From assembly GCA_964598845.1 (NCBI GenBank), contig CAZRDM010000005.1, positions 32,765 to 96,764 on the forward strand: 64,000 nt of DNA. Reading direction: 5' to 3'. This DNA comes from an uncultured Candidatus Bathyarchaeia archaeon. Its GTDB lineage: Archaea > Thermoproteota > Bathyarchaeia > 40CM-2-53-6. This document shows, one piece after another, positions 1 through 64,000 of the stretch. The notes beneath the pieces were generated by a model that saw only the letters and a list, made by a program, of their open reading frames with translations, made no database searches and was not told the DNA's origin. The position numbers and the translations under genes are program-made. Position 1 is the stretch's first letter; the number at the start of each line of letters is the position of its first letter.

Positions 1-1484
1 TGAACTTTGATGACAAGATGAACATTGTCCCAGACCTAGCGACGGCTGCAGAATTCGACGGCACATCGATAGTCGTTCATTACTCGGAGGATGCGAAGTT
101 CTCAAATGGAAACCCAATCACCGCCGAGGCCCTAAGGGATGCGATGGAGAGATACCGTACACTGAGCCCCTATGGTTCGGACTACGACACAGTCAAGGAA
201 GTCGAGATCGTTGACGAACACACCGCAAGGATTGTACTAACGCAGCCGTCCACCTATGTATGGTTGAATGACATACCCGTCGTCTACGGAGCTATCGTAG
301 ATGCTAAGGCGGCCAAGGATGTCGGTGATGCGGAGTTCGGCCTGAAACCTGTGGGGTCCGGTCCATACAAGGTTAAGGAGTGGATTCAAGGTTCACAAGT
401 TGTCCTAGAGAGAAATGATCTCTACAAGACGAATCTACCATTCGTGGAGAACAAAGGTCCGAACACATACATCGACGAAGTAATTATTCGGTTCATTCCG
501 GAGGACGTAACAAGGCTCAGTGAGATCGAAGCAGGCACCGTCGACATAGTGAGAGGAGTTCCGGTTGACGCAGTTGCAAAGCTGAAGACAGATCCGAACG
601 TGGTGATGTACGAGTCTCTTACTCCAGGGGTCGAATACATAATGATCAACATGAAGAAGCCTCCACTAGACGATGTGAGAATACGTCAGGCATTCAACTA
701 TGCAGTGGACAGAGACGAGATAGCGATGACGCTCGAGGGAACAGTCTTGCCATGCCATGTCTATATGTCTCCGTCGCACCTCGGTTACAGCGACTCACAG
801 GAAGAGTTGGGGAAGAACACATATCCCTACAACCCTGACAAGGCAAAGAGCCTGCTCGCAGAAGCGGGTTGGACAGACACCAATAACGATGGAATAGTCG
901 ACAAGGACGGTCAGCCCCTGTCGTTTAGCCTGATGATTCCTATCGATGAGCCGCGAGAGAAGAGGATAGGCCCACTACTACAATCACAGTTCGCAAAGGT
1001 CGGAATACGCGTAGAGATAAGAGAGTTCGACTACCGCTACATCAGGGACCAAACGAGGCATTGGAACTTCGAGCTGGCCGGAAGGTTCTATTCTTGGCAT
1101 GATCCCGCGGGCATTCTCCCATACCTCCTACACAGCGAGTATGGAAATTACACATACAGCAATCCTGAGGTTGACAAGCTCCTTGAAGAGGACTTCTTAG
1201 GGGCGTTAGATACGCCAGCCAAGACCGAACTCTACATGAAGCTTACGAAGATGTGGTTAGATGATGCGCCTTGGGTTCCGTTGTTTGTGAACAGAGAATA
1301 CACAGCTGTAAGGAAGGATGTTCAAGGGCTCCATGTTATGCCACCGTTCGCAACGCTCTTCATCCAAGACGCCAGAGTAATTGCTCCAACCGGACAGCAG
1401 ATTTCCCCTTGGGCATCTTTGCTCATGAACATGGTCTTGTTCGCGAACTTGGCGTACGTGACGGGAAGGAAGGATGATTCTTAG
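1..1484 (+). CDS. ABC transporter substrate-binding protein, family 5 (oligopeptide/dipeptide/nickel type), 5'-truncated at window edge
   Basis: ORF 18..1484; the frame stays open back to nt 3 (NFDDKMNIVPDLA, the characteristic SBP_bac_5 'PDLAesw' region), so the gene starts upstream of the window. It is followed by permease and ATPase genes. Confidence 0.85.
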   Translation, partial: NFDDKMNIVPDLATAAEFDGTSIVVHYSEDAKFSNGNPITAEALRDAMERYRTLSPYGSDYDTVKEVEIVDEHTARIVLTQPSTYVWLNDIPVVYGAIVDAKAAKDVGDAEFGLKPVGSGPYKVKEWIQGSQVVLERNDLYKTNLPFVENKGPNTYIDEVIIRFIPEDVTRLSEIEAGTVDIVRGVPVDAVAKLKTDPNVVMYESLTPGVEYIMINMKKPPLDDVRIRQAFNYAVDRDEIAMTLEGTVLPCHVYMSPSHLGYSDSQEELGKNTYPYNPDKAKSLLAEAGWTDTNNDGIVDKDGQPLSFSLMIPIDEPREKRIGPLLQSQFAKVGIRVEIREFDYRYIRDQTRHWNFELAGRFYSWHDPAGILPYLLHSEYGNYTYSNPEVDKLLEEDFLGALDTPAKTELYMKLTKMWLDDAPWVPLFVNREYTAVRKDVQGLHVMPPFATLFIQDARVIAPTGQQISPWASLLMNMVLFANLAYVTGRKDDS

Positions 1485-1499
1485 CCGGCAGGGCATGAA

Positions 1500-2444
1500 A
1501 TGGGTGCTTTGGCGCGGTACGCCTTCAAGAAGGTCTTGATCGGCATACCTGTCGTTGTCTTCGTAACTCTCCTCCTTTTTTTGATAATGAAGCAGGTCCC
1601 CGGCGATCCAATAAGGATGATTGCCGGTGAAAGAGTTACCCAAGAGAGGATAGATGAACTCAGAAAAAGTTGGGGTCTAGATCAGCCGGTCTACATTCAG
1701 TACTTCTACTGGTTCGCCAAGGTGATGACCGGCGACTTTGGCTATTCATACGTGACCCGACAACCAGTCTCCTATCTGGTATGGGCTAGGTTGCCGTACA
1801 CATTAGAACTGACCTTTCCCGCTCTTGTACTCTCATACGTTTTTGGCGTCCCATTGGGAGTGATAGCAGCCCTAGGAAGAGGGAAGTCTAGAGACTACGT
1901 AACCATGGGTATATCGAGCTTCTTCTACTCCATGCCTACTTATTGGCTCGGGCTTATGCTCATGCTCGTGTTCGGACTCTATCTCAGGTGGTTTCCAATA
2001 TCGGGCTCAACGTCAGGTTTCGAATCGCTGGTCCTGCCGATGCTGACGTTTACGTTGCCTTTCATCGCATTCTCTGCTAGGATCGCGAGAACCGAGATGT
2101 TAGAGGTCTTAGGCGAGGATTACGTTAGAACTGCGTGGGCCAAAGGACTCCCATCGACCAGAGTCATATTGAGGCATGCCTTGAGAAACGCCCTGATACC
2201 GGTTACAGTGATGTTCTTTCTCGATCTGCCATGGATCATCGGTGGAGCAGTGATAGTCGAGACGGTCTTTTCTTGGCCTGGAATGGGGAGCCTCCTCTAC
2301 AAATCCATACTTCGCCTAGACTATCCAGTTATCCAAGGCGTAGTTTTCATCATAGCGATTCTCATCGTGATATGCAACATTACGGGGGATATCGTCTCAG
2401 CCACTTTGGATCCCAGAATACGCGTAGAACCAGAGAAAGCATGA
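1500..2444 (+). CDS. ABC transporter permease (DppB/OppB family)
   Basis: 314 aa polytopic membrane protein with a BPD_transp_1-like core, second gene of the operon. Confidence 0.85.
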   Translation: MGALARYAFKKVLIGIPVVVFVTLLLFLIMKQVPGDPIRMIAGERVTQERIDELRKSWGLDQPVYIQYFYWFAKVMTGDFGYSYVTRQPVSYLVWARLPYTLELTFPALVLSYVFGVPLGVIAALGRGKSRDYVTMGISSFFYSMPTYWLGLMLMLVFGLYLRWFPISGSTSGFESLVLPMLTFTLPFIAFSARIARTEMLEVLGEDYVRTAWAKGLPSTRVILRHALRNALIPVTVMFFLDLPWIIGGAVIVETVFSWPGMGSLLYKSILRLDYPVIQGVVFIIAILIVICNITGDIVSATLDPRIRVEPEKA

Positions 2445-2456
2445 GTCGGGCGAGCA

Positions 2457-3305
2457 ATGCTTGCTCTAAAGTCATTCAAGGAAACTCTGCTGCGGCTCTT
2501 GCAGCATAGAACCTCGTTCGCGGGTTTGCTGATAGTTCTTACCATAGTTGTGCTCGCCATCGGAGCCTCTGTAATTGCACCTAGGGGCTACGCGGAAACA
2601 GACCCGGTTAACAGGCTACTGCCGCCTTCCGGTCAATATTTCTTCGGCACCGATGTGCTCGGAAGGGATCTCTTCAGTCGAATTGTTTACGGCGCTCGAA
2701 TTGCGCTCTGGGTAGGATTGTTAGTAACCTTCATTGAAGCATTAATGGGTGTAACACTCGGGATCGCGGCTGGCTACTACAGCGGCATCGTGGATAAGGC
2801 GATCTCGGCCGTCACGGACATGGTATGGGCCTTTCCACCTGTCGTGTTGGCTCTCGGCGTTGTGACAGTGATTGGACCTGGGCTGACTCAAGTTGTTGTG
2901 GCAATTGCAGCTACAAGTTGGCCTGCATTCACGAGGATATGCAGAGCCAAGGTGCAGTCTCTAGTTAACAGAGAATTCGTTCTAGCCGCCCGAGCGATCG
3001 GAGAGACCGATTCAAGCATAATGGCCAGATATCTGCTACCGAACCTTATGCCCTCGATCCTTGTCGTCTCAACGCTGGTTCTACCTTCCGCAATCCTGTA
3101 TACAACTGCACTAAGCTTCCTCGGTTTCGGGGCCCAACCACCAACCCCCGATTGGGGTGCTATTCTCGCTGACGGAGCAGCCCAGCTGAGAATAGCGCCT
3201 TGGATCGCCACTTTCCCAGGGGTATTCATAGTCATCACTGCGCTCGGGTTCAATCTACTAGGGGACGGCCTCAGAGATATCTTGGACCCGAAGCTTAGGA
3301 TCTAG
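2457..3305 (+). CDS. ABC transporter permease (DppC/OppC family)
   Basis: 282 aa membrane protein, third gene of the operon, typical OppC-like C-terminal region. Confidence 0.85.
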   Translation: MLALKSFKETLLRLLQHRTSFAGLLIVLTIVVLAIGASVIAPRGYAETDPVNRLLPPSGQYFFGTDVLGRDLFSRIVYGARIALWVGLLVTFIEALMGVTLGIAAGYYSGIVDKAISAVTDMVWAFPPVVLALGVVTVIGPGLTQVVVAIAATSWPAFTRICRAKVQSLVNREFVLAARAIGETDSSIMARYLLPNLMPSILVVSTLVLPSAILYTTALSFLGFGAQPPTPDWGAILADGAAQLRIAPWIATFPGVFIVITALGFNLLGDGLRDILDPKLRI

Positions 3306-3319
3306 AAGCATGTGATCTC

Positions 3320-4288
3320 ATGGCTACGCCCATACTGTCGGTAGAAGGGTTGAGAACATACTTCTACCTGAGCGGCGGCGTCGTAAAAGCGGTAGACGGA
3401 GTAAGCTTCACCGTAAACGAGGACGAAGTCTTCTGCCTCGTCGGCGAGACAGGGTGCGGAAAAAGCGTCACCTCACTCTCTATAATGAGATTGATTGACC
3501 ATCCGGGCATAATCGAAGAAGGAAGAGTCCTGTACAAGGGAAAAGACCTGCTCAAACTACCTGAAAGTGAGATGCGAAAAATCCGCGGAAGAGAAATCGC
3601 TATGGTATTTCAGAACCCCATGAGATCGCTGAACCCGGTCTTTACCATAGGCGATCAAATCGCCGAGGCTCCAATGACCCACTTCGATGTTCCAAGCCGC
3701 GACGCCTGGAAAACAGCAATCGAGTTCATTGCAAAAGTTAAGATGCCTGATCCTGAAGTGCGGGCAAAATCCTATCCTCACGTACTTAGTGGGGGGATGA
3801 GACAGAGATCAATGATTGCCATGATGATCTCCTGTGAACCGTCTCTCCTGATAGCGGATGAACCCACAACCGCCGTTGACGTTACCATTCAAGCTCAACT
3901 CATGGATCTGCTGTTGGAGATCAAGAAAAGACGCAAGATGTCTATGATGCTCATAACTCACAACTTCGGCTTAGTGGCTGAAACAGGTGACAGAGCGGCA
4001 GTAATGTATTGCGGAAAAGTTGTCGAAATCGGATCGGTTGCGGACATCTTCCGCGAACCTCTGCACCCGTACACTCAAGGATTGATGAACTGCCTTCCGA
4101 TAGGGACTCAACGCAAGAAGGAGCTGGAGGTCATTCCGGGGACTCTTGCAAGTCCTGTCAATCCTCCTGAAGGCTGTAGGTTTGCTCCACGATGCGGATT
4201 CGCGATGGGCGAGTGCAAGCTCCATGAACCGCCTCTTACTGCCGGTGGAAAGGACCGCTTTGTGGCATGTCATCTTTACAGGAGCTAG
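3320..4288 (+). CDS. ABC transporter ATP-binding protein (OppD/DppD-like)
   Basis: Walker A GETGCGKS, signature LSGGMRQR, and a C-terminal oligopeptide-ABC extension with Cys motif. Confidence 0.9.
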   Translation: MATPILSVEGLRTYFYLSGGVVKAVDGVSFTVNEDEVFCLVGETGCGKSVTSLSIMRLIDHPGIIEEGRVLYKGKDLLKLPESEMRKIRGREIAMVFQNPMRSLNPVFTIGDQIAEAPMTHFDVPSRDAWKTAIEFIAKVKMPDPEVRAKSYPHVLSGGMRQRSMIAMMISCEPSLLIADEPTTAVDVTIQAQLMDLLLEIKKRRKMSMMLITHNFGLVAETGDRAAVMYCGKVVEIGSVADIFREPLHPYTQGLMNCLPIGTQRKKELEVIPGTLASPVNPPEGCRFAPRCGFAMGECKLHEPPLTAGGKDRFVACHLYRS

Positions 4289-4291
4289 ACC

Positions 4292-5365
4292 TTGGAAGAA
4301 GCTCTACTGAGGGTTGAAGAACTCACAAAGTACTTCCCTGTCAAGAGGGGATTTCTCGGGGAAATCGCCCACGTGCACGCAGTAGATGGTGTAAGCCTTC
4401 ACGTAACCAAGGGGGAAACATTAGCTGTTGTTGGTGAATCGGGATCTGGGAAGACCACTCTCGGATTGATGGTCCTGAGACTTGTCAAGCCTACTTCAGG
4501 TAAGATATACTTCAACGGTACCGAAACTGCAGGAATGAGTGAGCGGCATTTCAAGAAGCTTAGGAGACGGATGGGAATAGTCTTTCAGGATCCATCCGCA
4601 TCACTGAATCCACGAATGACCATCAAACAAACATTGACGAGGCCGCTCGTTCTTCATGGCATCAAGAATGAGAGCGAGATCGACACCAGAATCACAGATA
4701 TTTTAGAAAAGGTTGGGCTTGGAAAGGAACACTCTGATAGGTATCCTCACGAGATCAGCGGCGGACAGCAACAGAGAGTAGCCGCCGCTCGAGCCATAAT
4801 TCTTAATCCAGAGTTAGTTATCCTAGATGAACCAACTTCTTCGTTGGATGTTTCTGTTCAAGCCCAAATACTGAACCTGTTGTTTAGACTTCAAAGTGAA
4901 TTCAACCTGACCTACCTACTTATCTCACATGACATTGTGATGGTCAGGCACGTAAGCGATAGGATCGCGGTAATGTACTTGGGCAAGGTCGTTGAAGTCG
5001 CAGATACGGACGAATTGTTCAGCAACACTGTTCATCCATACACAGCCGCACTACTGTCGGCTGTCCCGATACCTCGACCAAAAAGTGAGGGCGCCAAGCG
5101 CGTTATCGTAGGCGGTGAGCCTCCAAGTCCGATCAACCCTCCAAAGGGATGCAGATTTCACCCCAGGTGCACCTACGCTGTCGAGAAGTGTCGGATCGAA
5201 GAGCCGAGACTTTCGCTAATGGGGAATGGTCATCTTGCAGCTTGCCATCGAGCTGAAGAGATTGACGTTTCAAGTTACGCGAAGGAACTCTGGAGAATCA
5301 TTGAGGAGAAAGGCTCCCATGAGTCACGAAGAGAGCTTATCGAACGGGCTGAAGGCAAAGTATAA
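4292..5365 (+). CDS. ABC transporter ATP-binding protein (OppF/DppF-like)
   Basis: Walker A GESGSGKTT, signature ISGGQQQRVA, and a C-terminal CRFHPRC motif. Confidence 0.9.
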   Translation: MEEALLRVEELTKYFPVKRGFLGEIAHVHAVDGVSLHVTKGETLAVVGESGSGKTTLGLMVLRLVKPTSGKIYFNGTETAGMSERHFKKLRRRMGIVFQDPSASLNPRMTIKQTLTRPLVLHGIKNESEIDTRITDILEKVGLGKEHSDRYPHEISGGQQQRVAAARAIILNPELVILDEPTSSLDVSVQAQILNLLFRLQSEFNLTYLLISHDIVMVRHVSDRIAVMYLGKVVEVADTDELFSNTVHPYTAALLSAVPIPRPKSEGAKRVIVGGEPPSPINPPKGCRFHPRCTYAVEKCRIEEPRLSLMGNGHLAACHRAEEIDVSSYAKELWRIIEEKGSHESRRELIERAEGKV

Positions 5366-7004
5366 CGTAGCAATTCCGATGAGGGATGGCGTGCGTCTTT
5401 CTGCTGACGTTTATCTACCCGATAAGGACGGAAGATATCCAGTTGTCCTAACGAGAACATACTACGGCAAGTGCAACAGGGATCTGACCGAGAAAGAGAT
5501 GGGGGAATTCGTTCGCTATTTTGTCGAACGGGGATACGTCGTAGTAATCCAGGACTGTCGGGGCAGATACGACTCAGAGGGGCAATTCTACATTGAGCTT
5601 TACGACTTCGACGATGGATACGATACTGTCGAGTGGTGTGCAACACAGGAATGGTCAAACGGAAAAGTCGGCATGTTCGGTTGCTCCTATCCGGGTTGCG
5701 TCCAGCTGTCAGCCGCGATCTCGGGAAACGATCACCTGAAGTGCATTGTCCCTAGGGATGCAACATCAGATGACTACTTCAACGGAGGTTTCATGCACGG
5801 AGGCGTGATGCAAGGATGGCTAGGATGGTGTGTTCACACCGCCGGACGCGCATCGAGGGAGGGAATCAGAAAGAATACGAGATGGGACAAAGTCTACAGA
5901 GAACTTCCCTTGATTGACCTCGACGAACGCTTAGGATTCAATTTCCCTTGGTGGAAAGACTACCTTAAGCATCCATGTTACGATGAATACTGGGAGCGAT
6001 TCAGCTACGAGAAGAAACATGACCAAATATCCACGGCATCATTGAACATAGGCGGTTGGTACTCGGTTTCTGATATTGATGGCACGATCAGAAACTTCCT
6101 AGGGCTCACTCAGAATGGCAAGAAACTGCCCTTGGGAACTCACCACAAGCTAGTGATCGGCCCATGGCCCCACTGTGAGACTGCGCGGTCCTGCGGTGAG
6201 CTTGACTTCGGAGAGCAAGCTCAGCTCGATTTGAAAGAGATTCACCTTCGATGGTACGAGTACTGGCTGAAGGGAAGTGACACCGACTTCATGAGGGAAC
6301 CACCTGTCAAGTACTTTTTGATGGGTGCCAACCGATGGTGCGCAGCGGGGTCTTGGCCTCCAGAGGCCGTCTCATACGTGCGCTATTACTTGCACAGCAA
6401 TGGGAGGGCAAACAGTCTGCTAGGGGATGGCTTGTTGAATACTTCCCGTCCTGATGAGGAGAAATATGACCAGTTCACTTATGACCCTGAAAATCCTGTT
6501 CCGTTCGCAATTCAAGAGCATGAGCAGCTAATCCTCGATCAAAGGGTTGTGGAGCGTAGGGACGATGTCTTGGTTTACACCACGCCTCCAGTCAATGATG
6601 ATGTAGCCGTTGTGGGCCCGATCCGTGCCAAAATATTTGCTTCATCATCAGCAGTGGACACAGATTTCGTCGCCAAACTCATCGACGTCAATCCCAACGA
6701 TATGGCGATATTCCTCACGATAGGCATCGTCAGAGCTCGATATCGAAACTCCTTTGAGAAACCTACTCTTATGGAGCCTGGAGCAGTTTACGAGTTCAAT
6801 GTTGACATGTCCAACACGGCAAACCAGTTCAAGAAGGCGCATCGAATACGACTCGAAGTCTCAAGCAGCGCCTTCCCATATTTCCTCAAAAACCAGAATA
6901 CAGGAAAGGACATTGGAACTGATACCGGAAGCATAGTGGCGCGGCAGACCGTCTACCACAACCAGAGCTTCCAATCCTACCTAGAACTTCCAATCCTGAA
7001 ATAA
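5319..7004 (+). CDS. CocE/NonD family hydrolase (S15 X-Pro dipeptidyl-peptidase-like alpha/beta hydrolase)
   Basis: The N-terminal region MRDGVRLSADVYLPDKDGRYPVVLTRTYYGK is typical of CocE/NonD. The ORF-track start at 5226 is likely an artefactual extension; the internal ATG at 5319 (MSHEES) is preferred and overlaps the OppF 3' end. Confidence 0.8.
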   Translation: MSHEESLSNGLKAKYNVAIPMRDGVRLSADVYLPDKDGRYPVVLTRTYYGKCNRDLTEKEMGEFVRYFVERGYVVVIQDCRGRYDSEGQFYIELYDFDDGYDTVEWCATQEWSNGKVGMFGCSYPGCVQLSAAISGNDHLKCIVPRDATSDDYFNGGFMHGGVMQGWLGWCVHTAGRASREGIRKNTRWDKVYRELPLIDLDERLGFNFPWWKDYLKHPCYDEYWERFSYEKKHDQISTASLNIGGWYSVSDIDGTIRNFLGLTQNGKKLPLGTHHKLVIGPWPHCETARSCGELDFGEQAQLDLKEIHLRWYEYWLKGSDTDFMREPPVKYFLMGANRWCAAGSWPPEAVSYVRYYLHSNGRANSLLGDGLLNTSRPDEEKYDQFTYDPENPVPFAIQEHEQLILDQRVVERRDDVLVYTTPPVNDDVAVVGPIRAKIFASSSAVDTDFVAKLIDVNPNDMAIFLTIGIVRARYRNSFEKPTLMEPGAVYEFNVDMSNTANQFKKAHRIRLEVSSSAFPYFLKNQNTGKDIGTDTGSIVARQTVYHNQSFQSYLELPILK

Positions 7005-7063
7005 ACAGTGGCCAGGACGTGAGAATGAAGTCGTTCTTGCGCTTTCTCCACCAATACGGCCGG

Positions 7064-7810
7064 CTAGAACATCGCTTCCCCGCCGTTGACGTGAATCGTC
7101 TGTCCGGTGATGAAGCTGGCTAGGTCTGAAGCAAGGAAGACGGTTGTATAGGCAATATCCTCAGGCCGGCCGATCCTTCGAAGGGGAATCAATTCGAGGC
7201 CTTTCTTCCTGTCCTCTGCCGTCATACCTGATGTCATGTCAGTCTCGATCCAGCCTGGCGCGATCGCATTCACAGTAACACCGTACTGCGCCAGCTCCAA
7301 CGCGAGTGATTTCGTTAACCCGATCAATGCGGCTTTGGAGGCCGCGTAGTGTGCTTCATGGTCGGTTCCGGTGAAGCCTACGATCGAGGAGATGTTGATG
7401 ATGCGGCCCCACTTCTTCGCCCTCATTTCAGGGTTGAACGCCTTTGTGCACAGGAAGACTCCGTCAAGGTTCACGCTCAGCACGCGTTTCCATTCGCCCA
7501 GATCCATCTCCCACGACTTGAGGTGGTGATGCGTCCCGGCGTTATTGACCAGTATGTCAACACCAGCAAACTTTTCCAAGGTGAGCTTCCGCATTCTCTC
7601 AACTTCGCTTGGACTGGAGACATCAGCCTTGACGACCAGTGCTTCCCTGCCATACTGTGAAATGCCGCGAGCAACCTCGTTGGCTTTCTCCTCTGAGTGA
7701 AGATAATTGACGACGACATTCGCACCTTCCTGTGCCATCCCAAGGGCAATTGCTCTTCCGATTCCTCTTGAGGCTCCTGTGACAAGTGCGACTTTCTTCG
7801 TGAGCAACAT
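7064..7810 (-). CDS. SDR family oxidoreductase (3-oxoacyl-ACP reductase FabG-like)
   Basis: TGASRGIGRAIA glycine-rich NAD(P)-binding motif, NNAG motif, YxxxK catalytic motif (YAASKAA). Confidence 0.8.
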   Translation of the reverse strand: MLLTKKVALVTGASRGIGRAIALGMAQEGANVVVNYLHSEEKANEVARGISQYGREALVVKADVSSPSEVERMRKLTLEKFAGVDILVNNAGTHHHLKSWEMDLGEWKRVLSVNLDGVFLCTKAFNPEMRAKKWGRIINISSIVGFTGTDHEAHYAASKAALIGLTKSLALELAQYGVTVNAIAPGWIETDMTSGMTAEDRKKGLELIPLRRIGRPEDIAYTTVFLASDLASFITGQTIHVNGGEAMF

Positions 7811-7951
7811 CCCACGTCGCCAGCCTCAAGGGGCTGATCGACTTGGTTATATCCTTTCGAGAAGGGCTCCGTGATTACCATTGAGGGCTTTTGTTCGTTG
7901 GCGACAAATCTTTTTCTAGCGACGAGACTCCATTAATCTAGGTTTCTTAGT

Positions 7952-8650
7952 ATGACGAGGAAGCTCTTCTGGGAAGATGCGTACATCAAGGAGTTTGATG
8001 CGACGGTCGCTTCCGTTGGTGGCAACCAAATCATCCTCGACCAGACTGCATTTCACCCTCGCGGGGGAGGCTTAGTGGGGGATACGGGCTCGCTGGGTGC
8101 GGTGAAGGTTCTCGACACCATCAAGGGAGAGGGTGATTCCATTGTGCACTTTCTGGAAACGCCTATCACTTGGAGCGTTGGGAGCCCGGTTCATGGAGTC
8201 CTCGATTGGGACAGAAGGCATAGGATAATGAGAATGCATACGGCGGCACACCTCCTCAGCGCCATCTTTCACGGGGAGACGGGCGCGCTCATCACAGGAA
8301 ACCAGATAGAACCTGACAAGTCGAGAATAGACTTCAGCCTGGAGGATTTCGATAGAGAAAGGATGCTGACCTACTGCAGCCAGGCGAATGAGGCGATCGC
8401 CAAGAATCCCCCTGTGAAGACGTATTTCATGAAAAGAGAGGAAGCGCTCCAGATCCCTGGTATTACGAAACTTGCTGCGGCAACGCCACCCGACGTGAAA
8501 GACCTACGCATAGTGGAGATCGAGGGACTGGATATGCAGGCCGACGGGGGTGTACATGTCAAGAATCTCGGTGAGATACAGAAGATAGAGCCACTGAAGT
8601 TCGAAAATAAGGGCAAGATCAACAGAAGACTGTACTTCACGATTCGCTGA
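7952..8650 (+). CDS. AlaX-type alanyl-tRNA editing (tRNA synthetase second additional domain) protein
   Basis: N-terminal LFWEDAYxxEFxAxV...LDxTxFHPxGGG, HxxxH zinc motif (HTAAHLL), and a C-terminal GGxHV motif. Confidence 0.75.
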   Translation: MTRKLFWEDAYIKEFDATVASVGGNQIILDQTAFHPRGGGLVGDTGSLGAVKVLDTIKGEGDSIVHFLETPITWSVGSPVHGVLDWDRRHRIMRMHTAAHLLSAIFHGETGALITGNQIEPDKSRIDFSLEDFDRERMLTYCSQANEAIAKNPPVKTYFMKREEALQIPGITKLAAATPPDVKDLRIVEIEGLDMQADGGVHVKNLGEIQKIEPLKFENKGKINRRLYFTIR

Positions 8651-9821
8651 ATTCGGATTCTCGAATGCGAGATTCCGTTGAGTCAGGGGGAGAAAGGGCC
8701 GGCCCTAACCCGATGAGCAAGACCATCAACGCTCCAAATAGGGCTGCAACCCAGAAAGTTAGGATAACATTTGATAATACAGCGATTATTCCCGCTAGGA
8801 GAGGTCCAACTGCGAATCCGATACCGAACAAGGTTTCGTAGGAGCCTACAGCGACGCCTAGTCTTCGGTCGTCGAAGTAACGTGAAATGAGACTTATCGT
8901 TACTGGAAAGATGACTCCGAGACCTCCTCCGATTACCACCAGCGCCATGAAGAATGTTCCAAAGTTGGGAACCGTCGCTATGGCCAACATCCCGGCAGCT
9001 AAAGTGCCTGAGGCAAAGGAGAGTACTTTCTTCTCGCCAACTCTCACAAATCGTCCAGATGCTGCATAGACAAACACCCTTGATATTCCGAAGGCAGTAA
9101 ACAGAAGCCCGATCATCTCTGGAACGACACCAACCGAGTTGGCGTAGCCTGGAAATATTGCCACGACAACGCTGAGTATGATGCCATAGCAGAACGAGAT
9201 CATGTACCAAGGCAGCAGTATCCGAATCGTTGAAAGGCTTCCTGAGAAATCCTTCGGCGCCGCTGTTTTCCGCTGGTATCCCGGGACCAACCATAGAAGA
9301 TCCGGTACAATCGCGAACGCGATAAGCATGGCTGAAGCGAAGAAGAGCCATACGAAACCAGACCGTTGAACTACGACCCCTCCGATTGAAGGGCCGAGTA
9401 GAAAACCGGACGCCCATGCGACGCTATACCACCCCATCTCCCTAACGCGCTCGTCTAACGGAGTAAGATCAGCCACCAATATCTCTGAGGAGGGCCAGAA
9501 GATGCCATATGCGAATCCTCCCAATAATCGCGAGAGTATAACATCGCGAACCGAAACTGAGAAAATCAGGGCTAGCGCCGCAAGTATGTTGATCGCTAGC
9601 CCTAAAGTGAAGAGCCAAGCACGATTGAATCTATCCGCCAGATACGCAACGAGCATCGGAGTTATGGCGTAAGCCAAGGCGCCAGCTGTGCCGATGAGAC
9701 CTAGATCAAGAAATGTGGCACCGAGCGTCTGCGCAAAGACCGGAATGAAGTATGTGTACATGCCCAAACCAAGCGACGCGATGAACACGGATCCGTACAA
9801 GTGTACTCGCTGTTGATTCAA
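8637..9821 (-). CDS. MFS transporter
   Basis: 394 aa, about 12 predicted TM segments, and a DRFNR-like loop motif between TM2 and TM3. Confidence 0.8.
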   Translation of the reverse strand: MNQQRVHLYGSVFIASLGLGMYTYFIPVFAQTLGATFLDLGLIGTAGALAYAITPMLVAYLADRFNRAWLFTLGLAINILAALALIFSVSVRDVILSRLLGGFAYGIFWPSSEILVADLTPLDERVREMGWYSVAWASGFLLGPSIGGVVVQRSGFVWLFFASAMLIAFAIVPDLLWLVPGYQRKTAAPKDFSGSLSTIRILLPWYMISFCYGIILSVVVAIFPGYANSVGVVPEMIGLLFTAFGISRVFVYAASGRFVRVGEKKVLSFASGTLAAGMLAIATVPNFGTFFMALVVIGGGLGVIFPVTISLISRYFDDRRLGVAVGSYETLFGIGFAVGPLLAGIIAVLSNVILTFWVAALFGALMVLLIGLGPALSPPDSTESRIRESEFSES

Positions 9822-10035
9822 TGATTGACCTCCTGGGATCTCATAGAGTCATTGCGACTTTCACCGGGTGAAAGAGGACGCGTTGCCGGCTCATGTCGCA
9901 TAGTCATGCCTTGTGAGGACACCAGTATCAGACTATGAAGTTTATGCGCGATTTGAAGATCGGCGCAGACTGAGTTCTCTGGATGAACAAAAACCAGAAT
10001 AGGACCATCGAGACCGTTTTCCCAGGGACGTTTCC

Positions 10036-11160
10036 TTGCAAGCCAAGTCCATTGGTTTCTGTGGATGCTTTCTCTTTGGAGATCATGCATTAGATGGAGC
10101 TGCAGATTTCTGTCGGGAAATCGGAGTGGAAGAGAGAAATGCTGTTCTGATCAACGATGTGAACACTTGGAAGATCGCGGGCGAGAGGCTTTCGAAGTCC
10201 CTGATGGAATCAGGATTTGAACGGGTTGAGACGACTATCGTGGAGAAAGGGGCTGTGAGGTCGGAGGTTGATAAAGCGCGCGAAAAGCTCCGAACACTGA
10301 AGCCCTGTATTGTATTTGGCGTTGGTGGAGGAGTCAATATGGACATCTCGAAGGCTTCGGGCTTTCTGGAGAATGTAAATTGGATTACTGTTCCGACGAT
10401 CTTTTCGACGGATGCGATGACCGGCATCAATGCGACATTCAGGGAGGAGGAGAGAGGCGTTGACGGGAAAGCCCATGAGGCCGACTACGATTTGACTGTT
10501 GGTCCCCCCTTGGCTTGCATAGTAGACACAGATATCATAAGAGAAGCGCCATGGAGATTCCAGGCAGCCGGATTTGCCGACTACATTGCTAAGGTCTGCG
10601 CTGTAGAAGACTGGAATTATGCCTATTCACATGGGAAGGAACGCATTCACAGCGAGTATGCGCTCATGCTTGCAAGAGCTCAAGCAGAGTACCTCATCAA
10701 GAATGCCTCGCGAATAAGGAGAAAGGAAGAGCCGGCTTTCAACGCATTTCTGTTAGCCATGATGAACGACGGCTTTCTCACCCAGATGGCGGGAAGTTCA
10801 AGAATCTTGTTCGGAAGCGAACACGCTGTGGCGCAAGGTTTGATGGAGGAACAAGCTCATGCCAATGTAAGAGGACTGCATGGAGAGCAAGTAGCCGTGG
10901 GAACAATCCTGATGGCGTACCTGCAAGGCCAGGATTGGATGGCGGTAAAGAAGGCTCTGGAGGAGATCGGATCCCCGGTGACAGCAGAACAGATCGGGCT
11001 GAACGATGAGGCCGTAAGCAGAGCTCTAATTAGAGCTAGGACAATAAACGAAGCTTGGTTACGCGAACGCCCAGACATCTATACAATCCTGATGGAAAAG
11101 CCTCTTACCGAAGAATTTGCCAAGAAGATCGCGACGGAAACAGGAGTCACCAAAGCCTAG
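10036..11160 (+). CDS. Dehydroquinate-synthase-fold NAD(P)-dependent dehydrogenase (glycerol-1-phosphate dehydrogenase / iron-containing ADH family)
   Basis: GVGGGVNMDISK glycine-rich motif and the overall DHQS-like/Fe-ADH architecture. The N-terminal 30-40 aa are probably an ORF-caller extension. Confidence 0.5.
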   Translation: MQAKSIGFCGCFLFGDHALDGAADFCREIGVEERNAVLINDVNTWKIAGERLSKSLMESGFERVETTIVEKGAVRSEVDKAREKLRTLKPCIVFGVGGGVNMDISKASGFLENVNWITVPTIFSTDAMTGINATFREEERGVDGKAHEADYDLTVGPPLACIVDTDIIREAPWRFQAAGFADYIAKVCAVEDWNYAYSHGKERIHSEYALMLARAQAEYLIKNASRIRRKEEPAFNAFLLAMMNDGFLTQMAGSSRILFGSEHAVAQGLMEEQAHANVRGLHGEQVAVGTILMAYLQGQDWMAVKKALEEIGSPVTAEQIGLNDEAVSRALIRARTINEAWLRERPDIYTILMEKPLTEEFAKKIATETGVTKA

Positions 11161-11475
11161 AGTGATAGCGGTCTACTTTTCCGGCTTCCGTTGCACAAAT
11201 CTGTGGGTGTGAGGAGCGTGGTTCCAGAGAAAAAACTCGGTCTCCTAGTTAACCCCATCATCAGGTTACATCAGGGTTGTAACGGACTATCTATTTCGTG
11301 AGGTCAAACTAGGATTTTTCATGCAACAATTCGTGTGCTGCCAATTTGCTGGCGATTCGCTGACACACCCGCTATCGTCTTGCCGCTAAGATTCACCGCA
11401 ACTTGACTGTGACGTTCGCTAGGCCAAAAGAAAAATGATGACGTCTTATAAGCGCCTATCAGCCTAGTCCGAAGA

Positions 11476-12870
11476 TTGTGGCGAAACCGCTTGCTTATCC
11501 ACCCATACATACCGAATAGTGACCTAGAAACAAAGAAAGAGATGCTTCGCGAAATCGGTGTGAAGAGCGCCGAAGAACTCTTTGCAGATATTCCCGAGAA
11601 AATAAGGTACAACAAGAGACTAAACCTACCGCCTCCAAAATCGGAATACGAAGTAAGAAGGCATGTTGAAAGTCTCCTATCAAGAAACAAAACTTCCGGT
11701 GAGCTAGTCTCTTTCTTGGGAGCTGGTTGTTGGCCTCACTATGTGCCAGCTGTCTGTGACGAGATCAATTCGCGATCAGAGTTCCTGACAGCTTACGCTG
11801 GTGACGTATATACCGACCTTGGAAGATACCAAGCATTCTTTGAGTTTCAGAGTATGATCGGCGAGCTTGTCGCGATGGATGTTGTGAGTTTCCCATGGTA
11901 CGACTGGGGAACAGTTGCTGGCGACGCCGCTCGCATGGCGTTGATGATTACCGATCGGCACGAGATTCTGGTTCCGAGAACAATGAGTCCCGAACGACTG
12001 GCCATCTTGCAGACTTACTGTGAAGGTCAAGCGGACATCAAGCTGATCAACAATGATCATGAGAGCGGGCAAATCAGCCTTGAGGATTTGAAAAGCAAGA
12101 TATCATCGAAGACCGCAGCAGTATACATAGAGAACCCAACATACCTCGGTTTTATCGAAACCGAAGCAGATGAGGTCTCCCACATTGCTCACCAATATGG
12201 AGCTCTGTTCATAGTAGGGGTTGAACCCCTATCATTGGGCCTTCTGACGCCCCCCGGCGAATACGGAGCAGACATAGTGTGCGGTGAAGGACAGCCTCTC
12301 GGGATGCATATGTATTTTGGAGGTGCGCTCTTGGGGTTCTTGGCATGCAGAGATGACGAGAAGCTCATGTCAACAGTTCCTCACAGGCTGATAACGATAA
12401 CCAAGACCGCGACGAAAGGAGAATGGGGATTCACCTACGTTCTCCCTGAAAGAACCATGTTCGCCGCCAGGGAAAAGGCCAAGTCCTTTACAGGCACGGC
12501 GACAGCTCTCTGGGCGATTACAGCTGCGGTCTATCTTTCACTTCTCGGACCTAAAGGAATACGAGAACTTGCACAGGTTATCATGGAGAAATCGCATTAC
12601 GCGATCAAACGGGTATCTGAGATCAGGGGTGTGAAGGTTCCTGCATTCAAGGCGTCTCATTTCAAGGAGTTCACCGTGAATTTCGATTCTTCAAGGAAGT
12701 CTGTAGAAGAAATAAACAGGAAGCTTCTCCAGTCCGAGATCATCGGTGGAAAGGACATTTCGAAGGAATTCCCAGAGCTAGGAAACACTTCATTGTTCTG
12801 TGTGACCGAGATACATAGCCGAGCTGATATCGACAAGCTTGCCGCCGCGCTTCAGGAGGCGCTTCAATGA
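11476..12870 (+). CDS. gcvPA: glycine dehydrogenase (decarboxylating) subunit 1
   Basis: HPYIPNSD N-terminus and a full-length GcvPA-like sequence. The stop overlaps the gcvPB start (ATGA). Confidence 0.9.
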   Translation: MWRNRLLIHPYIPNSDLETKKEMLREIGVKSAEELFADIPEKIRYNKRLNLPPPKSEYEVRRHVESLLSRNKTSGELVSFLGAGCWPHYVPAVCDEINSRSEFLTAYAGDVYTDLGRYQAFFEFQSMIGELVAMDVVSFPWYDWGTVAGDAARMALMITDRHEILVPRTMSPERLAILQTYCEGQADIKLINNDHESGQISLEDLKSKISSKTAAVYIENPTYLGFIETEADEVSHIAHQYGALFIVGVEPLSLGLLTPPGEYGADIVCGEGQPLGMHMYFGGALLGFLACRDDEKLMSTVPHRLITITKTATKGEWGFTYVLPERTMFAAREKAKSFTGTATALWAITAAVYLSLLGPKGIRELAQVIMEKSHYAIKRVSEIRGVKVPAFKASHFKEFTVNFDSSRKSVEEINRKLLQSEIIGGKDISKEFPELGNTSLFCVTEIHSRADIDKLAAALQEALQ

Positions 12871-14429
12871 CACCAAGAGAAATCGGCGGATATCACGCTG
12901 TAGCATGGAAAGAACCGATCATCTATCAATTGGGAAGAGAGGGCAGAAGGGGCTATCGGGTACCACCCGTCGAGGAAGAGATCAAGGCAACAGTGGGAGA
13001 TGTTGTATCCCGTCTACCCGACAAGATGCGAAGAAAAATGCCTCCAGACCTCCCCGAACTGTCGGAACCTGAGGTTGTGAGGCACTTTCTCCGGCTGTCT
13101 CAGCAAACCTACGGCGTCGACACAGGAATCCACATCCACGGAACTTGCACGATGAAATACAGCCCCAAGATAAACGAGGCAGTCTCTAGGTCACCCAAGA
13201 TCGCTGAGCTCCACCCGCTCCAAGATCCTGAAACTGTTCAAGGCATCTTGCGGATAATGTATGAGTTCCAAACGTGGTTGTGTGAACTTTCCGGGATGGA
13301 TGAGTTCTCCTTGCAGCCGCGTGGAGGCGCACACGCAGTATTCAGTAATGCCCACATCATCAGGGCGTATCATAAGCTGAAGGGAGAACTGGACCAGAGA
13401 AACGAGATGATCACGACTGTCCTGTCTCATCCCTGCAATGGAGGTTCACCTGCTGCAGCAGGCTTCAAAGTTGTAACATTGTATCCGGATGAAGAGACGG
13501 GTTACCCGGACATCGAGGCTCTAAAGGCTGCAGTCTCGAAGCGGACAGCGGGCCTAATGATGACAGACCCCTACGACACCGGTGTATTCGACAGCAACAT
13601 CGAAGAGTACGTCAAGATTATTCACGAAGCAGGCGGACTGGTCGCGATAGATCAGGCCAACGCTAATTCCATTCTGGGTAGGCTTAGGATCGGAGATGTA
13701 GGCGTCGACCTATGCCATTTCAACCTCCACAAGTCGTTCTCAACCCCCCATGCATCCACTGGTCCTGGCAGTGCCTCAATAGGGGCCAAGCAAGAACTCA
13801 GCAAGTTCCTTCCCATCCCCATAGTAAACTTCGACGGGAAGAACTACTATCTGGACCACAATAGGCCGCACAGCATAGGGAAGGTTGCAGAGTTCTACGG
13901 CGTTATACCAAACGTTCTAAGAGCTTACGCCTGGATAATGACGATGGGTGCAGAGGGAATACGAGAAGTATCGGAAGTAGCCGTCATAAACAACAACTAT
14001 CTCATAAACAGACTCATTGGAATTCGCGGGATAAGTCTGCCATGGCAGAAAGCTCATCCCTTTAGGTTGCAGGAGGCTAGGTTCAGCCTGCAGAAGTTGA
14101 AGGAAGACACAGGCGTCGGGGTTGGAGATGTCAATCGGAGGATAATTGATTTCGGTCTCCAAGACATGGAAACAAGTCATGAGCCGTGGATAATTCCCGA
14201 GCCTCTCACACCAGAACCTCCCGAGACAACTCCCAAGGAGGATCTTGACAGAATCGCTGAGGTGCTCCGCCGAATTTCAGATGAAGCGTACACAAATCCC
14301 GAAATTGTGAAGACGGCCCCTCATAATGCTGCAATATCAAGAATTGATCAAACCCCTTCATCCGAACCATCGAGATGGGCGATGACTTGGAGAGCCTACC
14401 TCAAGAAGATGAAGAGCGACAGGAAATGA
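12867..14429 (+). CDS. gcvPB: glycine dehydrogenase (decarboxylating) subunit 2
   Basis: 520 aa, PLP-dependent GcvPB-like (NLHKSFSTPH around the PLP lysine), immediately downstream of gcvPA. Confidence 0.9.
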   Translation: MTPREIGGYHAVAWKEPIIYQLGREGRRGYRVPPVEEEIKATVGDVVSRLPDKMRRKMPPDLPELSEPEVVRHFLRLSQQTYGVDTGIHIHGTCTMKYSPKINEAVSRSPKIAELHPLQDPETVQGILRIMYEFQTWLCELSGMDEFSLQPRGGAHAVFSNAHIIRAYHKLKGELDQRNEMITTVLSHPCNGGSPAAAGFKVVTLYPDEETGYPDIEALKAAVSKRTAGLMMTDPYDTGVFDSNIEEYVKIIHEAGGLVAIDQANANSILGRLRIGDVGVDLCHFNLHKSFSTPHASTGPGSASIGAKQELSKFLPIPIVNFDGKNYYLDHNRPHSIGKVAEFYGVIPNVLRAYAWIMTMGAEGIREVSEVAVINNNYLINRLIGIRGISLPWQKAHPFRLQEARFSLQKLKEDTGVGVGDVNRRIIDFGLQDMETSHEPWIIPEPLTPEPPETTPKEDLDRIAEVLRRISDEAYTNPEIVKTAPHNAAISRIDQTPSSEPSRWAMTWRAYLKKMKSDRK

Positions 14430-15229
14430 AGCTTGCAGATAGAGTTGCGATAGTGACAGGCGCATGGCGTGGTATAGGCGGAGGCGTAGCCAAAGTCCTA
14501 GCTGAGCACGGCGCATGTGTCGTCCTCACAGACAGGGAAAACGCCGTCGAAGATGCTGCTGCAAATCTCTCGAAAGCTGGTTTCAGTGCAATCGCCTTCA
14601 GAATGGACGTGACGAATGCGGATCGGGTGAATAACGTAGCTGAGCAAGTCCTCAGCAGGTTCGGAAGGATAGACATCCTTGTCAACAATGCAGGAATCTA
14701 TCCACGATGCAACTTGATCGAAATGTCGGATGATTTTCTGCAGAGGATGTTTGATGTTAACGTCTTTGGAATGTTCAGATGTGTTAGGGCGGTCATCCCT
14801 GTGATGATGAGACAGAAGTATGGGAAAATAGTGAATATGTCCTCCGTCACGGGACCGATGGTCGGCGATCCTTCGGGAGGGCAGACCGCTTACGCGGCAA
14901 CGAAGGCAGCGGTTTTGGGCTTTACGAAAGCATTGGCCTTGGAAGTGGCTCAGTATGGCATAAATGTGAACTGCATTTGCCCAGGGCACATCGACACTCC
15001 AGGAGGGAGAGAACAAACCTCTGAACCTAGCTTTCCAGATAAGAGCGTGGACGAGTTAGGTCACACAATTCCGATGTGCAGAGTTGGTACACCGGAAGAA
15101 GTCGGAGAACTAGTTGCATTCCTAGTTTCTGATGAATCGAAGTACATGACAGGGGCACACATAGTAATTGACGGTGGAAACATCATACAGGAAACGTACC
15201 GCGGCCCCTACACGCCCAAGCACAGCTAG
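14426..15229 (+). CDS. SDR family oxidoreductase
   Basis: VTGAWRGIGGG, NNAG, and YAATKAA motifs. The start ATG at 14426 overlaps the gcvPB stop (ATGA); the ORF-track start at 14375 is an upstream extension. Confidence 0.8.
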   Translation: MKLADRVAIVTGAWRGIGGGVAKVLAEHGACVVLTDRENAVEDAAANLSKAGFSAIAFRMDVTNADRVNNVAEQVLSRFGRIDILVNNAGIYPRCNLIEMSDDFLQRMFDVNVFGMFRCVRAVIPVMMRQKYGKIVNMSSVTGPMVGDPSGGQTAYAATKAAVLGFTKALALEVAQYGINVNCICPGHIDTPGGREQTSEPSFPDKSVDELGHTIPMCRVGTPEEVGELVAFLVSDESKYMTGAHIVIDGGNIIQETYRGPYTPKHS

Positions 15230-15276
15230 TGAGCCCAAGTTTCCTAACTGAACTTGCAAATGGTCGGGAAATGTGA

Positions 15277-16722
15277 TTGAAGGATGTTCTTCCAACGTGT
15301 CAGGTGCTAGGACGGAATGAGATGGATGTTCTCCATGATGCTTCGCTCGAGATTCTCGAAAATGTCGGAATGGTAGTTCTGGAGAAAACCTGTTACAAAC
15401 TGCTTGAGGACGCTGGGGCAATCGTTGATCCAGCTAGCAAGCTCGTGAAGATCTCAAGACATCTTGTTGAGGAGGGTCTCAAGAAAACACCCAAAGGAGG
15501 AAGAGTCCACTTTGCGAGAATTTCAAAGTACGATTTCAAGACCGGGGAAGGTCAACTTTTCTTCAGAGGCGGTACCCTCGGACCCCATCTAATTGACATA
15601 GAAACCGGTGCTCATAGGTCGGCTACTCGAAAGGATTTCGTGAACCTTGTGAAATTCTTGGACGCTATGGACACTATTCATGCTGTGATGTTTCCTTGTG
15701 CCCCTTGCGATGTTTCGGCGGAATCCTTCTCTCAGCAGCTAGCTACGCTGACCTTGGAAAACACAGCTAAGCCGATAGGTGTTGTAGCTCACGGGAAGAA
15801 GAGCGCTAGAGACATCATTAGACTATCTACGGCCGTTGCAGGAGGAATCGAAGAACTCACCAAACGACCAATACTACAGCTTCTTTGCGAACCTCTTAGC
15901 CCGTTGAAGTTGGACGAGAGGCAAGGCGAGAATCTAGTAGAATTTGCCGAGCACAAGCTCCCAGTTGAAATAGCGAGTATGCCTGCTATGTGTTCTACTG
16001 CTCCGGCAACTATGGCGGCAACAATAGCTCAGCTCAACGCTGAACATCTATGCATGATCCTAATTGCTCAGCTTATCAACCCGGGAACTCCAATCTCGCT
16101 CAATGCATGCGCGGGTTGTATGGATCCAAGGACTGGGACGAACACTTACGGAGCTGTCGAGAGGGTGTTGCTTAACGCGGCGGTCGTGCAGCTTTGGCGG
16201 TCCTACTATGGGATAGAGACCTACGCTAGCGCTGCGCTCACGGACTCAAAGTTACCTGATGAGCAAGCTGGCTATGAGAGAATGATGAACATGCTATTGC
16301 CGGCTCTGGCGGGACTCGACATGATTACAACGCTCGGCTACCTGGAATCATACCTGACCATCAGCTTTGAGCAGATACTGATCGATAATGAGATCGCGAG
16401 CATGATCCTAAGAATACTGAGGGGAGTTGAAATCAACGAGGAAACCCTAGCCTTGGACGTGATTGAAAAGGTTGGGCCTGGACAACACTTCTTGGCTGAG
16501 AAACACACCCTGCGACACGTGAACGAACTGCTACTGCCCAAACTCGCCAACAGAAGTACGAGAGCAGATTGGGAGCGCGGCGGAGGAAGAGACATAGCAG
16601 GCCTTGCTAGGGAGAGAGCAAGACTGACCCTAGAAGCTCACGAGCCGGAGCCGCTCGAGAAAGATATCCGCAAGAAATTGCATGAAATGTCAAGAGAAAT
16701 GGCTATCGATTCCCGCGATTGA
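15277..16722 (+). CDS. MttB-superfamily methyltransferase (trimethylamine/glycine-betaine methyltransferase family, non-pyrrolysine type)
   Basis: 481 aa with the N-terminal LHDASLEILENVGMVV signature of the MttB family and no in-frame TAG. It is a paralog of the 24850 gene. Confidence 0.75.
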   Translation: MKDVLPTCQVLGRNEMDVLHDASLEILENVGMVVLEKTCYKLLEDAGAIVDPASKLVKISRHLVEEGLKKTPKGGRVHFARISKYDFKTGEGQLFFRGGTLGPHLIDIETGAHRSATRKDFVNLVKFLDAMDTIHAVMFPCAPCDVSAESFSQQLATLTLENTAKPIGVVAHGKKSARDIIRLSTAVAGGIEELTKRPILQLLCEPLSPLKLDERQGENLVEFAEHKLPVEIASMPAMCSTAPATMAATIAQLNAEHLCMILIAQLINPGTPISLNACAGCMDPRTGTNTYGAVERVLLNAAVVQLWRSYYGIETYASAALTDSKLPDEQAGYERMMNMLLPALAGLDMITTLGYLESYLTISFEQILIDNEIASMILRILRGVEINEETLALDVIEKVGPGQHFLAEKHTLRHVNELLLPKLANRSTRADWERGGGRDIAGLARERARLTLEAHEPEPLEKDIRKKLHEMSREMAIDSRD

Positions 16723-16851
16723 ACCGTCTCACTTGTTATGCGGCGAAGCATTCTGATCAGTGCTCCTCCGCGGGGTGGAGGCGCACAGCGTCTTGCAGAT
16801 TACGAAGTCATGACGCGTGAACCAATTCGATGATGAAAATGAACGAGTTGA

Positions 16852-18720
16852 CTAGCGTGAGGCTAGGTCTGCTAGTCCCAATTCATCGATAGTTGCCTTG
16901 CTCGGTCTACCCTCCTCATTCCAATCCCAAAGTCGATAGTACTCTGAGAGCATTCGCTCGAAGTCTCGCTGACTCACTGTCTTGCCTTTTGCAGTGCCAT
17001 CAGGCAGTGGGTCAAGGTACATACGGGGGGGCATCGAATCATCCTTTCTCGAGAAACCCTCTCTGATGTTGAAGAGTCGCGCCATCGTCCAGATGCGTTT
17101 TCCGATTGTCCTAAGCGTCTCTTCGGTATGGTCGGTTTCGCATGCCGCGTTTAGCAGTCTAGCGCAAAGGTTGAAGTTGGCAGCCAAGAAATCGCACATA
17201 GTGACACTCCATTTCACGCTAGTCCTGATTTGATCTTCTTTGACAAGTTCAGCCTTGCCTTCTGGCGTAAATGGGTCGAGCTTCCCAAACGCGTCGTAAC
17301 CTACCGGCCAAGCGCGGTTGTGATCTGCTCCTCTGTCCGCTGTCGCGTAGGCTAGTGCCATTCCGAATGTTCCTCGCGGGTCGTATCCAGGATACTCTAG
17401 TCCCTTGACGTGTAGGGCATATCTCTCGGAGTTCTTACCCACTGTTTTTGCGGCTCTTGCGACACCTTCAGCCAGAACATCCCCAATGCCTTTCCTTAGC
17501 GCGATCAGACGAGGCAGAGCTACGACTGCTTCAGAGTTTCCGAACTTGAGTTCTAAGCCATCCGTCTCCCTGTCAGTCAATATCCCTTTTTCGAAGAGTT
17601 CCATGGCCCAGCCGCAAAGGTATCCAGTTGATATTGTGTCGAGACCCATGTCTGAGCATTCCTCGTTGAACTTCATTATGACGCGGATGTCAGCGATCTC
17701 AATGTTGGAACCGCACATTGCGAGTGTTTCGTACTCCGGGCCCTCTCCTTCGAGATCAGCGTACCGTCCATCCTTGACTCTGGTTTCGTTGCGGCATCCG
17801 ATTGAGCAGCTGAAGCAGGTGGACGTATGCCTAACGACGATCTTATCGAACATTGCGTCAGCGTTTATCTGATCAGCTTCTTGGAAAACTCCCGACTGGA
17901 AATTCCTCGTCGGAAGTAGACCTGCGCCTTGGCTCGAGTCAACTATTGATGGCGTCCCTATCTTGATATATGATTCCTCGTCTGGGTTCTCGCGTATGTC
18001 TTTCTTGATAATCTCTCTAACCATCTCAAGGAAGTGAGCTTCTGAGTTAATGCTGAGTGATTTTGTCTGCTTCGTTCCGCGCGCTGAAATCGCTTTGAGG
18101 TTTTTGGAACCCATGACAGCACCGGTTCCTCCTCTTCCGGCGAAGTGGTGTTTGTCATATGCTATGGCCGCAAACCGTACCTTGTTTTCTCCTGCCGGGC
18201 CGATGCAGCCGATCTTTGGGCCGTCAATGTAATGTCTCGGAGTTTCACCGGACTCCTTGACGAGCAAGTCCGTCGTCTCGAATACACCCTTGCCCCAAAG
18301 ATGGCTTGCATCTCGAACCTCCGCGCGCCCATCCTTAATTGCCAGGTACACTGGCCTCGGTGATCGGCCGCTAATGATTACACCATCGAAGCCTGCGAAC
18401 TTCAGTTCCGCTGGAAAATATCCGCCTGAGTAGCTGTCACTCAACGTCCCGCTCAGAGGCGACTTCGTGACGTTTGCCATGCGGGACATGGTCGAGGCGA
18501 CGGTTCCTGTAAGAGGTCCTGTCATCAGTATTATTACGTTCTCGGGGGAGAAGGGGTCTATCCCAGGCCGCACAAAGTCATACAGGTATCTGATACCGAG
18601 TCCCTTTCCTCCAATGAATCTACTAGCCCATTCCTCTTTGAGAGACTCTTCACGCGTTTGACCTTTGGAGAGGTCCACACGGAGGATCTTCCCACAATAC
18701 GCGTATCCGAGCTTTATCAT
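16852..18720 (-). CDS. aldehyde:ferredoxin oxidoreductase (tungstopterin AOR family)
   Basis: 622 aa; N-terminal YxGKILRVDLSKG...GGKGLG and full-length AOR architecture. Confidence 0.9.
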   Translation of the reverse strand: MIKLGYAYCGKILRVDLSKGQTREESLKEEWASRFIGGKGLGIRYLYDFVRPGIDPFSPENVIILMTGPLTGTVASTMSRMANVTKSPLSGTLSDSYSGGYFPAELKFAGFDGVIISGRSPRPVYLAIKDGRAEVRDASHLWGKGVFETTDLLVKESGETPRHYIDGPKIGCIGPAGENKVRFAAIAYDKHHFAGRGGTGAVMGSKNLKAISARGTKQTKSLSINSEAHFLEMVREIIKKDIRENPDEESYIKIGTPSIVDSSQGAGLLPTRNFQSGVFQEADQINADAMFDKIVVRHTSTCFSCSIGCRNETRVKDGRYADLEGEGPEYETLAMCGSNIEIADIRVIMKFNEECSDMGLDTISTGYLCGWAMELFEKGILTDRETDGLELKFGNSEAVVALPRLIALRKGIGDVLAEGVARAAKTVGKNSERYALHVKGLEYPGYDPRGTFGMALAYATADRGADHNRAWPVGYDAFGKLDPFTPEGKAELVKEDQIRTSVKWSVTMCDFLAANFNLCARLLNAACETDHTEETLRTIGKRIWTMARLFNIREGFSRKDDSMPPRMYLDPLPDGTAKGKTVSQRDFERMLSEYYRLWDWNEEGRPSKATIDELGLADLASR

Positions 18721-18830
18721 TTAGATATCCCAGTATAGTATCGCAGACTCGATTAATTGTATTTTCGTAATGATAGAAAATAGTTGAAACGAGATCGCGG
18801 AGCAATACAAGCGGAACTTGTAGTACTGAC

Positions 18831-19112
18831 CTATCCACCGGCCACTGGCGGCATTATTGACAAGATACAATCATTAGTGAGAGATGTGTCGAAGCCCTGC
18901 AGCATGTGAATTGCCCTACCGTTCAGCAGGAATTGGAGGTGAGTTCGTGGGTCTTTCGTCTTCGGATCAAAAACATACTCCTTCAACGCATCGCCGTGCT
19001 TGTTCACAAGTGCTCTAAGTAGATCCATGACCGTAGCGGAATCTTCAATCTCCAATGTCTCTTCTCGCAAGCCTGCTATTTCGCGTGCGGAGGCGAAGTA
19101 TTTGATCCTCAC
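18831..19112 (-). CDS. MoaD/ThiS-family ubiquitin-like sulfur carrier (C-terminal GG)
   Basis: About 93 aa (a GTG start is preferred over the ORF-track extension). The ASAREIAG motif and terminal PPVAGG are typical of MoaD/SAMP. It lies adjacent to the AOR gene. Confidence 0.55.
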   Translation of the reverse strand: MRIKYFASAREIAGLREETLEIEDSATVMDLLRALVNKHGDALKEYVFDPKTKDPRTHLQFLLNGRAIHMLQGFDTSLTNDCILSIMPPVAGG

Positions 19113-19347
19113 TCGCAATGGACGCCACCTGCTGCTGATGCTGTTTTCGCATCTGCATGTCACATCACTTCTCCATAAATCTAATGAAAGATCATCTTTC
19201 CAGTCTTTCGCGTCCTAGGGGAGCCTAGGTCTTGGGCACTGCACCCTAGGATTCCGTCTTGGAAGACAGCCGCAGGTAACAACATCATACATGGCATATG
19301 CAGTAAAGACCAAAGTTTGAAGTACTCATCAGAAATACCTCGACCGA

Positions 19348-19638
19348 GTGCGGATTTTGAGTTACTTTGAACTTGTCAGGGGAATACCTGGGGAGCTTCA
19401 GGGGAAGGTCGCTGATAGCTTGGTCGATCTGATCCTCAACTCCTCAAATGCCTCTAAACTCTCCGGCAACTTGGCCAGGTCGATTCTGCGTCATTGGCAG
19501 AGTAACCAGCTCGCGACGGAATCGGGCTTGGCAACCTTGGTTGAGGCCTCGCTGCAGATTGAACCACAGAAAACATCGGAGGCATTCAGTGGACTCGGTC
19601 TGAGCGCGATAGCTGAGAGGTTGCGCGTCAAAGTGTAA
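19348..19638 (+). CDS. hypothetical small protein
   Basis: 96 aa ORF lying between annotated genes, with no recognisable family. Confidence 0.25.
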   Translation: MRILSYFELVRGIPGELQGKVADSLVDLILNSSNASKLSGNLARSILRHWQSNQLATESGLATLVEASLQIEPQKTSEAFSGLGLSAIAERLRVKV

Positions 19639-19654
19639 TTATGGGGTGTGAGGG

Positions 19655-20647
19655 ATGGTCGAATTTGGCATCGAGTTCGTTCCACAACATCCTTTCTGGA
19701 AAACCACCTTCTTGACCATGCAAGCTGAGAAGGTTGGATTTCGTTACGTCTGGATTACGGACCACTACAACAATCGCAACGTGTACGTCTCACTGAGCAT
19801 GGTAGCCAATTACACAGACAAGATAATCTTAGGACCGGGCGTGACAAATCCATATTTGTCGCATCCTGTCATCACAGCCCAAGCCGTGGCCTCGCTCGCT
19901 GAGATGGCACCCGGGAGAGTTGTATGCGGTCTTGGCGCGGGCGACAAGACAACCCTCAAGATGCTCAATGTGAGCCAAGAGAAGCCACTGGCCGCTATTA
20001 GAGAGTCCGTGGCGGTGATACGTGACCTTACTTCGGGCAAACCGGCTGAGGTAAAGGGTGAGGTGTTTAACGTCTCTGGCGCAAAATTCTTCTTCCAAGT
20101 TCCAGCTCCCGTGAAGGTATTCATCGGCGCTCAAGGTCCGAATATGCTGATGCTCGCGGGCGAGATCGGAGATGGGGTGCTAATCAATGCGTCACACCCG
20201 CGAGACATCGAAAACGCAGTCAAATATCTGAAAGACGGTGCCAGCAAGGCTGGCCGAGCTATCGCAGACGTAGCGGTGGCAGCCTATACCTCGTTCTCCA
20301 TCTCCACGGATCCTAAGAAAGCCGTTAAGGCGGTGACACCGGTAGTAGCGTACATTGTGGCGGGGTGTCCTCAATCTGTTCTTGACGTTCATGCAGTCTC
20401 GCGTGAATCCGCTGCCAAAATCCGGGATGGCATATCGCGGGGACAATGGAAGGATGCATTCGGCCAAGTTACGCCAGAGATGATCGAGGCGTTCTCGATA
20501 TGTGGGACACCTGATATATGCATCGGGAAGATCCACAACCTCGTAAAGCTGGGCGTAACCCAAATCGTCGTCGGGTCCCCGATAGGACCAAACATCCGCG
20601 AAGCGATAAGTCTCATCGGGGAAAATATTCTCCCGAAGTTTGCGTGA
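19655..20647 (+). CDS. mer: F420-dependent 5,10-methylene-H4MPT reductase
   Basis: The N-terminus FGIEFVP...VWITDHYNNRNVY...LGPGVTNPY...GLGAGDK is near-diagnostic for Mer within the LLM family; about 330 aa. Confidence 0.85.
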   Translation: MVEFGIEFVPQHPFWKTTFLTMQAEKVGFRYVWITDHYNNRNVYVSLSMVANYTDKIILGPGVTNPYLSHPVITAQAVASLAEMAPGRVVCGLGAGDKTTLKMLNVSQEKPLAAIRESVAVIRDLTSGKPAEVKGEVFNVSGAKFFFQVPAPVKVFIGAQGPNMLMLAGEIGDGVLINASHPRDIENAVKYLKDGASKAGRAIADVAVAAYTSFSISTDPKKAVKAVTPVVAYIVAGCPQSVLDVHAVSRESAAKIRDGISRGQWKDAFGQVTPEMIEAFSICGTPDICIGKIHNLVKLGVTQIVVGSPIGPNIREAISLIGENILPKFA

Positions 20648-20672
20648 ACACAGAGCATCCGGATACCCTCAG

Positions 20673-21659
20673 ATGACAGAAATCCTCATCCTTTCAGCCT
20701 CCGATGCGAAGAAACTTGTCACTATGCGTGACATCATCGGTGTGGTTGAAGAGGCGTTTCGGGCATACGGAACAGGCAACTCTAAACTTGCACCAGTGGT
20801 CCTCTCCCTCATCGACAAGTATGATGGTGAACTCGAAATCAAGTCTGGATATGTGGAGAACTTCTCAGTTGGAACAAAGATCATCACATACTACAAAGAC
20901 AATCGATCACGCTACGGCCTTCCAACTCTCTATGGCATCATAGTTCTGAACGACTTGAGCGACGGTAGACCCCTCGCGATTATTGATGGAGCTTACATAA
21001 CGGCTACTCGGACGGGTGCAGCAGGAGCCGTCGCCGCGAAGTATCTGGCACGAAAGGATTCTGAAAGGGTGGCTGTTATTGGTGCAGGAACATAGGGACG
21101 ATTCCAAGTGGTTGCTCTGAACGAGGTTCTCGGAATCTCAACTGTAGGAATCTATGATCATCAGCCTCAAAATGCAGTCAAATATGCAAAGGAAATGTCG
21201 GATCAATTCGGGTTCAAAGTCGAGCACATGGAATCCGCAATGCAGGCAGTCCAAGACGCAGACGTCATCATCACTGCGACCCCTTCAACCAGTCCAATAG
21301 TTTTGAACGAATGGATCAAGGAAGGGGTTCACATCAACGCAATCGGCGCCGATGCCCCAGGCAAGGAAGAGCTGGACTCAGCAATAGTGGCACGAGCCAA
21401 GGTAGTTGTCGACAGTATGTCTCAATGCGCGGAGAGGGGCGAAATTCAGACGGCCGTGAGGCTTCGCCTACTAAAGAGGGACGCAGTATACGCAGAGCTT
21501 TCGGACATCGTACTCGAACGGAAGGCCGGTAGAGTCAACGCCCAAGAATTAACACTCTTCGATTCTACGGCCTTGGCGATTCAGGACATTACCACCGGGT
21601 ACGCAGTATACGAACTAGCTAAGAGGCAGGGCATCGGAATCAAAGTCAGCATAGAATAG
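20673..21659 (+). pseudogene. ornithine cyclodeaminase/mu-crystallin family (archaeal alanine dehydrogenase-like) gene interrupted by an in-frame TAG at 21093..21095
   Basis: ORFs 20640..21095 and 21108..21659 are in the same frame. The junction reads VIGAGT*GRFQVVAL, where family members have GAGxQA, so a single CAG-to-TAG change at a conserved Gln fits. Confidence 0.7.
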
Positions 21660-21690
21660 CCAGCACTTTTCATGATCCACGAGAGATATA

Positions 21691-22842
21691 GTGACGATGG
21701 TTTGGTGCAAAGGTATGAGGCTTCGTATCTTTGAGATGGAAAGATGGCAGTCGACTTGGGAGAACCGAGTAGAATACAATCTTTCTGAGAGCGGTGTGCA
21801 TCCGCTCCAGCTTGTCGAGTTGTTGGACGGCGACGTTCAATCGCTGAGCCAATTCTCTTTAGGCTACAGCCAGACGAACGGGACCAAAGAACTAAGGAAA
21901 ACCATAGCTGCCAACTATACTGGAGCAGATTCGGAAAACGTCCTAGTCACTAACGGAAGTTCAGAAGCAAACTTCGTAGCGATGTGGTTGTTCCTCGATA
22001 GAGGCGCTGAGATCGTCGTCTTGCTTCCCAACTACATGCAGATCTGGGGTCTAGGAAAGACCTTCCAAGCCAACGTGAAATCCTTCAGGTTGCGCGAGCG
22101 AGATGGTGAATGGAAACCCGACATACAGGCGCTGAGGAAAGCAGTGAGTAGGAAGACGAAACTGATCGCAGTATGCAATCCAAACAACCCAACAGGCGCC
22201 ATAATGCGCGAAGATCTAATCGACCAGATTTGTGAAATCGCTGGGAAAGTGGGGGCGTGGATACTTGCTGACGAGGTCTACCAAGGCGCGGAACTCAACG
22301 GGAATATGACTCCCACATTCTGGGGCAGATACAAGAAAGTAATAGTGAGTAACGGGCTCTCAAAGGCCTACGGGCTCCCAGGGCTTAGAATCGGTTGGAT
22401 AGTAACTACGAAAGAACTCGCCGGAAAGCTCTGGTCGTACCATGACTACACGACGATATGTCCAACTGCTCTCGGCGACTACTTGGCCACAAGAGCTCTG
22501 CAGCTGGAGATGCGAAAGAAGATTCTGACGCGGACTAGAGAGATTCTTCAAATCAATCTGCCAGTAATCAAGAGCTGGGTTGAAGCCCATGCGGAGGACT
22601 TCTCGTTCATACCGCCACAAGCCGGGGCTATCGCTTACATAAAGTACAATCTCAAAATAAACTCAAGCCACCTCGCTGAACGCCTTCTCAAGGAGAAGAG
22701 CACTCTGATAGTACCAGGCGACCAATTTGGAATGGACGGCTACATGCGCATCGGATATGGAGCTCCAAGAGGCTACTTGGTGGCAGGTCTGAATCGCATA
22801 GATGAATTGGTTCAGCAGATTAAAGATAGAACTCGACAGTGA
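21691..22842 (+). CDS. class I/II pyridoxal-phosphate-dependent aminotransferase
   Basis: NPNNPTG motif and SKAYGLPGLRIGW around the PLP lysine. Confidence 0.8.
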   Translation: MTMVWCKGMRLRIFEMERWQSTWENRVEYNLSESGVHPLQLVELLDGDVQSLSQFSLGYSQTNGTKELRKTIAANYTGADSENVLVTNGSSEANFVAMWLFLDRGAEIVVLLPNYMQIWGLGKTFQANVKSFRLRERDGEWKPDIQALRKAVSRKTKLIAVCNPNNPTGAIMREDLIDQICEIAGKVGAWILADEVYQGAELNGNMTPTFWGRYKKVIVSNGLSKAYGLPGLRIGWIVTTKELAGKLWSYHDYTTICPTALGDYLATRALQLEMRKKILTRTREILQINLPVIKSWVEAHAEDFSFIPPQAGAIAYIKYNLKINSSHLAERLLKEKSTLIVPGDQFGMDGYMRIGYGAPRGYLVAGLNRIDELVQQIKDRTRQ

Positions 22843-22941
22843 TCACAGACCCTCCTAACTAGATGGTCGCTAGCCCACCGAGCGGGCAGCTTGTTCCTCT
22901 TATACATCTAAAGAATAGTTAGTTGTCGTGCTGGGCCGGAT

Positions 22942-23859
22942 TTGCGCAAGGGGCAAAGACCTCCAAGTCGAGAAGACTTCTTCGGTCTCGTGCACTCGAC
23001 CGCCGCAACAGATCTTATTGTGATCGGTGTTCCTTGGGATGCTACGTCATCATACCGATGTGGAGCAGCCGCGGGACCTGATGCGATTAGGGCTGCAACC
23101 AGTGGGCGTCTCTATAACCGCTTCACGGAGCGAGGCATGGATCTGGCTGACATATGGAAGGTCTGTGATCACGGTAACGTCAAGAAGGCTGGTGATGTTC
23201 CTGAGCTCAAGAAGAGGTTAGCTGTCGCTGCAAGCCTGCATAACCACGCCAACGCTCCAATGCTTTTCCTAGGAGGGGACCACTTCGTCACCTACCTCTG
23301 TTTTCGACTAGTGGAGGAAATGCAAAAACAGTCGCCCTCCTTACTCTACTTTGATGCGCACCCTGATTTGTACGAAAGCTACGAGGGCAGTCCATACTCT
23401 CACGCCACAGTTGTTTCACGAATCTTGGATGGAGACAACACTTCCAAAACTGTTTGCTATGTTGGCATTAGAGCTTCAACGAGAGAGCAGGATGAAAGGA
23501 TTAAGAAATTGGGATTCACCACATACACGACGCAGGATGTTCATGCGAGAGGCTCGGGCGCAATCGCTTCTTTGATAAGATCCACGCTCTCGGACAAACC
23601 GGTCTATCTCTCAATCGACCTAGATTGCTTAGATCCAGCGTTTGCTCCGGGAGTCGGGAATCCCCAGCCAGGAGGCTTGAGTACAAGACTGATGCTCGAC
23701 ATACTGCAGGGGATTGAAGGTCTCAAGATCGTCGCCACCGATATTGTTGAGTACTCCCCCAAGTTTGATTCGCAACGAACAACAGCCTTCACTGCGGCGA
23801 TTCTCATAAAGGAACTATTGGGTATAATGGCCCAACTCCATGTGAAGAAGCAAACGTAA
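22942..23859 (+). CDS. arginase/agmatinase/formiminoglutamase (ureohydrolase) family protein
   Basis: Metal-binding motifs GGDH, DAHPD, and SIDLDCLDP. Confidence 0.8.
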   Translation: MRKGQRPPSREDFFGLVHSTAATDLIVIGVPWDATSSYRCGAAAGPDAIRAATSGRLYNRFTERGMDLADIWKVCDHGNVKKAGDVPELKKRLAVAASLHNHANAPMLFLGGDHFVTYLCFRLVEEMQKQSPSLLYFDAHPDLYESYEGSPYSHATVVSRILDGDNTSKTVCYVGIRASTREQDERIKKLGFTTYTTQDVHARGSGAIASLIRSTLSDKPVYLSIDLDCLDPAFAPGVGNPQPGGLSTRLMLDILQGIEGLKIVATDIVEYSPKFDSQRTTAFTAAILIKELLGIMAQLHVKKQT

Positions 23860-23935
23860 GTTTAACGAGATCTCAAAGTCAGTATTCGACAGCAAGCATT
23901 ATGAGCCCTCTTCTCATGACTTCCGGTGACCGCCC

Positions 23936-24835
23936 ATGTTGAGCATCGAAAGAGAACATAAATCGTTTCAAATTGGTCGCGTGAAGATTGGAGGCAAACC
24001 TGGCCAAGCGCCCACTGTCTTGGTCGGGACCATCTTCTACAATAAGCACTACATCGTGAAGAACGAGATGAAAGGAGAATTCGACCGCGATGAAGCAGAG
24101 AAACTGATCAAGGCGCAGGAGGAGTTCTCCGACAAGACAGGCAATCCGCATATGATTGATGTTGTAGGAGCCACTCCCGAAGCGCTCATTGGATTCCTGG
24201 ATTTCGTTTCGAGTGCTACAGAGTCTCCGATCCTGATGGATGGAATAACACCCGGAGTTAGGATTGCGGGACTAGATTACGTGAAGAATTCTGGGCTCAA
24301 AGACCGTGTTGTGTACAATTCCCTCGTGCTCGAGTACAAGAAAGAGGAGCTTGAGAAGATACGAGAGGTTGGGATAAAGAGCGCCATAATTCTCACGCTG
24401 AACACGAAGGAGTTCACCTCTCAGGGAAAGGTAAAGGCAGCTCGTGAACTGCTACCGGTGGCAGCGGCGGCAGGGATAGAGAAGCCTCTCATCGATACGG
24501 CTGTAATCGACATACCAAGCCTTGGGATGGCGTGTCGCGCTATACACGAGTTAAGAGAAGAATTCGGTCTCCCCGTGGGGTCGGGAGCTCACAATGCTAT
24601 CGACACTTGGAAGGGCCTCAAGAAGAAGATGGGGGTCCAAGCAAAGGACCCTGGCTTGGCGTCGGCATGCGCAATAACTGTCGCCTGCGGCGCTAACTTC
24701 GTTCTATACGGACCAATAGAACATGCGAACTATGTCTTTCCATCCATCGCCATGGTAGACGCAGCGCTCGCTCAACTTGCGATGGAGCAGAAAGCCATGC
24801 CTGACCCGAAGCACCCGATCTTCAAAATAGCCTAA
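23936..24835 (+). CDS. MtrH-like methyltransferase (pterin-binding; methylcobamide:H4MPT methyltransferase family)
   Basis: The N-terminus FxIGRVKIGGKPGQAPTVLVGTIFY matches the MtrH family; about 300 aa. Confidence 0.8.
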   Translation: MLSIEREHKSFQIGRVKIGGKPGQAPTVLVGTIFYNKHYIVKNEMKGEFDRDEAEKLIKAQEEFSDKTGNPHMIDVVGATPEALIGFLDFVSSATESPILMDGITPGVRIAGLDYVKNSGLKDRVVYNSLVLEYKKEELEKIREVGIKSAIILTLNTKEFTSQGKVKAARELLPVAAAAGIEKPLIDTAVIDIPSLGMACRAIHELREEFGLPVGSGAHNAIDTWKGLKKKMGVQAKDPGLASACAITVACGANFVLYGPIEHANYVFPSIAMVDAALAQLAMEQKAMPDPKHPIFKIA

Positions 24836-24849
24836 CCTCATCTGCTGAC

Positions 24850-26319
24850 GTGAAGATGAAATTTGAATTTCTAGACGCCAGCCAAACCGAAGCCATTCAC
24901 GAAGCGAGCCTCGACATACTAGAGAATACGGGGGCAACATTTCTCTCACAACAAGCGCAGAGAATCCTAGCGGAAGCTGGAGCACGCGCAAACGGGAAAA
25001 CAGGGAGCGTGAGGATCCCACGAAGCCTAGTCAAAGAAACCCTCCGACACTGCCCATCCGAGTTCCGGCTTTACGCTCGGAATCCAAAATACAATCTGCA
25101 GATAGGCGGAAAAAACCAGTACATGACATGTGGCGGGGAGTATCCGTACATCCTTGACCTAGAAACAGGAACGCGTCGACCTGCCCTTTCCAGCGATCTA
25201 GTGCCCATAATCAAGGTCACCGATGCCTTGGAGAACATCAGCGTCGGTGGCAGCTACATGATAGCTCCAAGCGACATGCCGGAAGAGTATCGTCATATAG
25301 AGAGAGGCGTCCTGCACTACAAGTACACGTCCAAGACGACTCATTGGGACACGGAAGGATACGTGGGCCAGAGTGGAGAGCTTGGCGCAACCCACAACCT
25401 TCAACTGGCCGCTGTCATCTCAGGAGGGATGCAACAGCTTTCCAAGAAACCCATAGGAACTGCGAGCATCTGTCCATCAAGCCCTATGATCTACGACATC
25501 GGCTTGACCGATGACATCATCGAATATGCAAGACACAGAGTTCCAATCTTGATTGAACCCATGGACAATACCGGAGCAACCTCGCCAAACACCATCGCGG
25601 GGTCGCTTGTTCAGACAAATGCTACCGTGCTCGCTGGACTAACCCTTGTTCAGCTCATCAACCCCGGCAGCCCAGTTGTCTATGGGAGCATTCCGGTCAG
25701 CCTTGACCTGCGTACAGGGATACCAGCCGCGGGTTGCCCGGAAGCAGCCTTGCGATGCGCAGGAGGGGCGGAGATGGCTAGGTACTATGGTCTCCCTTCA
25801 GCCATGTCAGGCGGGGTGACCGATTCGAAGCTTCCGGATGTGCAAGCTGGTTTCGAGAGCGCATTGACAATGCTCACGACTGTCCTCGCAGGAGCCAATT
25901 GGATTCGCGTTGTCGCAGGGGCTCTCGAGTATCACTTTACCGCATCATTCGAGATGCTTGTAATTCACGACGAGTTATTTGGAATGGCAATGCGAATAGC
26001 GCGTGGGATAGAAGTCAACGAGGATACCTTAGCAGTATCACTCATCAAGAAGATAGCGCCTCTTCGAGGGCATTACATGGGAGAGAAGCATACACTTGAC
26101 CACCTCAGCGCCGAGAGGTATCTGTCAAAACTCAGCGACAAGCGAACCCGCGGCGACTGGGAAAAAGCTGGATCAAGACATTTAGCTGACGTAGCCAAGG
26201 AGCGTGTCAAGGTGATTCTTGCAGTGCACCAACCCGAACCTTTGCCGAAAGATATCGAGAAAGAACTCGATGCAAGAAAAGCGGAAATAGAGAAACGATT
26301 ATCCAGAGAACGTCTTTGA
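24850..26319 (+). CDS. MttB-superfamily methyltransferase (non-pyrrolysine type)
   Basis: 489 aa with the N-terminal IHEASLDILENTG signature. It sits immediately downstream of the mtrH-like gene. Confidence 0.8.
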   Translation: MKMKFEFLDASQTEAIHEASLDILENTGATFLSQQAQRILAEAGARANGKTGSVRIPRSLVKETLRHCPSEFRLYARNPKYNLQIGGKNQYMTCGGEYPYILDLETGTRRPALSSDLVPIIKVTDALENISVGGSYMIAPSDMPEEYRHIERGVLHYKYTSKTTHWDTEGYVGQSGELGATHNLQLAAVISGGMQQLSKKPIGTASICPSSPMIYDIGLTDDIIEYARHRVPILIEPMDNTGATSPNTIAGSLVQTNATVLAGLTLVQLINPGSPVVYGSIPVSLDLRTGIPAAGCPEAALRCAGGAEMARYYGLPSAMSGGVTDSKLPDVQAGFESALTMLTTVLAGANWIRVVAGALEYHFTASFEMLVIHDELFGMAMRIARGIEVNEDTLAVSLIKKIAPLRGHYMGEKHTLDHLSAERYLSKLSDKRTRGDWEKAGSRHLADVAKERVKVILAVHQPEPLPKDIEKELDARKAEIEKRLSRERL

Positions 26320-26346
26320 TCTCGTGAAGGGTTCTCTATGTCTAGC

Positions 26347-26985
26347 TTAATGCCGAGAGTCTGGCTTCGCACCTCTCGAGGTCACGTTTGGCTTCAAGTT
26401 CGAGTTGAATCCGATCAGGACTGTACCCCTGTCGGGATCGCTCGTCTCCCATCCAGCTCTTCTCTTGATGTAGAGATCAGTGGTGAGCGAAACGCTAGCC
26501 GACACTACGTCGCAGATTCCCTGAATCGTTTCGATCTCAGGAAAGCTTTGAGGTCCAATTACGAATCTAACCGGTTTTCCCCTAGTGGCTTCCAGTCTGT
26601 TTCTGAATAGAACGAAATCCTTGCCTAGAAAGATCACATTGGGATCGGCTCGAAATCTGGTGACTTCGCCTTCCTCCCAAACCTCTCGGCCAATCACATC
26701 CTTCTCAGCTGTAAGAAGCAAGATCGGCATGGAAGGATGACGCAGACTAGATGAATGGTTGATGCAAACGACAGATTGACGCCCCAAGACGACCTTCACA
26801 CCCTCGTTTACAATATCAAGACCTGGAAGACCGAAACCTCCACTTGCCTTCTCCTCCATTTGGAGGATCGCAGTTCTCTCAGACGCATCCACCGGCCATA
26901 CATCTACGACACCTGGAACTAAACGAAGTTTCGAAACGACTGCGTCAAGGAAACTGAAGCCCGCGGTCCTCTTAGAAGGGTTCAC
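26347..26985 (-). CDS. hypothetical protein
   Basis: 212 aa ORF convergent with the MttB gene; no confident family assignment. Confidence 0.4.
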   Translation of the reverse strand: MNPSKRTAGFSFLDAVVSKLRLVPGVVDVWPVDASERTAILQMEEKASGGFGLPGLDIVNEGVKVVLGRQSVVCINHSSSLRHPSMPILLLTAEKDVIGREVWEEGEVTRFRADPNVIFLGKDFVLFRNRLEATRGKPVRFVIGPQSFPEIETIQGICDVVSASVSLTTDLYIKRRAGWETSDPDRGTVLIGFNSNLKPNVTSRGAKPDSRH

Positions 26986-27019
26986 TGCCTATCCCATTCA
27001 TGTTGCATGTCGTCCGCGT

Positions 27020-27748
27020 TCATGTCAGAGGCCACTTCAGTAGGTTCGCTTTTTCGACTGCGACGAGAACTGGGGTAGCGACGAGTGCACAGACGACTGC
27101 GACAAGAATTCGTACGGCAGGGTCCAAGAAGGTGTATGGAATGAACAGGGCTGGAAGCATTTCCTTCTGTAGGCCGAAGATTGGTTCGGCCTCTAATAGG
27201 AAAACCAAGTTACCTGCAGCTCCGTCCATCTCGGTACCAATGAAGGAGACCAGGCCTATAGTAGGTACTAGCGCCTTTACATTCCCGCGATTTCCGAGGG
27301 AGCGATTCGTCAGCTTGGAGATCGGATACACAAGAATCAAGGCAATGGTCTTGTCCCAATTAGCATAGAGGAAGACCCCCGATCCGAATGGGTGAACTAG
27401 GAAACCGAGGAGGATAGCTGCGACTAAAACGATCACCGGTTTCCATTTAGCTTTCAGAAGCATACCAGCGCCGAATGCGCCGATGACCCCGGGGATCCAA
27501 GTTGCTAACCCCAAGACCGCCGTGGAGGGCCAGATTACGCTTGAAACGACCCCCCCGATGAAGGCAGCGAACATTCCGCCCAATGGTCCCAGGAAGATCC
27601 CCTCGGAAGGTTTCATCAGGGCACCTGCTGACGGGCCATAGGGGATCAATGGAACAACAGAGAGAACAACATCTAGCGCTGCGAATGCACATACAAGGGT
27701 AACCAATTTAGTAGTCGGCCTCTCACTTGACAATGTGATTGCCCGCAC
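27020..27748 (-). CDS. polytopic membrane protein (possible ECF-type substrate-capture component), paralog family member 1
   Basis: Multiple TM helices. It shows clear similarity to the ORF at 37681 (EGIFLGPLGGMFAAFIGG vs EGIIGGPLYGSVAAIIGW; LVHPFGSG vs LVHPFARA). Confidence 0.55.
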   Translation of the reverse strand: MRAITLSSERPTTKLVTLVCAFAALDVVLSVVPLIPYGPSAGALMKPSEGIFLGPLGGMFAAFIGGVVSSVIWPSTAVLGLATWIPGVIGAFGAGMLLKAKWKPVIVLVAAILLGFLVHPFGSGVFLYANWDKTIALILVYPISKLTNRSLGNRGNVKALVPTIGLVSFIGTEMDGAAGNLVFLLEAEPIFGLQKEMLPALFIPYTFLDPAVRILVAVVCALVATPVLVAVEKANLLKWPLT

Positions 27749-27973
27749 GTAACTGCGTTTTCAGGCCATTATCGTTAATAGTGTTCAGCCTATTACTACC
27801 ATTACCACTACTTACTATTGCCCAGTTGCCTAGTCGGCTCTTCTACGGCTACCTTTTCTACTCTCAACATCATCATTTTGAAGAAGAACCGTTGAATGAA
27901 TGCACCAAGCGTCAGTCGTGTGCAATGCTTGCGAAGGCAGGTTCTCGATCTCGGCGTGACAAGTAGAGCCTCG

Positions 27974-28915
27974 ATGAGCGAGATGATCAGGATAGCCTCT
28001 GAAGCTAGGCGGGGCAATGTCTATGGAATCTGGATAGGCGAAGACATAGCCTTCAGTCGTGATGTCTTCGTGCAGGCCAGCGTGCTAATGAGAAACGCGC
28101 CCAATAGGAATGTCGGGATAGCGGTAACTAGCCCCGCCGTTCATAATATCACAACAATCGCCAGAGCGGCCGCATCTCTGAGACAGATTGATCGCGGCTG
28201 GTTCAGGTTAAGTCTGGGAGTGGGAGGGCTGCAAGACCTAGCGAGGCTTAGAGTGACCGTTGCTAAATCCGTCGCCATGATGAAGCAGGCTATGGACGCG
28301 CTTCGGAAGATTTGGGCCGGCGGAACTGTGACCGTCCAAGGTGAAACTTTTGAGCTCAGACGATTCCAAGCGAGGTACCGATCTGGCCTTGAGATTCCAA
28401 TATATCTCGGAGTCCGCGGCCCGAAGCTGCTTAGGCTCGCGGGACGAACCGCGGATGGAATAATCCTAAGCGGTCCCTTGCCGTACTTGCAGCAGGCGAT
28501 CGATCTGATTCGAGCAGAGGCCACTTCACGAGACTCACGAGCCCGATTCAGAATCGTTGTATGGTTGCCAACATTGGTTGTCAAAGCCAAGAAAGACAGG
28601 GACCTTGCAAGAAGTGTGGCAGCCACTGTGATTGCCGACACCCCGCCCAATGTGCTTGAGATGGCTAGAATCCCAGAAGATGACGTTGGCAGTTTACGAA
28701 GAACTGCGCACCAGCAAGGCTACACCGAGGCTTCAAAGTATGTCACTGATGAACTGCTGGAAAGTTTCACATTGGCGGGCGACACGGCACATATCTGTGA
28801 AGCTTTTCTGTCGTTAGGGAGGCTTGGTGCCGACGAGGTCATATTTGGGCCACCCTATGGGCGGGATCGACTTCATTCAATTCGCGAGGTAATCAGAGCA
28901 TGGGCGCGACTCTGA
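27974..28915 (+). CDS. LLM-class F420-dependent oxidoreductase family protein
   Basis: Luciferase-like monooxygenase fold motifs (GIWIGED..., GVGG). The internal ATG start is preferred over the ORF-track start at 27896. Confidence 0.75.
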   Translation: MSEMIRIASEARRGNVYGIWIGEDIAFSRDVFVQASVLMRNAPNRNVGIAVTSPAVHNITTIARAAASLRQIDRGWFRLSLGVGGLQDLARLRVTVAKSVAMMKQAMDALRKIWAGGTVTVQGETFELRRFQARYRSGLEIPIYLGVRGPKLLRLAGRTADGIILSGPLPYLQQAIDLIRAEATSRDSRARFRIVVWLPTLVVKAKKDRDLARSVAATVIADTPPNVLEMARIPEDDVGSLRRTAHQQGYTEASKYVTDELLESFTLAGDTAHICEAFLSLGRLGADEVIFGPPYGRDRLHSIREVIRAWARL

Positions 28916-29835
28916 AGTTCGGACTGGGCGTCAATGCAAACGAAGCGCTCCAGGGCATAGTGAAGAAAAGCATAGCCGCCGAGGCTGTCGGTTTAGACTA
29001 CATCTGGGTGGCCGATTCACCAGTCCAGCTCTATGCACCTGTCATCGCATCTGAGGTTGCATCAGCCACGCATAGAATTCGCATAGGCCTTGGCTTGATG
29101 AGTGTTCTACTACACGCTCCCCGCCAAGTTGCTGGCGCGATCACTACTCTCTTCGAAGCTTACGGGGATCGGTTCGATATCTGCATTGGGATGGGAGACC
29201 GACGACAACTTGAGCGCGTTGGCGTTAAGGGGGTGAATACCGAAAAGCTACCCCTCAATGTACTGGAAGCGAGAGACAAGATAGTTTCCCATCTACAACA
29301 GGCGAGGATCAGGACCAAGATCTGGCTCGGAGCTCAAGCACCGAAAATGCTCAGGATAGCGAGAGGCTTCGATGGAGTGCTGCTGAACTACTCGAATCCT
29401 GAAATGATAGCTTGGGCCATTACTGAAGCGGGGCTAGGCCGCAAATCAAAGACGCCGCAGGTGAAGATCGGAACATACTCCCCTTCCTATGTTTACATGA
29501 AGCCCGAATCACGCATGCTTGAACGAGTGAAAGTCTCATCTGCGGTCGTTGCGCTCGGCGCGTCAAGCAAATTGCTAAGACGATTGGGGCTCTGGGGGAG
29601 GCTCCGCAGAGCTAAGAGGAGAGCGGAGACAGCCGCGACGATGGAAAGCATTCTTCCAGAAGTGCCCGACGAGGTCGTAGAATACTTCTCGGTAACGATG
29701 AAAGCAGCGGATCTTCCATCATACTTGGCTACGTTGAAGAACCTTGGAGTGGGTCATATTGTGTTCGCTTACCCCCAGAACTATTCCCTCAAAACAGTGA
29801 GAGAGTTAGGGAAGGCTCTGCAATTCGCCTCATAG
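28900..29835 (+). CDS. LLM-class F420-dependent oxidoreductase family protein
   Basis: N-terminal KFGLGV...YIWVADSP, LLM family. It overlaps the preceding LLM gene by 16 nt. Confidence 0.75.
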   Translation: MGATLKFGLGVNANEALQGIVKKSIAAEAVGLDYIWVADSPVQLYAPVIASEVASATHRIRIGLGLMSVLLHAPRQVAGAITTLFEAYGDRFDICIGMGDRRQLERVGVKGVNTEKLPLNVLEARDKIVSHLQQARIRTKIWLGAQAPKMLRIARGFDGVLLNYSNPEMIAWAITEAGLGRKSKTPQVKIGTYSPSYVYMKPESRMLERVKVSSAVVALGASSKLLRRLGLWGRLRRAKRRAETAATMESILPEVPDEVVEYFSVTMKAADLPSYLATLKNLGVGHIVFAYPQNYSLKTVRELGKALQFAS

Positions 29836-29850
29836 CAGGCTGATTGAAGA

Positions 29851-30468
29851 TTGAGGGGAGCTCTTATTCTCGCTGGCGGGAGGAGCACACGATTTGGCCG
29901 AAACAAAGCGCTCGCGAAACTCGCCGGGAGACCACTCATTCTTCACGTCCTCGATAGAGTCATGAGCGTGGCAGATGAGGTCTTGGTAGCGATTGGGAGA
30001 GAGAATCAGACCTCTTTTTTTACCAAACTTGTTCCGAGGTCCGTACCAGTTCTCAAGGACAGGATGCGTGAGAAGAGCCCCTTGGTGGGAATAGTCACAG
30101 GGTTCCAAGCCATGAAGTCCCAGTACTCACTGGTCCTATCGTGCGACACGCCTTTCGCGAAAGAAAGCGTTCTCGAATCTCTTTTCGAAAGAGCGGCTGA
30201 ATCAGACGCGGCGATTCCGCGGTGGCCGAATGGTGACCTGGAGCCACTGCAATCGGTTTACAGAGTTCGAGGCGCTCTCCGAGCTGCAAGGCTCGCGTTA
30301 AGTCAACATGGCTTTCGAAATGTGGATATGATAAAGAGGCTCGACAAAGTCGTCTTCGTGCCCGTTCAAGAGATCGAGCAACTCGACAGCGCTCTGTTGA
30401 CATTCTTTAACGTGAATACCCCACGCGATCTACGGCGCGCCGAAGTGATTTACCCTTTCGATCGATAG
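29851..30468 (+). CDS. mobA: molybdenum cofactor guanylyltransferase
   Basis: N-terminal LILAGGRSTRFG motif, about 200 aa, TTG start. Confidence 0.7.
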   Translation: MRGALILAGGRSTRFGRNKALAKLAGRPLILHVLDRVMSVADEVLVAIGRENQTSFFTKLVPRSVPVLKDRMREKSPLVGIVTGFQAMKSQYSLVLSCDTPFAKESVLESLFERAAESDAAIPRWPNGDLEPLQSVYRVRGALRAARLALSQHGFRNVDMIKRLDKVVFVPVQEIEQLDSALLTFFNVNTPRDLRRAEVIYPFDR

Positions 30469-30471
30469 GGG

Positions 30472-32235
30472 TTAGCTCCTGGTCGCTTTCTTGACGTATT
30501 GTGAAATCATCTGTTGGATGACCCTTGGATTCAAACGACCCACAGGGCTCTCCGTCTCAAGAAGCCGCCTAGGGATCCTTTCCTTGGTTAGGTCAAAGTC
30601 CTCTCTGATCTTGAAGTCGTAGAGATTTCGGGAAATCTTCCTTCCAAGCCTCATCAGCCTCCCCACGGTGATGTCTATTCCAACAGCTGCTAATGCTCTA
30701 ACAATGAGTTCCTTCACGTAGACGCTCCGTGTGAAGTAGCATGCGATGAGTGAATGGAGGACGTTCAGCCAATCCTCCTCTTCAATGAGGAAGTCAACGA
30801 TCTGTTCCGGGGTTACTCTCTTCGTCATCCCCGTTTGGTCTATGCTGTACCCTGCGTTACTGAGATGGGAGTGTCTAGCGCCTACCAGTGTTCCGACCAA
30901 GAACCCGTAGCCAGTGAAGTACCCTGCCGGGCTATTCTTTCCAAGTGTGATAGCGAATTCTTCTCCACCATATGCTTCGGCAGCAGCAGCAACCCCTCGC
31001 GCGAGTGTTGCATAGAAGTGGTTCTTGGAATCGGCGATGCTTACGATCATGTCCATGTAAGTTTCAAAATCCCCCCACCCAGGACGGAGCCCCATCGTTT
31101 CATCCGTAGTGATGAATCCCTTTTCGTAGGCTTCAGTCGCCCAGGCCAAGACCGCTCCTGTCATGATGGCATCCAAGCCTAAGTGTTCGCACAATGAAAT
31201 CAGCTGTAAAACTCCCTTCGGATCGCTCACAGCCAGATTCGTCCCAAGTGCGAAAATTGGCTCGTAATTGTATGGTACAAGTTCCATTCCCTTGGATTGC
31301 TCCTCCGTTCCTTGCGGGTCACGTTCGCATTCGGAGGTTATCTTGAGGGTGGCCAAGTGTACACAGGTTACCGGGCATCCTAAACAGGAAATCTTTCGCT
31401 CAAGAAACTCCTGAGCGAACCGTTCCCCCGAGATACTATCAGCGTTCTCGTAGACAGTCTCCGAGAAGTTTCTTGATGGTAGCGCCCTCAACTCGTTCAG
31501 TTCGAGAACATTTGCTGCTGTCCCAAATTCTTGATACTTCTTCATGAAGTCCGTTTTGACGACTCGTTCGTAGATCTCGTTATACACCTGTCTGAAGCTC
31601 TTGGAGTTGACAATTTGTATATCGCCTTTGCCGGAAACGCGGACAGCCTTCAGTTTCTTGCTGCCCATCACTGCGCCTAATCCGAGCCGACCAAAGTGGT
31701 GATAACGGTCGGCTATTGCTCCGCTGTAGTGAACAAGATTCTCGCCTGCACGGCCAATGCTCATCACACTGTGCACGCCTCCGTTCGATGGCTTGATTAA
31801 TCTCTCAACTTGGAGCGGTGATAGCCCCCATAGTGGAGAAGCATCTTCGATGCACGCTTTCCCGTTCTCGATACTGAGCCTAACAGGCTCGTCTGAAGCT
31901 CCCTTGATCACAATAGCTCCGTAACCAGCGAAGCGCAGGGCTGTGGAGAAGCGGCCCCCGGCATGCGACTCGCCCAGGTTGCCTGTCAACGGCGATTTGA
32001 AGACGGCCACAGTCTTCGCCATACTCGGGAAGATTCCGACTAGAGGACCTGTCGTGAAAATAATGGGAGCCTCTGGGGATAATGCGCTGATCCGCGGCTG
32101 GCACTCTTCCAGAAGTAGCTTCGACGCTACCCCTGTGCCTCCCAAGTACTTCGCGAAGAGTTCAGATCGTTTTGTCGCCCTAGCTGTTCTCTCGGTCAGG
32201 TCGACGTAAAGAACTCGTTCGAGGCGCGTGCTCAT
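30472..32235 (-). CDS. aldehyde:ferredoxin oxidoreductase family protein (second copy)
   Basis: 587 aa with AOR N- and C-domains (YLGGTGVASKLLLEE). Confidence 0.9.
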   Translation of the reverse strand: MSTRLERVLYVDLTERTARATKRSELFAKYLGGTGVASKLLLEECQPRISALSPEAPIIFTTGPLVGIFPSMAKTVAVFKSPLTGNLGESHAGGRFSTALRFAGYGAIVIKGASDEPVRLSIENGKACIEDASPLWGLSPLQVERLIKPSNGGVHSVMSIGRAGENLVHYSGAIADRYHHFGRLGLGAVMGSKKLKAVRVSGKGDIQIVNSKSFRQVYNEIYERVVKTDFMKKYQEFGTAANVLELNELRALPSRNFSETVYENADSISGERFAQEFLERKISCLGCPVTCVHLATLKITSECERDPQGTEEQSKGMELVPYNYEPIFALGTNLAVSDPKGVLQLISLCEHLGLDAIMTGAVLAWATEAYEKGFITTDETMGLRPGWGDFETYMDMIVSIADSKNHFYATLARGVAAAAEAYGGEEFAITLGKNSPAGYFTGYGFLVGTLVGARHSHLSNAGYSIDQTGMTKRVTPEQIVDFLIEEEDWLNVLHSLIACYFTRSVYVKELIVRALAAVGIDITVGRLMRLGRKISRNLYDFKIREDFDLTKERIPRRLLETESPVGRLNPRVIQQMISQYVKKATRS

Positions 32236-32257
32236 AGTCTGATCATTTACAGGAACC

Positions 32258-33232
32258 TTACGTGGTCGCCAGTCCCATTGTCTGTTTCAGAAGCTGCCCA
32301 TCAACCTTCCCGGAAGTGTGAGTGACTCCTGTCTTCACATTATTGACAGCAAACATCGCAGGTGCGAAAATGTTAGGGTCAATCTTGTAGAAGTCAAACT
32401 CAGCAGCTTTGAATATCTCATAGAAAGGCTTCCCGTAGTCTTTGGATGTTGATGAAGGAGCCTTATGGACGAGTTCTTTCAGCTTCTCGTCATCCTCGAA
32501 GTCAACTGAGTAGAATGTGACACCGCCATAGGCTATTGCATCATTTGTTCGACCCATAGCCTTGGCCGACTTGGGATGAATCGGAGCTATGGGAGCGTAT
32601 CCACACCCATAGAGAATTCTCCTTGGATCGAAGCCAATCTCAGTAAGCCTATGGATTCCGGTCTCAACAATTCTTCCGGAGATCTGAACGGATCCCGCCA
32701 TTGAAGTCGTGGGCGCTACTAGAACGTGGAGATTCGCTAAAGGGATTTCGCATTCTTTCGCAATATATTCGAGGGCTTCCTTCGTTGGGTACTTGTCAGC
32801 CTCGAGCACAATTACGGCTTTATCCGATTTGTCTTTGTACTCGATCTTCTGGTAGAGTTCTTTTGGTTTGAGAGCGAGGGCGCGAGCTGGGCCGGATCCC
32901 ATAGCGAAGTAGTCGGAGGTCTTTATCTGCCAACCGGCGAACTGTGCTCCCAGAGTCGCGATGGCCGGAAAGTCTGTCTCAACGTGCACGCTTGGCAGTA
33001 CGATGCCGTCGTAGCTCATGTGTGTAATGGAGGCCTTGCCTAAGTCACCCAAGCAGGCCTCCGTCATGAACTTGCCTGCCGAGAAGCCTCCTCGGACCTT
33101 AATGCCTAGGTCGATTATGGTGGCTCCTGTTTCATGTCTCTCTGTGAGTATGCCGAGTTCCTCTGCGTGTTGGATGCCCCATTCCACTAGCTTCGCAGTT
33201 CTCTCGTTGACGCTTACGGGCATCTCCGTCAT
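32258..33232 (-). CDS. mch: methenyl-H4MPT cyclohydrolase
   Basis: Near-colinear match to Mch (TDFPAIATLGAQFAGW, GSGPARALALKP, LVAPTTSMAGSVQISGR, KAMGRTNDA, GKPFYEIFK). The start ATG at 33230-33232 overlaps the fwdC stop (ATGA). Confidence 0.9.
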   Translation of the reverse strand: MTEMPVSVNERTAKLVEWGIQHAEELGILTERHETGATIIDLGIKVRGGFSAGKFMTEACLGDLGKASITHMSYDGIVLPSVHVETDFPAIATLGAQFAGWQIKTSDYFAMGSGPARALALKPKELYQKIEYKDKSDKAVIVLEADKYPTKEALEYIAKECEIPLANLHVLVAPTTSMAGSVQISGRIVETGIHRLTEIGFDPRRILYGCGYAPIAPIHPKSAKAMGRTNDAIAYGGVTFYSVDFEDDEKLKELVHKAPSSTSKDYGKPFYEIFKAAEFDFYKIDPNIFAPAMFAVNNVKTGVTHTSGKVDGQLLKQTMGLATT

Positions 33233-34059
33233 GCCTCCAAATATTTCTCGTACCACTTCAAATGGGGGTTGTTCTTGAGGCTGACCGACAATCTGCCTTT
33301 GCCTTCCTCATTCATGTCTCCCGAGAAAGCATAGAAAGGTCCTGGGACTTTCTCTTCGCCCACCTTGACCTTGTCTTGGATCTGTTCAAAGGAAAAGCTC
33401 GGTAGAATCGACGGGAGTTGGCCGCCTATAATGACCTTGCCGCCCTTCATCTGTGCTCCGGCTCGCCCGTCACAGTTGCCTCCGACGAAGATCGTTCCGT
33501 CGGCCATGTGAATGCCGGGGAAGATTCCAGCGCTACCCTTGATCCTGATCGTTCCATTTGCCATCCAGCATCCCACCTCGTGGCCCGCATTGCCGTGGAT
33601 GATTATCGAGCCGTTCTTCATTCCGAGAGTAGTTCCTCGGTACCCAGCTCCGATGTAGTCGGCGGCGTTGCCTTTGACCTCGATCTGTCCTCCTCTCATT
33701 TTTGTGCCAAGCCAAGAGCCTGCGTTTCCAGAGGCCAAGATTGATCCACCCGACATCTCCTCGCCTAGATACATACCAGCGTTACCATCTACGATCAAAG
33801 ATCCGCCAGACATCTTGTACCCCACCTTCCGGATCTTTGCGGCATCACCAACAATTCTAATGGAAGTCTCATCAGGGCCTTCACCCTTTTTCTCAGCGAC
33901 CTGGAAAATGTCGGCAAGCTCGATCCGCCTGTTTCCTTCCCACGCCTTGGTCGTCTCGATCTGTCTCATCGATTTCTCAGTGAATTTTGTGGGTGAAATT
34001 TCTCGGCAGTCAACAGGGAGCTGGAGGCTTCTTCTGATCGCGAGCACGATCTCTCTCAA
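33229..34059 (-). CDS. fwdC: formylmethanofuran dehydrogenase subunit C
   Basis: Repeated GxxGxxxG beta-helix units (GNAGMYLG, GNAGSWLG, GNAADYIG, GNAGHEVG) as in FwdC/GltB C-terminal domain. Confidence 0.85.
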   Translation of the reverse strand: MREIVLAIRRSLQLPVDCREISPTKFTEKSMRQIETTKAWEGNRRIELADIFQVAEKKGEGPDETSIRIVGDAAKIRKVGYKMSGGSLIVDGNAGMYLGEEMSGGSILASGNAGSWLGTKMRGGQIEVKGNAADYIGAGYRGTTLGMKNGSIIIHGNAGHEVGCWMANGTIRIKGSAGIFPGIHMADGTIFVGGNCDGRAGAQMKGGKVIIGGQLPSILPSFSFEQIQDKVKVGEEKVPGPFYAFSGDMNEEGKGRLSVSLKNNPHLKWYEKYLEA

Positions 34060-34062
34060 CGG

Positions 34063-35760
34063 CTAAACCTCTGCTTTGACGGTGATTCTGCTCGGGTTTG
34101 CCAGCTCGTTATCATCCATTGCGTAGTTGTCCATTTGAACTGTGTAGTAGTCGTCGAAGGTCTTCCTCATCTCGGACTCCACATCTTTCATGAGGCTCTC
34201 AGAAACCTTGCTGTCAACCCAGTAGGTGCGTCCGAGCGGTGCTTCAACTATCTCCCCATTCTTGACTACTATTCTTCCATCCTTGATGGTGAAGGCGGCT
34301 CTCTTCAGGGCCTTCCTGACAAGTCGATAGTCCTTTGAAGGGTCGATCTTTGTCGGGTCTAGGTTGTAGATTGAGACATCAGCATCTGCGCCGATTCCGA
34401 GATGTCCCTTCTGGCGTAGCCCCAAGGCCTTGGCGGTCCCAGCGCGCGTGATTATGACGATCTCGGGGAACGAGTACTCTCTATCTATTCCCGGCAGGTC
34501 GAGCTTCTTCTGCGCTGTCTTGTTGATCCTCCCAACGGACTTCTCTCTTGCTTTCTTGCTCATCAGCCAAGCGATGATTTTTGGATACTTCGTGAACGTG
34601 CCACCATTCGGATGGTCGGTAGTCAGATAGACGCGCCAAGGGTCTTTAACGAGAAGGGCGAGTTCGAGGCCGATGCCCCACTGGATCGCGTTCACGTAAT
34701 TGTTTCGTCTGTACTTGTATGGGACGACGCCCGCTCCCGTCTCGACCTCGACATCGAAGTTCATCCACTTGTTCCCTGAGAGTTGATAGAGCATATATTG
34801 GAAGCCCCCATCAGCTGTCATCGTCGTCGTGTCCATGAATACAACTTGACCCAAGTCGACTGTGACATGGTCGTGCTTGTTCACGTAATCTCCTATCTCA
34901 GGCGCTCCGGAGCCGATATTATGCCATGCCGACCCGCTCCGGCCAGTGAACTGGACATGGGTTATGTGGATTATGGGCTTGTTGTCGTGGGCGAGGTCTC
35001 TGACTGAGTCCATCGTCGCGATGGTTGTCTCGTAGTTTCCAATCTTGGCGAGGTCATTGGTATGTACATGGATTGTGTGCGGGAGTTTCAGGAGCTGATT
35101 GACTTTGCAGATTCCTCGAACGATCTCCTTGGGTGTGATATCGAAGTTCGGGACATGGTCCTTGAGGCCGGTGATGTATCTTCCCCACCTCCAGGCCTCG
35201 ACGCCCCCGGGGTTGACTACCTTTATGGCATATCCCTTGGTTGCCCTAAGCATCCATGACACGTAGGCCGCGCATTCTTCTACACGGCCCTGTGCGAGAT
35301 ATTCCAGCGTTCGCCAATCATTACCGAAGAGTGGGAAACAACCCTTATCCACTATTGGAGTGTCGTCGAGTTCCTCGTGAGTATGCCTTGTCTTCATGAG
35401 AGGTGTGGCTGGCTCGAAGACGGTTGTGTAACCCATTCTTGCATATCGATAACCCGTTGTGAACGTTGAGGGAATCGACTTCCCAGTTCCAGCGCGAGTC
35501 AGCGATGTACGCGTCTCTACATCTTTCTCATGGTCTTCAGGCCTCAGTATCCTACCGGCGTTTACCTTTGACCCTGCTATGTGGGAATGAATATCGACCC
35601 CGCCCGGCATCACCATCATGCCAGAGGCATCGATCACCGTCGCGCTCGCGCCAACGTTCTTCACAATCTTGCCATCTTTGATGTAGATGTCGAGTTTTTC
35701 GCCTTCGATCCCGTTAAGCGGGTCGAAGACGATCCCATTCCTTATGGCCAGTTCACTCAA
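34063..35760 (-). CDS. fwdA: formylmethanofuran dehydrogenase subunit A (amidohydrolase)
   Basis: 565 aa; N-terminal IRNGxVFDPLNGIEGEKxDIxIKDGKI...GGVDIHSH matches FwdA. Confidence 0.9.
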   Translation of the reverse strand: MSELAIRNGIVFDPLNGIEGEKLDIYIKDGKIVKNVGASATVIDASGMMVMPGGVDIHSHIAGSKVNAGRILRPEDHEKDVETRTSLTRAGTGKSIPSTFTTGYRYARMGYTTVFEPATPLMKTRHTHEELDDTPIVDKGCFPLFGNDWRTLEYLAQGRVEECAAYVSWMLRATKGYAIKVVNPGGVEAWRWGRYITGLKDHVPNFDITPKEIVRGICKVNQLLKLPHTIHVHTNDLAKIGNYETTIATMDSVRDLAHDNKPIIHITHVQFTGRSGSAWHNIGSGAPEIGDYVNKHDHVTVDLGQVVFMDTTTMTADGGFQYMLYQLSGNKWMNFDVEVETGAGVVPYKYRRNNYVNAIQWGIGLELALLVKDPWRVYLTTDHPNGGTFTKYPKIIAWLMSKKAREKSVGRINKTAQKKLDLPGIDREYSFPEIVIITRAGTAKALGLRQKGHLGIGADADVSIYNLDPTKIDPSKDYRLVRKALKRAAFTIKDGRIVVKNGEIVEAPLGRTYWVDSKVSESLMKDVESEMRKTFDDYYTVQMDNYAMDDNELANPSRITVKAEV

Positions 35761-37072
35761 GTGTTTGACCTCCCTTCAGCTTCTTCACTTCTCTAAGGAT
35801 ATCGCGAAGGATCTCGACATCGGGTCTTATTCCGGGGGGTGGAGGAACAACAGGTTTCGTCTTTAATGCGACCCCATCCATGCGATATATCGAGCCGCCA
35901 GTTTCGATTCCGACGATTGCTGAGGGAAAGACTACTTCCGATATGAGTCCGGTCGCGGACGGGCGTGGGTCGATTGTGACGATTGGGATCTGCGCCAAAC
36001 GTCTCGTCGCCTCGACGGGAAAGTTGGAAACCGGGTCCGAGGCTACGACGAGAGCGGCGTCAGAATCGCCTCTTGAGAGTATGTCGATTACAGTAGTGTC
36101 GCCGGGGTTGTAGCGTGGGTAGCCTTGGCTCAGATCAACTGCGTAGGGGAATCCTGTCACCCAAGCTGTGACCTGGTTCGCTCCAGCGACATTGTACCAG
36201 CCTCGCATTGGCATTATGAGGAACTTCGTCCGCGCATTGAGATCGCGGACAAGGGAGAGAGCGACGTCGATGTTTCTATGTTTCCCGCTCGTCATGGTGA
36301 GGCCTACGCCGAAGAAGAGGATGCCGAACTCGCAGCTTACCATGAGGTCGGCTATTTCTTCTATTTTGTCGGCAGGTACGCCAGCGATCACATCCTGCTC
36401 CAGTTCGTCTCCTCGAACAGCCATCCTGAAGGCGCATAGGAGGTCGTAATCGCCGTTTGGCGTGATCTGCAGAAAGTGGTCCGCTAGCTTCGCCGTATCG
36501 GTCTTCCGTACGTCCACAACAACGATTTTCCTATCTTTTCTTCCACCGCGGAATCGACCCTTGCGAATTGCCAGACGCTGCATGTGATGGGGATGGGAGT
36601 GGATCGGGTTTGATCCCCAGTAGACTATCAGGTCCGCACGTTGCCTGACTTCCCCGAAGGTGCAGCTCACTTCACCTATGTCGTGCACGCCCAGAAGTGT
36701 TGGACCGTGACATACGGTGGTTGTGTTGTCTATGACTCCGCCGACCCATTCCGTCAGCTCGATGCCGACTTTGGTTGCTTCGCAGCTGGTTGAACTCCAA
36801 CCATACAAGATAGGGTATTTGGCGTTGGCTAGTATCTCTGCAGCTCTAGATACCGCCTGTTGATAGCTCGCTTCGTGAAGTTCTCCATTCTTCTTCATGA
36901 GCGGGGTTAGATGGCGGTCGCGATTGTACTCCATCAATTTCGCTAGCGAGATGGCGCATCCTGAGCGGGAACTCTGGACCTTTCCATTCTCAACAGTGAC
37001 TTGGAGGTCGTCGCATGTGGCCCCGCAGAATGTGCAGATCACGTTCGGTATGACTTCTTTCGTCATTCTCAT
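35753..37072 (-). CDS. fwdB: formylmethanofuran dehydrogenase subunit B (molybdopterin oxidoreductase)
   Basis: 439 aa; N-terminal Cys cluster (CTFCGATCDD) and molybdopterin-oxidoreductase architecture. It overlaps fwdA and fwdD. Confidence 0.85.
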   Translation of the reverse strand: MRMTKEVIPNVICTFCGATCDDLQVTVENGKVQSSRSGCAISLAKLMEYNRDRHLTPLMKKNGELHEASYQQAVSRAAEILANAKYPILYGWSSTSCEATKVGIELTEWVGGVIDNTTTVCHGPTLLGVHDIGEVSCTFGEVRQRADLIVYWGSNPIHSHPHHMQRLAIRKGRFRGGRKDRKIVVVDVRKTDTAKLADHFLQITPNGDYDLLCAFRMAVRGDELEQDVIAGVPADKIEEIADLMVSCEFGILFFGVGLTMTSGKHRNIDVALSLVRDLNARTKFLIMPMRGWYNVAGANQVTAWVTGFPYAVDLSQGYPRYNPGDTTVIDILSRGDSDAALVVASDPVSNFPVEATRRLAQIPIVTIDPRPSATGLISEVVFPSAIVGIETGGSIYRMDGVALKTKPVVPPPPGIRPDVEILRDILREVKKLKGGQTLE

Positions 37073-37467
37073 GTCCTCCGGGTCATCTCTGCGACTAGAT
37101 GTGGCAAGTCTAGGACTTCTTCGTTAGGGGCGGGTGTCACTTCTGCCTCAACCCCTTTGAAAGTTGGCATACCGGTTCCCTGCGTTTCCGAGGAAAGCAC
37201 CATATTGGCCCATGGTCCGTAGGGGATGAATGCAACGCCCCTATGCGGCGCCTGCGATGACGCGACAGCTCTCACAACTACACTTCCAGTACTCGTAGAG
37301 ACCTTGATTTTCTGGTCTGGAGAGATGCCTAATGACTTCATGTCGTCAGGATCAAGTTCGCAGATGGCAACGCTTCGAGCGTACTTGTCTGAGAGTTTTC
37401 CTGAGACCTTGGCTCTGGCTTGACTGAGACTTCGTCCCGATAAAAGGGTCACCCTCAAGCTTAACAT
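37069..37467 (-). CDS. fwdD: formylmethanofuran dehydrogenase subunit D (molybdopterin dinucleotide-binding domain)
   Basis: 132 aa; the FwdD-like sequence VTLLSGRSLSQA...IDPDDMKxLGI; first gene of the fwdDBAC-mch operon. Confidence 0.8.
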   Translation of the reverse strand: MLSLRVTLLSGRSLSQARAKVSGKLSDKYARSVAICELDPDDMKSLGISPDQKIKVSTSTGSVVVRAVASSQAPHRGVAFIPYGPWANMVLSSETQGTGMPTFKGVEAEVTPAPNEEVLDLPHLVAEMTRRT

Positions 37468-37680
37468 GCAGATTCAACCTAAGTGAGGTCACACAACGTA
37501 CACATAATGTTGTGGTGTCAATTTCACTCACTGTAATCGCATCAGGGAGAGTCGTTCGGAACGTCGCCCAATCGAAATCGTAGAACGATATTTGTTGCCC
37601 TCGTATCTGTCCTAGCAGCTCTCCACATCGTTCTCTCAATTCCGCTCGGCCCTGTCGGGTTTAGACGTTTCAGCATAGTC

Positions 37681-38280
37681 ATGGAGCCGCTTGAGGGAAT
37701 CATTGGAGGACCACTATACGGTTCGGTCGCCGCCATCATTGGATGGATTGGAGGAAGATTCATGCGCCCAGAAACCTTCTACATCGAGAACTTCTTCGGG
37801 TTAGCAGAGGCGATAGGAGCGCTTGGGGCTGGTCTTCTTATCAGGAAACGTTGGTGGGCTGTATCGATCCTCTATGGTGTCCTTCTAGTCGCATTTCTAG
37901 TTCATCCTTTCGCGAGGGCAGTTCCGCTCTGGACTCTCTGGGACACGTATCTTGGATTCGCCGCAATATTTCCTGCCGCAATTGCTGTTAAGAAAATGGA
38001 CATAAAGAATCTGGATTCAAAAGTTTTACTAGCCGTGGTGGCTCTCGTCACCTTCGTAGCCGTTGAGCTGGACGCGATGGCGAGGATCTTCATGCTGGCC
38101 GATCTGGGGCTTTATGAGACGTATGGAATTCCTTTGGATGCTTGGTCCACGATATTCATCGCAGGCGCCTTTCAAACCCCGGTCGAGAGCGTCTACAGCG
38201 TAGCAATAGCCTCAATGGTGGGAGTGCCGGTCCTAATCGCTCTTAGGGTCGCAAGGATCTTGGATTGGCCGCTCTCCTAG
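37681..38280 (+). CDS. polytopic membrane protein, paralog family member 2
   Basis: 199 aa; a paralog of the 27020 ORF; divergently transcribed from fwdD. Confidence 0.55.
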   Translation: MEPLEGIIGGPLYGSVAAIIGWIGGRFMRPETFYIENFFGLAEAIGALGAGLLIRKRWWAVSILYGVLLVAFLVHPFARAVPLWTLWDTYLGFAAIFPAAIAVKKMDIKNLDSKVLLAVVALVTFVAVELDAMARIFMLADLGLYETYGIPLDAWSTIFIAGAFQTPVESVYSVAIASMVGVPVLIALRVARILDWPLS

Positions 38281-38301
38281 CGAGAGATGGAGCCTTAGAT
38301 T

Positions 38302-39147
38302 CTAAGCCTCCCCGGGTCTTCTAGGTTTCTCTATCAATCTTTGCTTCGAGAGTATTGTGCCGTCGTCGTGGTGAGGCATCCTGACGACTCGGTCTTCCGC
38401 CTTATCCATCTCTCTAGCTTCGTCTGCTAGTCTAGATGCTTCTCTCATCATTTCATGGGCTGCTGCAACAAGCTGCGTGTAGCGTTCCCATTCCTTCACA
38501 ACGAAGCATCCTTCAACGGTGAGGTCGGCAACTCTCTTGGCGATCTCGTGGGCGGCCATGGCTTTGGTTTTCGCGTATGGGTTGTTTAGGGCCGAATATG
38601 CAACCGCTTTCTCCTTGTCGATCACAATTTTCGGTAGAGTCAGCGCCTCACCTTTCGCGATCGTTTGAACGAGCTTGTCGATCTCCTGCCAGAGGAGATT
38701 GAACACTCCGGTGACAGTGAGGACTTTCATAAGATCTGTGTTGAAGAGAGCCATCTCGGCTGGGTCCAAGAATTCCCTTCTCGCGCCAATCATCGCGTCA
38801 GCCTCGACGATCATATATCCCGCCCCTAGCTTCTCGATATCTTGAACCGCCTTCTTAGCAGGGCCGTCGGAGACAACAACAGTCGGAATCTTCCCACCCG
38901 TCAAAATCTCACGCAACTTGGTCGGACCTGGAAGTCCAGCGTTCGGGCTTGTGACGACGGCAAGGTGAGGTTTGAACTCAAGCAATTTCTGAGCGACTTC
39001 CGTGGCCTGCTCGACTCCCATCTTCGCACCGCTCCCGACGACTCGCACGTCTATGTCCTTCCGATCCGCGCGCTCGTCCAAGAGGAATTCAAGGAGAGGA
39101 GCCGCGCCGATGTTCCCTAATTTGCCAAAACCTACCTTCACAACCAA
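38302..39147 (-). CDS. mtd: F420-dependent methylene-H4MPT dehydrogenase
   Basis: A near-colinear match to Mtd over the full length (MVVKxG..KxGNIG, LLDERADR, IDVRVVGSGAKM, MIGARREFLDP, NPYAKxKAMAAxEIAxxVAD, VASAHEM). TTG start. Confidence 0.9.
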   Translation of the reverse strand: MVVKVGFGKLGNIGAAPLLEFLLDERADRKDIDVRVVGSGAKMGVEQATEVAQKLLEFKPHLAVVTSPNAGLPGPTKLREILTGGKIPTVVVSDGPAKKAVQDIEKLGAGYMIVEADAMIGARREFLDPAEMALFNTDLMKVLTVTGVFNLLWQEIDKLVQTIAKGEALTLPKIVIDKEKAVAYSALNNPYAKTKAMAAHEIAKRVADLTVEGCFVVKEWERYTQLVAAAHEMMREASRLADEAREMDKAEDRVVRMPHHDDGTILSKQRLIEKPRRPGEA

Positions 39148-39299
39148 AGTACTTTCACCGCTTCCACCTACGCTCTTGACTTGGCGTATAACGCTTGCCG
39201 CGATATGATACTTACAATATGTACGAAGATTTTCGAATTAGATTCGATTTACGAAATCATCTTAAGCAGACCATTCCGCATTGGCGCGGAGACAGAGCA
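39148..39299. promoter_or_regulatory. AT-rich divergent intergenic region between mtd (-) and ftr (+), a candidate bidirectional promoter
   Basis: A short AT-rich spacer (gatacttacaatatgtacg..., atttacgaaat) lies between two divergently oriented C1-pathway genes. Confidence 0.3.
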
Positions 39300-40199
39300 T
39301 TGTCCAGTGGAGTTGAAATCGAGGACACATTCGCTGAAGCCTTTCCAATGGTCGCCGCGAGGATTTTGATAACGGCCGATAACGAGAAATGGGCGTTGAC
39401 CGCGGCTAGGACTGCCACGGGATTCGCATCATCGATTATTATGTCGCCAGCCGAAGCTGGGGTTGAAGGATCTATCGTTCCTCCAGAGAAGACGCCCGAT
39501 GGAAGACCGGGTGTGCACCTACAGATATACCACAGGACTCGTACCGAGCTCAAACGGCAGATGATTGCTAGGATGGGGCAGTGCATACTGACCTGCCCTA
39601 CCACCGCAGCCTTCGACGCAATGCCAGATGCGAAACGCCGCTTGAGAGTCGGATGGGCTATCCGGATGTTCGGCGACGGCTACGAAAAGAGAGACAACCT
39701 CAACGGAAGGAGGATTTGGCGTATCCCAGTTATGGAAGGCGAATTCGTAACGGAGAGTCGGTTCGGTGTTCGCAGATGTGTGGCCGGCGGGAACTTCATC
39801 ATAATGGCCGATAACCAGAAAACGGGTTTGCAGGCGGCTGAGAATGCTGTACAAGCCATGAACAAGGTCGAAGGTGTTGTACTCACCTTTCCGGGGGGCA
39901 TATGTAGATCGGGCTCCAAAGTGGGGTCGATGAAATACAAGCTCCCGGCAACCACGAATCACCTCTTCTGCCCCAAGCTTCGAGAAACAGCAGCTGGATC
40001 CCTCGTTCCCGAAGGGGTGGGAAGCGTCTATGAACTCGTCTTCAATGGACTCAATTTCGACACTGTCAAGCGAGGAACGGCCGAGGGGATACGCGCCGCG
40101 GTAGCCGTACCAGGTGTTAAGAAGATCACTGCCGTAAACTTCGGAGGAAAGCTCGGACCATATCAGATTAAGCTCAAAGAGGCATTAACAACAGCATAG
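39195..40199 (+). CDS. ftr: formylmethanofuran:H4MPT N-formyltransferase
   Basis: Near-colinear match to Ftr (GVEIEDTFAEAF, TATGF, PDGRPGV, GQCxLTxPT, FDAMP, FGDGY, GRRIWRIPVMEGEF, AGGNF, GLQAAExAV, NFGGKLG). The true start is probably internal (TTG near 39300) rather than the ORF-track TTG at 39195. Confidence 0.9.
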   Translation: MPRYDTYNMYEDFRIRFDLRNHLKQTIPHWRGDRALSSGVEIEDTFAEAFPMVAARILITADNEKWALTAARTATGFASSIIMSPAEAGVEGSIVPPEKTPDGRPGVHLQIYHRTRTELKRQMIARMGQCILTCPTTAAFDAMPDAKRRLRVGWAIRMFGDGYEKRDNLNGRRIWRIPVMEGEFVTESRFGVRRCVAGGNFIIMADNQKTGLQAAENAVQAMNKVEGVVLTFPGGICRSGSKVGSMKYKLPATTNHLFCPKLRETAAGSLVPEGVGSVYELVFNGLNFDTVKRGTAEGIRAAVAVPGVKKITAVNFGGKLGPYQIKLKEALTTA

Positions 40200-41264
40200 A
40201 TCTTTATCCATGAACAGTTTCAAGAAGTCATACCCACGCGCCTGAGGCGACCCGACAAGGATTCGTTGATATTTCAGACGTCCTGATCGGTCCAAGACAT
40301 CCTCGAGTTTTCCTCTGATTACCAACCATTCTCCGCTCTCAGCGATATCCGCGTAGAGTCCCTCGAAGCTGACCACCTTGTGGACCTTGTTGAACTTGCC
40401 CGAGCCTTGAAGCTGAACACAGTCCACGAGATAAATCGACGGAAGGAAATATGAATCCGTAGTATCGACAACCTTGGCTCTTGCTTCAACAATCCCATGG
40501 GACTTGTAGACTTCATCACCGTAGCGCTCGCTAACTTCCTCCTCGGTCTTCGTCGGATGTATCGAGAAGATTGTGTTCTTGAAGACTCCCTTGTTCCACT
40601 TCCTTGAATAGAGCATTCTAGCCTCGTTCAAAGTCAAGGGATGAACCGTGGACATCTCTCTGCACCATCTCGAGAGTCTCGTACCCTGAAGCTTCTGGAC
40701 TGCGCCCCTTGCGTACAGTCGGAGCAATGCCTCCTTGATCTTCCGGCTCTCATCACGGCCATACACAACCAAGTCTATGTCACTAAAGCTCACGTTGTGG
40801 ACATCTAGCAAGATTGATCCTGTGATTCCAAGACTATCCAGAGAAATTCCGCTATCATCACAAAGGAGGGAAGCCAGTTCAACAGCCTTCTTTTCAAGAT
40901 TGTCCAAATCATCGGTCCTGAAGAGGTCCTTCAAGCGTTCGTCTGGTCGATAGTGTTTCGCGATTCTTTCCAGCGGAACCGCGAAGAAGGTCATGCGAAG
41001 CGGTTCAGATCGAAAGAGGTACTCGGGGTATCGTCCACGCAGGAACTCTATCTGCTTCATCACATTTGACGCTGAGTAATACCTGACTAACCTTCTGTAC
41101 CTCCTCCTGCCCTTCCCCCATTTTCCGCGGTGGCTCGGCACGTACTTCGGGAAAGCGAAAACTCGGTCGTTGGGGTGAACGTTGCCTATGACAGCGAAGA
41201 ATAGGCCGTCGATAGTTTCAATGTAGTCGCGGTCTCTAAAACCTCTACTCACTCTTTCCAACAA
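40185..41264 (-). CDS. nucleotidyltransferase-fold protein of unknown function (paralog A)
   Basis: 359 aa. A Pol-beta-type NTase motif G-x-x-GS...SDIDLVVYG sits at about residues 135-170, behind a roughly 130-aa N-terminal domain. It is a tandem paralog of the next gene, with similar motif order. Confidence 0.6.
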   Translation of the reverse strand: MLERVSRGFRDRDYIETIDGLFFAVIGNVHPNDRVFAFPKYVPSHRGKWGKGRRRYRRLVRYYSASNVMKQIEFLRGRYPEYLFRSEPLRMTFFAVPLERIAKHYRPDERLKDLFRTDDLDNLEKKAVELASLLCDDSGISLDSLGITGSILLDVHNVSFSDIDLVVYGRDESRKIKEALLRLYARGAVQKLQGTRLSRWCREMSTVHPLTLNEARMLYSRKWNKGVFKNTIFSIHPTKTEEEVSERYGDEVYKSHGIVEARAKVVDTTDSYFLPSIYLVDCVQLQGSGKFNKVHKVVSFEGLYADIAESGEWLVIRGKLEDVLDRSGRLKYQRILVGSPQARGYDFLKLFMDKDLCCC

Positions 41265-42276
41265 CCGTTAGGAAGTCACGTGGATCCTCGCCGATTACCA
41301 ACCTATGCGTTTCACCGCGCTTTTCAACAACCTTCTCCAAAGTCCCCTTCGCAAGAATACGCTCTCCAATGAGTGCCTGCTCGCAAAATCTGCCCCTAAA
41401 GGAAACTATCTGAGAGGGAGGCTTAATCGCTGCGCCTCCAGTTAACTCAACGTGTAAGATCTGATAAGTAGAGGGAGTGAAGATTGACTCGGAGTCATCC
41501 ACGATCGTCGCGCTCAGGGTGGCCATGCCAATGGGATAGTACTTCCTATCACCATATTCCTCATGCAGTTCGTCCCATTCCTTGACGCAACGTATGAAGT
41601 ACTGCGTACCCCTGAAGGTTCCTTGCAGAACCTTCGACTGCTCATGTCTGACGAACGTCTCGAATGATATTGCAGACGCTAGACTCCTCTGCTTGTACAG
41701 TTTGCGCAGATCGCTCGCACCGCACGGACTAAACCCTTCTGAACGGGTTTCGAGAAGCGACTTCAGTCTTGCATGAGTCTGGCGAGAGGCCTCGGTGCCA
41801 TAAAGGACCAAGTCTATGTCGGATTCCGCAGCGTGGAGGCCGACGAGGATCGAGCCCGAGACCCCAATTTTGGAGGAGGAGATTCCAGTTTGATTCGTCA
41901 GAGTTTCCACCATACCGATGGCGAGTCGCTCCTGCGGATCAAGGTCAGCTTTCTGCCTGAGCTCTGCGTATCTCTCTGTTGGGATGCAGTGCGACTTGAC
42001 ATTATCCAGAGGAACGGCCTGCACTTCCCTATTGAACACAGGGCACCTGTAGAGGTAGTGTGGCCATCTCCTCGCAAGGAGATAGGCACGTGCATCGAGG
42101 TCGTAGACCTTTCGATACTTGATTCCGTTTCTTTGCCTAGTTCCGCGTCCGTCGGGAAGGTATCTGAGATATGCTATGACTCGATCGGGAGGATGAAGAA
42201 ATCCCTTTACATCAAAGATCAGTCCCTCGACGGTTTCGATGAAGTCTCCTTCCCGAGCTTTGACTTTCCAAGTCAT
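41245..42276 (-). CDS. nucleotidyltransferase-fold protein of unknown function (paralog B)
   Basis: 343 aa with the GVSGSILVGLHAAESDIDLVLYG NTase motif; N- and C-regions align with paralog A (FIETVEGLIFDV vs YIETIDGLFFAV). Confidence 0.6.
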   Translation of the reverse strand: MTWKVKAREGDFIETVEGLIFDVKGFLHPPDRVIAYLRYLPDGRGTRQRNGIKYRKVYDLDARAYLLARRWPHYLYRCPVFNREVQAVPLDNVKSHCIPTERYAELRQKADLDPQERLAIGMVETLTNQTGISSSKIGVSGSILVGLHAAESDIDLVLYGTEASRQTHARLKSLLETRSEGFSPCGASDLRKLYKQRSLASAISFETFVRHEQSKVLQGTFRGTQYFIRCVKEWDELHEEYGDRKYYPIGMATLSATIVDDSESIFTPSTYQILHVELTGGAAIKPPSQIVSFRGRFCEQALIGERILAKGTLEKVVEKRGETHRLVIGEDPRDFLTVVGKSE

Positions 42277-42316
42277 TATGAAGGATCCGCCTACCCATCT
42301 AGAGAACTTCAGGCCA

Positions 42317-43195
42317 CTATCGGCGCGCCTTCGATAAGACGTACTGTGCTATCTGATCGGCAATACTGACCTTCGTGGTGCTCTGAAGTCCTCGCCAGCC
42401 CGGCTGAGAATTGACCTCGTTTACGAGAAGGCCTGCATCACTCTCCATAATGTCCACGCCGGCGATTTCGCAGCCGATCGCGCTTGCCGCATCAAGAGCA
42501 AGCTTCTCTGTTTCTGCAACCAGATCTGCCTTGACAGAGGCTGCGCCTTGGCTCACGTTCGTCTTCCAAGACTCAGCAACCCTGTACATCGCAGCCACAG
42601 CCCTCCCGCCGATGACGAAGATTCTCATGTCCCTTTTCCCATGGGGGACAAATTCCTGAACGTAGATGACGTGCCGATAGAAACGAAGCGTTCTGAAGAC
42701 TCTCTCTGCCACATCGGTATCTGAGATCTTGGCTGCGCCTATTCCTCTTGAACCGAAAATAGGTTTCACGATGGCTTCACCGCCGAAGGCCTTGAAGGCC
42801 TTCAAAGCCTCAGACACGCTCTCGGTGATAACGGTCCTCGGGATTGAGATTCCATTTTCATTCAAGATCGTGAGGGCGTAGTACTTGTCAACAGCTTTCT
42901 CTATGGCGGATGGATGATTGATCACAGGTAGGCCCATCCTCCAGAGCTTGTGCAACATGTCCATTTGAAAGATCACTTCATCCAACGAACCCCGTCCTAT
43001 CGGCCGAACAAGCAAGGCGCCAAGATCCCTGATGAGATCAAGATTCTCGAAGGAGATCTGAGGCTCCATGTTTATTCGCGCTGCGATGTCGGTGAAACTC
43101 AATGCGACGGGGTCTGCCCCGTTTCGACGAAAAGCCTGAAGGAGTCTGGAGGAACACCAAGCATCTTGGTTCCTTGTCAGGAGACCGATCTTCAA
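42317..43195 (-). CDS. RimK-family ATP-grasp ligase (H4MPT:alpha-L-glutamate ligase MptN / F420 alpha-glutamyl ligase CofF-like)
   Basis: 292 aa. The N-terminus (MKIGLLTRNQDAW), ATP-grasp core, and C-terminal VNEVNSQPG are typical of the RimK/LysX family. Confidence 0.75.
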   Translation of the reverse strand: MKIGLLTRNQDAWCSSRLLQAFRRNGADPVALSFTDIAARINMEPQISFENLDLIRDLGALLVRPIGRGSLDEVIFQMDMLHKLWRMGLPVINHPSAIEKAVDKYYALTILNENGISIPRTVITESVSEALKAFKAFGGEAIVKPIFGSRGIGAAKISDTDVAERVFRTLRFYRHVIYVQEFVPHGKRDMRIFVIGGRAVAAMYRVAESWKTNVSQGAASVKADLVAETEKLALDAASAIGCEIAGVDIMESDAGLLVNEVNSQPGWRGLQSTTKVSIADQIAQYVLSKARR

Positions 43196-43295
43196 AACTT
43201 GGACATCTCGCAGGAGGCATACCCGCTAACAGCCGAAAATAAAAGCTAGGCGGCCTCTAATCACGGCAGATAGTACCTAGAGCTTCGAGTTCAAA

Positions 43296-44135
43296 TTGCA
43301 CTTCAACGCGAGACGAATTAGGACAAGGTATTGGAGACCGGGGGACGACTTCGTGAAGATCATCCTCGAGTCTATTGCGAGTGAGTGTCAGGACGGCGAC
43401 ATCGTGGTGGTTTCTGAGAAGGCAATCTCAGTAGCTCTGGGCCGAGTCGTGGATGAAGCTCTGATTCGGCCGAGTTTCTTAGCTAAGGTTCTTGCCAGGA
43501 TTTGGACGAGACTGGGGTGGGGCTATTTTCTTGGACCGTTGTGCCGTTTAAGAGACAAGACTCTTTGGCGGTTGAGACGGTATCCTATCCCTCAAGGTGA
43601 GGTTCACAAGCAAGTGGCATTGCAATATGCGGGGTTTGGACAGGCGCTGCTTCACTATTCCGAAGGAGGAATAGATGTCACAAATCTTCCGTATGCCCTT
43701 GTCTCATTACCTCTGAACAACCCTGACGGTGTCGGCCAGAATATTCGCAAAGCGATTCAGGAAGTCTTGGGCAAGCAAGTTACTGTGATGATCACTGATA
43801 CCGACAAGACCTACAGCCGAAAAGGAACGCACCTTACTCCGAGACCTGGCGCTGTGAGAGGCGTTAGGTCACTGGGAATAGTCGCGTTCATCCTAGGTAG
43901 GACGCTTCGGTGGACTGCTCGAGCCACCCCATTAACAGTAGACGGAGCGTCATTTTCACTTGAGGAGGCTCTTTCGGCGGCCGAAGCGGCTGATAGAGCG
44001 AGAGGACATGGCGCGGGACGAACGGCTTGGGATATGGCGAGAAGGTTCCGTGTCGAACTCACAGGAATAACATGGGAGATGCTAGACTCGATAGGCCATT
44101 ATCCTATCGTGTTAGTAAGAAAGTTGAATGAGTAA
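43296..44135 (+). CDS. CofE-like (F420-0:gamma-glutamyl ligase family) protein
   Basis: The DGDIVVVSEKAISVALGRVVD motif is characteristic of the CofE family; divergently transcribed from the ATP-grasp gene. Confidence 0.65.
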   Translation: MHFNARRIRTRYWRPGDDFVKIILESIASECQDGDIVVVSEKAISVALGRVVDEALIRPSFLAKVLARIWTRLGWGYFLGPLCRLRDKTLWRLRRYPIPQGEVHKQVALQYAGFGQALLHYSEGGIDVTNLPYALVSLPLNNPDGVGQNIRKAIQEVLGKQVTVMITDTDKTYSRKGTHLTPRPGAVRGVRSLGIVAFILGRTLRWTARATPLTVDGASFSLEEALSAAEAADRARGHGAGRTAWDMARRFRVELTGITWEMLDSIGHYPIVLVRKLNE

Positions 44136-44138
44136 TGC

Positions 44139-45092
44139 TCAGGGCTTGTAGCCTGATAGGGTTGCCAGTGCTAGAACCGAAGCTGTTATGTCCGCTGTGG
44201 AGCCCGGGTTGAGTAGGTGCCTGTTCATTCTGAGTTCTTCGTCGAGAAGTTCGATCTCTCTTCGTCCCGCTTTTGTGCTCGCTCCACCAAGTGCAAGCGT
44301 CTTTTTGGCGCGGTTACAAGTCCACCTAGCCTTGTCGATGTCAGCCTTGCGTGCGATTAAGGTATCAGGTATCTCCGAGAGAATCTTAAGATACGTGTTG
44401 ACCGTAGCCTCATTAACATCCCCCGTTCTCGCCAATTCCTTGCTGAAGTATGGATAACCAAGCTCGCAAGTAACCTTGTAATCAGTCGTCCACTCCCTGC
44501 AGATCGAATCCCAGTCAGCCGCCAAACGAAATATCTCGAGAAGCGTGAATCTTTCGTCTAGTATCCTCCGCCTTGATGACGGATCCAATGCGTCTAGTTG
44601 TGGTGCTCTTCCAAGGCCACCGGGCTTCCCATAAGTGATCGCCTCGTAGAAAGCTATTGAATCAGCCACTGTTGTTGATCTAAGTACTCTCCGTAGATTG
44701 CGCCTAAGACGGGAACGTGAGAGATGGCGCCCGGTGAATGTCATGCCTGCTGCAACAGCAAGCGGTACGAGCAGAGTCAGAGTTCCAAGACTGGTGTTCC
44801 CGCCTCTCTGCGAATGCATTATGCTAATGACCGCGTCCCGGATTGCGGCTCCAACCTCTGCATGTTGAACAGAGATCTTCTTCCTCGAGATGAGTATCCC
44901 TCTCTTGGCAGCTCTTTCGAAGTAGGACCTTGACGCTACTGCAGATGCGAGAAAGTGTTCGTATGTGGTTTCTGAGTAGTCACGGGTTCTGTGAACATTC
45001 CCGGGCTTTGGGTATGCGCTCACTTCGAGGAGCATGGCGAGTTCAAGGCGACCTGAAATTTCGCTTGCGATGTCTGATGGAGATTGCGGCAA
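44139..45092 (-). CDS. triphosphoribosyl-dephospho-CoA synthase (CitG/MdcB) family protein
   Basis: The N-terminal LLEVSAYPKPGNV motif matches the CitG family (ALxExxLxPKPGLVD); about 317 aa. Confidence 0.7.
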   Translation of the reverse strand: MPQSPSDIASEISGRLELAMLLEVSAYPKPGNVHRTRDYSETTYEHFLASAVASRSYFERAAKRGILISRKKISVQHAEVGAAIRDAVISIMHSQRGGNTSLGTLTLLVPLAVAAGMTFTGRHLSRSRLRRNLRRVLRSTTVADSIAFYEAITYGKPGGLGRAPQLDALDPSSRRRILDERFTLLEIFRLAADWDSICREWTTDYKVTCELGYPYFSKELARTGDVNEATVNTYLKILSEIPDTLIARKADIDKARWTCNRAKKTLALGGASTKAGRREIELLDEELRMNRHLLNPGSTADITASVLALATLSGYKP

Positions 45093-45374
45093 TTCTCTCG
45101 CATTGTTTGCGTAGCATGTCCGCTAATAGGTCTATGGCAGATTAGACTTAAGGACACTAGTTCCGCATGTGAGGGCGTCAGGTCTTCTTGGCATCAATCG
45201 TCGACCTGCATTCGAGACTAACGAGAAATCGGCGATACAGTAACCTGTTACTACTGAAACTATTTTTGGGGTTTCACTGGACTCTCTGATTGGTTTGTTC
45301 CTGAATCCCGCCGGAGCCATCTTCGGATTCCTCAAGGTGCTACCGTAGCCTTGGGCGCCACTGGAGCGGGATGT

Positions 45375-45791
45375 ATGAGAATCAAACGCGGCTACATACT
45401 AGGAGCGATTATACTGCTCTCGGTGGCAACCTTCTACGCGCATCCGTTAGAACGTGCATCTCCTCTTTACCCTTGACTTCACATCATGGCGATGATCCTT
45501 GCGCTCTCGCCCATCGCCGGTTTGACACGCAACTGGTTTGCATCCACAGAGCTCAGGAAGACGACCTCGAATGTCTTGGTGGCTGCTTTCGTCGGGACGC
45601 TAACTCATCATGCCTTCGGCAGCGCGTTGAGCATCTGGTATTTCTCTCCCACGCTGACGCCTGCCAGATGGAATCTGATAATGTATGTCTACCCCGTAGA
45701 GAGGCTGGTTACAGTTGCTATCGTAACGATCATTGGCGCCCCAGTCTACCATCGCCTCAAGCTCTCACGAATCTTTGGGAGACTCAACTGA
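45375..45791 (+). pseudogene. degraded third paralog of the 27020/37681 membrane-protein family (N-terminal half missing, in-frame TGA at 45474..45476)
   Basis: The short ORF MRIKRGYILGAIILLSVATFYAHPLERASPLYP* continues in frame into ORF 45486..45791. The combined product aligns with the C-terminal half of the 37681 protein (FLVHPFARAVPLW ~ FYAHPLERASPLYP; PVESVYSVAIASMVGVPV ~ PVERLVTVAIVTIIGAPV). Confidence 0.4.
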
Positions 45792-45995
45792 GAGCTCCCC
45801 ACTTCCGATAGGAAGATCGAGTGAAAGAAATTGCCTGCAAGCGAAATATTTGACACAGATGTAGTGAACGCGAACAATCAGCCCGATGAAGGTGACAGAC
45901 GCTTCTTGGCGGCAACACATTTGAAAGCAGACCTTTCTCGTCGCAAAGCTTTCCAGCCGTGAAACGTGAACTAAAGCCTTTTACAATTCGCTGGC

Positions 45996-47372
45996 ATGCG
46001 CCTCAACGCTGAGGCATCATACTTGCAAGTTGAGGTAGAGCGACCGAAGATTGTTGTAACTCCGCCGGGGCCGAAAGCGCGTGAACTCCTCGAAAAAGAT
46101 GAAGCTTACATTACGAAGTCTGCGGTGAGATGGTATCCTCTAGTTGCCGAATCCGGATCCGGGTGCATCGTCCGAGATGTAGATGGAAATAGGTACGTTG
46201 ATTTCAACTCGGGTATAGCAGTGCTTAACGTCGGTCATTCTCATCCCAGAGTGGTCCAGGCGATCAAAGAGCAGTCGGAGAGACTTCTGCACTATTCTTG
46301 GACAGATTTCTATTACAAACCGCTTGTCGATTTAGCCGAGGAATTGACCAAAATTACACCCGGAACTTTTCCCAAGAAGGTCTTCATGGCGAATAGTGGT
46401 GCCGAGGCCGTAGAAGCGGCTATGAAAGTCTCGAGGTGGCACACACGCAGACCGCTCTTCCTGGCTTACAGTAGTTCATTTCATGGCAGAACCTTCGGAG
46501 CGATGAGTCTGACTGCCAGCAAACCTGTTCAAAGACGACATTTCTTACCGGCGGTTCCGCAGGTGACTCATATCCCATACCCATACTGCTACAGATGTCC
46601 GTTCCATTTGGAGTATCCCGAATGCGGCATGTGGTGTGTGGACTTCATTGATGAAGAGGTCTTGAAGAAGTATCATCCGGCTGAGGACACTGCAGCAATG
46701 TTCATCGAAGCCATTCAAGGGGAGGGCGGATATGTTGTTCCACCAGACGACTACTTCCAACGCCTAAAGAAAACCCTCGACAAGAATGGTATCTTAATGG
46801 TGGACGACGAGATTCAGTCGGGGATGGGGAGGACGGGAAAGTGGTCTGCAATTGAACACTTCGGCGTTATCCCCGATATCATAACGATCGCCAAAGCTCT
46901 CGCCTCAGGTCTTCCGCTAGGTGCGATGGTAGCGAAAGAGGAGATTATGGACTGGGAAGGCGGCTCTCACGCGAACACATTTGGAGGTAATCCGGTTGCA
47001 TGTGCGGCCGCACTGCAAGTTATCGAAATCATGAAGCAGGAAAGGCTACTGGAGAACGCTACTAGGCAGGGGACCTACCTGATTAAACGCCTCAAAGAAA
47101 TGCAAGAGAAATATCCGATGGTAGGCGACGTCCGCGGGAAGGGCCTGATGGTAGGCGCGGAAATCGTGAAAGATCCCAAAACGAAGGAGCCTGCCTCCCA
47201 AGAAGTGCAGGACATCATGAACGTGTGCTTCAAGCGCGGACTGGCAATAATAACCGCAGGAAAATCCACAATGCGATTCGCTCCTCCACTTATCATTACC
47301 CGCGAGCTGATAGATACTGGTCTTGAAATCTTCGAAGAAGCTGTGCGAGAGATAGCCAAGAAGCTCAGCTAG
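45996..47372 (+). CDS. class III PLP-dependent aminotransferase (4-aminobutyrate/omega-aminotransferase family)
   Basis: 458 aa with aminotransferase class-III motifs (DEIQSGMGRTGK, TIAKALASGLPLGA). Confidence 0.85.
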   Translation: MRLNAEASYLQVEVERPKIVVTPPGPKARELLEKDEAYITKSAVRWYPLVAESGSGCIVRDVDGNRYVDFNSGIAVLNVGHSHPRVVQAIKEQSERLLHYSWTDFYYKPLVDLAEELTKITPGTFPKKVFMANSGAEAVEAAMKVSRWHTRRPLFLAYSSSFHGRTFGAMSLTASKPVQRRHFLPAVPQVTHIPYPYCYRCPFHLEYPECGMWCVDFIDEEVLKKYHPAEDTAAMFIEAIQGEGGYVVPPDDYFQRLKKTLDKNGILMVDDEIQSGMGRTGKWSAIEHFGVIPDIITIAKALASGLPLGAMVAKEEIMDWEGGSHANTFGGNPVACAAALQVIEIMKQERLLENATRQGTYLIKRLKEMQEKYPMVGDVRGKGLMVGAEIVKDPKTKEPASQEVQDIMNVCFKRGLAIITAGKSTMRFAPPLIITRELIDTGLEIFEEAVREIAKKLS

Positions 47373-47536
47373 GCACTAGCACACTTTCGACGAGCACTCG
47401 AGAAGGCGCTCGGATTCGCCGCGCTGCCAGCGATCGCAATGCAAACAAGACAAACAAGAGGACAGAAAACACCCTGATTCGGTGATCAGAGGAAAGAAAG
47501 GGGAGTTGCTCGCAACCTGAGTTTTGCGAGCTAATT

Positions 47537-47707
47537 TCATTTCCGGACTTTGTCGAATCTGGCTGCGACATCGTCAAAGTTGACGACTTTCCACCATTCG
47601 TCGACGTATGCACCGCGGTCATCCTTGTGTTGCAATTCATGATCGCGAGCAGGCCGACCAAGATTACTTTCGCTCTTCAGTAGTACCGCGTGACACGCTA
47701 TTCGTTT
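47537..47707 (-). pseudogene. remnant of a superoxide dismutase 3' end (degraded duplicate of the C-terminus of the sod gene at 48673..49281)
   Basis: Minus-strand translation gives ...RDHELQHKDDRGAYVDEWWKVVNFDDVAARFDKVRK*, versus the SOD C-terminus ...WEHAYYLTYKNDRAKYVDEWWKVANWDDVAARFEKAKK*. Nucleotide identity is about 75% over about 60 nt. There is no start codon, and the metal-ligand motif is degraded. Confidence 0.55.
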
Positions 47708-47772
47708 TCACGCGTCTGCTTCGAAAACTAAAACGACGTAGAGCGCTGTTTCAGCAGGTCGCCTAATGGACA

Positions 47773-48645
47773 ATGTGGCCATCGCAAGTCAACACAGGCA
47801 GGCTTCAGATTCAACCAGACTTGAGTCAGGACGACACAGGGGTTCTCGTCACTCCTCTAGAGAAACGTCTCCAAGCATACGACCGATTTCAGGAATTACT
47901 TGCCCGAGGCAAATCGACACATGAAATGGTGTGCACAATTTCGAAACGCTTCGGAGTCAGCCAAAGCACTGTCTATGCTTGGACAAAGGGCAGGTCGCCT
48001 TTCGGAAAGAGATGCGGAAGAATCACCCACGCTGAAGAACTGTTCTACGTCATAGGCGCTCTGCTAGGTGATGGATGCATCTACCTCTGGAGGAATCAAT
48101 ACTACGTCTGGCTCCTCGGCGAGAGAGAATTCTGCCTGAAGTATGCAGAGAAGATAGCTTGGTGTACGAGCAAAACAAAGGCCAAAACATATACATATCG
48201 AGGTAGAAACGTTTGGTTTGTCAAGTTTCAGAACGCCGAACTTTACTTTCTAATGAGGCGAGTACGTCAAGATTTCAACGTCCTTTCGAACTTGATTAGA
48301 CGCGGAGATCGTTTGGCCAATTCTTTACAGCTCATAGAAGGGTTCTTTGACGCCGAGGGATGTGTTAAGGTGATCAAGGAGAAAGTCAGAAGGACTCCTA
48401 AGATAAATCTCGATTTCAGTAACACCGACCTCAACCTCCTTGAGCTCGTTAGAAGAGAGTTGAAGTATGCACTCGGTATAGAAGGGCGGTTTACTTCTCA
48501 CAGAGATTTGAAGTCGAATAGGAAGGTGGCGTACCATCTACGAATATACCGGAAGGATGCTATTGGGAAATTTCTGTCAAACGTGAGCACGATAAAGCTG
48601 AAGCCCGAAAAAGTGCACTATGTGGAAAACTGGCTAAGAAAATAA
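47773..48645 (+). CDS. LAGLIDADG-family homing endonuclease-like protein with N-terminal HTH
   Basis: Two LAGLIDADG motifs (YVIGALLGDGCIY and IEGFFDAEGCV) plus an N-terminal HTH (ISKRFGVSQSTVYAWTKG); free-standing. Confidence 0.8.
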   Translation: MWPSQVNTGRLQIQPDLSQDDTGVLVTPLEKRLQAYDRFQELLARGKSTHEMVCTISKRFGVSQSTVYAWTKGRSPFGKRCGRITHAEELFYVIGALLGDGCIYLWRNQYYVWLLGEREFCLKYAEKIAWCTSKTKAKTYTYRGRNVWFVKFQNAELYFLMRRVRQDFNVLSNLIRRGDRLANSLQLIEGFFDAEGCVKVIKEKVRRTPKINLDFSNTDLNLLELVRRELKYALGIEGRFTSHRDLKSNRKVAYHLRIYRKDAIGKFLSNVSTIKLKPEKVHYVENWLRK

Positions 48646-48672
48646 AAAAAGGAAGGGCAGGAAGGAAAGAAC
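48646..48672 (-). terminator. T-rich tract immediately 3' of sod (archaeal oligo-T terminator candidate)
   Basis: On the sod coding strand, the stop is followed by cctttttttatttt (plus-strand aataaaaaaagg). Confidence 0.3.
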
Positions 48673-49281
48673 TCACTTTTTCGCTTTCTCGAATCTCGCC
48701 GCTACGTCGTCCCAGTTTGCGACCTTCCACCACTCGTCAACGTATTTTGCCCTGTCGTTCTTATAGGTCAAATAGTATGCATGCTCCCAAACGTCGAGTC
48801 CGAGGAGTATTGGGAGTTGGGCGAGGTGCATGAAGTTCTGCTTTTCGATTTGTGTGAGGACGAGTTGGTCGGTGGTGTTGTCGTAGAGTAGGAGTGCCCA
48901 CCCTGAGCCTTCAACAGTCTTCGCTGCGTCCGAGAATTGCTGTTTGAACTTATCAAAGCCGATAAAATCCTGCCTTATCCTATCTGCTATGGCCCCGCCC
49001 GGGGTCCCTCCTCCCTTACCGGGTGGCGCCATGTTGGGCCAGAAGATGCTGTGAAGTACGTGTCCGTCCAAGTTGAAACTGAAGTCTCTCAGTACGGCCC
49101 TCATGTCGACCTGCAGTTCTCCTTTCCTAGCTTTGTCTAGTTTTTCGAGAGCAGCGTTTGCTCCGGTAACGTATGCAGCATGATGCTTGTCGTGGTGGAG
49201 TCGCATGATCTCCTCGGAGATTACTGGTTCAAGTGCATTGTAGTTGTAAGGCAAATCCGGAAGAGTATATTTCTGCGGCAT
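48673..49281 (-). CDS. sod: Fe/Mn superoxide dismutase
   Basis: 202 aa with LPDLPY, HHxKHH, and DVWEHAYY metal-ligand motifs. Confidence 0.9.
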   Translation of the reverse strand: MPQKYTLPDLPYNYNALEPVISEEIMRLHHDKHHAAYVTGANAALEKLDKARKGELQVDMRAVLRDFSFNLDGHVLHSIFWPNMAPPGKGGGTPGGAIADRIRQDFIGFDKFKQQFSDAAKTVEGSGWALLLYDNTTDQLVLTQIEKQNFMHLAQLPILLGLDVWEHAYYLTYKNDRAKYVDEWWKVANWDDVAARFEKAKK

Positions 49282-49381
49282 GGCCTCTGCACGTAAACCG
49301 CATCTCTCATAAACTTTTCATCGACCAAAAATGTTGCGAGCTAGGGACAAGTCGCTCGGCAGGAATGGCATTTGCGAAAGT

Positions 49382-49789
49382 CTAGACTAGTTGCTTCACT
49401 TCCTCTGTAATAGCCTGTCCGAGATATCCGTAAACTCCGAGCTTGAGTACCTTCAACCCTAGGAGTGCGCATTTGATTCTCGTCGGCCCGGGGTCGATTC
49501 CCATGAGATCTAGAACGTCAGCTTTTCCTAGCGCCTTGACCTCATCTAGCGTCTTACCTTTAACAACTTCAGTCAACATCGAAGCTGAAGCTTGACTGAT
49601 AGCACACCCTTTGCCTTTGAACCGTAAGTCCTCTATCTTACCATCCTTGATTTTGAGTTGCATCTCGATTATGTCACCGCAGAGAGGGTTCGTGTCCTTT
49701 ACGCGAACGTCTGCATCAAGAAGGTCGCCAAAGTTTCGCGGATTCCTATAGTAATCCAGTATGATATCTTTGTAGATGTCCGAACTCAT
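49382..49789 (-). CDS. Fe-S cluster assembly scaffold/sulfur-transfer protein (IscU/SufU/NifU-like)
   Basis: 135 aa with conserved Cys (NPLCGD, GKGCAISQAS, IKCALLGL). Confidence 0.8.
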   Translation of the reverse strand: MSSDIYKDIILDYYRNPRNFGDLLDADVRVKDTNPLCGDIIEMQLKIKDGKIEDLRFKGKGCAISQASASMLTEVVKGKTLDEVKALGKADVLDLMGIDPGPTRIKCALLGLKVLKLGVYGYLGQAITEEVKQLV

Positions 49790-51030
49790 GAGCCGAATAG
49801 CTTCCTTGCTTTCTCCAAGGCATTGATGAAGACATCTACCTCATCCTTTGTGTTATAGACGTAGAAGCTGGCTCTCGACATGGCTGGGACGCCCAAGAAT
49901 TCCATGAGAGGCTGCGCGCAATGGTGGCCTGATCTGATAGCGATTCCTTCCTCATCTAGTATGGTGGCGAGGTCGTGAGCGTGAATCTCTCCAAGATTGA
50001 ACGAGATTACACCCACTCTCTGGTCTACGCTTCTTGGTCCATAGGTTACAACTCCCCTAACTTCAGACATTCTACGAAGCGCGTAATCTGTGATCTCCAT
50101 TTCGTGGTCATGAATATTTCTCATTCCAATCTTGCGAAGATAGTCGATGGCGGCCCCGAGTCCAATAGCCCCTGCAATATTGGGGGTACCAGCTTCGAAT
50201 TTGTACGGCAAGTCCTTCCATGACGCTCCCGTTGTGTGCACTTCTGTGATCATCTCTCCGCCTCCCAGGAACGGCGGCATTTTCTCCAGGTGCTCTCTCT
50301 TTCCGTAGAGAACCCCTATCCCCGTTGGACCCATCATCTTGTGACCTGAGAAGGCCAAGAAGTCGGAATCAATCTCCTTAACATCAACGCGCATGTGCGG
50401 GACAGATTGAGCGGCGTCCACTAGGCAAAGGGCACCGAAACGATGCGCAAGTCTAGCGATATCTCTGATTGAATTGACTGTTCCAAGAACGTTGGAGGCG
50501 TGGGTCATGCAGACAATCTTGGTCTTTTCATCGATCAATCCGTGGATATCATCTTTTCGAAGGTGTCCCTCCTCATCTATTTTGACGTATTCAACCTGTG
50601 CGCCCTTCTCTTGGGCCAGAAGCTGCCAGGGAACAATGTTGCTGTGGTGTTCCATGATCGTAAGGACTATCTTGTCTCCCTTGGCAATGTTGGCGCGCCC
50701 CCAAGACCAGGCGACTAGGTTAATTGCTTCCGTTGCGTTCCTAAGGAAAATGATTTCCTCGGTGTGACTTACATTAACAAGCTTGGCAACCTTCTCGCGT
50801 GCCTCCTCATAGGCGACGGTCGCTTCTTCGGCTAATTTATGAATTCCACGGTGGATGTTTGCGTTGTAATTCCGATAGTAGTTGTCCAGCGCTTCAATGA
50901 CGGCATTGGGTTTCTGAGACGTGGCGGCGTTATCAAAGTAGATGAGCGGTTTACCGCTAACCTGTCGCCTGAGGACTGGGAAGTCTTCCCGTATCTTTGG
51001 AATGTTAATCGCTGTCAGTTTCTCAACCAA
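49786..51030 (-). CDS. sufS: cysteine desulfurase (SufS-type, class V aminotransferase)
   Basis: 414 aa with the SGHKMMGPTGIG PLP-lysine motif and the RSGHHCAQP active-site Cys loop. Confidence 0.9.
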   Translation of the reverse strand: MVEKLTAINIPKIREDFPVLRRQVSGKPLIYFDNAATSQKPNAVIEALDNYYRNYNANIHRGIHKLAEEATVAYEEAREKVAKLVNVSHTEEIIFLRNATEAINLVAWSWGRANIAKGDKIVLTIMEHHSNIVPWQLLAQEKGAQVEYVKIDEEGHLRKDDIHGLIDEKTKIVCMTHASNVLGTVNSIRDIARLAHRFGALCLVDAAQSVPHMRVDVKEIDSDFLAFSGHKMMGPTGIGVLYGKREHLEKMPPFLGGGEMITEVHTTGASWKDLPYKFEAGTPNIAGAIGLGAAIDYLRKIGMRNIHDHEMEITDYALRRMSEVRGVVTYGPRSVDQRVGVISFNLGEIHAHDLATILDEEGIAIRSGHHCAQPLMEFLGVPAMSRASFYVYNTKDEVDVFINALEKARKLFGS

Positions 51031-51060
51031 CAGTTAGACCAGCGTGAAGGGGCCCCTAGC

Positions 51061-51082
51061 ATAACATATGTCATAACGATAT
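51061..51082. promoter_or_regulatory. TATGTCATA motif upstream of sufS
   Basis: ataacatatgtcataacgatat, 31-52 nt upstream of the sufS start and just after the Zn-ribbon ORF stop. Confidence 0.3.
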
Positions 51083-51087
51083 AAAGT

Positions 51088-51300
51088 CTATAGCCAGAAC
51101 CCGACCCATGTTTTCATATTACGCTCGCAGCGCTTTGGTACGATCCCGCTGTCTCTTGATTCAAACTGTCGATTGCAGTTCTGGCATTGAAAGGTGAAAA
51201 CATGTTTGAAGTCGCCTTTACTCCAGACTCTGCTGTGACTTTCTAGGATCAGATGACCTTTGCACTGTGTGCACTTCACAGAATCATCTTCGAATATCAT
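51088..51300 (-). CDS. small zinc-ribbon protein (CxxC...CxxC)
   Basis: 70 aa with CTQC and CQNC pairs; it lies within the suf gene string. Confidence 0.4.
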   Translation of the reverse strand: MIFEDDSVKCTQCKGHLILESHSRVWSKGDFKHVFTFQCQNCNRQFESRDSGIVPKRCERNMKTWVGFWL

Positions 51301-51620
51301 GGTTAGCAGAGCGCGGTTAGGCTTCCATCCACTTCCGGTCTGAATACTCCTCTACATTCTTGGCATTGCGGGTACGGGGACAGATGCTCCAAGGTCAATC
51401 TGGAATTGCAGAATGAACACTCCATTTCGGTTCACAGATCTTGCCGTGAACTTGGGCAAGCAGATAACCGGACAGATGCTCAGAAGACCCTTTCTCAGAG
51501 AGCAATGAAAGTAGAGATCTGGGAGCCCTCGGAAACGGATGAAGATAAAACAGAGAGAAGGCACAGGGAACCGCATGATGCTGATGTGCTGAGAGAAGGG
51601 GGTAATACAGGTAGGCACTC

Positions 51621-53042
51621 TTAGCGGTACTTGTAATGGCCTTCGAATATGTCGCTAGTTTTCCGCACTTCTTCTTCGTAGTACTCGTCTTCGAAGGCAG
51701 GAATCGTTAGAGATGCGTCGAAATCGTATATCCCGGACCATTTGAGGTCTATCATTCTTCTGATCCGTTTTGCGACCTGAATTACGGGGATTCGCTCCAC
51801 TACGGGTTCAAAGAATCCGACAACGATGAGCTTCTTAGCTTCGTCTTCCGGCAGGCCTCTCGACATCAGATAGAAGATCTGCTCCTCATTGATCTGAGCG
51901 ACTGAGGCCGAGTGTGTGGCTTTGACTTCGTTTGTTTCGATTTCTAGTCCGGGGATTGCATCGGCGCGTGCGTCCTTGCCGAGTATCATGGCGTGTTCCG
52001 CGAGGTAGGCACGTGAATTTTTGGCGTTCTTCTCGATTCTGATCATTCCCTTGAAGAGTGAGCGGGCTTTATCTCTTACGACCCCTTTCGAAACGGCGTG
52101 GCCGCTAGTGTTCGGACCAACGTGTGTTATGTTCGAGACTGTATCGAAACGTTGGGCCCCTGTTCCAAAGACGACCTCGATATTCTCGGAGGATGCGCCC
52201 TCATGTTTCATTACACTTTCTAGGCGCGACCGAGTATAGGCGCCCCCCAGCTGTCCCGACGACCAAACAATGCTGCTGTTCCGCTCTCCGATGGACTTCT
52301 TGTTGATGAATATGTTGAAGTTGGAGGCCAAGTTGTTTATGCTTGCATAGGTTACATCCGCATCATCGTGCAGGTGAACCTCGGAAAGTCCGCTCAAGGT
52401 TGATCTCATAAGCTGTCCCGCTAGGCGTGTGGAATATACTTCCTCAAGGAGCGTGAACTTGCTTCGGCTTTCTGCAACGATAAGGTTCTGGGCGAAGAGG
52501 CCGCATCCCTCTGAGTCTAATACGGTTACATGTCTGAAGGGTAAGGTCACCTCTATGCCCTCCGGGACCTTGAGGAAGAAACCTGTTGTGAATAGGGCGT
52601 TGTTTAGTGCTGCGAACTTGTCATCTTCAGGAAGTATCGCCTTCCCAAGGAAGTAGCTTCGGAAGAATTCTGGTTCCTCATGAATGGCGGTGCTGATGTC
52701 TGTGAATTTCACTCCTTCTCTTCGGAGGGCCTCAGGAACCTCTGCTTGGACAGTCTTCCCTTCGATCTGGTAAAGTGTAATCGCCCTATCGGATTTGAGT
52801 TTGCTGATGGCACTCTCAGCTTTGGCTTGAGATGGCTCGGGGAAGCCCAGGTTCAATGATTCTAGGTCAATGCCGCTGAGATCAACATATTTTGTGTAAA
52901 GCCGTGAGATTTCGAAGGGGAGTTTCCGGAACACGTCTAATGATTTGCCTCGAAATTCTCGCAACCATCCAGGTTCCTGTTTGGAATCTGAGATCTCCTT
53001 CACAGACTGCTCGTTCGCTTGTGTCATTCTTAATTCGGACAT
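51621..53042 (-). CDS. sufD: Fe-S cluster assembly protein SufD (SufB/SufD family)
   Basis: 473 aa SufB/D-family beta-helix protein downstream of sufB. Confidence 0.8.
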   Translation of the reverse strand: MSELRMTQANEQSVKEISDSKQEPGWLREFRGKSLDVFRKLPFEISRLYTKYVDLSGIDLESLNLGFPEPSQAKAESAISKLKSDRAITLYQIEGKTVQAEVPEALRREGVKFTDISTAIHEEPEFFRSYFLGKAILPEDDKFAALNNALFTTGFFLKVPEGIEVTLPFRHVTVLDSEGCGLFAQNLIVAESRSKFTLLEEVYSTRLAGQLMRSTLSGLSEVHLHDDADVTYASINNLASNFNIFINKKSIGERNSSIVWSSGQLGGAYTRSRLESVMKHEGASSENIEVVFGTGAQRFDTVSNITHVGPNTSGHAVSKGVVRDKARSLFKGMIRIEKNAKNSRAYLAEHAMILGKDARADAIPGLEIETNEVKATHSASVAQINEEQIFYLMSRGLPEDEAKKLIVVGFFEPVVERIPVIQVAKRIRRMIDLKWSGIYDFDASLTIPAFEDEYYEEEVRKTSDIFEGHYKYR

Positions 53043-53105
53043 TGAACCAGGCCGACCTCTGGATGGTTGAGGTGTGGACGATGGAGGAAGAAAAATAGGG
53101 CTTTC

Positions 53106-54509
53106 TTATCCGACTGAGCCAGCCATCTCCAATTGAATTAGTCTGTTCAGTTCGATGGCGTATTCCATGGGTAGTTCTTTCGTGAAGGGTTCCATGAAAC
53201 CCATCACGATCATGCTCAATGCTTCTTGCTCCGAGAGGCCCCGTGACATGAGGTAGAACAACTGGTCTTCACCGATTTTGCCCACCGTCGCCTCATGGGT
53301 TACGGTTGCGTCGTCTTCATTGATCTCATTGTAGGGGTAGGTATCAGTCCTCGAATATTCGTCAAGAAGCAAAGCGTCGCATCTGACAGTTGACTTCACA
53401 GCTTTTGCTCCCCTTGCCACGTGTAGTAGGCCACGGTAGGTTGTTCGGCCTCCATCTTTGGACACCGATTTGGAGGTGATTCTAGATGTCGTGTAAGGAG
53501 CTAGGTGTACTACCTTTCCTCCAGCGTCTTGGTGTTGATTTTTTCCCGCGAAGGCGACTGAGAGGATTTCCCCCTTTGCTCTTGGTCCGAGCAGGTAAAT
53601 TGATGGATACTTCATTGTTAACTTGCTGCCAATGTTTCCGTCCACCCATTCTACAGTGGCATTTTGGTGAGCGTAGGCCCGTTTCGTGACAAGGTTGTAG
53701 ACATCATTGGACCAGTTCTGGATAGTTGTGTAACGCATGTAAGCACCGGGCTTTGCGATGATCTCGACAACTGCTGAGTGTAGCGAGTCGGTCGAGTAGA
53801 TGGGTGCAGTGCATCCTTCGATGTAGTGCACGCGACTGTTCTTGTCAGCTATGATCAGGGTACGCTCAAACTGGCCCATATTCTGCGAGTTGATCCGGAA
53901 GTACGCTTGCAGAGGCACCTCTACATTGACGCCTTCTGGAACGTAGATGAAACTGCCACCGCTCCAGACAGCACTATTGAGGGCAGCGAACTTGTTATCC
54001 TCCGGAGGGATCACCGTACCAAAGTATTTCTTCACAATGTCTGGATACTCGCGAACCGCGGTATCGGTATCTGTGAAGATGACACCTTTCTTCGCGAGGT
54101 CTTGCCTTAGGCTATGGTAGACTACCTCAGACTCGTACTGGGCGCCTACTCCCCCAAGGAACTTCCTTTCGGCTTCGGGGATTCCGAGTTTCTCGAAGGT
54201 TTCCTTGATGTATGGAGGAACATCCTCCCAGGATTGGCTCTTTTTCTCAGTTGGGCTGGCATAGTATCGCATTTCGTCGAAGTCGAGCTTGGTGAGATCG
54301 CCACCCCACATGGGTAGTGGTCTCTTCACGAAGTGATCGTATGCTCGCAACCTGAACTGGCGCATCCAGTCAGGTTCCTTCTTGATTCCGGAAATCTGTT
54401 CAACAATTTCCCTGCTGAGGCCCTTCGGGAACTTGTACTGATAATCGGAATCCGGATGGCTGAAGTCATACTTGGTATAATCAATCTCGAGTGTCTGCTT
54501 TGTCGCCAT
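53106..54509 (-). CDS. sufB: Fe-S cluster assembly protein SufB
   Basis: 467 aa with a characteristic SufB N-terminus and core. Confidence 0.9.
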
Positions 54510-54527
54510 CGGTTGTCACGGGCAGTC

Positions 54528-54549
54528 GATATGACATACGTTATAAATG
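54528..54549. promoter_or_regulatory. TATGACATA motif between sufC and sufB
   Basis: gatatgacatacgttataaatg, 20-40 nt upstream of the sufB start. Confidence 0.3.
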
Positions 54550-54555
54550 TTCCTT

Positions 54556-55347
54556 TCAAACAACAGTCGCGGCCGTTGCTTCACGTTCGATCCATGCGTA
54601 TCCTTTCTCTTCAAGCAGCTCAGCCAACTCAGGTCCACCGGACTTGAATATGTGTCCATCCACCATCACATGCACGAATTGGGGTTTGATGTATTTGAGA
54701 ATCCTCTGATAGTGCGTTATCAAGAGCACCCCCATGTTCGGACCAGCAATACGCGCAACAACCTCAGCTACTTTCCGAACGGCGTCGATGTCCAAACCTG
54801 AATCTGTCTCATCCATGATAGCTATCGCTGGCTCGAGTATAGCCATTTGAAGAATTTCGGAACGCTTCTTCTCTCCACCTGAGAATCCTTCATTCAGATA
54901 CCGCTTCGCGAACTCAGGATCCATACCTACTTCCTTCAGCTTCTCCTCAAGCTTCTTCCTGAAAGCGATGGCCGAAATCATTTCTCCGCCTATCCCGCCT
55001 TTCATCTGTGCATCTCCATGGACTGCCCGGTAGGCGGATCGCAGGAACTGGGCGAGCGGGACGCCGGATATTTCGAGTGGATATTGGAACGCGAGGAAAA
55101 GGCCTCTCTTGGCGCGCTGGTCAGGGGGTAGATCTGCGATGCTTTCTCCGTTGACGAGAATGTCGCCGCTACCCACCTTGTACTTGGGATGACCCATCAA
55201 TGTGTTTGCTAGGGTGCTCTTTCCAGATCCATTGGGCCCCATCACCGCGTGTATCTCGCCTTGAGATACCTTCAGGTTGACTCCTTTCAGAATTGGCTTA
55301 CCTTCGATACTGACGTGCAAATCCCTGATCTCGAGTGTGGTTGGCAT
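54556..55347 (-). CDS. sufC: Fe-S cluster assembly ATPase SufC
   Basis: Walker A GPNGSGKST and the signature FSGGEKKR. Confidence 0.9.
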   Translation of the reverse strand: MPTTLEIRDLHVSIEGKPILKGVNLKVSQGEIHAVMGPNGSGKSTLANTLMGHPKYKVGSGDILVNGESIADLPPDQRAKRGLFLAFQYPLEISGVPLAQFLRSAYRAVHGDAQMKGGIGGEMISAIAFRKKLEEKLKEVGMDPEFAKRYLNEGFSGGEKKRSEILQMAILEPAIAIMDETDSGLDIDAVRKVAEVVARIAGPNMGVLLITHYQRILKYIKPQFVHVMVDGHIFKSGGPELAELLEEKGYAWIEREATAATVV

Positions 55348-55400
55348 GCTGTTTCACATCTTTCTCTGAAGGCGAACAGAGGCATTTGACGTTATTTAAG

Positions 55401-55420
55401 TATGACGTATGTCATGACAT
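55401..55420. promoter_or_regulatory. TATGNCATA-type palindromic motif cluster upstream of sufC
   Basis: tatgacgtatgtcatgacat, 54-73 nt upstream of the sufC start. Confidence 0.3.
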
Positions 55421-55593
55421 TCTCAGTTTCCCAACTCAGAATGGGAGAGGAGCAGACTTCCGGTAGGGACCGCGCTTACGTTTTCTTGCCTTTGTCTTTT
55501 TTTCGATTTGAGATCCAAGCTCGTCTTCCAAGTCGCGCATCAGTAATCTGCCACTGTTCAGGGCCAAACTGCGATTTCAGTCTTCGCAAAGGG

Positions 55594-56064
55594 TCATTTC
55601 GCTTTCTCGATCTTCGCGAGTCGTTCGTACTTGACGCCTCTATCGCCTTCAATCACGGAACGGTACTCACCGATACTCGCTGGTCGCTGGGACATGCGAT
55701 GCGGACTCCAGATCAGTAGCTCGCGATCGTATTCAGCGAGCTCGTAGTCGGGTGTATAATCCAAAGCCGCCGTCGGGCAATATTCTGTGCAAAAGTGGCA
55801 AAAACAGCATCGAGCGTACCAGTATTGCGGGAAGCGTCTCTCGGGATTCTGTGGATATTCCTTATCGTCAGTCACAGGGACCATGCTAATGCAGCGTTCT
55901 GGGCAGATCCATGCGCAGATTCCGCATCCTGTGCATTTATCCATGTAGAGCAAGTGTCTCCCGCGGAATCCCTTTGGAAGCTGAACCTTCTGGTAGGGGT
56001 ACTTGACTGTGAAAGTAAGTTTGAAGATATGTTTGATTCCTTCAACCATCGCTGCTAGTACCAT
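55594..56064 (-). CDS. nuoI: complex I subunit I-like 2x[4Fe-4S] ferredoxin
   Basis: Two CxxCxxCxxxCP motifs and a NuoI-like length. Confidence 0.8.
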   Translation of the reverse strand: MVLAAMVEGIKHIFKLTFTVKYPYQKVQLPKGFRGRHLLYMDKCTGCGICAWICPERCISMVPVTDDKEYPQNPERRFPQYWYARCCFCHFCTEYCPTAALDYTPDYELAEYDRELLIWSPHRMSQRPASIGEYRSVIEGDRGVKYERLAKIEKAK

Positions 56065-56080
56065 ATTCTGCCTGAGCCTC

Positions 56081-57220
56081 CTATCGGTCCGCCTCCACCG
56101 GCCAGTAGTCTAAGCTACCGTAGATGATTGGCATGTCTGCGACGTGCACATTGCGAATCAGATAGGGAAGCGCAGTCAGGTTTCGGAATGAGCCGTTCAT
56201 TATCTTGACCCGGTATGGTTTGTCGCTGTTATCTGCGATGACCATGACAGAGTATTCGCCTCGTGATGACTCGACGCGGCCCGTTGCTTCACCTTCGGGT
56301 GCGATGATGGGGGCCTTTCGTGCGATTGGTCCTCTAGGTATCTTCTTCAGGGCTTGTCGGATGATGCTGACGCTCTGTTTCATCTCTTCGAATCTCACTA
56401 AGAAGCGTGCATAGGAGTCGCCTTCTTCGAATGTGGGAATCTCGAAATCGAGATCAGGGTAGGCTCCATAGGGTTCCACCTTTCGAACATCATACTTGAC
56501 TCCGGAAGCTCGCAAAACTGGCCCCGCGACTCCTAGCTTTATCGCGTCTTCTCGCGAGAGAACGCCAATCCCCTTTGCCCTCGCTACTACAAGCGGGTTG
56601 CGCAAGAAGATCCGGTCGTATTCGATAAGCCGTTTCTCGAAGTAGTCGAGCAACTCGGTGAGTCGGTCTTCAAATCCAAAGGGGAGGTCACGTCTCGGAC
56701 CTCCGGGAGGAAGGAATGAGTATGTAAGGCGGGCGCCTGTCAACCATTCAGCGAGTTCTAGGAACAAGTCGCGGTCCCCGAAAGCCCACATGAAAATCGT
56801 TGTGTGACCGGAAAAGACGCCTGCATTAATTGCAAGCCAATATAGGTGGCTGCAGATGCGGTTCATCTCAGCAGCAATAGTTGCAATGTATTTCCCTCTG
56901 GGCGGCACTTGGACGTCTTGGAGTTCTTCGACAGACAGCACGTAAGCCCAGTTCAGGTGGATCGCATCAATAATACAGGGCCTTTCAAGGTGTGGAATGT
57001 TGCTGACGTAGTTCCGGTATTCGGCAATCTTCTCGCACCCTCGATGCACGTAACCTATGTCCGGATCTACACTGACGATGTAGTCTCCGTCCACACGTAT
57101 GAGCATCCGAAAGTGCCCTGAACCAGGATGCTGGGGGCCAACGGAAACGTCGAGGGTTGATGGTACGCTAGTCTTGGAGACGGTGATGCTTGGCGCCGGC
57201 GGGTTTGCACTTGTCGTCAT
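56081..57220 (-). CDS. nuoD: complex I 49-kDa subunit (NuoD) homolog
   Basis: HRGxEK motif; the C-terminus lacks NiFe-hydrogenase Cys pairs. Confidence 0.85.
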   Translation of the reverse strand: MTTSANPPAPSITVSKTSVPSTLDVSVGPQHPGSGHFRMLIRVDGDYIVSVDPDIGYVHRGCEKIAEYRNYVSNIPHLERPCIIDAIHLNWAYVLSVEELQDVQVPPRGKYIATIAAEMNRICSHLYWLAINAGVFSGHTTIFMWAFGDRDLFLELAEWLTGARLTYSFLPPGGPRRDLPFGFEDRLTELLDYFEKRLIEYDRIFLRNPLVVARAKGIGVLSREDAIKLGVAGPVLRASGVKYDVRKVEPYGAYPDLDFEIPTFEEGDSYARFLVRFEEMKQSVSIIRQALKKIPRGPIARKAPIIAPEGEATGRVESSRGEYSVMVIADNSDKPYRVKIMNGSFRNLTALPYLIRNVHVADMPIIYGSLDYWPVEADR

Positions 57221-57711
57221 CGCTGACTCATCTCAGGAAACTTGATGTCCTTAAGCATTGGCGGTGGGCCTTCCCAGTTGTCGAGTGTGAGAAGTTTCCT
57301 CAGGTCCGGGTGTCCTTCGAACTTCACTCCGAGCATCTCGAAGGTCTCTCGCTCATGGAAGTGAGCGCTCGGCCATATCGAAACCACGGACGCAATTGCT
57401 GGGTTGTCGCGTGGGAGTTCGGTCTTCAGAATCACGATGATATCGCGGATTTCGTCCCTTGAATACGACGCGGCATAGTAAAGGACCTCAATTTTCTTGT
57501 GCGTCGGATAGTCTACTCCGGCAACACCTTTCACGTGGTCAAAACCAAGCTCATCACGCATGAAGGTCGCGAGATCCAGGACATGCTCTTTCCCAAAGGC
57601 AACGGTTACGCGTTTAGCTCTGTCGATCTTCGTATCCCTAACCAACTGGGGAAAGCGTGTCTTCAACTGGTCGATGATTCCTTGCTCTCGTGAGAGTGCG
57701 ACTTGGCTCAC
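57217..57711 (-). CDS. nuoC: complex I 30-kDa subunit (NuoC) homolog
   Basis: 164 aa NuoC-like protein overlapping nuoD. Confidence 0.8.
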   Translation of the reverse strand: MSQVALSREQGIIDQLKTRFPQLVRDTKIDRAKRVTVAFGKEHVLDLATFMRDELGFDHVKGVAGVDYPTHKKIEVLYYAASYSRDEIRDIIVILKTELPRDNPAIASVVSIWPSAHFHERETFEMLGVKFEGHPDLRKLLTLDNWEGPPPMLKDIKFPEMSQR

Positions 57712-58229
57712 TATGCGAATACCTCTTCGCGGCGAATCTTTTCACGAAGCTTGAGGATCGCACTCAGCAGTGCTTCAGGTCTGGGTGGGCAACCGGGGAT
57801 ATACACATCAACAGGAAAGAGCTTGTGAACGTCGTTAACGATACTATATGAGTCATGGAAGAGTCCGCCAGAGCAGGCGCAGTCTCCCATCGCAATAACA
57901 TAGCGTGGCTTGCCCATCTGCTCATAAACTACTTTAAGGCGTTTTGCCATCTTCTTGGTGACAGTCCCCTCCACGATTATGAGATCACATTGTCTTAGCC
58001 CTCCAGCAACCGCCTGCAATCCAAACCTCTCGGGGTCGAGACGTGGACCCATCATGGCGCCGAATTCCGCGCTGCAACAAGCGGTTGTAATGTGGACAGG
58101 CCAGAGTGCGTACATCCGGCTCCAGTTGACGAGATACTTGACTGGTCCAGATCCCGTTATGGTCTTGACGAGTTCGCTCATCCTAGCAATCCAGACGCCT
58201 GCAAAATCTTGGATTGTCTCTTGGCTCAT
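57711..58229 (-). CDS. nuoB: complex I 20-kDa subunit (NuoB) homolog
   Basis: Fe-S ligating Cys motifs (CCSAEF, GDCACSGG, PGCPP). Confidence 0.85.
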   Translation of the reverse strand: MSQETIQDFAGVWIARMSELVKTITGSGPVKYLVNWSRMYALWPVHITTACCSAEFGAMMGPRLDPERFGLQAVAGGLRQCDLIIVEGTVTKKMAKRLKVVYEQMGKPRYVIAMGDCACSGGLFHDSYSIVNDVHKLFPVDVYIPGCPPRPEALLSAILKLREKIRREEVFA

Positions 58230-58251
58230 TGAGCTGTTTCACCGCCTCAAA

Positions 58252-58269
58252 TTATTACAATTGTCATAA
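58252..58269. promoter_or_regulatory. near-palindrome TTATTACAATTGTCATAA 23-40 nt upstream of the nuoB start
   Basis: 16 of 18 positions are self-complementary around CAATTG, with adjacent TATA-like aataatt. Confidence 0.3.
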
Positions 58270-58338
58270 CCCGGAATAGGGCTCCATTGAAAAGTTTTGT
58301 CGCAGAAAGATCAGGTGTGTACCTTTGACAACAGACAT

Positions 58339-58369
58339 GCCAAGCTAAGCGGGATCCCCCAAGCTTGGC
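58339..58369. promoter_or_regulatory. perfect 8-bp inverted repeat GCCAAGCT...AGCTTGGC (15-nt loop) between the regulator gene 3' end and the nuoB promoter
   Basis: Read directly from the sequence; possible hairpin or operator. Confidence 0.3.
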
Positions 58370-58443
58370 ACGTTGTCCCCCGCTTTGATTTCCAATGATA
58401 GATACGCACCGGGCTCTGCTTCAGAGCTTTGACGGGTATGCCT

Positions 58444-58827
58444 TCACTGTTCGCAGACATGACAGGAGTCTACGTCGATGTTCGGTTCGAGCTTCTTATG
58501 CAGGTCGCACATGTATCTGTTCTTTCTAACGAATTCGCAAGCTTCTTCAATCTTGCTCATTACTTGAAGCGGCTGGGCTGTACGCGAGGAGATTAGACTA
58601 GCAATATCCTTGGTGGCTCGCTCGATCTTCTCAATTCCCCCGAGCCTAATCGCGACGCCTCGCTTTTCATGAAGGTATTTACTAACAGCGGGTTGAGTGA
58701 CTCCCAGAAGTTTGGCCGCTTCTTGCTGTGTCATCCCGTGGTGTTCAACCAGTCGTTTGACGATCATGGCTCGAATGGCAGGGATGACTGACTTCGAAGC
58801 TAGCTCTTCAGGGAGTATCATTGGCAT
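58444..58827 (-). CDS. HTH transcriptional regulator with C-terminal four-Cys motif
   Basis: 127 aa with an XRE-like HTH (EAAKLLGVTQPAVSKYL) and a C-x9-C-x14-C-x2-C tail. Confidence 0.55.
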   Translation of the reverse strand: MPMILPEELASKSVIPAIRAMIVKRLVEHHGMTQQEAAKLLGVTQPAVSKYLHEKRGVAIRLGGIEKIERATKDIASLISSRTAQPLQVMSKIEEACEFVRKNRYMCDLHKKLEPNIDVDSCHVCEQ

Positions 58828-58893
58828 TGTGCCATTCCGTTTGTCGGAGTATGACGGAGGTTATATAAACGTGCTATGCCTAGCTTTCGGCAT

Positions 58894-60438
58894 CTATACT
58901 CTCTCAGGCCCTTCGCTAGGAAGCAGTATATCGTGTGGTCTTGCTTCTTCAACGCCTGACGGGCTCAGAGCAGCCAGTCGAGCCTTCCGCCAAAGTTCTT
59001 CAACATTGCGAGCCCCCGCATAACCCATGGATGCTCTCAGCCCTGAAACCAGCTCATCCAAGACAATATTGGCCTCACCCTTGTAGGGAACCCAACCTTC
59101 CACGCCTTCAGTCACACCCTTCGCCGGCATGCTATACCGGTCCAGTGAGTATCGCTTACTCCTAGCCGAGGCGCTTCCCATTCCTCTGTACTGTTTGTAA
59201 TATCGCCCTCCGATAGTGATCAAAGTGCCGGGCGACTCTCTGCAACGTGCAAGTAGGTTTCCAATCATGACTGCTGAGGCCCCAGCAGCCAACGCGATCG
59301 CCACGTCTCCTGGTGTTCTTATTCCTCCATCCGCAATTATGGGGATGTAAGCACCATACTTTGCAGCTGCTTCGGCCACCTGAGCCGTGGCGAATAAGGT
59401 CGGGGAACCAGCTTTCATCATCTCGGTTGTGGTGCATATCGAACCCGAGCCGATACCTACTCTGAGGCCGCTAACTCCATCGAGCTCCGTAAACACGTCC
59501 TCAGCAGCCTCGTAAGTTCCGATGTTGCCCACAACGAGTTCCGACGAAACCTCTGACATCAGTTTCTTTGTGGCTTGGAAGACGTTGGCGTTGTGGAAGT
59601 GGGCGACATCTATAACTAGAATATCTGCGTACTCGTCGAGTTTCTTCGCTCGCTGCAAATCAAACGGCGACACAGCCGCGGCACAGAGCAGTTGTCCGTT
59701 TTCATCTCTCGCCGCGTCCGGATACTTACCTCTCAAGAGTATGTCTTTGAAAGTGATTAGACCTGTAAGTTCTCCAGCCTTGTTCACTATAGGCAGCTTC
59801 TCGATTTTATGATCGCGAAGAAGTCTCTGTGCATCCTCGATACCGATTCCTTCCTCTGCCCTCACCACATTCTTGGTCATAACCTGATTGACGAGGAGAC
59901 TCGGTTGTGCAAATCGTACGTCTCGACCCGTAACGATTCCAACAAGTCTAGTGTTCTCGACAACCGGAAGGCCCGAGATGTTATGTTTCTCCATCAGTGC
60001 TATCGCCTGCCCAACCATGTCGGTGGGAGTTACAGTCACGACATCGCGAATGATCAACGCCTCGGCCCTTTTGACACGCTTAGTCATCTCAACTTGTTCT
60101 TCGACTGAACAGTTTCGATGAATTACACCTAATCCACCTTGCCTAGCGATTGCAATAGCCATCTCGCTTTCAGTGACAGTGTCCATCGGAGAGGAGACGA
60201 ATGGGATGTTCAGATGATGCCTCTTCGTGACGCGTGTTCTAACGTCCACCTCGCTAGGCTCAACCTCGGCTCGGCCTGGAAGTATGACAACATCCCGGAA
60301 AGTGAGAGCGATCTGTATTGCCCTAAACTTCTCCAGAAACGAGTACCTTGTTGGCTCTTCAGCTTTCAATCCTGAACCGGCAAAGTGTGAGATGACGATG
60401 TCGCAATTTAAGCTAGTTCCGGAAAGGAACGGGGTCAC
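58894..60438 (-). CDS. guaB: inosine-5'-monophosphate dehydrogenase
   Basis: IMPDH barrel with a tandem CBS insertion and the catalytic loop GIGSGSICTT. The N-terminal about 35 aa is probably an ORF-caller extension. Confidence 0.9.
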   Translation of the reverse strand: MTPFLSGTSLNCDIVISHFAGSGLKAEEPTRYSFLEKFRAIQIALTFRDVVILPGRAEVEPSEVDVRTRVTKRHHLNIPFVSSPMDTVTESEMAIAIARQGGLGVIHRNCSVEEQVEMTKRVKRAEALIIRDVVTVTPTDMVGQAIALMEKHNISGLPVVENTRLVGIVTGRDVRFAQPSLLVNQVMTKNVVRAEEGIGIEDAQRLLRDHKIEKLPIVNKAGELTGLITFKDILLRGKYPDAARDENGQLLCAAAVSPFDLQRAKKLDEYADILVIDVAHFHNANVFQATKKLMSEVSSELVVGNIGTYEAAEDVFTELDGVSGLRVGIGSGSICTTTEMMKAGSPTLFATAQVAEAAAKYGAYIPIIADGGIRTPGDVAIALAAGASAVMIGNLLARCRESPGTLITIGGRYYKQYRGMGSASARSKRYSLDRYSMPAKGVTEGVEGWVPYKGEANIVLDELVSGLRASMGYAGARNVEELWRKARLAALSPSGVEEARPHDILLPSEGPERV

Positions 60439-61208
60439 ATCTCTATCGTGGTCATGTCCTTACCAAGGATGACCTGACTTCCGTACCCCTGCTGTGCTTC
60501 CTCGCTGAATTCCTTCTCCCTGTGCTCATTCGGAGGCGGAATGTGAAAGAGCACCAGCTTCTCTGCATTGGCTTCCTTTGCCGCTTGACCGGCCATTCTA
60601 GCGGTTGAATGGGAGGTTACCTCTGCCGTGGCGAGTTGATCTTCAAGAAAAGTAGCTTCATGCATGAGGAGGTCGACATTGTGACCGAGTTCTATAACCG
60701 CAGGGCAATAGATTGTATCTGCGCTGTAACAGAACGATCTTCCGTCCATATCGATTCTGAACGCCAGAGTAGGAATGGAGTGAGAAGTTCTACAAGTGCG
60801 AATGCTACTAACCTTCCTCCCAAAATCGATTTCGGAAATCGTCAGCGGGAATTTGAAGAAGTCTTCAGGCGTACGGGTGCATTCTAGTAGGTTTCGCACG
60901 ATCTCTTTGAAACCTGGAGGACCGTAGACCTTGAGGGGACTTCGTCGTCCATCTATCTGGACTGCCCACAGGAATGGGATAAGATCTGAGACATGGTCAG
61001 CATGCGTGTGTGATATGAAAACCACAGCTAGTCCTTCCAATTGCAGATCGGATCTTCTGAGATTTCTAAGCGCCCCGGGGCCCATGTCAAATACTATGGA
61101 GTCATTGACTACAATGCAAGGGCATGCTCGCTTTGCACTTACCGCTGATCCACCCGACCCTATCAATGATACCTTCAAAGGGCATTCTATCCCCGTTCTT
61201 TCGTCCAC
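60435..61208 (-). CDS. MBL-fold metallo-hydrolase
   Basis: HxHxDH motif (SHTHADHVSD); about 257 aa. Confidence 0.7.
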   Translation of the reverse strand: MDERTGIECPLKVSLIGSGGSAVSAKRACPCIVVNDSIVFDMGPGALRNLRRSDLQLEGLAVVFISHTHADHVSDLIPFLWAVQIDGRRSPLKVYGPPGFKEIVRNLLECTRTPEDFFKFPLTISEIDFGRKVSSIRTCRTSHSIPTLAFRIDMDGRSFCYSADTIYCPAVIELGHNVDLLMHEATFLEDQLATAEVTSHSTARMAGQAAKEANAEKLVLFHIPPPNEHREKEFSEEAQQGYGSQVILGKDMTTIEM

Positions 61209-61242
61209 CTCAGTTTCGGGATGACCTCATCTCTGGAGGCCT

Positions 61243-61587
61243 CTAGCGGTATTCTTCTTCACACGACCCAGCTCCAATACCTAGGATTAGTCGTCCGCGG
61301 CTGATCAAGTCGATGGTGGCGGCCATCTTGGCCAGTAGAGAGGGGTGCCGGTAGGAGACAGAAGTGACAATCGTTCCTATTTTCACATTCTTCGCTAACG
61401 TAGCTAGCGCCGAGAATGTGGTCCAAGCTTCAAGGCAGGGCGCCTGGTCGTCGCCCAGAGCATAGAAATGGTCATACAACCAGGCTGAGTCATATCCAAG
61501 CTCGTCGGCTGCTGTCCACACTTTTTTCAAGTCATCGTAAGAGTATCCGCCTTGACCTGTTTTCACTCCGAATTCGACCGCCAACAA
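61243..61587 (-). pseudogene. truncated LLM-class F420-dependent oxidoreductase (N-terminal about 114 aa only)
   Basis: The N-terminal LLM motifs (EFGV..., YDSAWLYDHF, GIGAG) end at a stop codon about 200 aa short of family length; the MBL gene starts 35 nt downstream. Confidence 0.5.
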
Positions 61588-61732
61588 AGCTCCATCCTCA
61601 TCAGAATACTGAGGAGATGCGCTACATTTGAAGTGCTATCGATTCAGTTCAAATCTTCCTCTAAACAGGGAAGTGCGATAAGCACATATACCGCACCTCA
61701 ATCGTTGACTGATTCCGAACACACACTCGCTA

Positions 61733-62179
61733 GTGATTAGTTTGCGTCAAGGTGCCGCCGGACTCCTCGCAGCTAGGAAGGCCATGAAGGAACGTAGACG
61801 ATCTAGATGGCAGTATAGACCATACAAGCGTCGGATGCTGGGATTGGACTATAAGGCTGACCCCTTGCAGGGTGCACCGCAGGGGCGGGGCATAGTTCTC
61901 GAGAAAGTCGGTGTGGAATCTAGGCAGCCGAACAGTGCAGTTCGCAAGGCGGTCCGTGTTCAATTGATCAAGAACGGTAAAGTCATTACGGCATTCGTTC
62001 CGGGCGACGGTGCCCTCAACTTTATCGACGAACATGACGAGGTTCTAATCGAGGGCATCGGCGGTGCTGAAGGCAAGGCTATGGGCGATATTCCCGGCAT
62101 AAGGTACAAGGTCTACGCCATAAATGCGGTTTCGCTTGACGCATTAATGAAAGGGAAGAAAGAGAAGCCCAGACGGTAG
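61733..62179 (+). CDS. rpsL: 30S ribosomal protein S12 (uS12)
   Basis: Strong match to archaeal S12 ([55 protein letters not shown]). Confidence 0.9.
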
Positions 62180-62191
62180 TTTCTCATCGTA

Positions 62192-63253
62192 TCACTTGCA
62201 GTCGCTCACGCCACTACTGCCAGTATCTATGAAACCTAGTCGCTCAGCCAACCGTATCGCTGCAAATGCTCCAGCCGCACCGAAGCTCAGGACCGTTCCG
62301 ACCGATGCTACGATTAGAAGCGGAGCAAACAGGCTTGTCTCGGCCGCTCCTAATGCTCCCAAGCAAGCGACGCCGCTCACTAATGTTATGCGCCAAACCA
62401 GATTGCTGGAGAATCGTTTACATGGCTTCAGCACCTTCAATACCAAGGTCGCAAGAGGTCCGAAATAGACGAGCCCTATTCCCAGCGACGCGAAGATTCC
62501 TGAAAGGGTCACAGCCAGTTCTTCATTGAAGGAGAAAATGGTGAACACATTGCTGGCCAAGTGTAGGATACCGATCAACGGGTAAAGTGTCATCTTCGTC
62601 AAGGATCTGATATGTCTGTGTAAGGCTATGAAGGATGCAACCTGCGGGCTGAAGCTATAATAGAAGGTGTTGAACGCTTGCATGAAACTTCTTCCCGCGA
62701 GGGTTCTAAGAACTTCGGAGTCTCTGAAGAAGCGTAAGAAGGCAACTTCGGGGGACAGCTCTGAGCCGTAGGTTGCAGTTGCGATGAAACATTTGCTAGG
62801 CGGGGGCTTCGTTGTCTGGGATGAAGTTGATGTGGATAGCGTGACTGAAGTAGTTGTCTGGGCTAGTACCGTGAACGTCGTTTGCGCTTGGGCATTGTTG
62901 TATCCAGGTTTGCTAGCTGAAACGAACACCGTGTACGTTCCTGCGCTGGAGCTAGGGGGTAAGATCAGAGAATCCGCATAGTAGCCCGTTTGATCAGGGT
63001 ACTCAAGTTGAACGAGCAGAGGTTGGTTTTGTGGGTTGTTAACCTGAAGTGATACTGTCGCCCCTTGAACTGGATTGTTATGGCTATCAAGAACTCTACC
63101 AGAAATCAAGACGCTCTCACCGGGCAAATATTGCTGCTTGTTTGTGGAAACGGTGACTGAAAGGGAGCCTTGGGATGAAACGAGGGGTAGTGTTATCAGA
63201 ACACCCGCAAGGATCGCAGCTACGAGTCTGCGTGAGAGAAACAGGAAGCCCAC
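62192..63253 (-). CDS. cell-surface/membrane protein (signal peptide, beta-sandwich domain, S/T-rich linker, CFIATATYGS motif, multi-TM C-terminal region)
   Basis: 353 aa with an N-terminal hydrophobic signal, a CARDB-like segment, a TSVTLSTSTSSQTTKPPPS linker, and then CFIATATYGSELS followed by about 170 aa of TM helices. Confidence 0.5.
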   Translation of the reverse strand: MGFLFLSRRLVAAILAGVLITLPLVSSQGSLSVTVSTNKQQYLPGESVLISGRVLDSHNNPVQGATVSLQVNNPQNQPLLVQLEYPDQTGYYADSLILPPSSSAGTYTVFVSASKPGYNNAQAQTTFTVLAQTTTSVTLSTSTSSQTTKPPPSKCFIATATYGSELSPEVAFLRFFRDSEVLRTLAGRSFMQAFNTFYYSFSPQVASFIALHRHIRSLTKMTLYPLIGILHLASNVFTIFSFNEELAVTLSGIFASLGIGLVYFGPLATLVLKVLKPCKRFSSNLVWRITLVSGVACLGALGAAETSLFAPLLIVASVGTVLSFGAAGAFAAIRLAERLGFIDTGSSGVSDCK

Positions 63254-63332
63254 CCTGGCTTTGATGCCGCCAGACCAAGGTGGGTGGGGTACAAATTAAG
63301 CTGTTCTCGTTTTCGGGGAGCTAGTTGAAGAC

Positions 63333-64000
63333 CTAGCCCGTTTCGAGAAGTTCAACGAGCTCATCGTCGGCGATTTCGCCGTTTACACCGTTCACTACAA
63401 CCTCGCGAGGAACAAGTCCCTTCTGGACACCTATTCGTATCAAAGGGACGTAGATGCGCTTCAGTTCTGACACCTCCAACCTATTGGTCAGAATCTGCTT
63501 GAATCGTTCGGGCATATGGACGACTCGTTCTCGGAATTTTTCGAGGATAGTTTCCTTAGAGATCTTTGACTCTATCACCCGGACCCTTGCACCTCGAACC
63601 TTCAATTCCGCGAGATCAAAGACTCTCTTAGTTCTCCAAGATGTGAGGGTTGATTCCTGATCAGCGGTTAACATTGCACCACCGCTCGTCATAGCCAGCT
63701 CGGACTCGGTTTTCTTTGCGGCGAGTTCGAGTATGTCACTGATGACGAAATACTTCGATTCGTTCGAAAGAAATGACGCCAGTTTTTGAAGGCGTTCAAC
63801 GATAGCGGCAGGAATGAAGCGACGATGTTTCCGTTCAAGTATCAAATCTCTAGTCTTGCCTTCAACTTCGACGCCAACAACATCATCTCTGAGGTTTACC
63901 CTGTAAGAGTTTGTTCGAAGATAGTAACATTCATGGAAGCCTTTCACCTTCCAGATCGGAACGTAGTCGACCATGGGTTCTACAGCAATCCTCAGGGCCT
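63333..64000 (-). CDS. hypothetical protein (frame remains open to the window edge, possibly 5'-truncated)
   Basis: ORF 63333..63974, with no in-frame stop between the first ATG and nt 64000. Confidence 0.35.
   Translation of the reverse strand, partial: ALRIAVEPMVDYVPIWKVKGFHECYYLRTNSYRVNLRDDVVGVEVEGKTRDLILERKHRRFIPAAIVERLQKLASFLSNESKYFVISDILELAAKKTESELAMTSGGAMLTADQESTLTSWRTKRVFDLAELKVRGARVRVIESKISKETILEKFRERVVHMPERFKQILTNRLEVSELKRIYVPLIRIGVQKGLVPREVVVNGVNGEIADDELVELLETG

Follow-up and report, generated by a model that had tools for sequence, protein, structure and literature searches.

H4MPT-linked C1 genes and neighbouring methyltransferase genes in an uncultured Bathyarchaeia archaeon

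The fwd-mch array and its companion C1 genes

The window, that is, the whole 64-kb stretch of archaeal DNA analysed here, contains a tight fwdD-fwdB-fwdA-fwdC-mch array, a divergent mtd/ftr pair with 152 bp between the two genes, and a separate mer gene (Table 1). The initial annotation had proposed the overlapping operon, the divergent pair and mer, and all of them were recovered at or near the same positions, with TIGR03129, TIGR03121, TIGR03122 and TIGR03120 far above their cut-offs for the array and the identities of Mtd, Ftr and Mer likewise above curated cut-offs. Within the array, D/B and B/A overlap by 4 and 8 bp, A/C are separated by a 3-bp gap, and the fwdC stop overlaps the mch start in an ATGA. 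The program-listed ORF starts were overlong for ftr and mch: the real start of ftr is a TTG at 39300, independent assemblies calling a 299-aa gene, and the start of mch was set at ATG 33232 on the basis of the JGI gene call and of the sequence at the junction.

Table 1. Positions, strands and supporting matches of the features, numbered along the window
Feature	Position	Strand	Evidence
gcvPA + gcvPB, glycine dehydrogenase (decarboxylating) subunits	11476..14429	+	PF02347, PF21478
Second non-pyrrolysine MttB-family methyltransferase	15277..16722	+	PF06253 309 bits; after gcvPA-gcvPB-SDR
mer, F420-dependent methylene-H4MPT reductase	19655..20647	+	TIGR03555 409 bits (cut-off 349)
Free-standing MtrH-family methyl-corrinoid:H4MPT methyltransferase (MT2)	23936..24835	+	NF002142 331 bits (cut-off 287)
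Non-pyrrolysine MttB-family methyltransferase, MT1 candidate	24850..26319	+	PF06253 372 bits; directly after mtrH
MobA-like nucleotidyltransferase	29851..30468	+	PF12804 121 bits
Divergent AOR-family tungsten oxidoreductase	30472..32235	-	PF02730 + PF01314
mch, methenyl-H4MPT cyclohydrolase	32258..33232	-	TIGR03120 417 bits (cut-off 229)
fwdC	33229..34059	-	TIGR03122 263 bits (cut-off 131); PF01493 GXGXG
fwdA, amidohydrolase subunit	34063..35760	-	TIGR03121 807 bits (cut-off 393)
fwdB, catalytic molybdo/tungstopterin subunit, Cys type	35753..37072	-	TIGR03129 544 bits (cut-off 328)
fwdD, formylmethanofuran dehydrogenase subunit D	37069..37467	-	PF01568 E 3e-15; heads array
Membrane protein	37681..38280	+	Between fwdD and mtd; 31% identical to paralogue 27020-27748, E 8e-28
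mtd, F420-dependent methylene-H4MPT dehydrogenase	38302..39147	-	PF01993 385 bits; NF002162 389 bits (cut-off 297)
ftr, formylmethanofuran:H4MPT formyltransferase	39300..40199	+	TIGR03119 399 bits (cut-off 293)
Two paralogous predicted nucleotidyltransferases (Pol-beta-type domain + OB fold)	40185..42276	-	Conserved beside ftr and MptN-like gene
RimK/MptN-like ATP-grasp glutamate ligase, candidate H4MPT tailoring enzyme	42317..43195	-	TIGR00768 205 bits (cut-off 143)
CofE-like F420-0:gamma-glutamyl ligase family protein	43296..44135	+	PF01996 81 bits; TIGR01916 60 bits, under cut-off
CitG-like triphosphoribosyl transferase family protein, candidate cofactor-biosynthesis gene	44139..45092	-	PF01874 251 bits
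nuoB-C-D-I module, Nuo/Fpo type	55594..58229	-	Pfam matches

FwdA and FwdB align over their full length to the tungsten enzyme FwdABCDFG of Methanothermobacter wolfeii (PDB 5T5I) with active-site residues kept, and they match the non-redox bacterial Fhc (6S6Y) far less well. FwdB (471 bits to 5T5I_B) has both the N-terminal CxxCxxxC...C motif and the VCHGP catalytic Cys-His, FwdA (699 bits to the FwdA chains 9SW6_I and 5T5I_A) keeps the HSH metal motif, and FwdD scored 103 bits against NF042908, under the strain-specific cut-off of that model. Because FwdB retains the [4Fe-4S] cysteines and the catalytic Cys-His, Fwd is a genuine redox dehydrogenase. All four subunits are full-length homologues of the M. 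wolfeii proteins with metal and cluster ligands kept, whereas the gene order here is D-B-A-C followed by mch, and neither the FwdF polyferredoxin nor FwdG is encoded in the window, since the only ORF with a 2x[4Fe-4S] motif in the 64 kb is NuoI. The layout with D first and without F/G had been pointed out; it is indeed present, but four diverged Bathyarchaeia genomes (L009, L013, L015 and L016) share the ftr/mtd-fwdDBAC-mch core, accompanied in each by some of the cofactor genes, and their fwd arrays contain no polyferredoxin gene. The arrangement is therefore typical of the class rather than an oddity. Judged by these matches, the window encodes enzymes for all five steps that link CO2 to methyl-H4MPT: the four-subunit FwdABCD, Ftr, Mch, Mtd and Mer.

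Methyltransferase and corrinoid genes

In agreement with the initial annotation, no Mcr or MtrA-G domain was detected among the ~60 ORFs scanned in the window. The window was also placed on a contig identical to it, with no mismatch in 2906 nt, and no mcr or mtrA-G was present in the flanks read there, ~18 kb upstream and ~5 kb downstream (~87 kb of one contig in all); genes for CODH/ACS, Hdr/Mvh, a corrinoid-activating enzyme and pylBCD, and any mcr or acr, may be located outside this part of the genome. The MtrH-like gene at 23936 belongs to the MtrH family, as had been proposed, but its product fails the canonical mtrH equivalog TIGR01114 (257 bits, cut-off 271), and its PDB matches were 8Z9U_B (287 bits), MtgA (200 bits) and MtrH of the Mtr complex (187 bits). 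Because arginine/ornithine-type genes separate mer from mtrH, the co-location of these two genes may be partly fortuitous.

The MttB-family gene behind mtrH is an uninterrupted ORF that reaches 423 bits against the Pyl-type model TIGR02369 (cut-off 525), and its best PDB match is a glycine betaine methyltransferase (278 bits). It is 36% identical to the second MttB-family protein of the window; the contig carries four such non-pyrrolysine paralogues, two of them in addition to the pair in the window. The paralogues are uninterrupted and most similar to glycine betaine methyltransferase, but their ~37% identity to characterised enzymes is too low for substrate assignment. Upstream of the window are genes for a corrinoid protein with a DxHxxG motif (TIGR02370 240 bits, cut-off 215; 190-208 bits against MtgC models, under cut-off), PylS (TIGR02367 270 bits, cut-off 178), pylT (tRNA-Pyl(CUA)), and a dimethylamine methyltransferase, MtbB, whose reading frame contains a single TAG with a PYLIS-like element behind it. 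The corrinoid protein gene lies ~16 kb upstream of the window, and since ~40 kb separates it from mtrH, the two are linked by contig, not by operon.

Several known systems resemble this gene set. Bathy-6 'Ca. Termitimicrobium' (PMC7886697; ancestral reconstruction in PMC8407382) has the same Fwd, Ftr, Mch, Mtd and Mer set, an isolated mtrH without mtrA-G, an Fpo/Nuo-like module, no Mcr, and a peptide/amino-acid fermentation context; however, its mtrH is beside a corrinoid-protein gene, whereas here mtrH adjoins an MttB-family MT1 gene and the corrinoid protein is encoded ~40 kb away on the same contig. The MtgB-MtgC-MtgA glycine betaine system of Desulfitobacterium hafniense likewise combines a non-Pyl MttB-family MT1, the best solved-structure match here, with a cognate-type corrinoid protein and an MtrH-fold MT2, but its acceptor is tetrahydrofolate, where H4MPT is presumed here, and the present genes are scattered, not joined in a single operon, and do not reach the MtgA and MtgC equivalog cut-offs. 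'Ca. Hecatella orcuttiae'/Bathyarchaeota JdFR-11 are also Bathyarchaeia with Pyl genes and methylamine methyltransferases, which were proposed to supply an oxidative Wood-Ljungdahl pathway (PMC9635834, PMC9723677); they have a complete canonical Mtr complex, whereas no such complex was detected here, where the free-standing MtrH would form the link. Another three-component corrinoid system in Bathyarchaeia, the MtgB O-demethylase of 'Ca. Baizosediminiarchaeum ligniniphilus' (PMC10989822), has a cluster that includes a membrane protein and was suggested to hand methyl groups on to H4MPT, but its MT1 is ~300 aa without homology to known MT1s, unlike the ~480-490-aa MttB-family candidates here.

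Lineage and neighbouring genes

By homology the organism is a Bathyarchaeia archaeon: the named homologues of the window proteins are from Bathyarchaeota/Bathyarchaeia, Mtd is 56-81% identical to the nearest species-representative genomes (Bathyarchaeia) versus 52-53% to Methanocella, and in a neighbour-joining tree, the kind of placement called for by the initial annotation, the window falls within the Bathyarchaeia. A block of 21 genes is syntenic with the nearest species representative, at 56-88% identity.

Genes beside the C1 cluster look like tailoring genes for H4MPT, F420 and pterin cofactors. The two predicted nucleotidyltransferases are 32% identical to each other, with a GS...DxD motif, a weak PF01909 match, AF2 pLDDT 93.5 and PDB matches at domain level only; their synteny is kept in all four diverged genomes. 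The RimK/MptN-like ligase scored 266 bits against NF040720 MptN (cut-off 350), and the CitG-like gene stays within the cluster in L009, L013 and L015. The MobA-like protein, whose gene adjoins mch in L009, is a candidate maker of the guanine dinucleotide pterin cofactor needed by FwdB. The membrane protein gene between mtd and fwdD, whose product had no Pfam or NCBIfam match, is absent from that position in the four related loci.

The other neighbours named by the initial annotation, gcvPA/gcvPB, two AORs and nuoBCDI, were all found, whereas the peptide ABC transporters amount to one Opp-type operon and the class-III aminotransferases to a single gene (45996-47372). The AOR gene that starts 22 bp downstream of mch is found there only in the present species' version of the cluster, being absent from that position in L009, and its product matches 1AOR at 248 bits, versus 452 bits for the AOR at 16852-18720. 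The gcvPA/gcvPB pair may be another source of C1 units; gcvT and gcvH were not found in the window. The nuoBCDI module, which has no adjacent membrane subunits, was ruled out as a hydrogenase on account of a NuoD without CxxC nickel-binding motifs, and is a candidate part of an F420H2- or ferredoxin-re-oxidising complex.

Proposed role and alternative readings

The preferred reading, with a probability of roughly three in four, is that the window encodes the H4MPT methyl branch of an archaeal Wood-Ljungdahl pathway with an added methyl input from methylated amines, and that its uncultured Bathyarchaeia host is most likely not a methanogen. The Bathyarchaeia placement, the free-standing MtrH beside MttB and the corrinoid/Pyl genes of the contig support the initial suggestion that a non-methanogenic or methylotrophic archaeon uses H4MPT in a Wood-Ljungdahl or methyl-oxidation route.

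It is improbable that the pathway is solely reductive, a CO2-fixing acetogenic electron sink for fermentation to which MtrH and MttB are unrelated (serving, e.g., osmolyte turnover or methyl transfer in anabolism). Bathyarchaeia have classically been proposed to be reductive acetogens (PMC7886697, PMC10667645), an anabolic action of MtrH-corrinoid pairs has also been suggested (PMC7886697) and was raised explicitly by Loh et al., and mtrH lies ~7 kb from the fwd-mch array with unrelated genes between it and mer. However, mtrH-mttB-unk212-membrane protein-mobA directly adjoins mch in L009, and for an anabolic role it would be a heavy investment to keep, on one contig, five MT1-type genes, a corrinoid protein and Pyl machinery of its own.

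A methanogen or alkane/methane oxidiser, with mcr (or acr), mtrA-G and hdr/mvh elsewhere in the genome and the H4MPT genes as ordinary methanogen metabolism, appears very unlikely. The Fwd, Ftr, Mch, Mtd and Mer set is identical to that of methanogens, the Pyl-dependent MtbB, pylS and pylT are classical methanogen traits, and a few Bathyarchaeia families have Mcr/Acr or a full Mtr (PMC8407382, PMC9635834). On the other hand, Mcr is rare in this class, limited to few families, with the H4MPT Wood-Ljungdahl pathway being ancestral (PMC8407382, PMC7886697, PMC11264602): it occurred in 0/57 MAGs in one study (PMC11264602) and only in Family-7.3 in another (PMC8407382). Moreover, TAG is the commonest stop codon here, unlike in Pyl-using methanogens (PMC9723677). 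The ~87 kb of contig without mcr or mtrA-G, an MtrH that fails the canonical equivalog and is partnered by an MttB-family gene rather than mtrA-G, and the abundant peptide/amino-acid catabolism genes and AORs around the cluster also argue against this reading. Least probable is a housekeeping role of the H4MPT enzymes as C1 carriers (biosynthesis, formaldehyde detoxification, glycine cleavage) without an energy pathway, with which gcvPA/gcvPB and the use of H4MPT for biosynthetic C1 units in folate-lacking archaea would agree, but biosynthetic C1 supply needs no complete, redox-competent Fwd, and the whole CO2-to-methyl route is retained as a tight cluster in diverged Bathyarchaeia.

For Bathyarchaeia, earlier publications already describe the H4MPT pathway, MtrH-corrinoid pairs, a Pyl cluster and proposals of methylotrophy, and the literature is in line with the preferred reading of a Wood-Ljungdahl methyl branch with methylated-amine input (PMC7886697, PMC8407382, PMC9635834, PMC11264602). 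The methyltransferase genes near the C1 cluster probably channel methyl groups from methylated amines into the H4MPT pathway: MttB-family enzymes and the pyrrolysine-containing MtbB would transfer methyl groups of quaternary and methylated amines to the corrinoid protein, from which MtrH would pass them to H4MPT. Methyl-H4MPT could then be oxidised to CO2 via Mer, Mtd, Mch, Ftr and Fwd, which would generate F420H2 and reduced ferredoxin, with the FwdB cluster presumably served directly by soluble ferredoxin, FwdF/G being absent, or be combined with CO to give acetyl-CoA, i.e., methylotrophic acetogenesis. In the reverse direction, the same enzymes would reduce CO2 and so act as an electron sink for the fermentation of peptides and amino acids.

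Gene calls of the H4MPT module

The ORFs of the window were listed and about 60 of them scanned against Pfam and NCBIfam, and the genes claimed in the initial annotation (the fwdD-fwdB-fwdA-fwdC-mch array, a divergent mtd/ftr pair, mer, and an MtrH-like gene) hold in these scans. FwdB, FwdA, FwdC, and Mch lie far over the curated cut-offs of the NCBIfam equivalog models, and Ftr, Mch, Mtd, and Mer are all present and all over cut-off, every enzyme from CO2 to methyl-tetrahydromethanopterin (methyl-H4MPT) being encoded in the window. In the array, fwdD and fwdB overlap by 4 bp, fwdB and fwdA by 8 bp, and fwdC and mch by ATGA; 3 bp separate fwdA from fwdC, and a divergent AOR-family gene starts 22 bp past mch. 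The divergent mtd and ftr genes share an upstream region of 152 bp, and the TTG start of ftr was chosen because this gene is called at 299 aa in independent assemblies. As to the neighbours that had been claimed, gcvPA/gcvPB, two AORs, and nuoBCDI are present, whereas the peptide ABC transporters and class-III aminotransferases, both listed in the plural, amount to one Opp-type ABC operon and a single gene, respectively.

The module extends to ~45092 and includes probable cofactor-tailoring genes, whose assignments we infer from family membership below equivalog cut-offs and from neighbourhood. Two proteins encoded in this stretch are paralogues (32% identity), each pairing an OB fold with a nucleotidyltransferase domain of the Pol-beta type. 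They have no family assignment in Pfam or NCBIfam and no closely related solved structure; ~2,500 homologues occur in metagenomes, and in diverged Bathyarchaeia the genes keep their place beside ftr and that for the MptN-like protein. Further along the window are a free-standing LAGLIDADG-domain protein, an Fe/Mn superoxide dismutase, and a full SUF/NifU/cysteine desulfurase cluster, the host being presumed to be an anaerobe. Near the window end are a 114-aa truncated fragment of the luciferase-like Mer-paralogue family and an isolated gene for ribosomal protein S12; an ORF at 61730-62035 on the minus strand was rejected as a gene, the real gene there being rps12 on the plus strand.

Features of the window and of the same contig upstream of it (L030 and L033 are readable upstream sequences, with their own coordinates)
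Feature	Position	Strand	Family model or remark
OppA/OppB junction	1482-1502	+	TAG stop, next gene in the same frame
OppD/OppF junction	4286-4294	+	TAG stop, next gene in the same frame
gcvPA-gcvPB-SDR-mttB	11476-16722	+	one co-directional run
mer	19655-20647		TIGR03555, 409 bits vs cut-off 349
ornithine cyclodeaminase	20640-21659	+	in-frame TAG at 21093-21095
mtrH-like	23936-24835		passes 'MtrH family' model; fails canonical mtrH equivalog TIGR01114, 257 vs 271
212-aa protein	26347-26985	-	conserved
membrane protein	27020-27748	-	multi-helix
Mer paralogue	27896-28915	+	153 bits
Mer paralogue	28900-29835	+	100 bits
mch	32258-33232	-	TIGR03120, above cut-off
fwdC	33229-34059	-	TIGR03122, 263 bits vs cut-off 131
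fwdA	34063-35760	-	TIGR03121, 807 bits vs cut-off 393
fwdA stop	34060-34065	-	TAG
fwdB	35753-37072	-	TIGR03129, 544 bits vs cut-off 328
fwdD	37069-37467	-	PF01568; NF042908, 103 bits, below the cut-off of that exception model
membrane protein	37681-38280	+	multi-helix
mtd	38302-39147	-	NF002162, above cut-off
ftr	start 39300 (TTG)	+	TIGR03119, above cut-off
nucleotidyltransferase/OB-fold protein	40185-41264	-
nucleotidyltransferase/OB-fold protein	41245-42276	-
LAGLIDADG-domain protein	47773-48645	+
Fe/Mn superoxide dismutase	48673-49281	-
SUF/NifU/cysteine desulfurase cluster	49382-55347	-
nuoB-C-D-I	55594-58229	-
luciferase-like fragment	61243-61587	-	114 aa
rps12	61733-62179	+
tRNA-Pyl(CUA)	L030:187-256
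PylS	L030:574-1407		TIGR02367 (PylS_Cterm), 270 bits vs 178
MtbB (dimethylamine methyltransferase)	L030:1607-3112		one in-frame TAG
corrinoid protein	L033:1511-2149		TIGR02370, 240 vs 215 bits

The Fwd enzyme and its conservation in Bathyarchaeia

FwdB aligns end to end with its counterpart in the tungsten enzyme of Methanothermobacter wolfeii (5T5I_B; 471 bits), retaining the four N-terminal cysteines of the cluster motif (CTFCGATC...C) as well as the catalytic Cys-His in VCHGP, and FwdA scores 699 bits against chains 9SW6_I and 5T5I_A, with the metal-binding HSH motif aligned. The match of FwdB to the truncated non-redox bacterial Fhc homologue is only 48 bits, and an Fhc-like enzyme of this non-redox type was rejected since the FwdB N-terminus and the catalytic Cys are present; as far as sequence tells, Fwd is a real dehydrogenase. 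All tungsten-specific exception models fall below cut-off, scores that do not decide between W and Mo. A MobA-like gene and a ThiS/MoaD-like gene near fwd are consistent with a local supply of the pterin cofactor.

FwdF and FwdG serve as electron-input subunits in the M. wolfeii complex and are not universal. Their claimed lack in the operon was borne out for the whole window by a motif scan, in which the sole 2x[4Fe-4S] (CxxCxxCxxxC) ORF in 64 kb is NuoI. Similarly, no polyferredoxin ORF was found within the fwd array of four related Bathyarchaeia loci (L009, L013, L015, and L016), which makes the layout with subunit D first and F/G lacking an ordinary one for Bathyarchaeia; one small single-motif ORF occurs just upstream of mtd in L013. 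Electrons might reach FwdB straight from soluble ferredoxin, without FwdG and FwdF.

The core ftr/mtd-fwdD-B-A-C-mch is present in all four of these loci, their Mtd proteins being 56-81% identical to that of the window, and each carries a subset of the accessory genes, which encode CitG-like and CofE-like proteins, an ATP-grasp ligase resembling MptN, and either one or two of the paralogous nucleotidyltransferase/OB-fold proteins. In the compared loci mtd directly precedes fwdD, whereas in the window a 199-aa membrane protein, a lineage-specific insertion, lies in between. Among the 120 best Mtd homologues, the named ones come only from Bathyarchaeota/Bathyarchaeia and from MAGs labelled 'Nitrososphaerales', and among species-representative genomes the best Mtd matches are Bathyarchaeia MAGs (56-81% identity), Methanocella reaching 52-53%. 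A neighbour-joining tree with thin methanogen sampling nested the window in the Bathyarchaeia group, with Methanocella outside. The stronger argument for this placement is synteny: the nearest species-representative genome (L009) and the window have a common 21-gene block with 56-88% protein identity. In addition, the window sequence was assembled independently from several metagenomes, one ENA contig matching it with 0 mismatches over 2906 nt, and with a GC content of 52.6%, matching the 51.1% of the window, the module shows no sign of recent transfer.

Corrinoid methyltransferases, pyrrolysine, and TAG usage

Against solved structures the MtrH-like protein scores 287 bits with PDB 8Z9U_B, 200 with the free-standing MtgA of the Desulfitobacterium hafniense glycine betaine methyltransferase system, and 187 with MtrH of the Mtr complex. 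An uninterrupted MttB-family gene, the closest solved relative of whose product is glycine betaine methyltransferase, begins 15 bp after it, and a second MttB paralogue follows gcvPA-gcvPB-SDR. In L009 the mtrH-mttB pair directly adjoins mch, an arrangement that speaks for a functional tie with the H4MPT pathway. No corrinoid protein was found in the window; one is encoded on the same contig, with DIHDIG as its DxHxxG motif, in a region ~10.8-17.8 kb upstream (L033:124-7169) together with two more non-Pyl MttB-family genes, an amino-acid-type permease, and an LLM oxidoreductase paralogous to Mer, which at 257 bits stays under the Mer cut-off. The portion of the contig that was read thus holds four MttB paralogues and a single gene each for MtbB, the corrinoid protein, and MtrH, that is, the substrate-specific methyltransferase (MT1), the corrinoid protein, and the methyltransferase presumed to serve the C1 carrier (MT2) are all on one contig. 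The methyl acceptor of the MtrH-family MT2 is presumed, from context only, to be H4MPT rather than CoM or folate. For a RamA-type reductive activase, no candidate iron-sulfur ATPase was found in the window and none was seen in the contig stretch read.

Several further genes lie near these clusters. Two paralogous multi-helix membrane proteins (31% identity) with common FLVHPF and C-terminal WPL motifs are encoded between fwdD and mtd and beside mtrH-mttB; neither has a family assignment, no meaningful Pfam match came up for the former even with E values up to 1 allowed, and its AF2 model from a two-sequence alignment (pLDDT 42) is too poor to use. They may be transporters for substrate or cofactor. 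In both the window and L009, the gene for the conserved 212-aa protein, for which no family was detected, separates mttB from the membrane protein gene. The tandem Mer-paralogue luciferase-like F420 oxidoreductases, well below the Mer cut-off, travel with the cluster and adjoin the aminotransferase in L009.

The genes for tRNA-Pyl, PylS, and MtbB lie ~5.4-8.3 kb upstream of window position 1 (L030:187-3112, also L033:10001-12539), and pylBCD were not seen within 10 kb either side of pylS. Past the in-frame TAG of MtbB comes a PYLIS_2-like element, at 33.5 bits short of the gathering score of 36. Among 59 window genes the stop codons are 24 TAG, 23 TGA, and 12 TAA, which makes TAG the commonest, and with the upstream genes (7 of 12 in L033) its count is 31 of 71. 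Pyl-using archaea have been reported to have UAG below ~6%, the known exception being Sifarchaeia with 21% (PMC9723677). An apparently Pyl-decoding archaeon with TAG as its commonest stop is the most interesting loose end here.

Two further points on TAG codons were also noticed. At the fwdA stop, fwdC follows in the same frame one codon on, so that UAG read-through would fuse FwdA to FwdC; the OppD/OppF and OppA/OppB junctions have the same layout, which is probably chance at all three. An in-frame TAG interrupts the ornithine cyclodeaminase gene where the dinucleotide-binding motif GxGxQ has its conserved Gln, and this TAG is present in five independent assemblies. Another assembly (L025) has CAG at this position and an intact gene of 328 aa, and Pyl read-through was rejected on the basis of this CAG and the conserved Gln. 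The TAG is instead a population-level nonsense polymorphism, as indicated by the CAG assembly, and is possibly leaky if Pyl-tRNA is charged.

Pathway reading and place among Bathyarchaeia

The observation made in the initial annotation was confirmed overall, and its reading of an H4MPT C1 route in a non-methanogenic or methylotrophic archaeon is supported. The claimed absence of Mcr and MtrA-G from the 64 kb was borne out, no such domain being found in the window; with ~18 kb upstream and ~5 kb downstream also read, no Mcr domain (mcrABG) occurs in the window and these ~23 kb of flanks (~87 kb of genome), and mtrA-G were found in neither. The downstream flank contained nothing relevant, and no cdhABCDE genes turned up in the window or in either flank as far as these were read. 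Three points argue for non-methanogeny: mcr and mtrA-G are locally absent, MtrH is non-canonical, and Mcr is rare in the class.

Methyl groups of methylated or quaternary amines may pass to the corrinoid protein and, through MtrH, to H4MPT; oxidation of methyl-H4MPT to CO2 would then give reduced ferredoxin and two F420H2, or its joining with CO would form acetyl-CoA. The enzymes are reversible and could also serve as a CO2-reducing sink in peptide fermentation. Methylene units may be added by the glycine cleavage P-protein genes; the window showed neither gcvT nor gcvH, and the gcvPA-gcvPB-SDR-mttB run hints at a betaine/sarcosine-to-glycine degradation unit. The nuoB-C-D-I genes, which lie between an HTH regulator gene and the SUF operon with no membrane subunit genes (A, H, J-N) adjoining, are of the Nuo/Fpo type because NuoD is without nickel ligands; a NiFe hydrogenase was rejected for nuoD, which is without CxxC motifs. 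They may be part of a complex re-oxidising F420H2 or ferredoxin.

To the fullest form of the methylotrophic reading we give a probability of roughly one in three (0.35). It describes a non-methanogenic Bathyarchaeon that would be a dedicated methylamine/quaternary-amine methylotroph, in which MtbB(Pyl) and four non-Pyl MttB proteins load one corrinoid protein, free-standing MtrH delivers the methyl group to H4MPT, a minimal Fwd of four subunits, with no polyferredoxin, completes a route that is oxidative or acetogenic, and UAG is the commonest stop (31/71). If true, no other archaeon reported would combine Pyl decoding with UAG termination to so extreme a degree.

The H4MPT Wood-Ljungdahl pathway, isolated mtrH beside a corrinoid protein, Fpo-like complexes, and the rarity of Mcr have all been published for Bathyarchaeia (PMC7886697, PMC8407382, PMC11264602), and for the Mtr-bearing Hecatellales an oxidative Wood-Ljungdahl metabolism fed by methylamines has been put forward (PMC9635834). 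Bathyarchaeota JdFR-11 is reported to have a PylSBCD cluster (PMC9723677), and several Bathyarchaeota MAGs already have PylS annotated by NCBI. The Bathyarchaeia O-demethylase MtgB (~300 aa; PMC10989822), in contrast, belongs to a different protein family from the MT1s of the window. Since each of its elements has already been reported for the class, the window is another example of a known arrangement, and the particulars here are modest: the mtrH-MttB pairing, the many MT1 paralogues on a single contig, and the lineage-specific AOR and membrane protein insertions. The current picture of Bathyarchaeia is not changed by this contig, on which the H4MPT pathway and its cofactor genes occur together with the Pyl machinery and a full complement of parts for corrinoid-dependent methyl transfer; it is a compact example and therefore a convenient template for biochemical tests.

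Follow-up and report, generated by a model that had tools for sequence, protein, structure and literature searches.

Free-standing homing endonuclease genes are said to be generally limited to intergenic sites unless they are protected by an intron or intein (PMC13619312). The closest described systems to the locus reported here are the mobile-ORF (mORF) gene hybrids of fungal mitochondria, known from atp6 of Allomyces macrogynus and from atp6, atp9, cox2 and nad3 of Glomus, in which the endonuclease ORF is of the LAGLIDADG or GIY-YIG type, together with the C-terminal duplications of cob and atp6 in Endoconidiophora (PMC3630166, PMC6279837, PMC7487136). The combination of an endonuclease with a replacement gene end has thus been described mainly in fungal mitochondria; here we report a family linked to the Fe/Mn sod gene that recurs across many uncultured archaea. 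In the literature searched, we found no description of a superfamily of 3'-end-replacement homing cassettes in prokaryotes and no report of a sod-associated homing endonuclease or of free-standing LAGLIDADG genes in DPANN or Bathyarchaeota.

The sod locus and its endonuclease

The window (the whole 64-kb stretch of DNA that was analysed) contains an intact sod gene, a LAGLIDADG endonuclease gene and a remnant of a second sod 3' end, all three of which had been pointed out in an initial annotation and were recovered here by Pfam, translation and tblastn (Table 1). Both SOD domains are present in the sod product (Sod_Fe_N, E = 1e-31; Sod_Fe_C, E = 2e-34) and its metal ligands are intact (HHDKHH, H..H and DVWEH, the last at residues 163-167). 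Nothing interrupts the sod ORF, and the endonuclease gene follows its stop codon on the opposite strand, which is not the placement of an intron or intein; no Rfam intron family was found in the 64-kb window.

Table 1. Features of the sod locus (positions in the window).
Feature	Position	Strand	Basis or remark
sod 3' remnant, 32 codons plus stop, corresponding to codons 171-202	47537-47635	minus	tblastn and translation
Conserved non-coding region upstream of the endonuclease gene; putative distal end of the cassette	47636-47772	plus	multi-locus alignments
Free-standing endonuclease gene, predicted HTH plus double LAGLIDADG, 290 aa	47773-48645	plus	convergent (antisense) to sod
Spacer, 27 nt, separating the stop codons of the convergent sod and endonuclease genes; T-rich when read in the direction of sod	48646-48672		
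Replacement sod 3' end, putatively carried by the cassette; codons 168-202 and stop, AYYLTYKNDRAKYVDEWWKVANWDDVAARFEKAKK	48673-48780	minus	allele motif and identity switch
sod 5' body, codons 1-167 (to His167 of DVWEH)	48781-49281	minus	Pfam; 5' similarity to L012
Intact Fe/Mn sod	48673-49281	minus	encodes 202 aa

The endonuclease matched the Pfam model LAGLIDADG_3 with 40.6 bits against a cut-off of 22.5 (E = 3e-10), a match restricted to domain 2, while domain 1 was recognised from its motif and fold. Both LAGLIDADG motifs are present (LLGDGC, with D100, and FFDAEGC, with E195), and the triplets G99-D100-G101 and A194-E195-G196 are invariant in an alignment of 23 family sequences labelled Bathyarchaeia, DPANN and CPR. 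Fold comparison was needed because a PDB sequence search with the family profile gave marginal matches only (I-Tsp061I, E = 0.15). The AlphaFold2 model (pLDDT 86, pTM 0.80) consists of an N-terminal three-helix bundle and two LAGLIDADG domains, and its top Foldseek matches in the PDB were I-DmoI (the best, E = 7e-9), I-Tsp061I and PI-PfuI (E about 1e-8), with target-normalised TM values of 0.64-0.70 to I-DmoI and I-Tsp061I (2vs7, 2dch). The bundle is a predicted HTH domain, named from the model and from sub-threshold matches to HTH_23 and HTH_28. Values of dN/dS between the window endonuclease and its homologues were 0.14-0.24 (pairs with L097 and L104 were left out of this comparison), and the gene is under purifying selection. 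Its GC content is 46%, against 51% for the window, a compositional signal too weak to use.

On the minus strand, the remnant translates as LQHKDDRGAYVDEWWKVVNFDDVAARFDKVRK followed by a stop codon. It aligns to residues 171-202 of the sod product with the stop codon at the same position and 69% amino acid identity (tblastn against the whole window, E = 4e-11), and a degraded extension reaches to about 47650, where the upstream reading is ...RPARDHE. The initial annotation had described a degraded metal-ligand motif (RDHELQH) and the lack of a start codon, both of which translation bore out, with an in-frame stop in addition. The homology to the sod end that it had reported also stands, although the nucleotide identity, put at about 75%, is a little lower, at 69% when the final 99 nt are compared without gaps with the end of the window's sod gene; these differences are distributed 6/7/18 over codon positions 1/2/3. 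A chance match can be dismissed, since many independent loci have a stub in the same relative position.

Across endonuclease-bearing loci, the intact sod end, the spacer and the endonuclease gene form one collinear homologous block, the spacer being collinear with the remaining cassette in BLAST alignments to L010, L015, L006 and L011. Homology among these loci ends where the stub begins, and the stub of the window lies outside the common block. The initial annotation had held the reverse order of events to be equally possible, a view that finds no support in a block that joins end, spacer and endonuclease and leaves the stub outside. We delimit the cassette as roughly 1.1 kb, from about 47636 to 48780, comprising the replacement sod end (Ala168 to stop), the spacer, the endonuclease gene and its upstream region. 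Within the latter, 8 loci share an unchanged ATTACTTTC, and the first five of them also share GATTACTTTCGC. This region of ~130 bp had no Rfam match and no ORF on either strand; the RNAalifold consensus reached only -3.6 kcal/mol with almost no covariation, and a structured RNA was accordingly rejected. It is presumed to be a promoter or leader, or protein-binding DNA.

Chimeric sod genes, empty sites and decay

The sod genes that stand beside the endonuclease are chimeric, the 5' part following the host clade and the 3' end following the endonuclease. For the window gene, the nearest relative of the 5' part is the endonuclease-free L012 (89% amino acid identity), but this does not hold for the 3' part, which is nearest to the endonuclease-bearing L116 (94%) and L097 (91%); the 5' body (Table 1) is best read as the resident, host-lineage part of the gene. 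The motif (A/G)K-YVD-E-WW-K occurs at the sod 3' end in all endonuclease-bearing Bathyarchaeia alleles (14/14), whereas endonuclease-free alleles and displaced stubs carry (G/A)(A/T)-(Y/F)VD-K-(W/L)W-(D/E/N) instead, and nucleotide identity profiles of sod switch at the DVWEH codons. L102 and L104 are likewise chimeric: their sod 5' parts have 92-95% identity to endonuclease-free clade-B sods and their 3' ends 80-91% identity to the sod ends of endonuclease-bearing clade A, while their stubs are of the native clade-B type.

Closely related pairs that differ in the presence of the endonuclease display the same switch. Between L011 and the endonuclease-free L016, identity falls from 96% in the sod 5' part to 69% in the 3' part, and between L006 and the endonuclease-free L014 from 98% to 74%. 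The latter pair also provides an empty site, as both flanks are 97% identical and enclose 1,076 bp in L006 compared to 9 bp in L014; the 1,076-bp segment consists of the sod end and the endonuclease only. Decayed copies of the endonuclease were found in L013, L019 and L116. A near-isogenic endonuclease-free relative of the window genome was not found in the locus comparison. Taken together, the empty sites, the foreign ends and the lack of fixation support the proposal of the initial annotation that a cassette entered the 3' part of sod, supplied a new end and displaced the original.

These presence/absence data also bear on a different reading, raised at the outset as a domesticated regulator conserved at this locus, in which the HTH-LAGLIDADG protein, or an antisense transcript, regulates sod and is kept for this host function, the stubs being incidental relics. 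Such a role would agree with the 100% linkage to sod wherever it could be assessed, with the low dN/dS (0.14-0.24), with the predicted N-terminal HTH, with the conserved non-coding element upstream of the gene, and with an arrangement of the transcription units, convergent or overlapping, that would allow antisense action. We nevertheless consider it quite improbable, because the gene is absent from close relatives whose sod 5' parts are 96-98% identical (L014, L016) and is decayed in the three loci named above. Furthermore, the sod 3' ends co-vary with the endonuclease and not with the host, the same architecture is found on another host gene with another endonuclease (see below), and the catalytic Asp and Glu are invariant, whereas domesticated LAGLIDADG proteins such as WhiA have lost their catalytic acidic residues.

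Linkage and stubs across the endonuclease family

The endonuclease family was found at 86 loci, representing 68 distinct lineages (97% nucleotide identity), in records labelled Bathyarchaeia and DPANN and in one labelled CPR bacterium. In all assessable loci of the 86, the endonuclease gene is convergent to the 3' end of sod; this placement was seen in 76 of 80 metagenome loci, and the contigs of the remaining 4 end immediately behind the endonuclease gene. Every homologue at 42-75% identity converges on the sod 3' end, the two genes being either separated by about 10-40 nt or overlapping by 4-68 nt, and the outer flanks differ among lineages, consisting of unrelated neighbouring DNA. No relative of the element that would point to a viral vector was found in IMG/VR contigs.

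A sod stub was detected by tblastn at E<1e-3 in 19 of the 62 assessable lineages, in which, as in the window, the endonuclease gene is located between the intact gene and a dead copy of its 3' end. All 19 stubs read in the same direction as sod and lie upstream of the endonuclease gene at a distance of 8-225 nt; measured from the His of D-x-W-E-H, their starts fall between residues -6 and +24, and DVWEH is in no case included. Because the other 43 lineages show no stub at this threshold, a stub is not required for persistence of the element. However, "no stub" at E<1e-3 does not mean absence, as the first tblastn screen found none in L006, L010, L011 or L015, and a short stub was later recovered in L006 by near-isogenic alignment and manual translation; judging from the sequence, degenerate stubs are probably present in L011/L107 and L105. 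The duplication is precise in L097 and L104, where the cassette end and the stub both begin at AYY. Stubs and intact ends share 69-77% nucleotide identity, with the stub nearer to native relatives in L072, L097 and L104, and the attached sod end is foreign and the displaced end native in L097, L100, L104, L102 and L072.

In another reading, the element is an ordinary intergenic free-standing endonuclease, comparable to those of phage T4, that cuts the nearby sod gene. Co-conversion would then account for the foreign ends, and the stubs would be rare by-products of imprecise repair with no role in mobility. T4 endonucleases are well known to co-convert flanking markers (PMC2790892), conspecific genomes have long syntenic flanks that would be enough for repair, and the proportion of lineages without a detectable stub (43/62) is compatible with such an origin. 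On the other hand, the position of the stub and its start just after DVWEH are shared by at least 19 lineages, the AYY duplication in L097 and L104 is precise, and the same stub architecture is present on a metallo-beta-lactamase (MBL)-fold gene. As the outer flanks are unrelated between lineages, transfer from one to another would, moreover, need a built-in homology arm. We therefore regard a purely intergenic endonuclease as unlikely.

Independent repeats of the design

The arrangement is repeated in L072, where a single-domain LAGLIDADG-like ORF of 161 aa is located between sod and a stub. Relative to the syntenic empty sites L075, L076 and L071, this locus contains a 683-bp insertion in which the last ~59 nt of sod are duplicated. 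The ORF matched PHROG 5046 (E = 2.5e-8), which also matches domain 2 of the window protein; it was not recognised by Pfam and gave nothing in the PDB sequence search. Its candidate assignment to LAGLIDADG follows from the motif LAGIIEGEGS and from the shared PHROG 5046, itself labelled "HNH endonuclease". The ORF is unrelated to the sod-linked double-LAGLIDADG family, yet it occurs in the same architecture. A second repeat is provided by a sister family with 30% identity to the sod-linked enzymes, which is convergent to the MBL-fold gene; stubs of this gene were found upstream of the sister endonuclease gene (E = 4e-10 and 5e-12), and they begin immediately behind the PMH motif.

Slippage or unequal recombination could also produce a direct repeat of a gene end, in which case the stub would be the relic of a tandem duplication where an endonuclease landed later; alternatively, sod and endonuclease could have been transferred as a whole island, given that sod is prone to horizontal transfer and that very diverse sods carry the element. 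We found no locus with a stub but without an endonuclease gene or its remnant between the two copies, and the difference between L006 and L014 is limited to the sod end and the endonuclease gene. Only the 3' ends are foreign, the sod 5' parts following the host clade, and the divergence of stub and intact end (69-77%), with the stub nearer to native relatives in L072, L097 and L104, likewise argues against both variants, which we judge to be extremely unlikely.

Proposed mechanism

The best explanation for these observations, and one that we consider probable, is a homing cassette that enters a coding gene and carries a replacement 3' end along with it. By analogy, it would represent a prokaryotic counterpart of the mobile-ORF gene hybrids of fungal mitochondria. 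The endonuclease would cut cassette-free sod alleles at some point in the conserved 3' region between the DVWEH codons and about codon 190, the break would be repaired from a cassette-bearing allele, and the cassette would be copied in directly after His167. The sod gene would stay intact because the cassette supplies its new 3' end, while the resident end would be pushed downstream of the endonuclease gene and, being untranslated, would then decay or be truncated.

The cassette end differs from the native end. In Bathyarchaeia, it has a charge swap from K..E/D to E..K at residues 183/186, together with A179K and synonymous changes, and such differences would presumably protect the carrier allele from being cut. 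Differences in the junction codons were considered as a basis for immunity and rejected, there being no fixed nucleotide difference at the DVWEH/AYY junction between alleles with and without the endonuclease. For this reason we conjecture that immunity lies elsewhere, in codons 179-196, or involves the HTH domain. The displaced stub could act as a portable downstream homology arm, allowing movement between genomes with unrelated downstream genes, and invasion would open a cycle of gain and decay, loss when the two ends recombine, and renewed invasion.

The window itself may illustrate the last of these steps. Its stub is of the E..K cassette type rather than the native type, with a 62-nt core that has 92% nucleotide identity to the functional sod end of the endonuclease-bearing L011. 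By itself it is therefore no proof that a native end was displaced at this locus, and an extra step is required, which may be re-invasion or the action of cassettes with different specificity. A stub of the cassette type points to re-invasion, and suggests that it reflects a second invasion of an allele that had already been converted.

More tentatively, we entertain as a real possibility a broader reading in which these elements belong to a large superfamily of prokaryotic 3'-end-replacement homing cassettes. Its members would be free-standing HTH-LAGLIDADG endonucleases placed antisense at the end of a protein-coding gene of the chromosome, each lineage being specialised for one host gene. 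Insertion would take place right after a metal-ligand histidine codon, the recoded end would give immunity, and the stub would serve as a portable arm, such that transfer between phyla (Bathyarchaeia, DPANN, possibly Thaumarchaeota and CPR bacteria) would be open to cassettes irrespective of the neighbouring genes. Further host genes may be present among the 336 cluster representatives at E<=1e-10.

If the homing cassette is the correct explanation, a spare gene end would offer free-standing endonucleases a third route into coding genes, and this route, known from fungal mitochondria, would be in large-scale use in archaeal chromosomes as well. It would explain mosaic sod genes, whose 3' ends track a selfish element and not the organism, and which are a trap for single-gene phylogenies and for the assessment of metagenome-assembled genomes. 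The loci provide natural presence/absence pairs for the gain-decay-loss cycle of selfish genes in uncultured archaea, and dozens of diverged monomeric LAGLIDADG enzymes, with targets that can be narrowed to a short, highly conserved part of a known gene, as raw material for meganuclease engineering. Two ideas are raised as well: that a compensated charge swap (K..E to E..K) can recode a target site without harming the protein, and that a displaced stub can be a built-in homology arm.

Comparison with known systems

With the T4-like phage endonucleases (mobE, Seg; PMC2790892, PMC2988022), the sod family shares a free-standing gene beside the target gene and, as we infer for sod, mobility by double-strand-break repair with flanking co-conversion, the carrier being protected by sequence differences. 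The phage genes, however, are of the HNH or GIY-YIG type, are intergenic and do not duplicate the end of the target gene, whereas the sod cassette enters coding sequence. I-DmoI and I-Tsp061I resemble the modelled window enzyme in their two-domain monomeric LAGLIDADG fold, with an Asp in motif 1 and a Glu in motif 2, but the sequence identity is only about 20-24%; they are encoded in archaeal rRNA introns and rely on splicing, while the window enzyme is free-standing and comes with an additional predicted HTH and a replacement gene end. WhiA, like the window endonuclease, combines two LAGLIDADG domains and an HTH in one free-standing protein. In WhiA, the HTH is C-terminal, the catalytic acidic residues are absent and the gene is vertically conserved, as opposed to the predicted N-terminal HTH, the invariant D100 and E195, and the patchy and decaying gene of the family described here.

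The likeness is closest to the fungal mORFs. In both, the 3' part of a gene contains an endonuclease ORF accompanied by a replacement C-terminus of foreign origin, and the native C-terminus, for sod at the level of the family, is left downstream as a duplicate that is unexpressed, or in sod appears from its sequence to be so. Most of the divergence of the inserted end is at synonymous sites, the native end resembles that of close relatives, and the pattern has been read in both as horizontal transfer. The sod cassettes differ in that they reside in an archaeal chromosome rather than an organelle, and in that their endonuclease is antisense and has its own upstream region, as opposed to the same orientation, often in phase with the gene, of the mORFs. 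The enzyme also differs from those of the mORFs in its predicted N-terminal HTH. A further difference lies in host-gene specificity: in 68 lineages, separated by phylum-level distances, a single enzyme family is attached to a single host gene, and a sister family is attached to another.

Architecture of the sod locus

The initial annotation had described an intact sod gene, a LAGLIDADG endonuclease gene and a remnant of the sod 3' end (hereafter the stub), and this arrangement was confirmed at 47537-49281 by Pfam, translation and tblastn (see table). The sod and endonuclease stop codons are 27 nt apart (48646-48672), and ∼137 nt of non-coding DNA separate the endonuclease start from the stub. 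The stub matches sod residues 171-202 with its stop codon in register, at 69% amino acid identity (tblastn E=4e-11, search space the whole window); over the last 99 nt, 69% of the nucleotides are the same as in the intact sod gene. Its upstream frame is degenerate (..RPARDHE..), contains a stop and lacks a start codon.

Features of the sod locus in the window and of the related metallo-beta-lactamase loci
Feature	Coordinates	Strand	Remarks
sod, Fe/Mn superoxide dismutase, 202 aa, intact	48673-49281	-	both Pfam SOD domains
Endonuclease ORF, 290 aa, convergent to sod	47773-48645	+	above Pfam LAGLIDADG_3 threshold
sod 3' remnant (stub)	47537-47635	-	reads LQHKDDRGAYVDEWWKVVNFDDVAARFDKVRK, then stop; tblastn and translation
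Stub of the metallo-beta-lactamase-fold gene (region), locus L182	3168-3500
Stub of the metallo-beta-lactamase-fold gene (region), locus L184	2299-2484

The locus lies between a class-III aminotransferase gene and the genes nifU/sufS/sufBD. Several public metagenome assemblies hold the same locus with identical gene products, and the nearest named relatives are metagenome-assembled Bathyarchaeia genomes. Elsewhere in the window, two Rfam gathering-level matches to PYLIS_3, the pyrrolysine insertion element of mttB (25816-25912 and 16237-16337, both +; 43.1 and 39.4 bits), probably mark two pyrrolysine-containing trimethylamine methyltransferase genes; these putative genes suggest methylotrophy in this Bathyarchaeia-like genome.

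Linkage to sod across the endonuclease family

Homologues with 64-72% identity are convergent to sod in other Bathyarchaeia contigs, with different genes beyond the endonuclease. Those with 46-48% identity are convergent to sod with a 4-68 nt overlap (loci L092, L093 and L095), on contigs whose proteins are labelled DPANN by NCBI (one Paceibacterota); every flank of the DPANN-labelled loci is different, and their sods are down to 33% identical to that of the window. Because the two genes are convergent and close or overlapping, endonuclease transcripts may run antisense into the sod 3' end. A metagenome scan using the family alignment as query yielded 80 loci, 76 with a convergent sod directly downstream, the remaining four contigs stopping right after the endonuclease gene. 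The family totals 86 loci, or 68 lineages at 97% nucleotide identity; at the 50%-identity cluster level, a cut-off of E<=1e-30 retains 37 representatives and one of E<=1e-10 retains 336. A single locus, L019 from a Thaumarchaeota MAG (JACPTA010000102.1, 3405-4074), carries the endonuclease copy on the same strand as sod, directly downstream of it; this copy is frameshifted and lacks the HTH, and no stub was detected there.

Stubs were sought by comparing each locus's own SOD C-terminus with the DNA upstream of its endonuclease gene (E-values refer to a search space of <=700-900 nt). At E<1e-3 a stub was present in 19 of 62 assessable lineages, always on the sod-sense strand and 8-225 nt from the endonuclease gene; as an internal control, weak matches (E>0.01) were spread over both strands. 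Counted from the His of the metal-ligand motif D-x-W-E-H, the stub starts range from residue -6 to residue +24, and none of the stubs includes DVWEH itself. Locus L006 has a shorter stub (..DVDSRFVKAKH, then stop), L011/L107 and L105 have probable degenerate ones, and many lineages have lost the stub.

A foreign 3' end, filled sites and empty sites

The initial annotation had asked whether the intact sod 3' end is foreign to its 5' part. When SOD was split after DVWEH and both parts were compared separately, this proved to be so: the 5' part of the window sod is nearest endonuclease-free L012 (89%), and the 3' part is nearest endonuclease-bearing L116 (94%) and L097 (91%). L102/L104 resemble endonuclease-free clade B in their 5' parts (92-95% identity, against 65-70% to clade A) but the cassette ends of clade A in their 3' parts (80-91%, against 63-71% to clade-B ends). 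Likewise, the 5' and 3' parts are 96% and 69% identical between L011 and endonuclease-free L016, and 98% and 74% between L006 and endonuclease-free L014. Along the gene, sliding nucleotide identity switches at the DVWEH codons. A-Y-Y opens the cassette-borne end as well as the stub in L097 and L104; the insertion is therefore clean and directly follows the His codon. The motif (A/G)K-YVD-E-WW-K occurs in 14/14 endonuclease-bearing Bathyarchaeia alleles, as against (G/A)(A/T)-(Y/F)VD-K-(W/L)W-(D/E/N) in endonuclease-free alleles (L012, L016, L046, L049-L053) and in the stubs of L097, L100 and L104. In DPANN-type lineages most cassette ends carry an unusual ..WNR.., and the stubs retain the canonical ..YQNRR... 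Judged by these sequence comparisons, the attached sod 3' end is part of the cassette and not of the host.

An empty site was found in a related genome. L006 and L014 share flanks of 97% identity, 4 kb long on one side and 4.2 kb (two blocks) on the other. Between these flanks L014 has 9 bp where L006 has 1,076 bp (4885-5960), comprising the sod end, the spacer and the endonuclease gene with its upstream region. The endonuclease-free sod end of L014 (JBEKFP010000001.1, ∼4500-4606) is itself a hybrid, cassette-type KYVDEWWKVVNW (to ..VVNW) followed by native-type SDVDSRFGKAKH. It has the appearance of a scar left when recombination between attached end and stub removed the cassette; alternatively, L014 represents the recipient state. 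Decayed endonuclease copies exist in L019, in L013 (a remnant of ∼32 C-terminal codons beside a cassette-type sod end) and in L116 (5'-truncated).

In the window stub, a native-like LQ.K.DRGAYVD precedes EWWKVVNFDDVAARFDK. Over 62 nt the latter part has 92% nucleotide identity with the cassette-type end that is functional in L011, 90% with the L015 end and only ∼77% with L006/L010-type ends. On the simplest reading of these identities, an allele already converted by an L011-type cassette would later have been invaded by the present L116/L097-type cassette. The initial annotation had held the reverse order to be equally possible. That order, in which the stub would be the incoming piece, is unsupported: the block that is collinear between loci runs from the intact end through the spacer and the endonuclease gene to the upstream region, and the stub lies beyond it.

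The endonuclease and its upstream region

Among 23 aligned family sequences, G-D-G (D100) and A-E-G (E195) are invariant; D100/E195 correspond to the Asp/Glu pair of I-DmoI. In an AlphaFold2 model (pLDDT 86, pTM 0.80), residues 1-25 form a disordered tail and residues 29-71 a three-helix bundle, beside two alpha/beta LAGLIDADG domains; the top PDB fold matches of the model are I-DmoI, I-Tsp061I and PI-PfuI (E about 1e-8); the N-terminal bundle gave only sub-threshold HTH_23/HTH_28 matches. With dN/dS of 0.14-0.24 among homologues, the invariant Asp/Glu and the predicted fold, the enzyme looks intact. Homologues begin MDN(V/I)A..., and the matching ATG is kept in the window at 47766, out of frame by a 1-nt indel relative to the homologues, and the ORF starts at the ATG at 47773 instead; the shift touches only the first ∼10 residues, which are variable and disordered in the model. 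The endonuclease gene is not intron- or intein-borne: the sod ORF is uninterrupted, and an Rfam scan of the window gave no intron family.

Upstream lies a conserved non-coding block of ∼130 bp (window 47636-47772; L006 4885-5000; equivalents in L010, L011, L015, L101, L102 and L105), better conserved than parts of the endonuclease ORF. ATTACTTTC is invariant in all eight loci and GATTACTTTCGC in the first five. The block contains no ORF and no convincing RNA structure; it might serve as a promoter or as an operator bound by the HTH. In the L097, L100 and L104 cassettes only ∼60 nt take its place.

Independent repeats of the design

Locus L072 has an antisense ORF of 161 aa, with the motif LAGIIEGEGS, between sod and a stub (KNDRPSYFHL, stop, WNVVNWDDVEKRLEKARR, stop). 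The ORF matches PHROG 5046 (E=2.5e-8), as does domain 2 of the window protein. Compared with syntenic endonuclease-free L075, L076 and L071, L072 contains 683 bp of inserted DNA, and the last ∼59 nt of its sod are duplicated. Its attached (4550-4609) and displaced (5292-5351) ends differ at 14/60 nt, all synonymous, and encode the same 19-residue peptide; compared with the resident copy, the cassette copy is fully recoded. The stub is closer to native L075 (88% vs 82%).

A sister family that shares 30% identity with the window protein over the HTH and both motifs is convergent to a metallo-beta-lactamase-fold gene in three different contexts, with a 6-nt overlap in L182 and L184. Its stubs correspond to the last ∼30 codons of that gene (E=4e-10 and 5e-12), precede the endonuclease gene by 28 and 67 nt, and start right after a conserved PMH motif. 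Since stubs start after the PMH His and the DVWEH His, both insertion points follow a metal-ligand His codon, which may be coincidence or may reflect a preference of the enzymes for catalytic-motif DNA.

Proposed mechanism and comparison with known systems

The observations are consistent with a homing cassette that invades a coding gene and brings a replacement 3' end along. Such integration into the 3' part of sod, as first proposed, is supported by the architecture and its recurrence, the sod chimerism, the L006/L014 polymorphism, the decay and the constraint on the enzyme. The endonuclease would cut sod alleles that lack the cassette, somewhere from the DVWEH codons to about codon 190, repair would copy the cassette into the cut allele, and the recoded end would shield the carrier from cutting. 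The stub may act as the downstream homology arm, a candidate role that would account for spread between genomes with unrelated flanks. Because the DVWEH junction codons show no fixed difference between the endonuclease-bearing and endonuclease-free alleles compared, the best candidates for discrimination in Bathyarchaeia are R196 (CGN vs AGR) and, around the palindromic TACGTCGAC, codons 179, 183 and 186. Residues 183/186 change from K..E/D to E..K at i and i+3, which we read as a compensated charge swap.

Neither a sod-associated homing endonuclease nor this endonuclease family turned up in the searchable (incomplete) literature; the interest of the family lies in its size, its cross-phylum range and its at least two host genes (sod and the metallo-beta-lactamase-fold gene). 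Fungal mitochondrial 'mobile ORF' gene hybrids are known from Allomyces atp6, from Glomus atp6, atp9, cox2 and nad3, and from C-terminal duplications of cob and atp6 (PMC3630166, PMC6279837, PMC7487136). The sod cassette has the same design; unlike these hybrids, it resides in an archaeal chromosome, its endonuclease gene is antisense, and its enzyme is fused to an HTH and belongs to a lineage strictly tied to one host gene across phyla.
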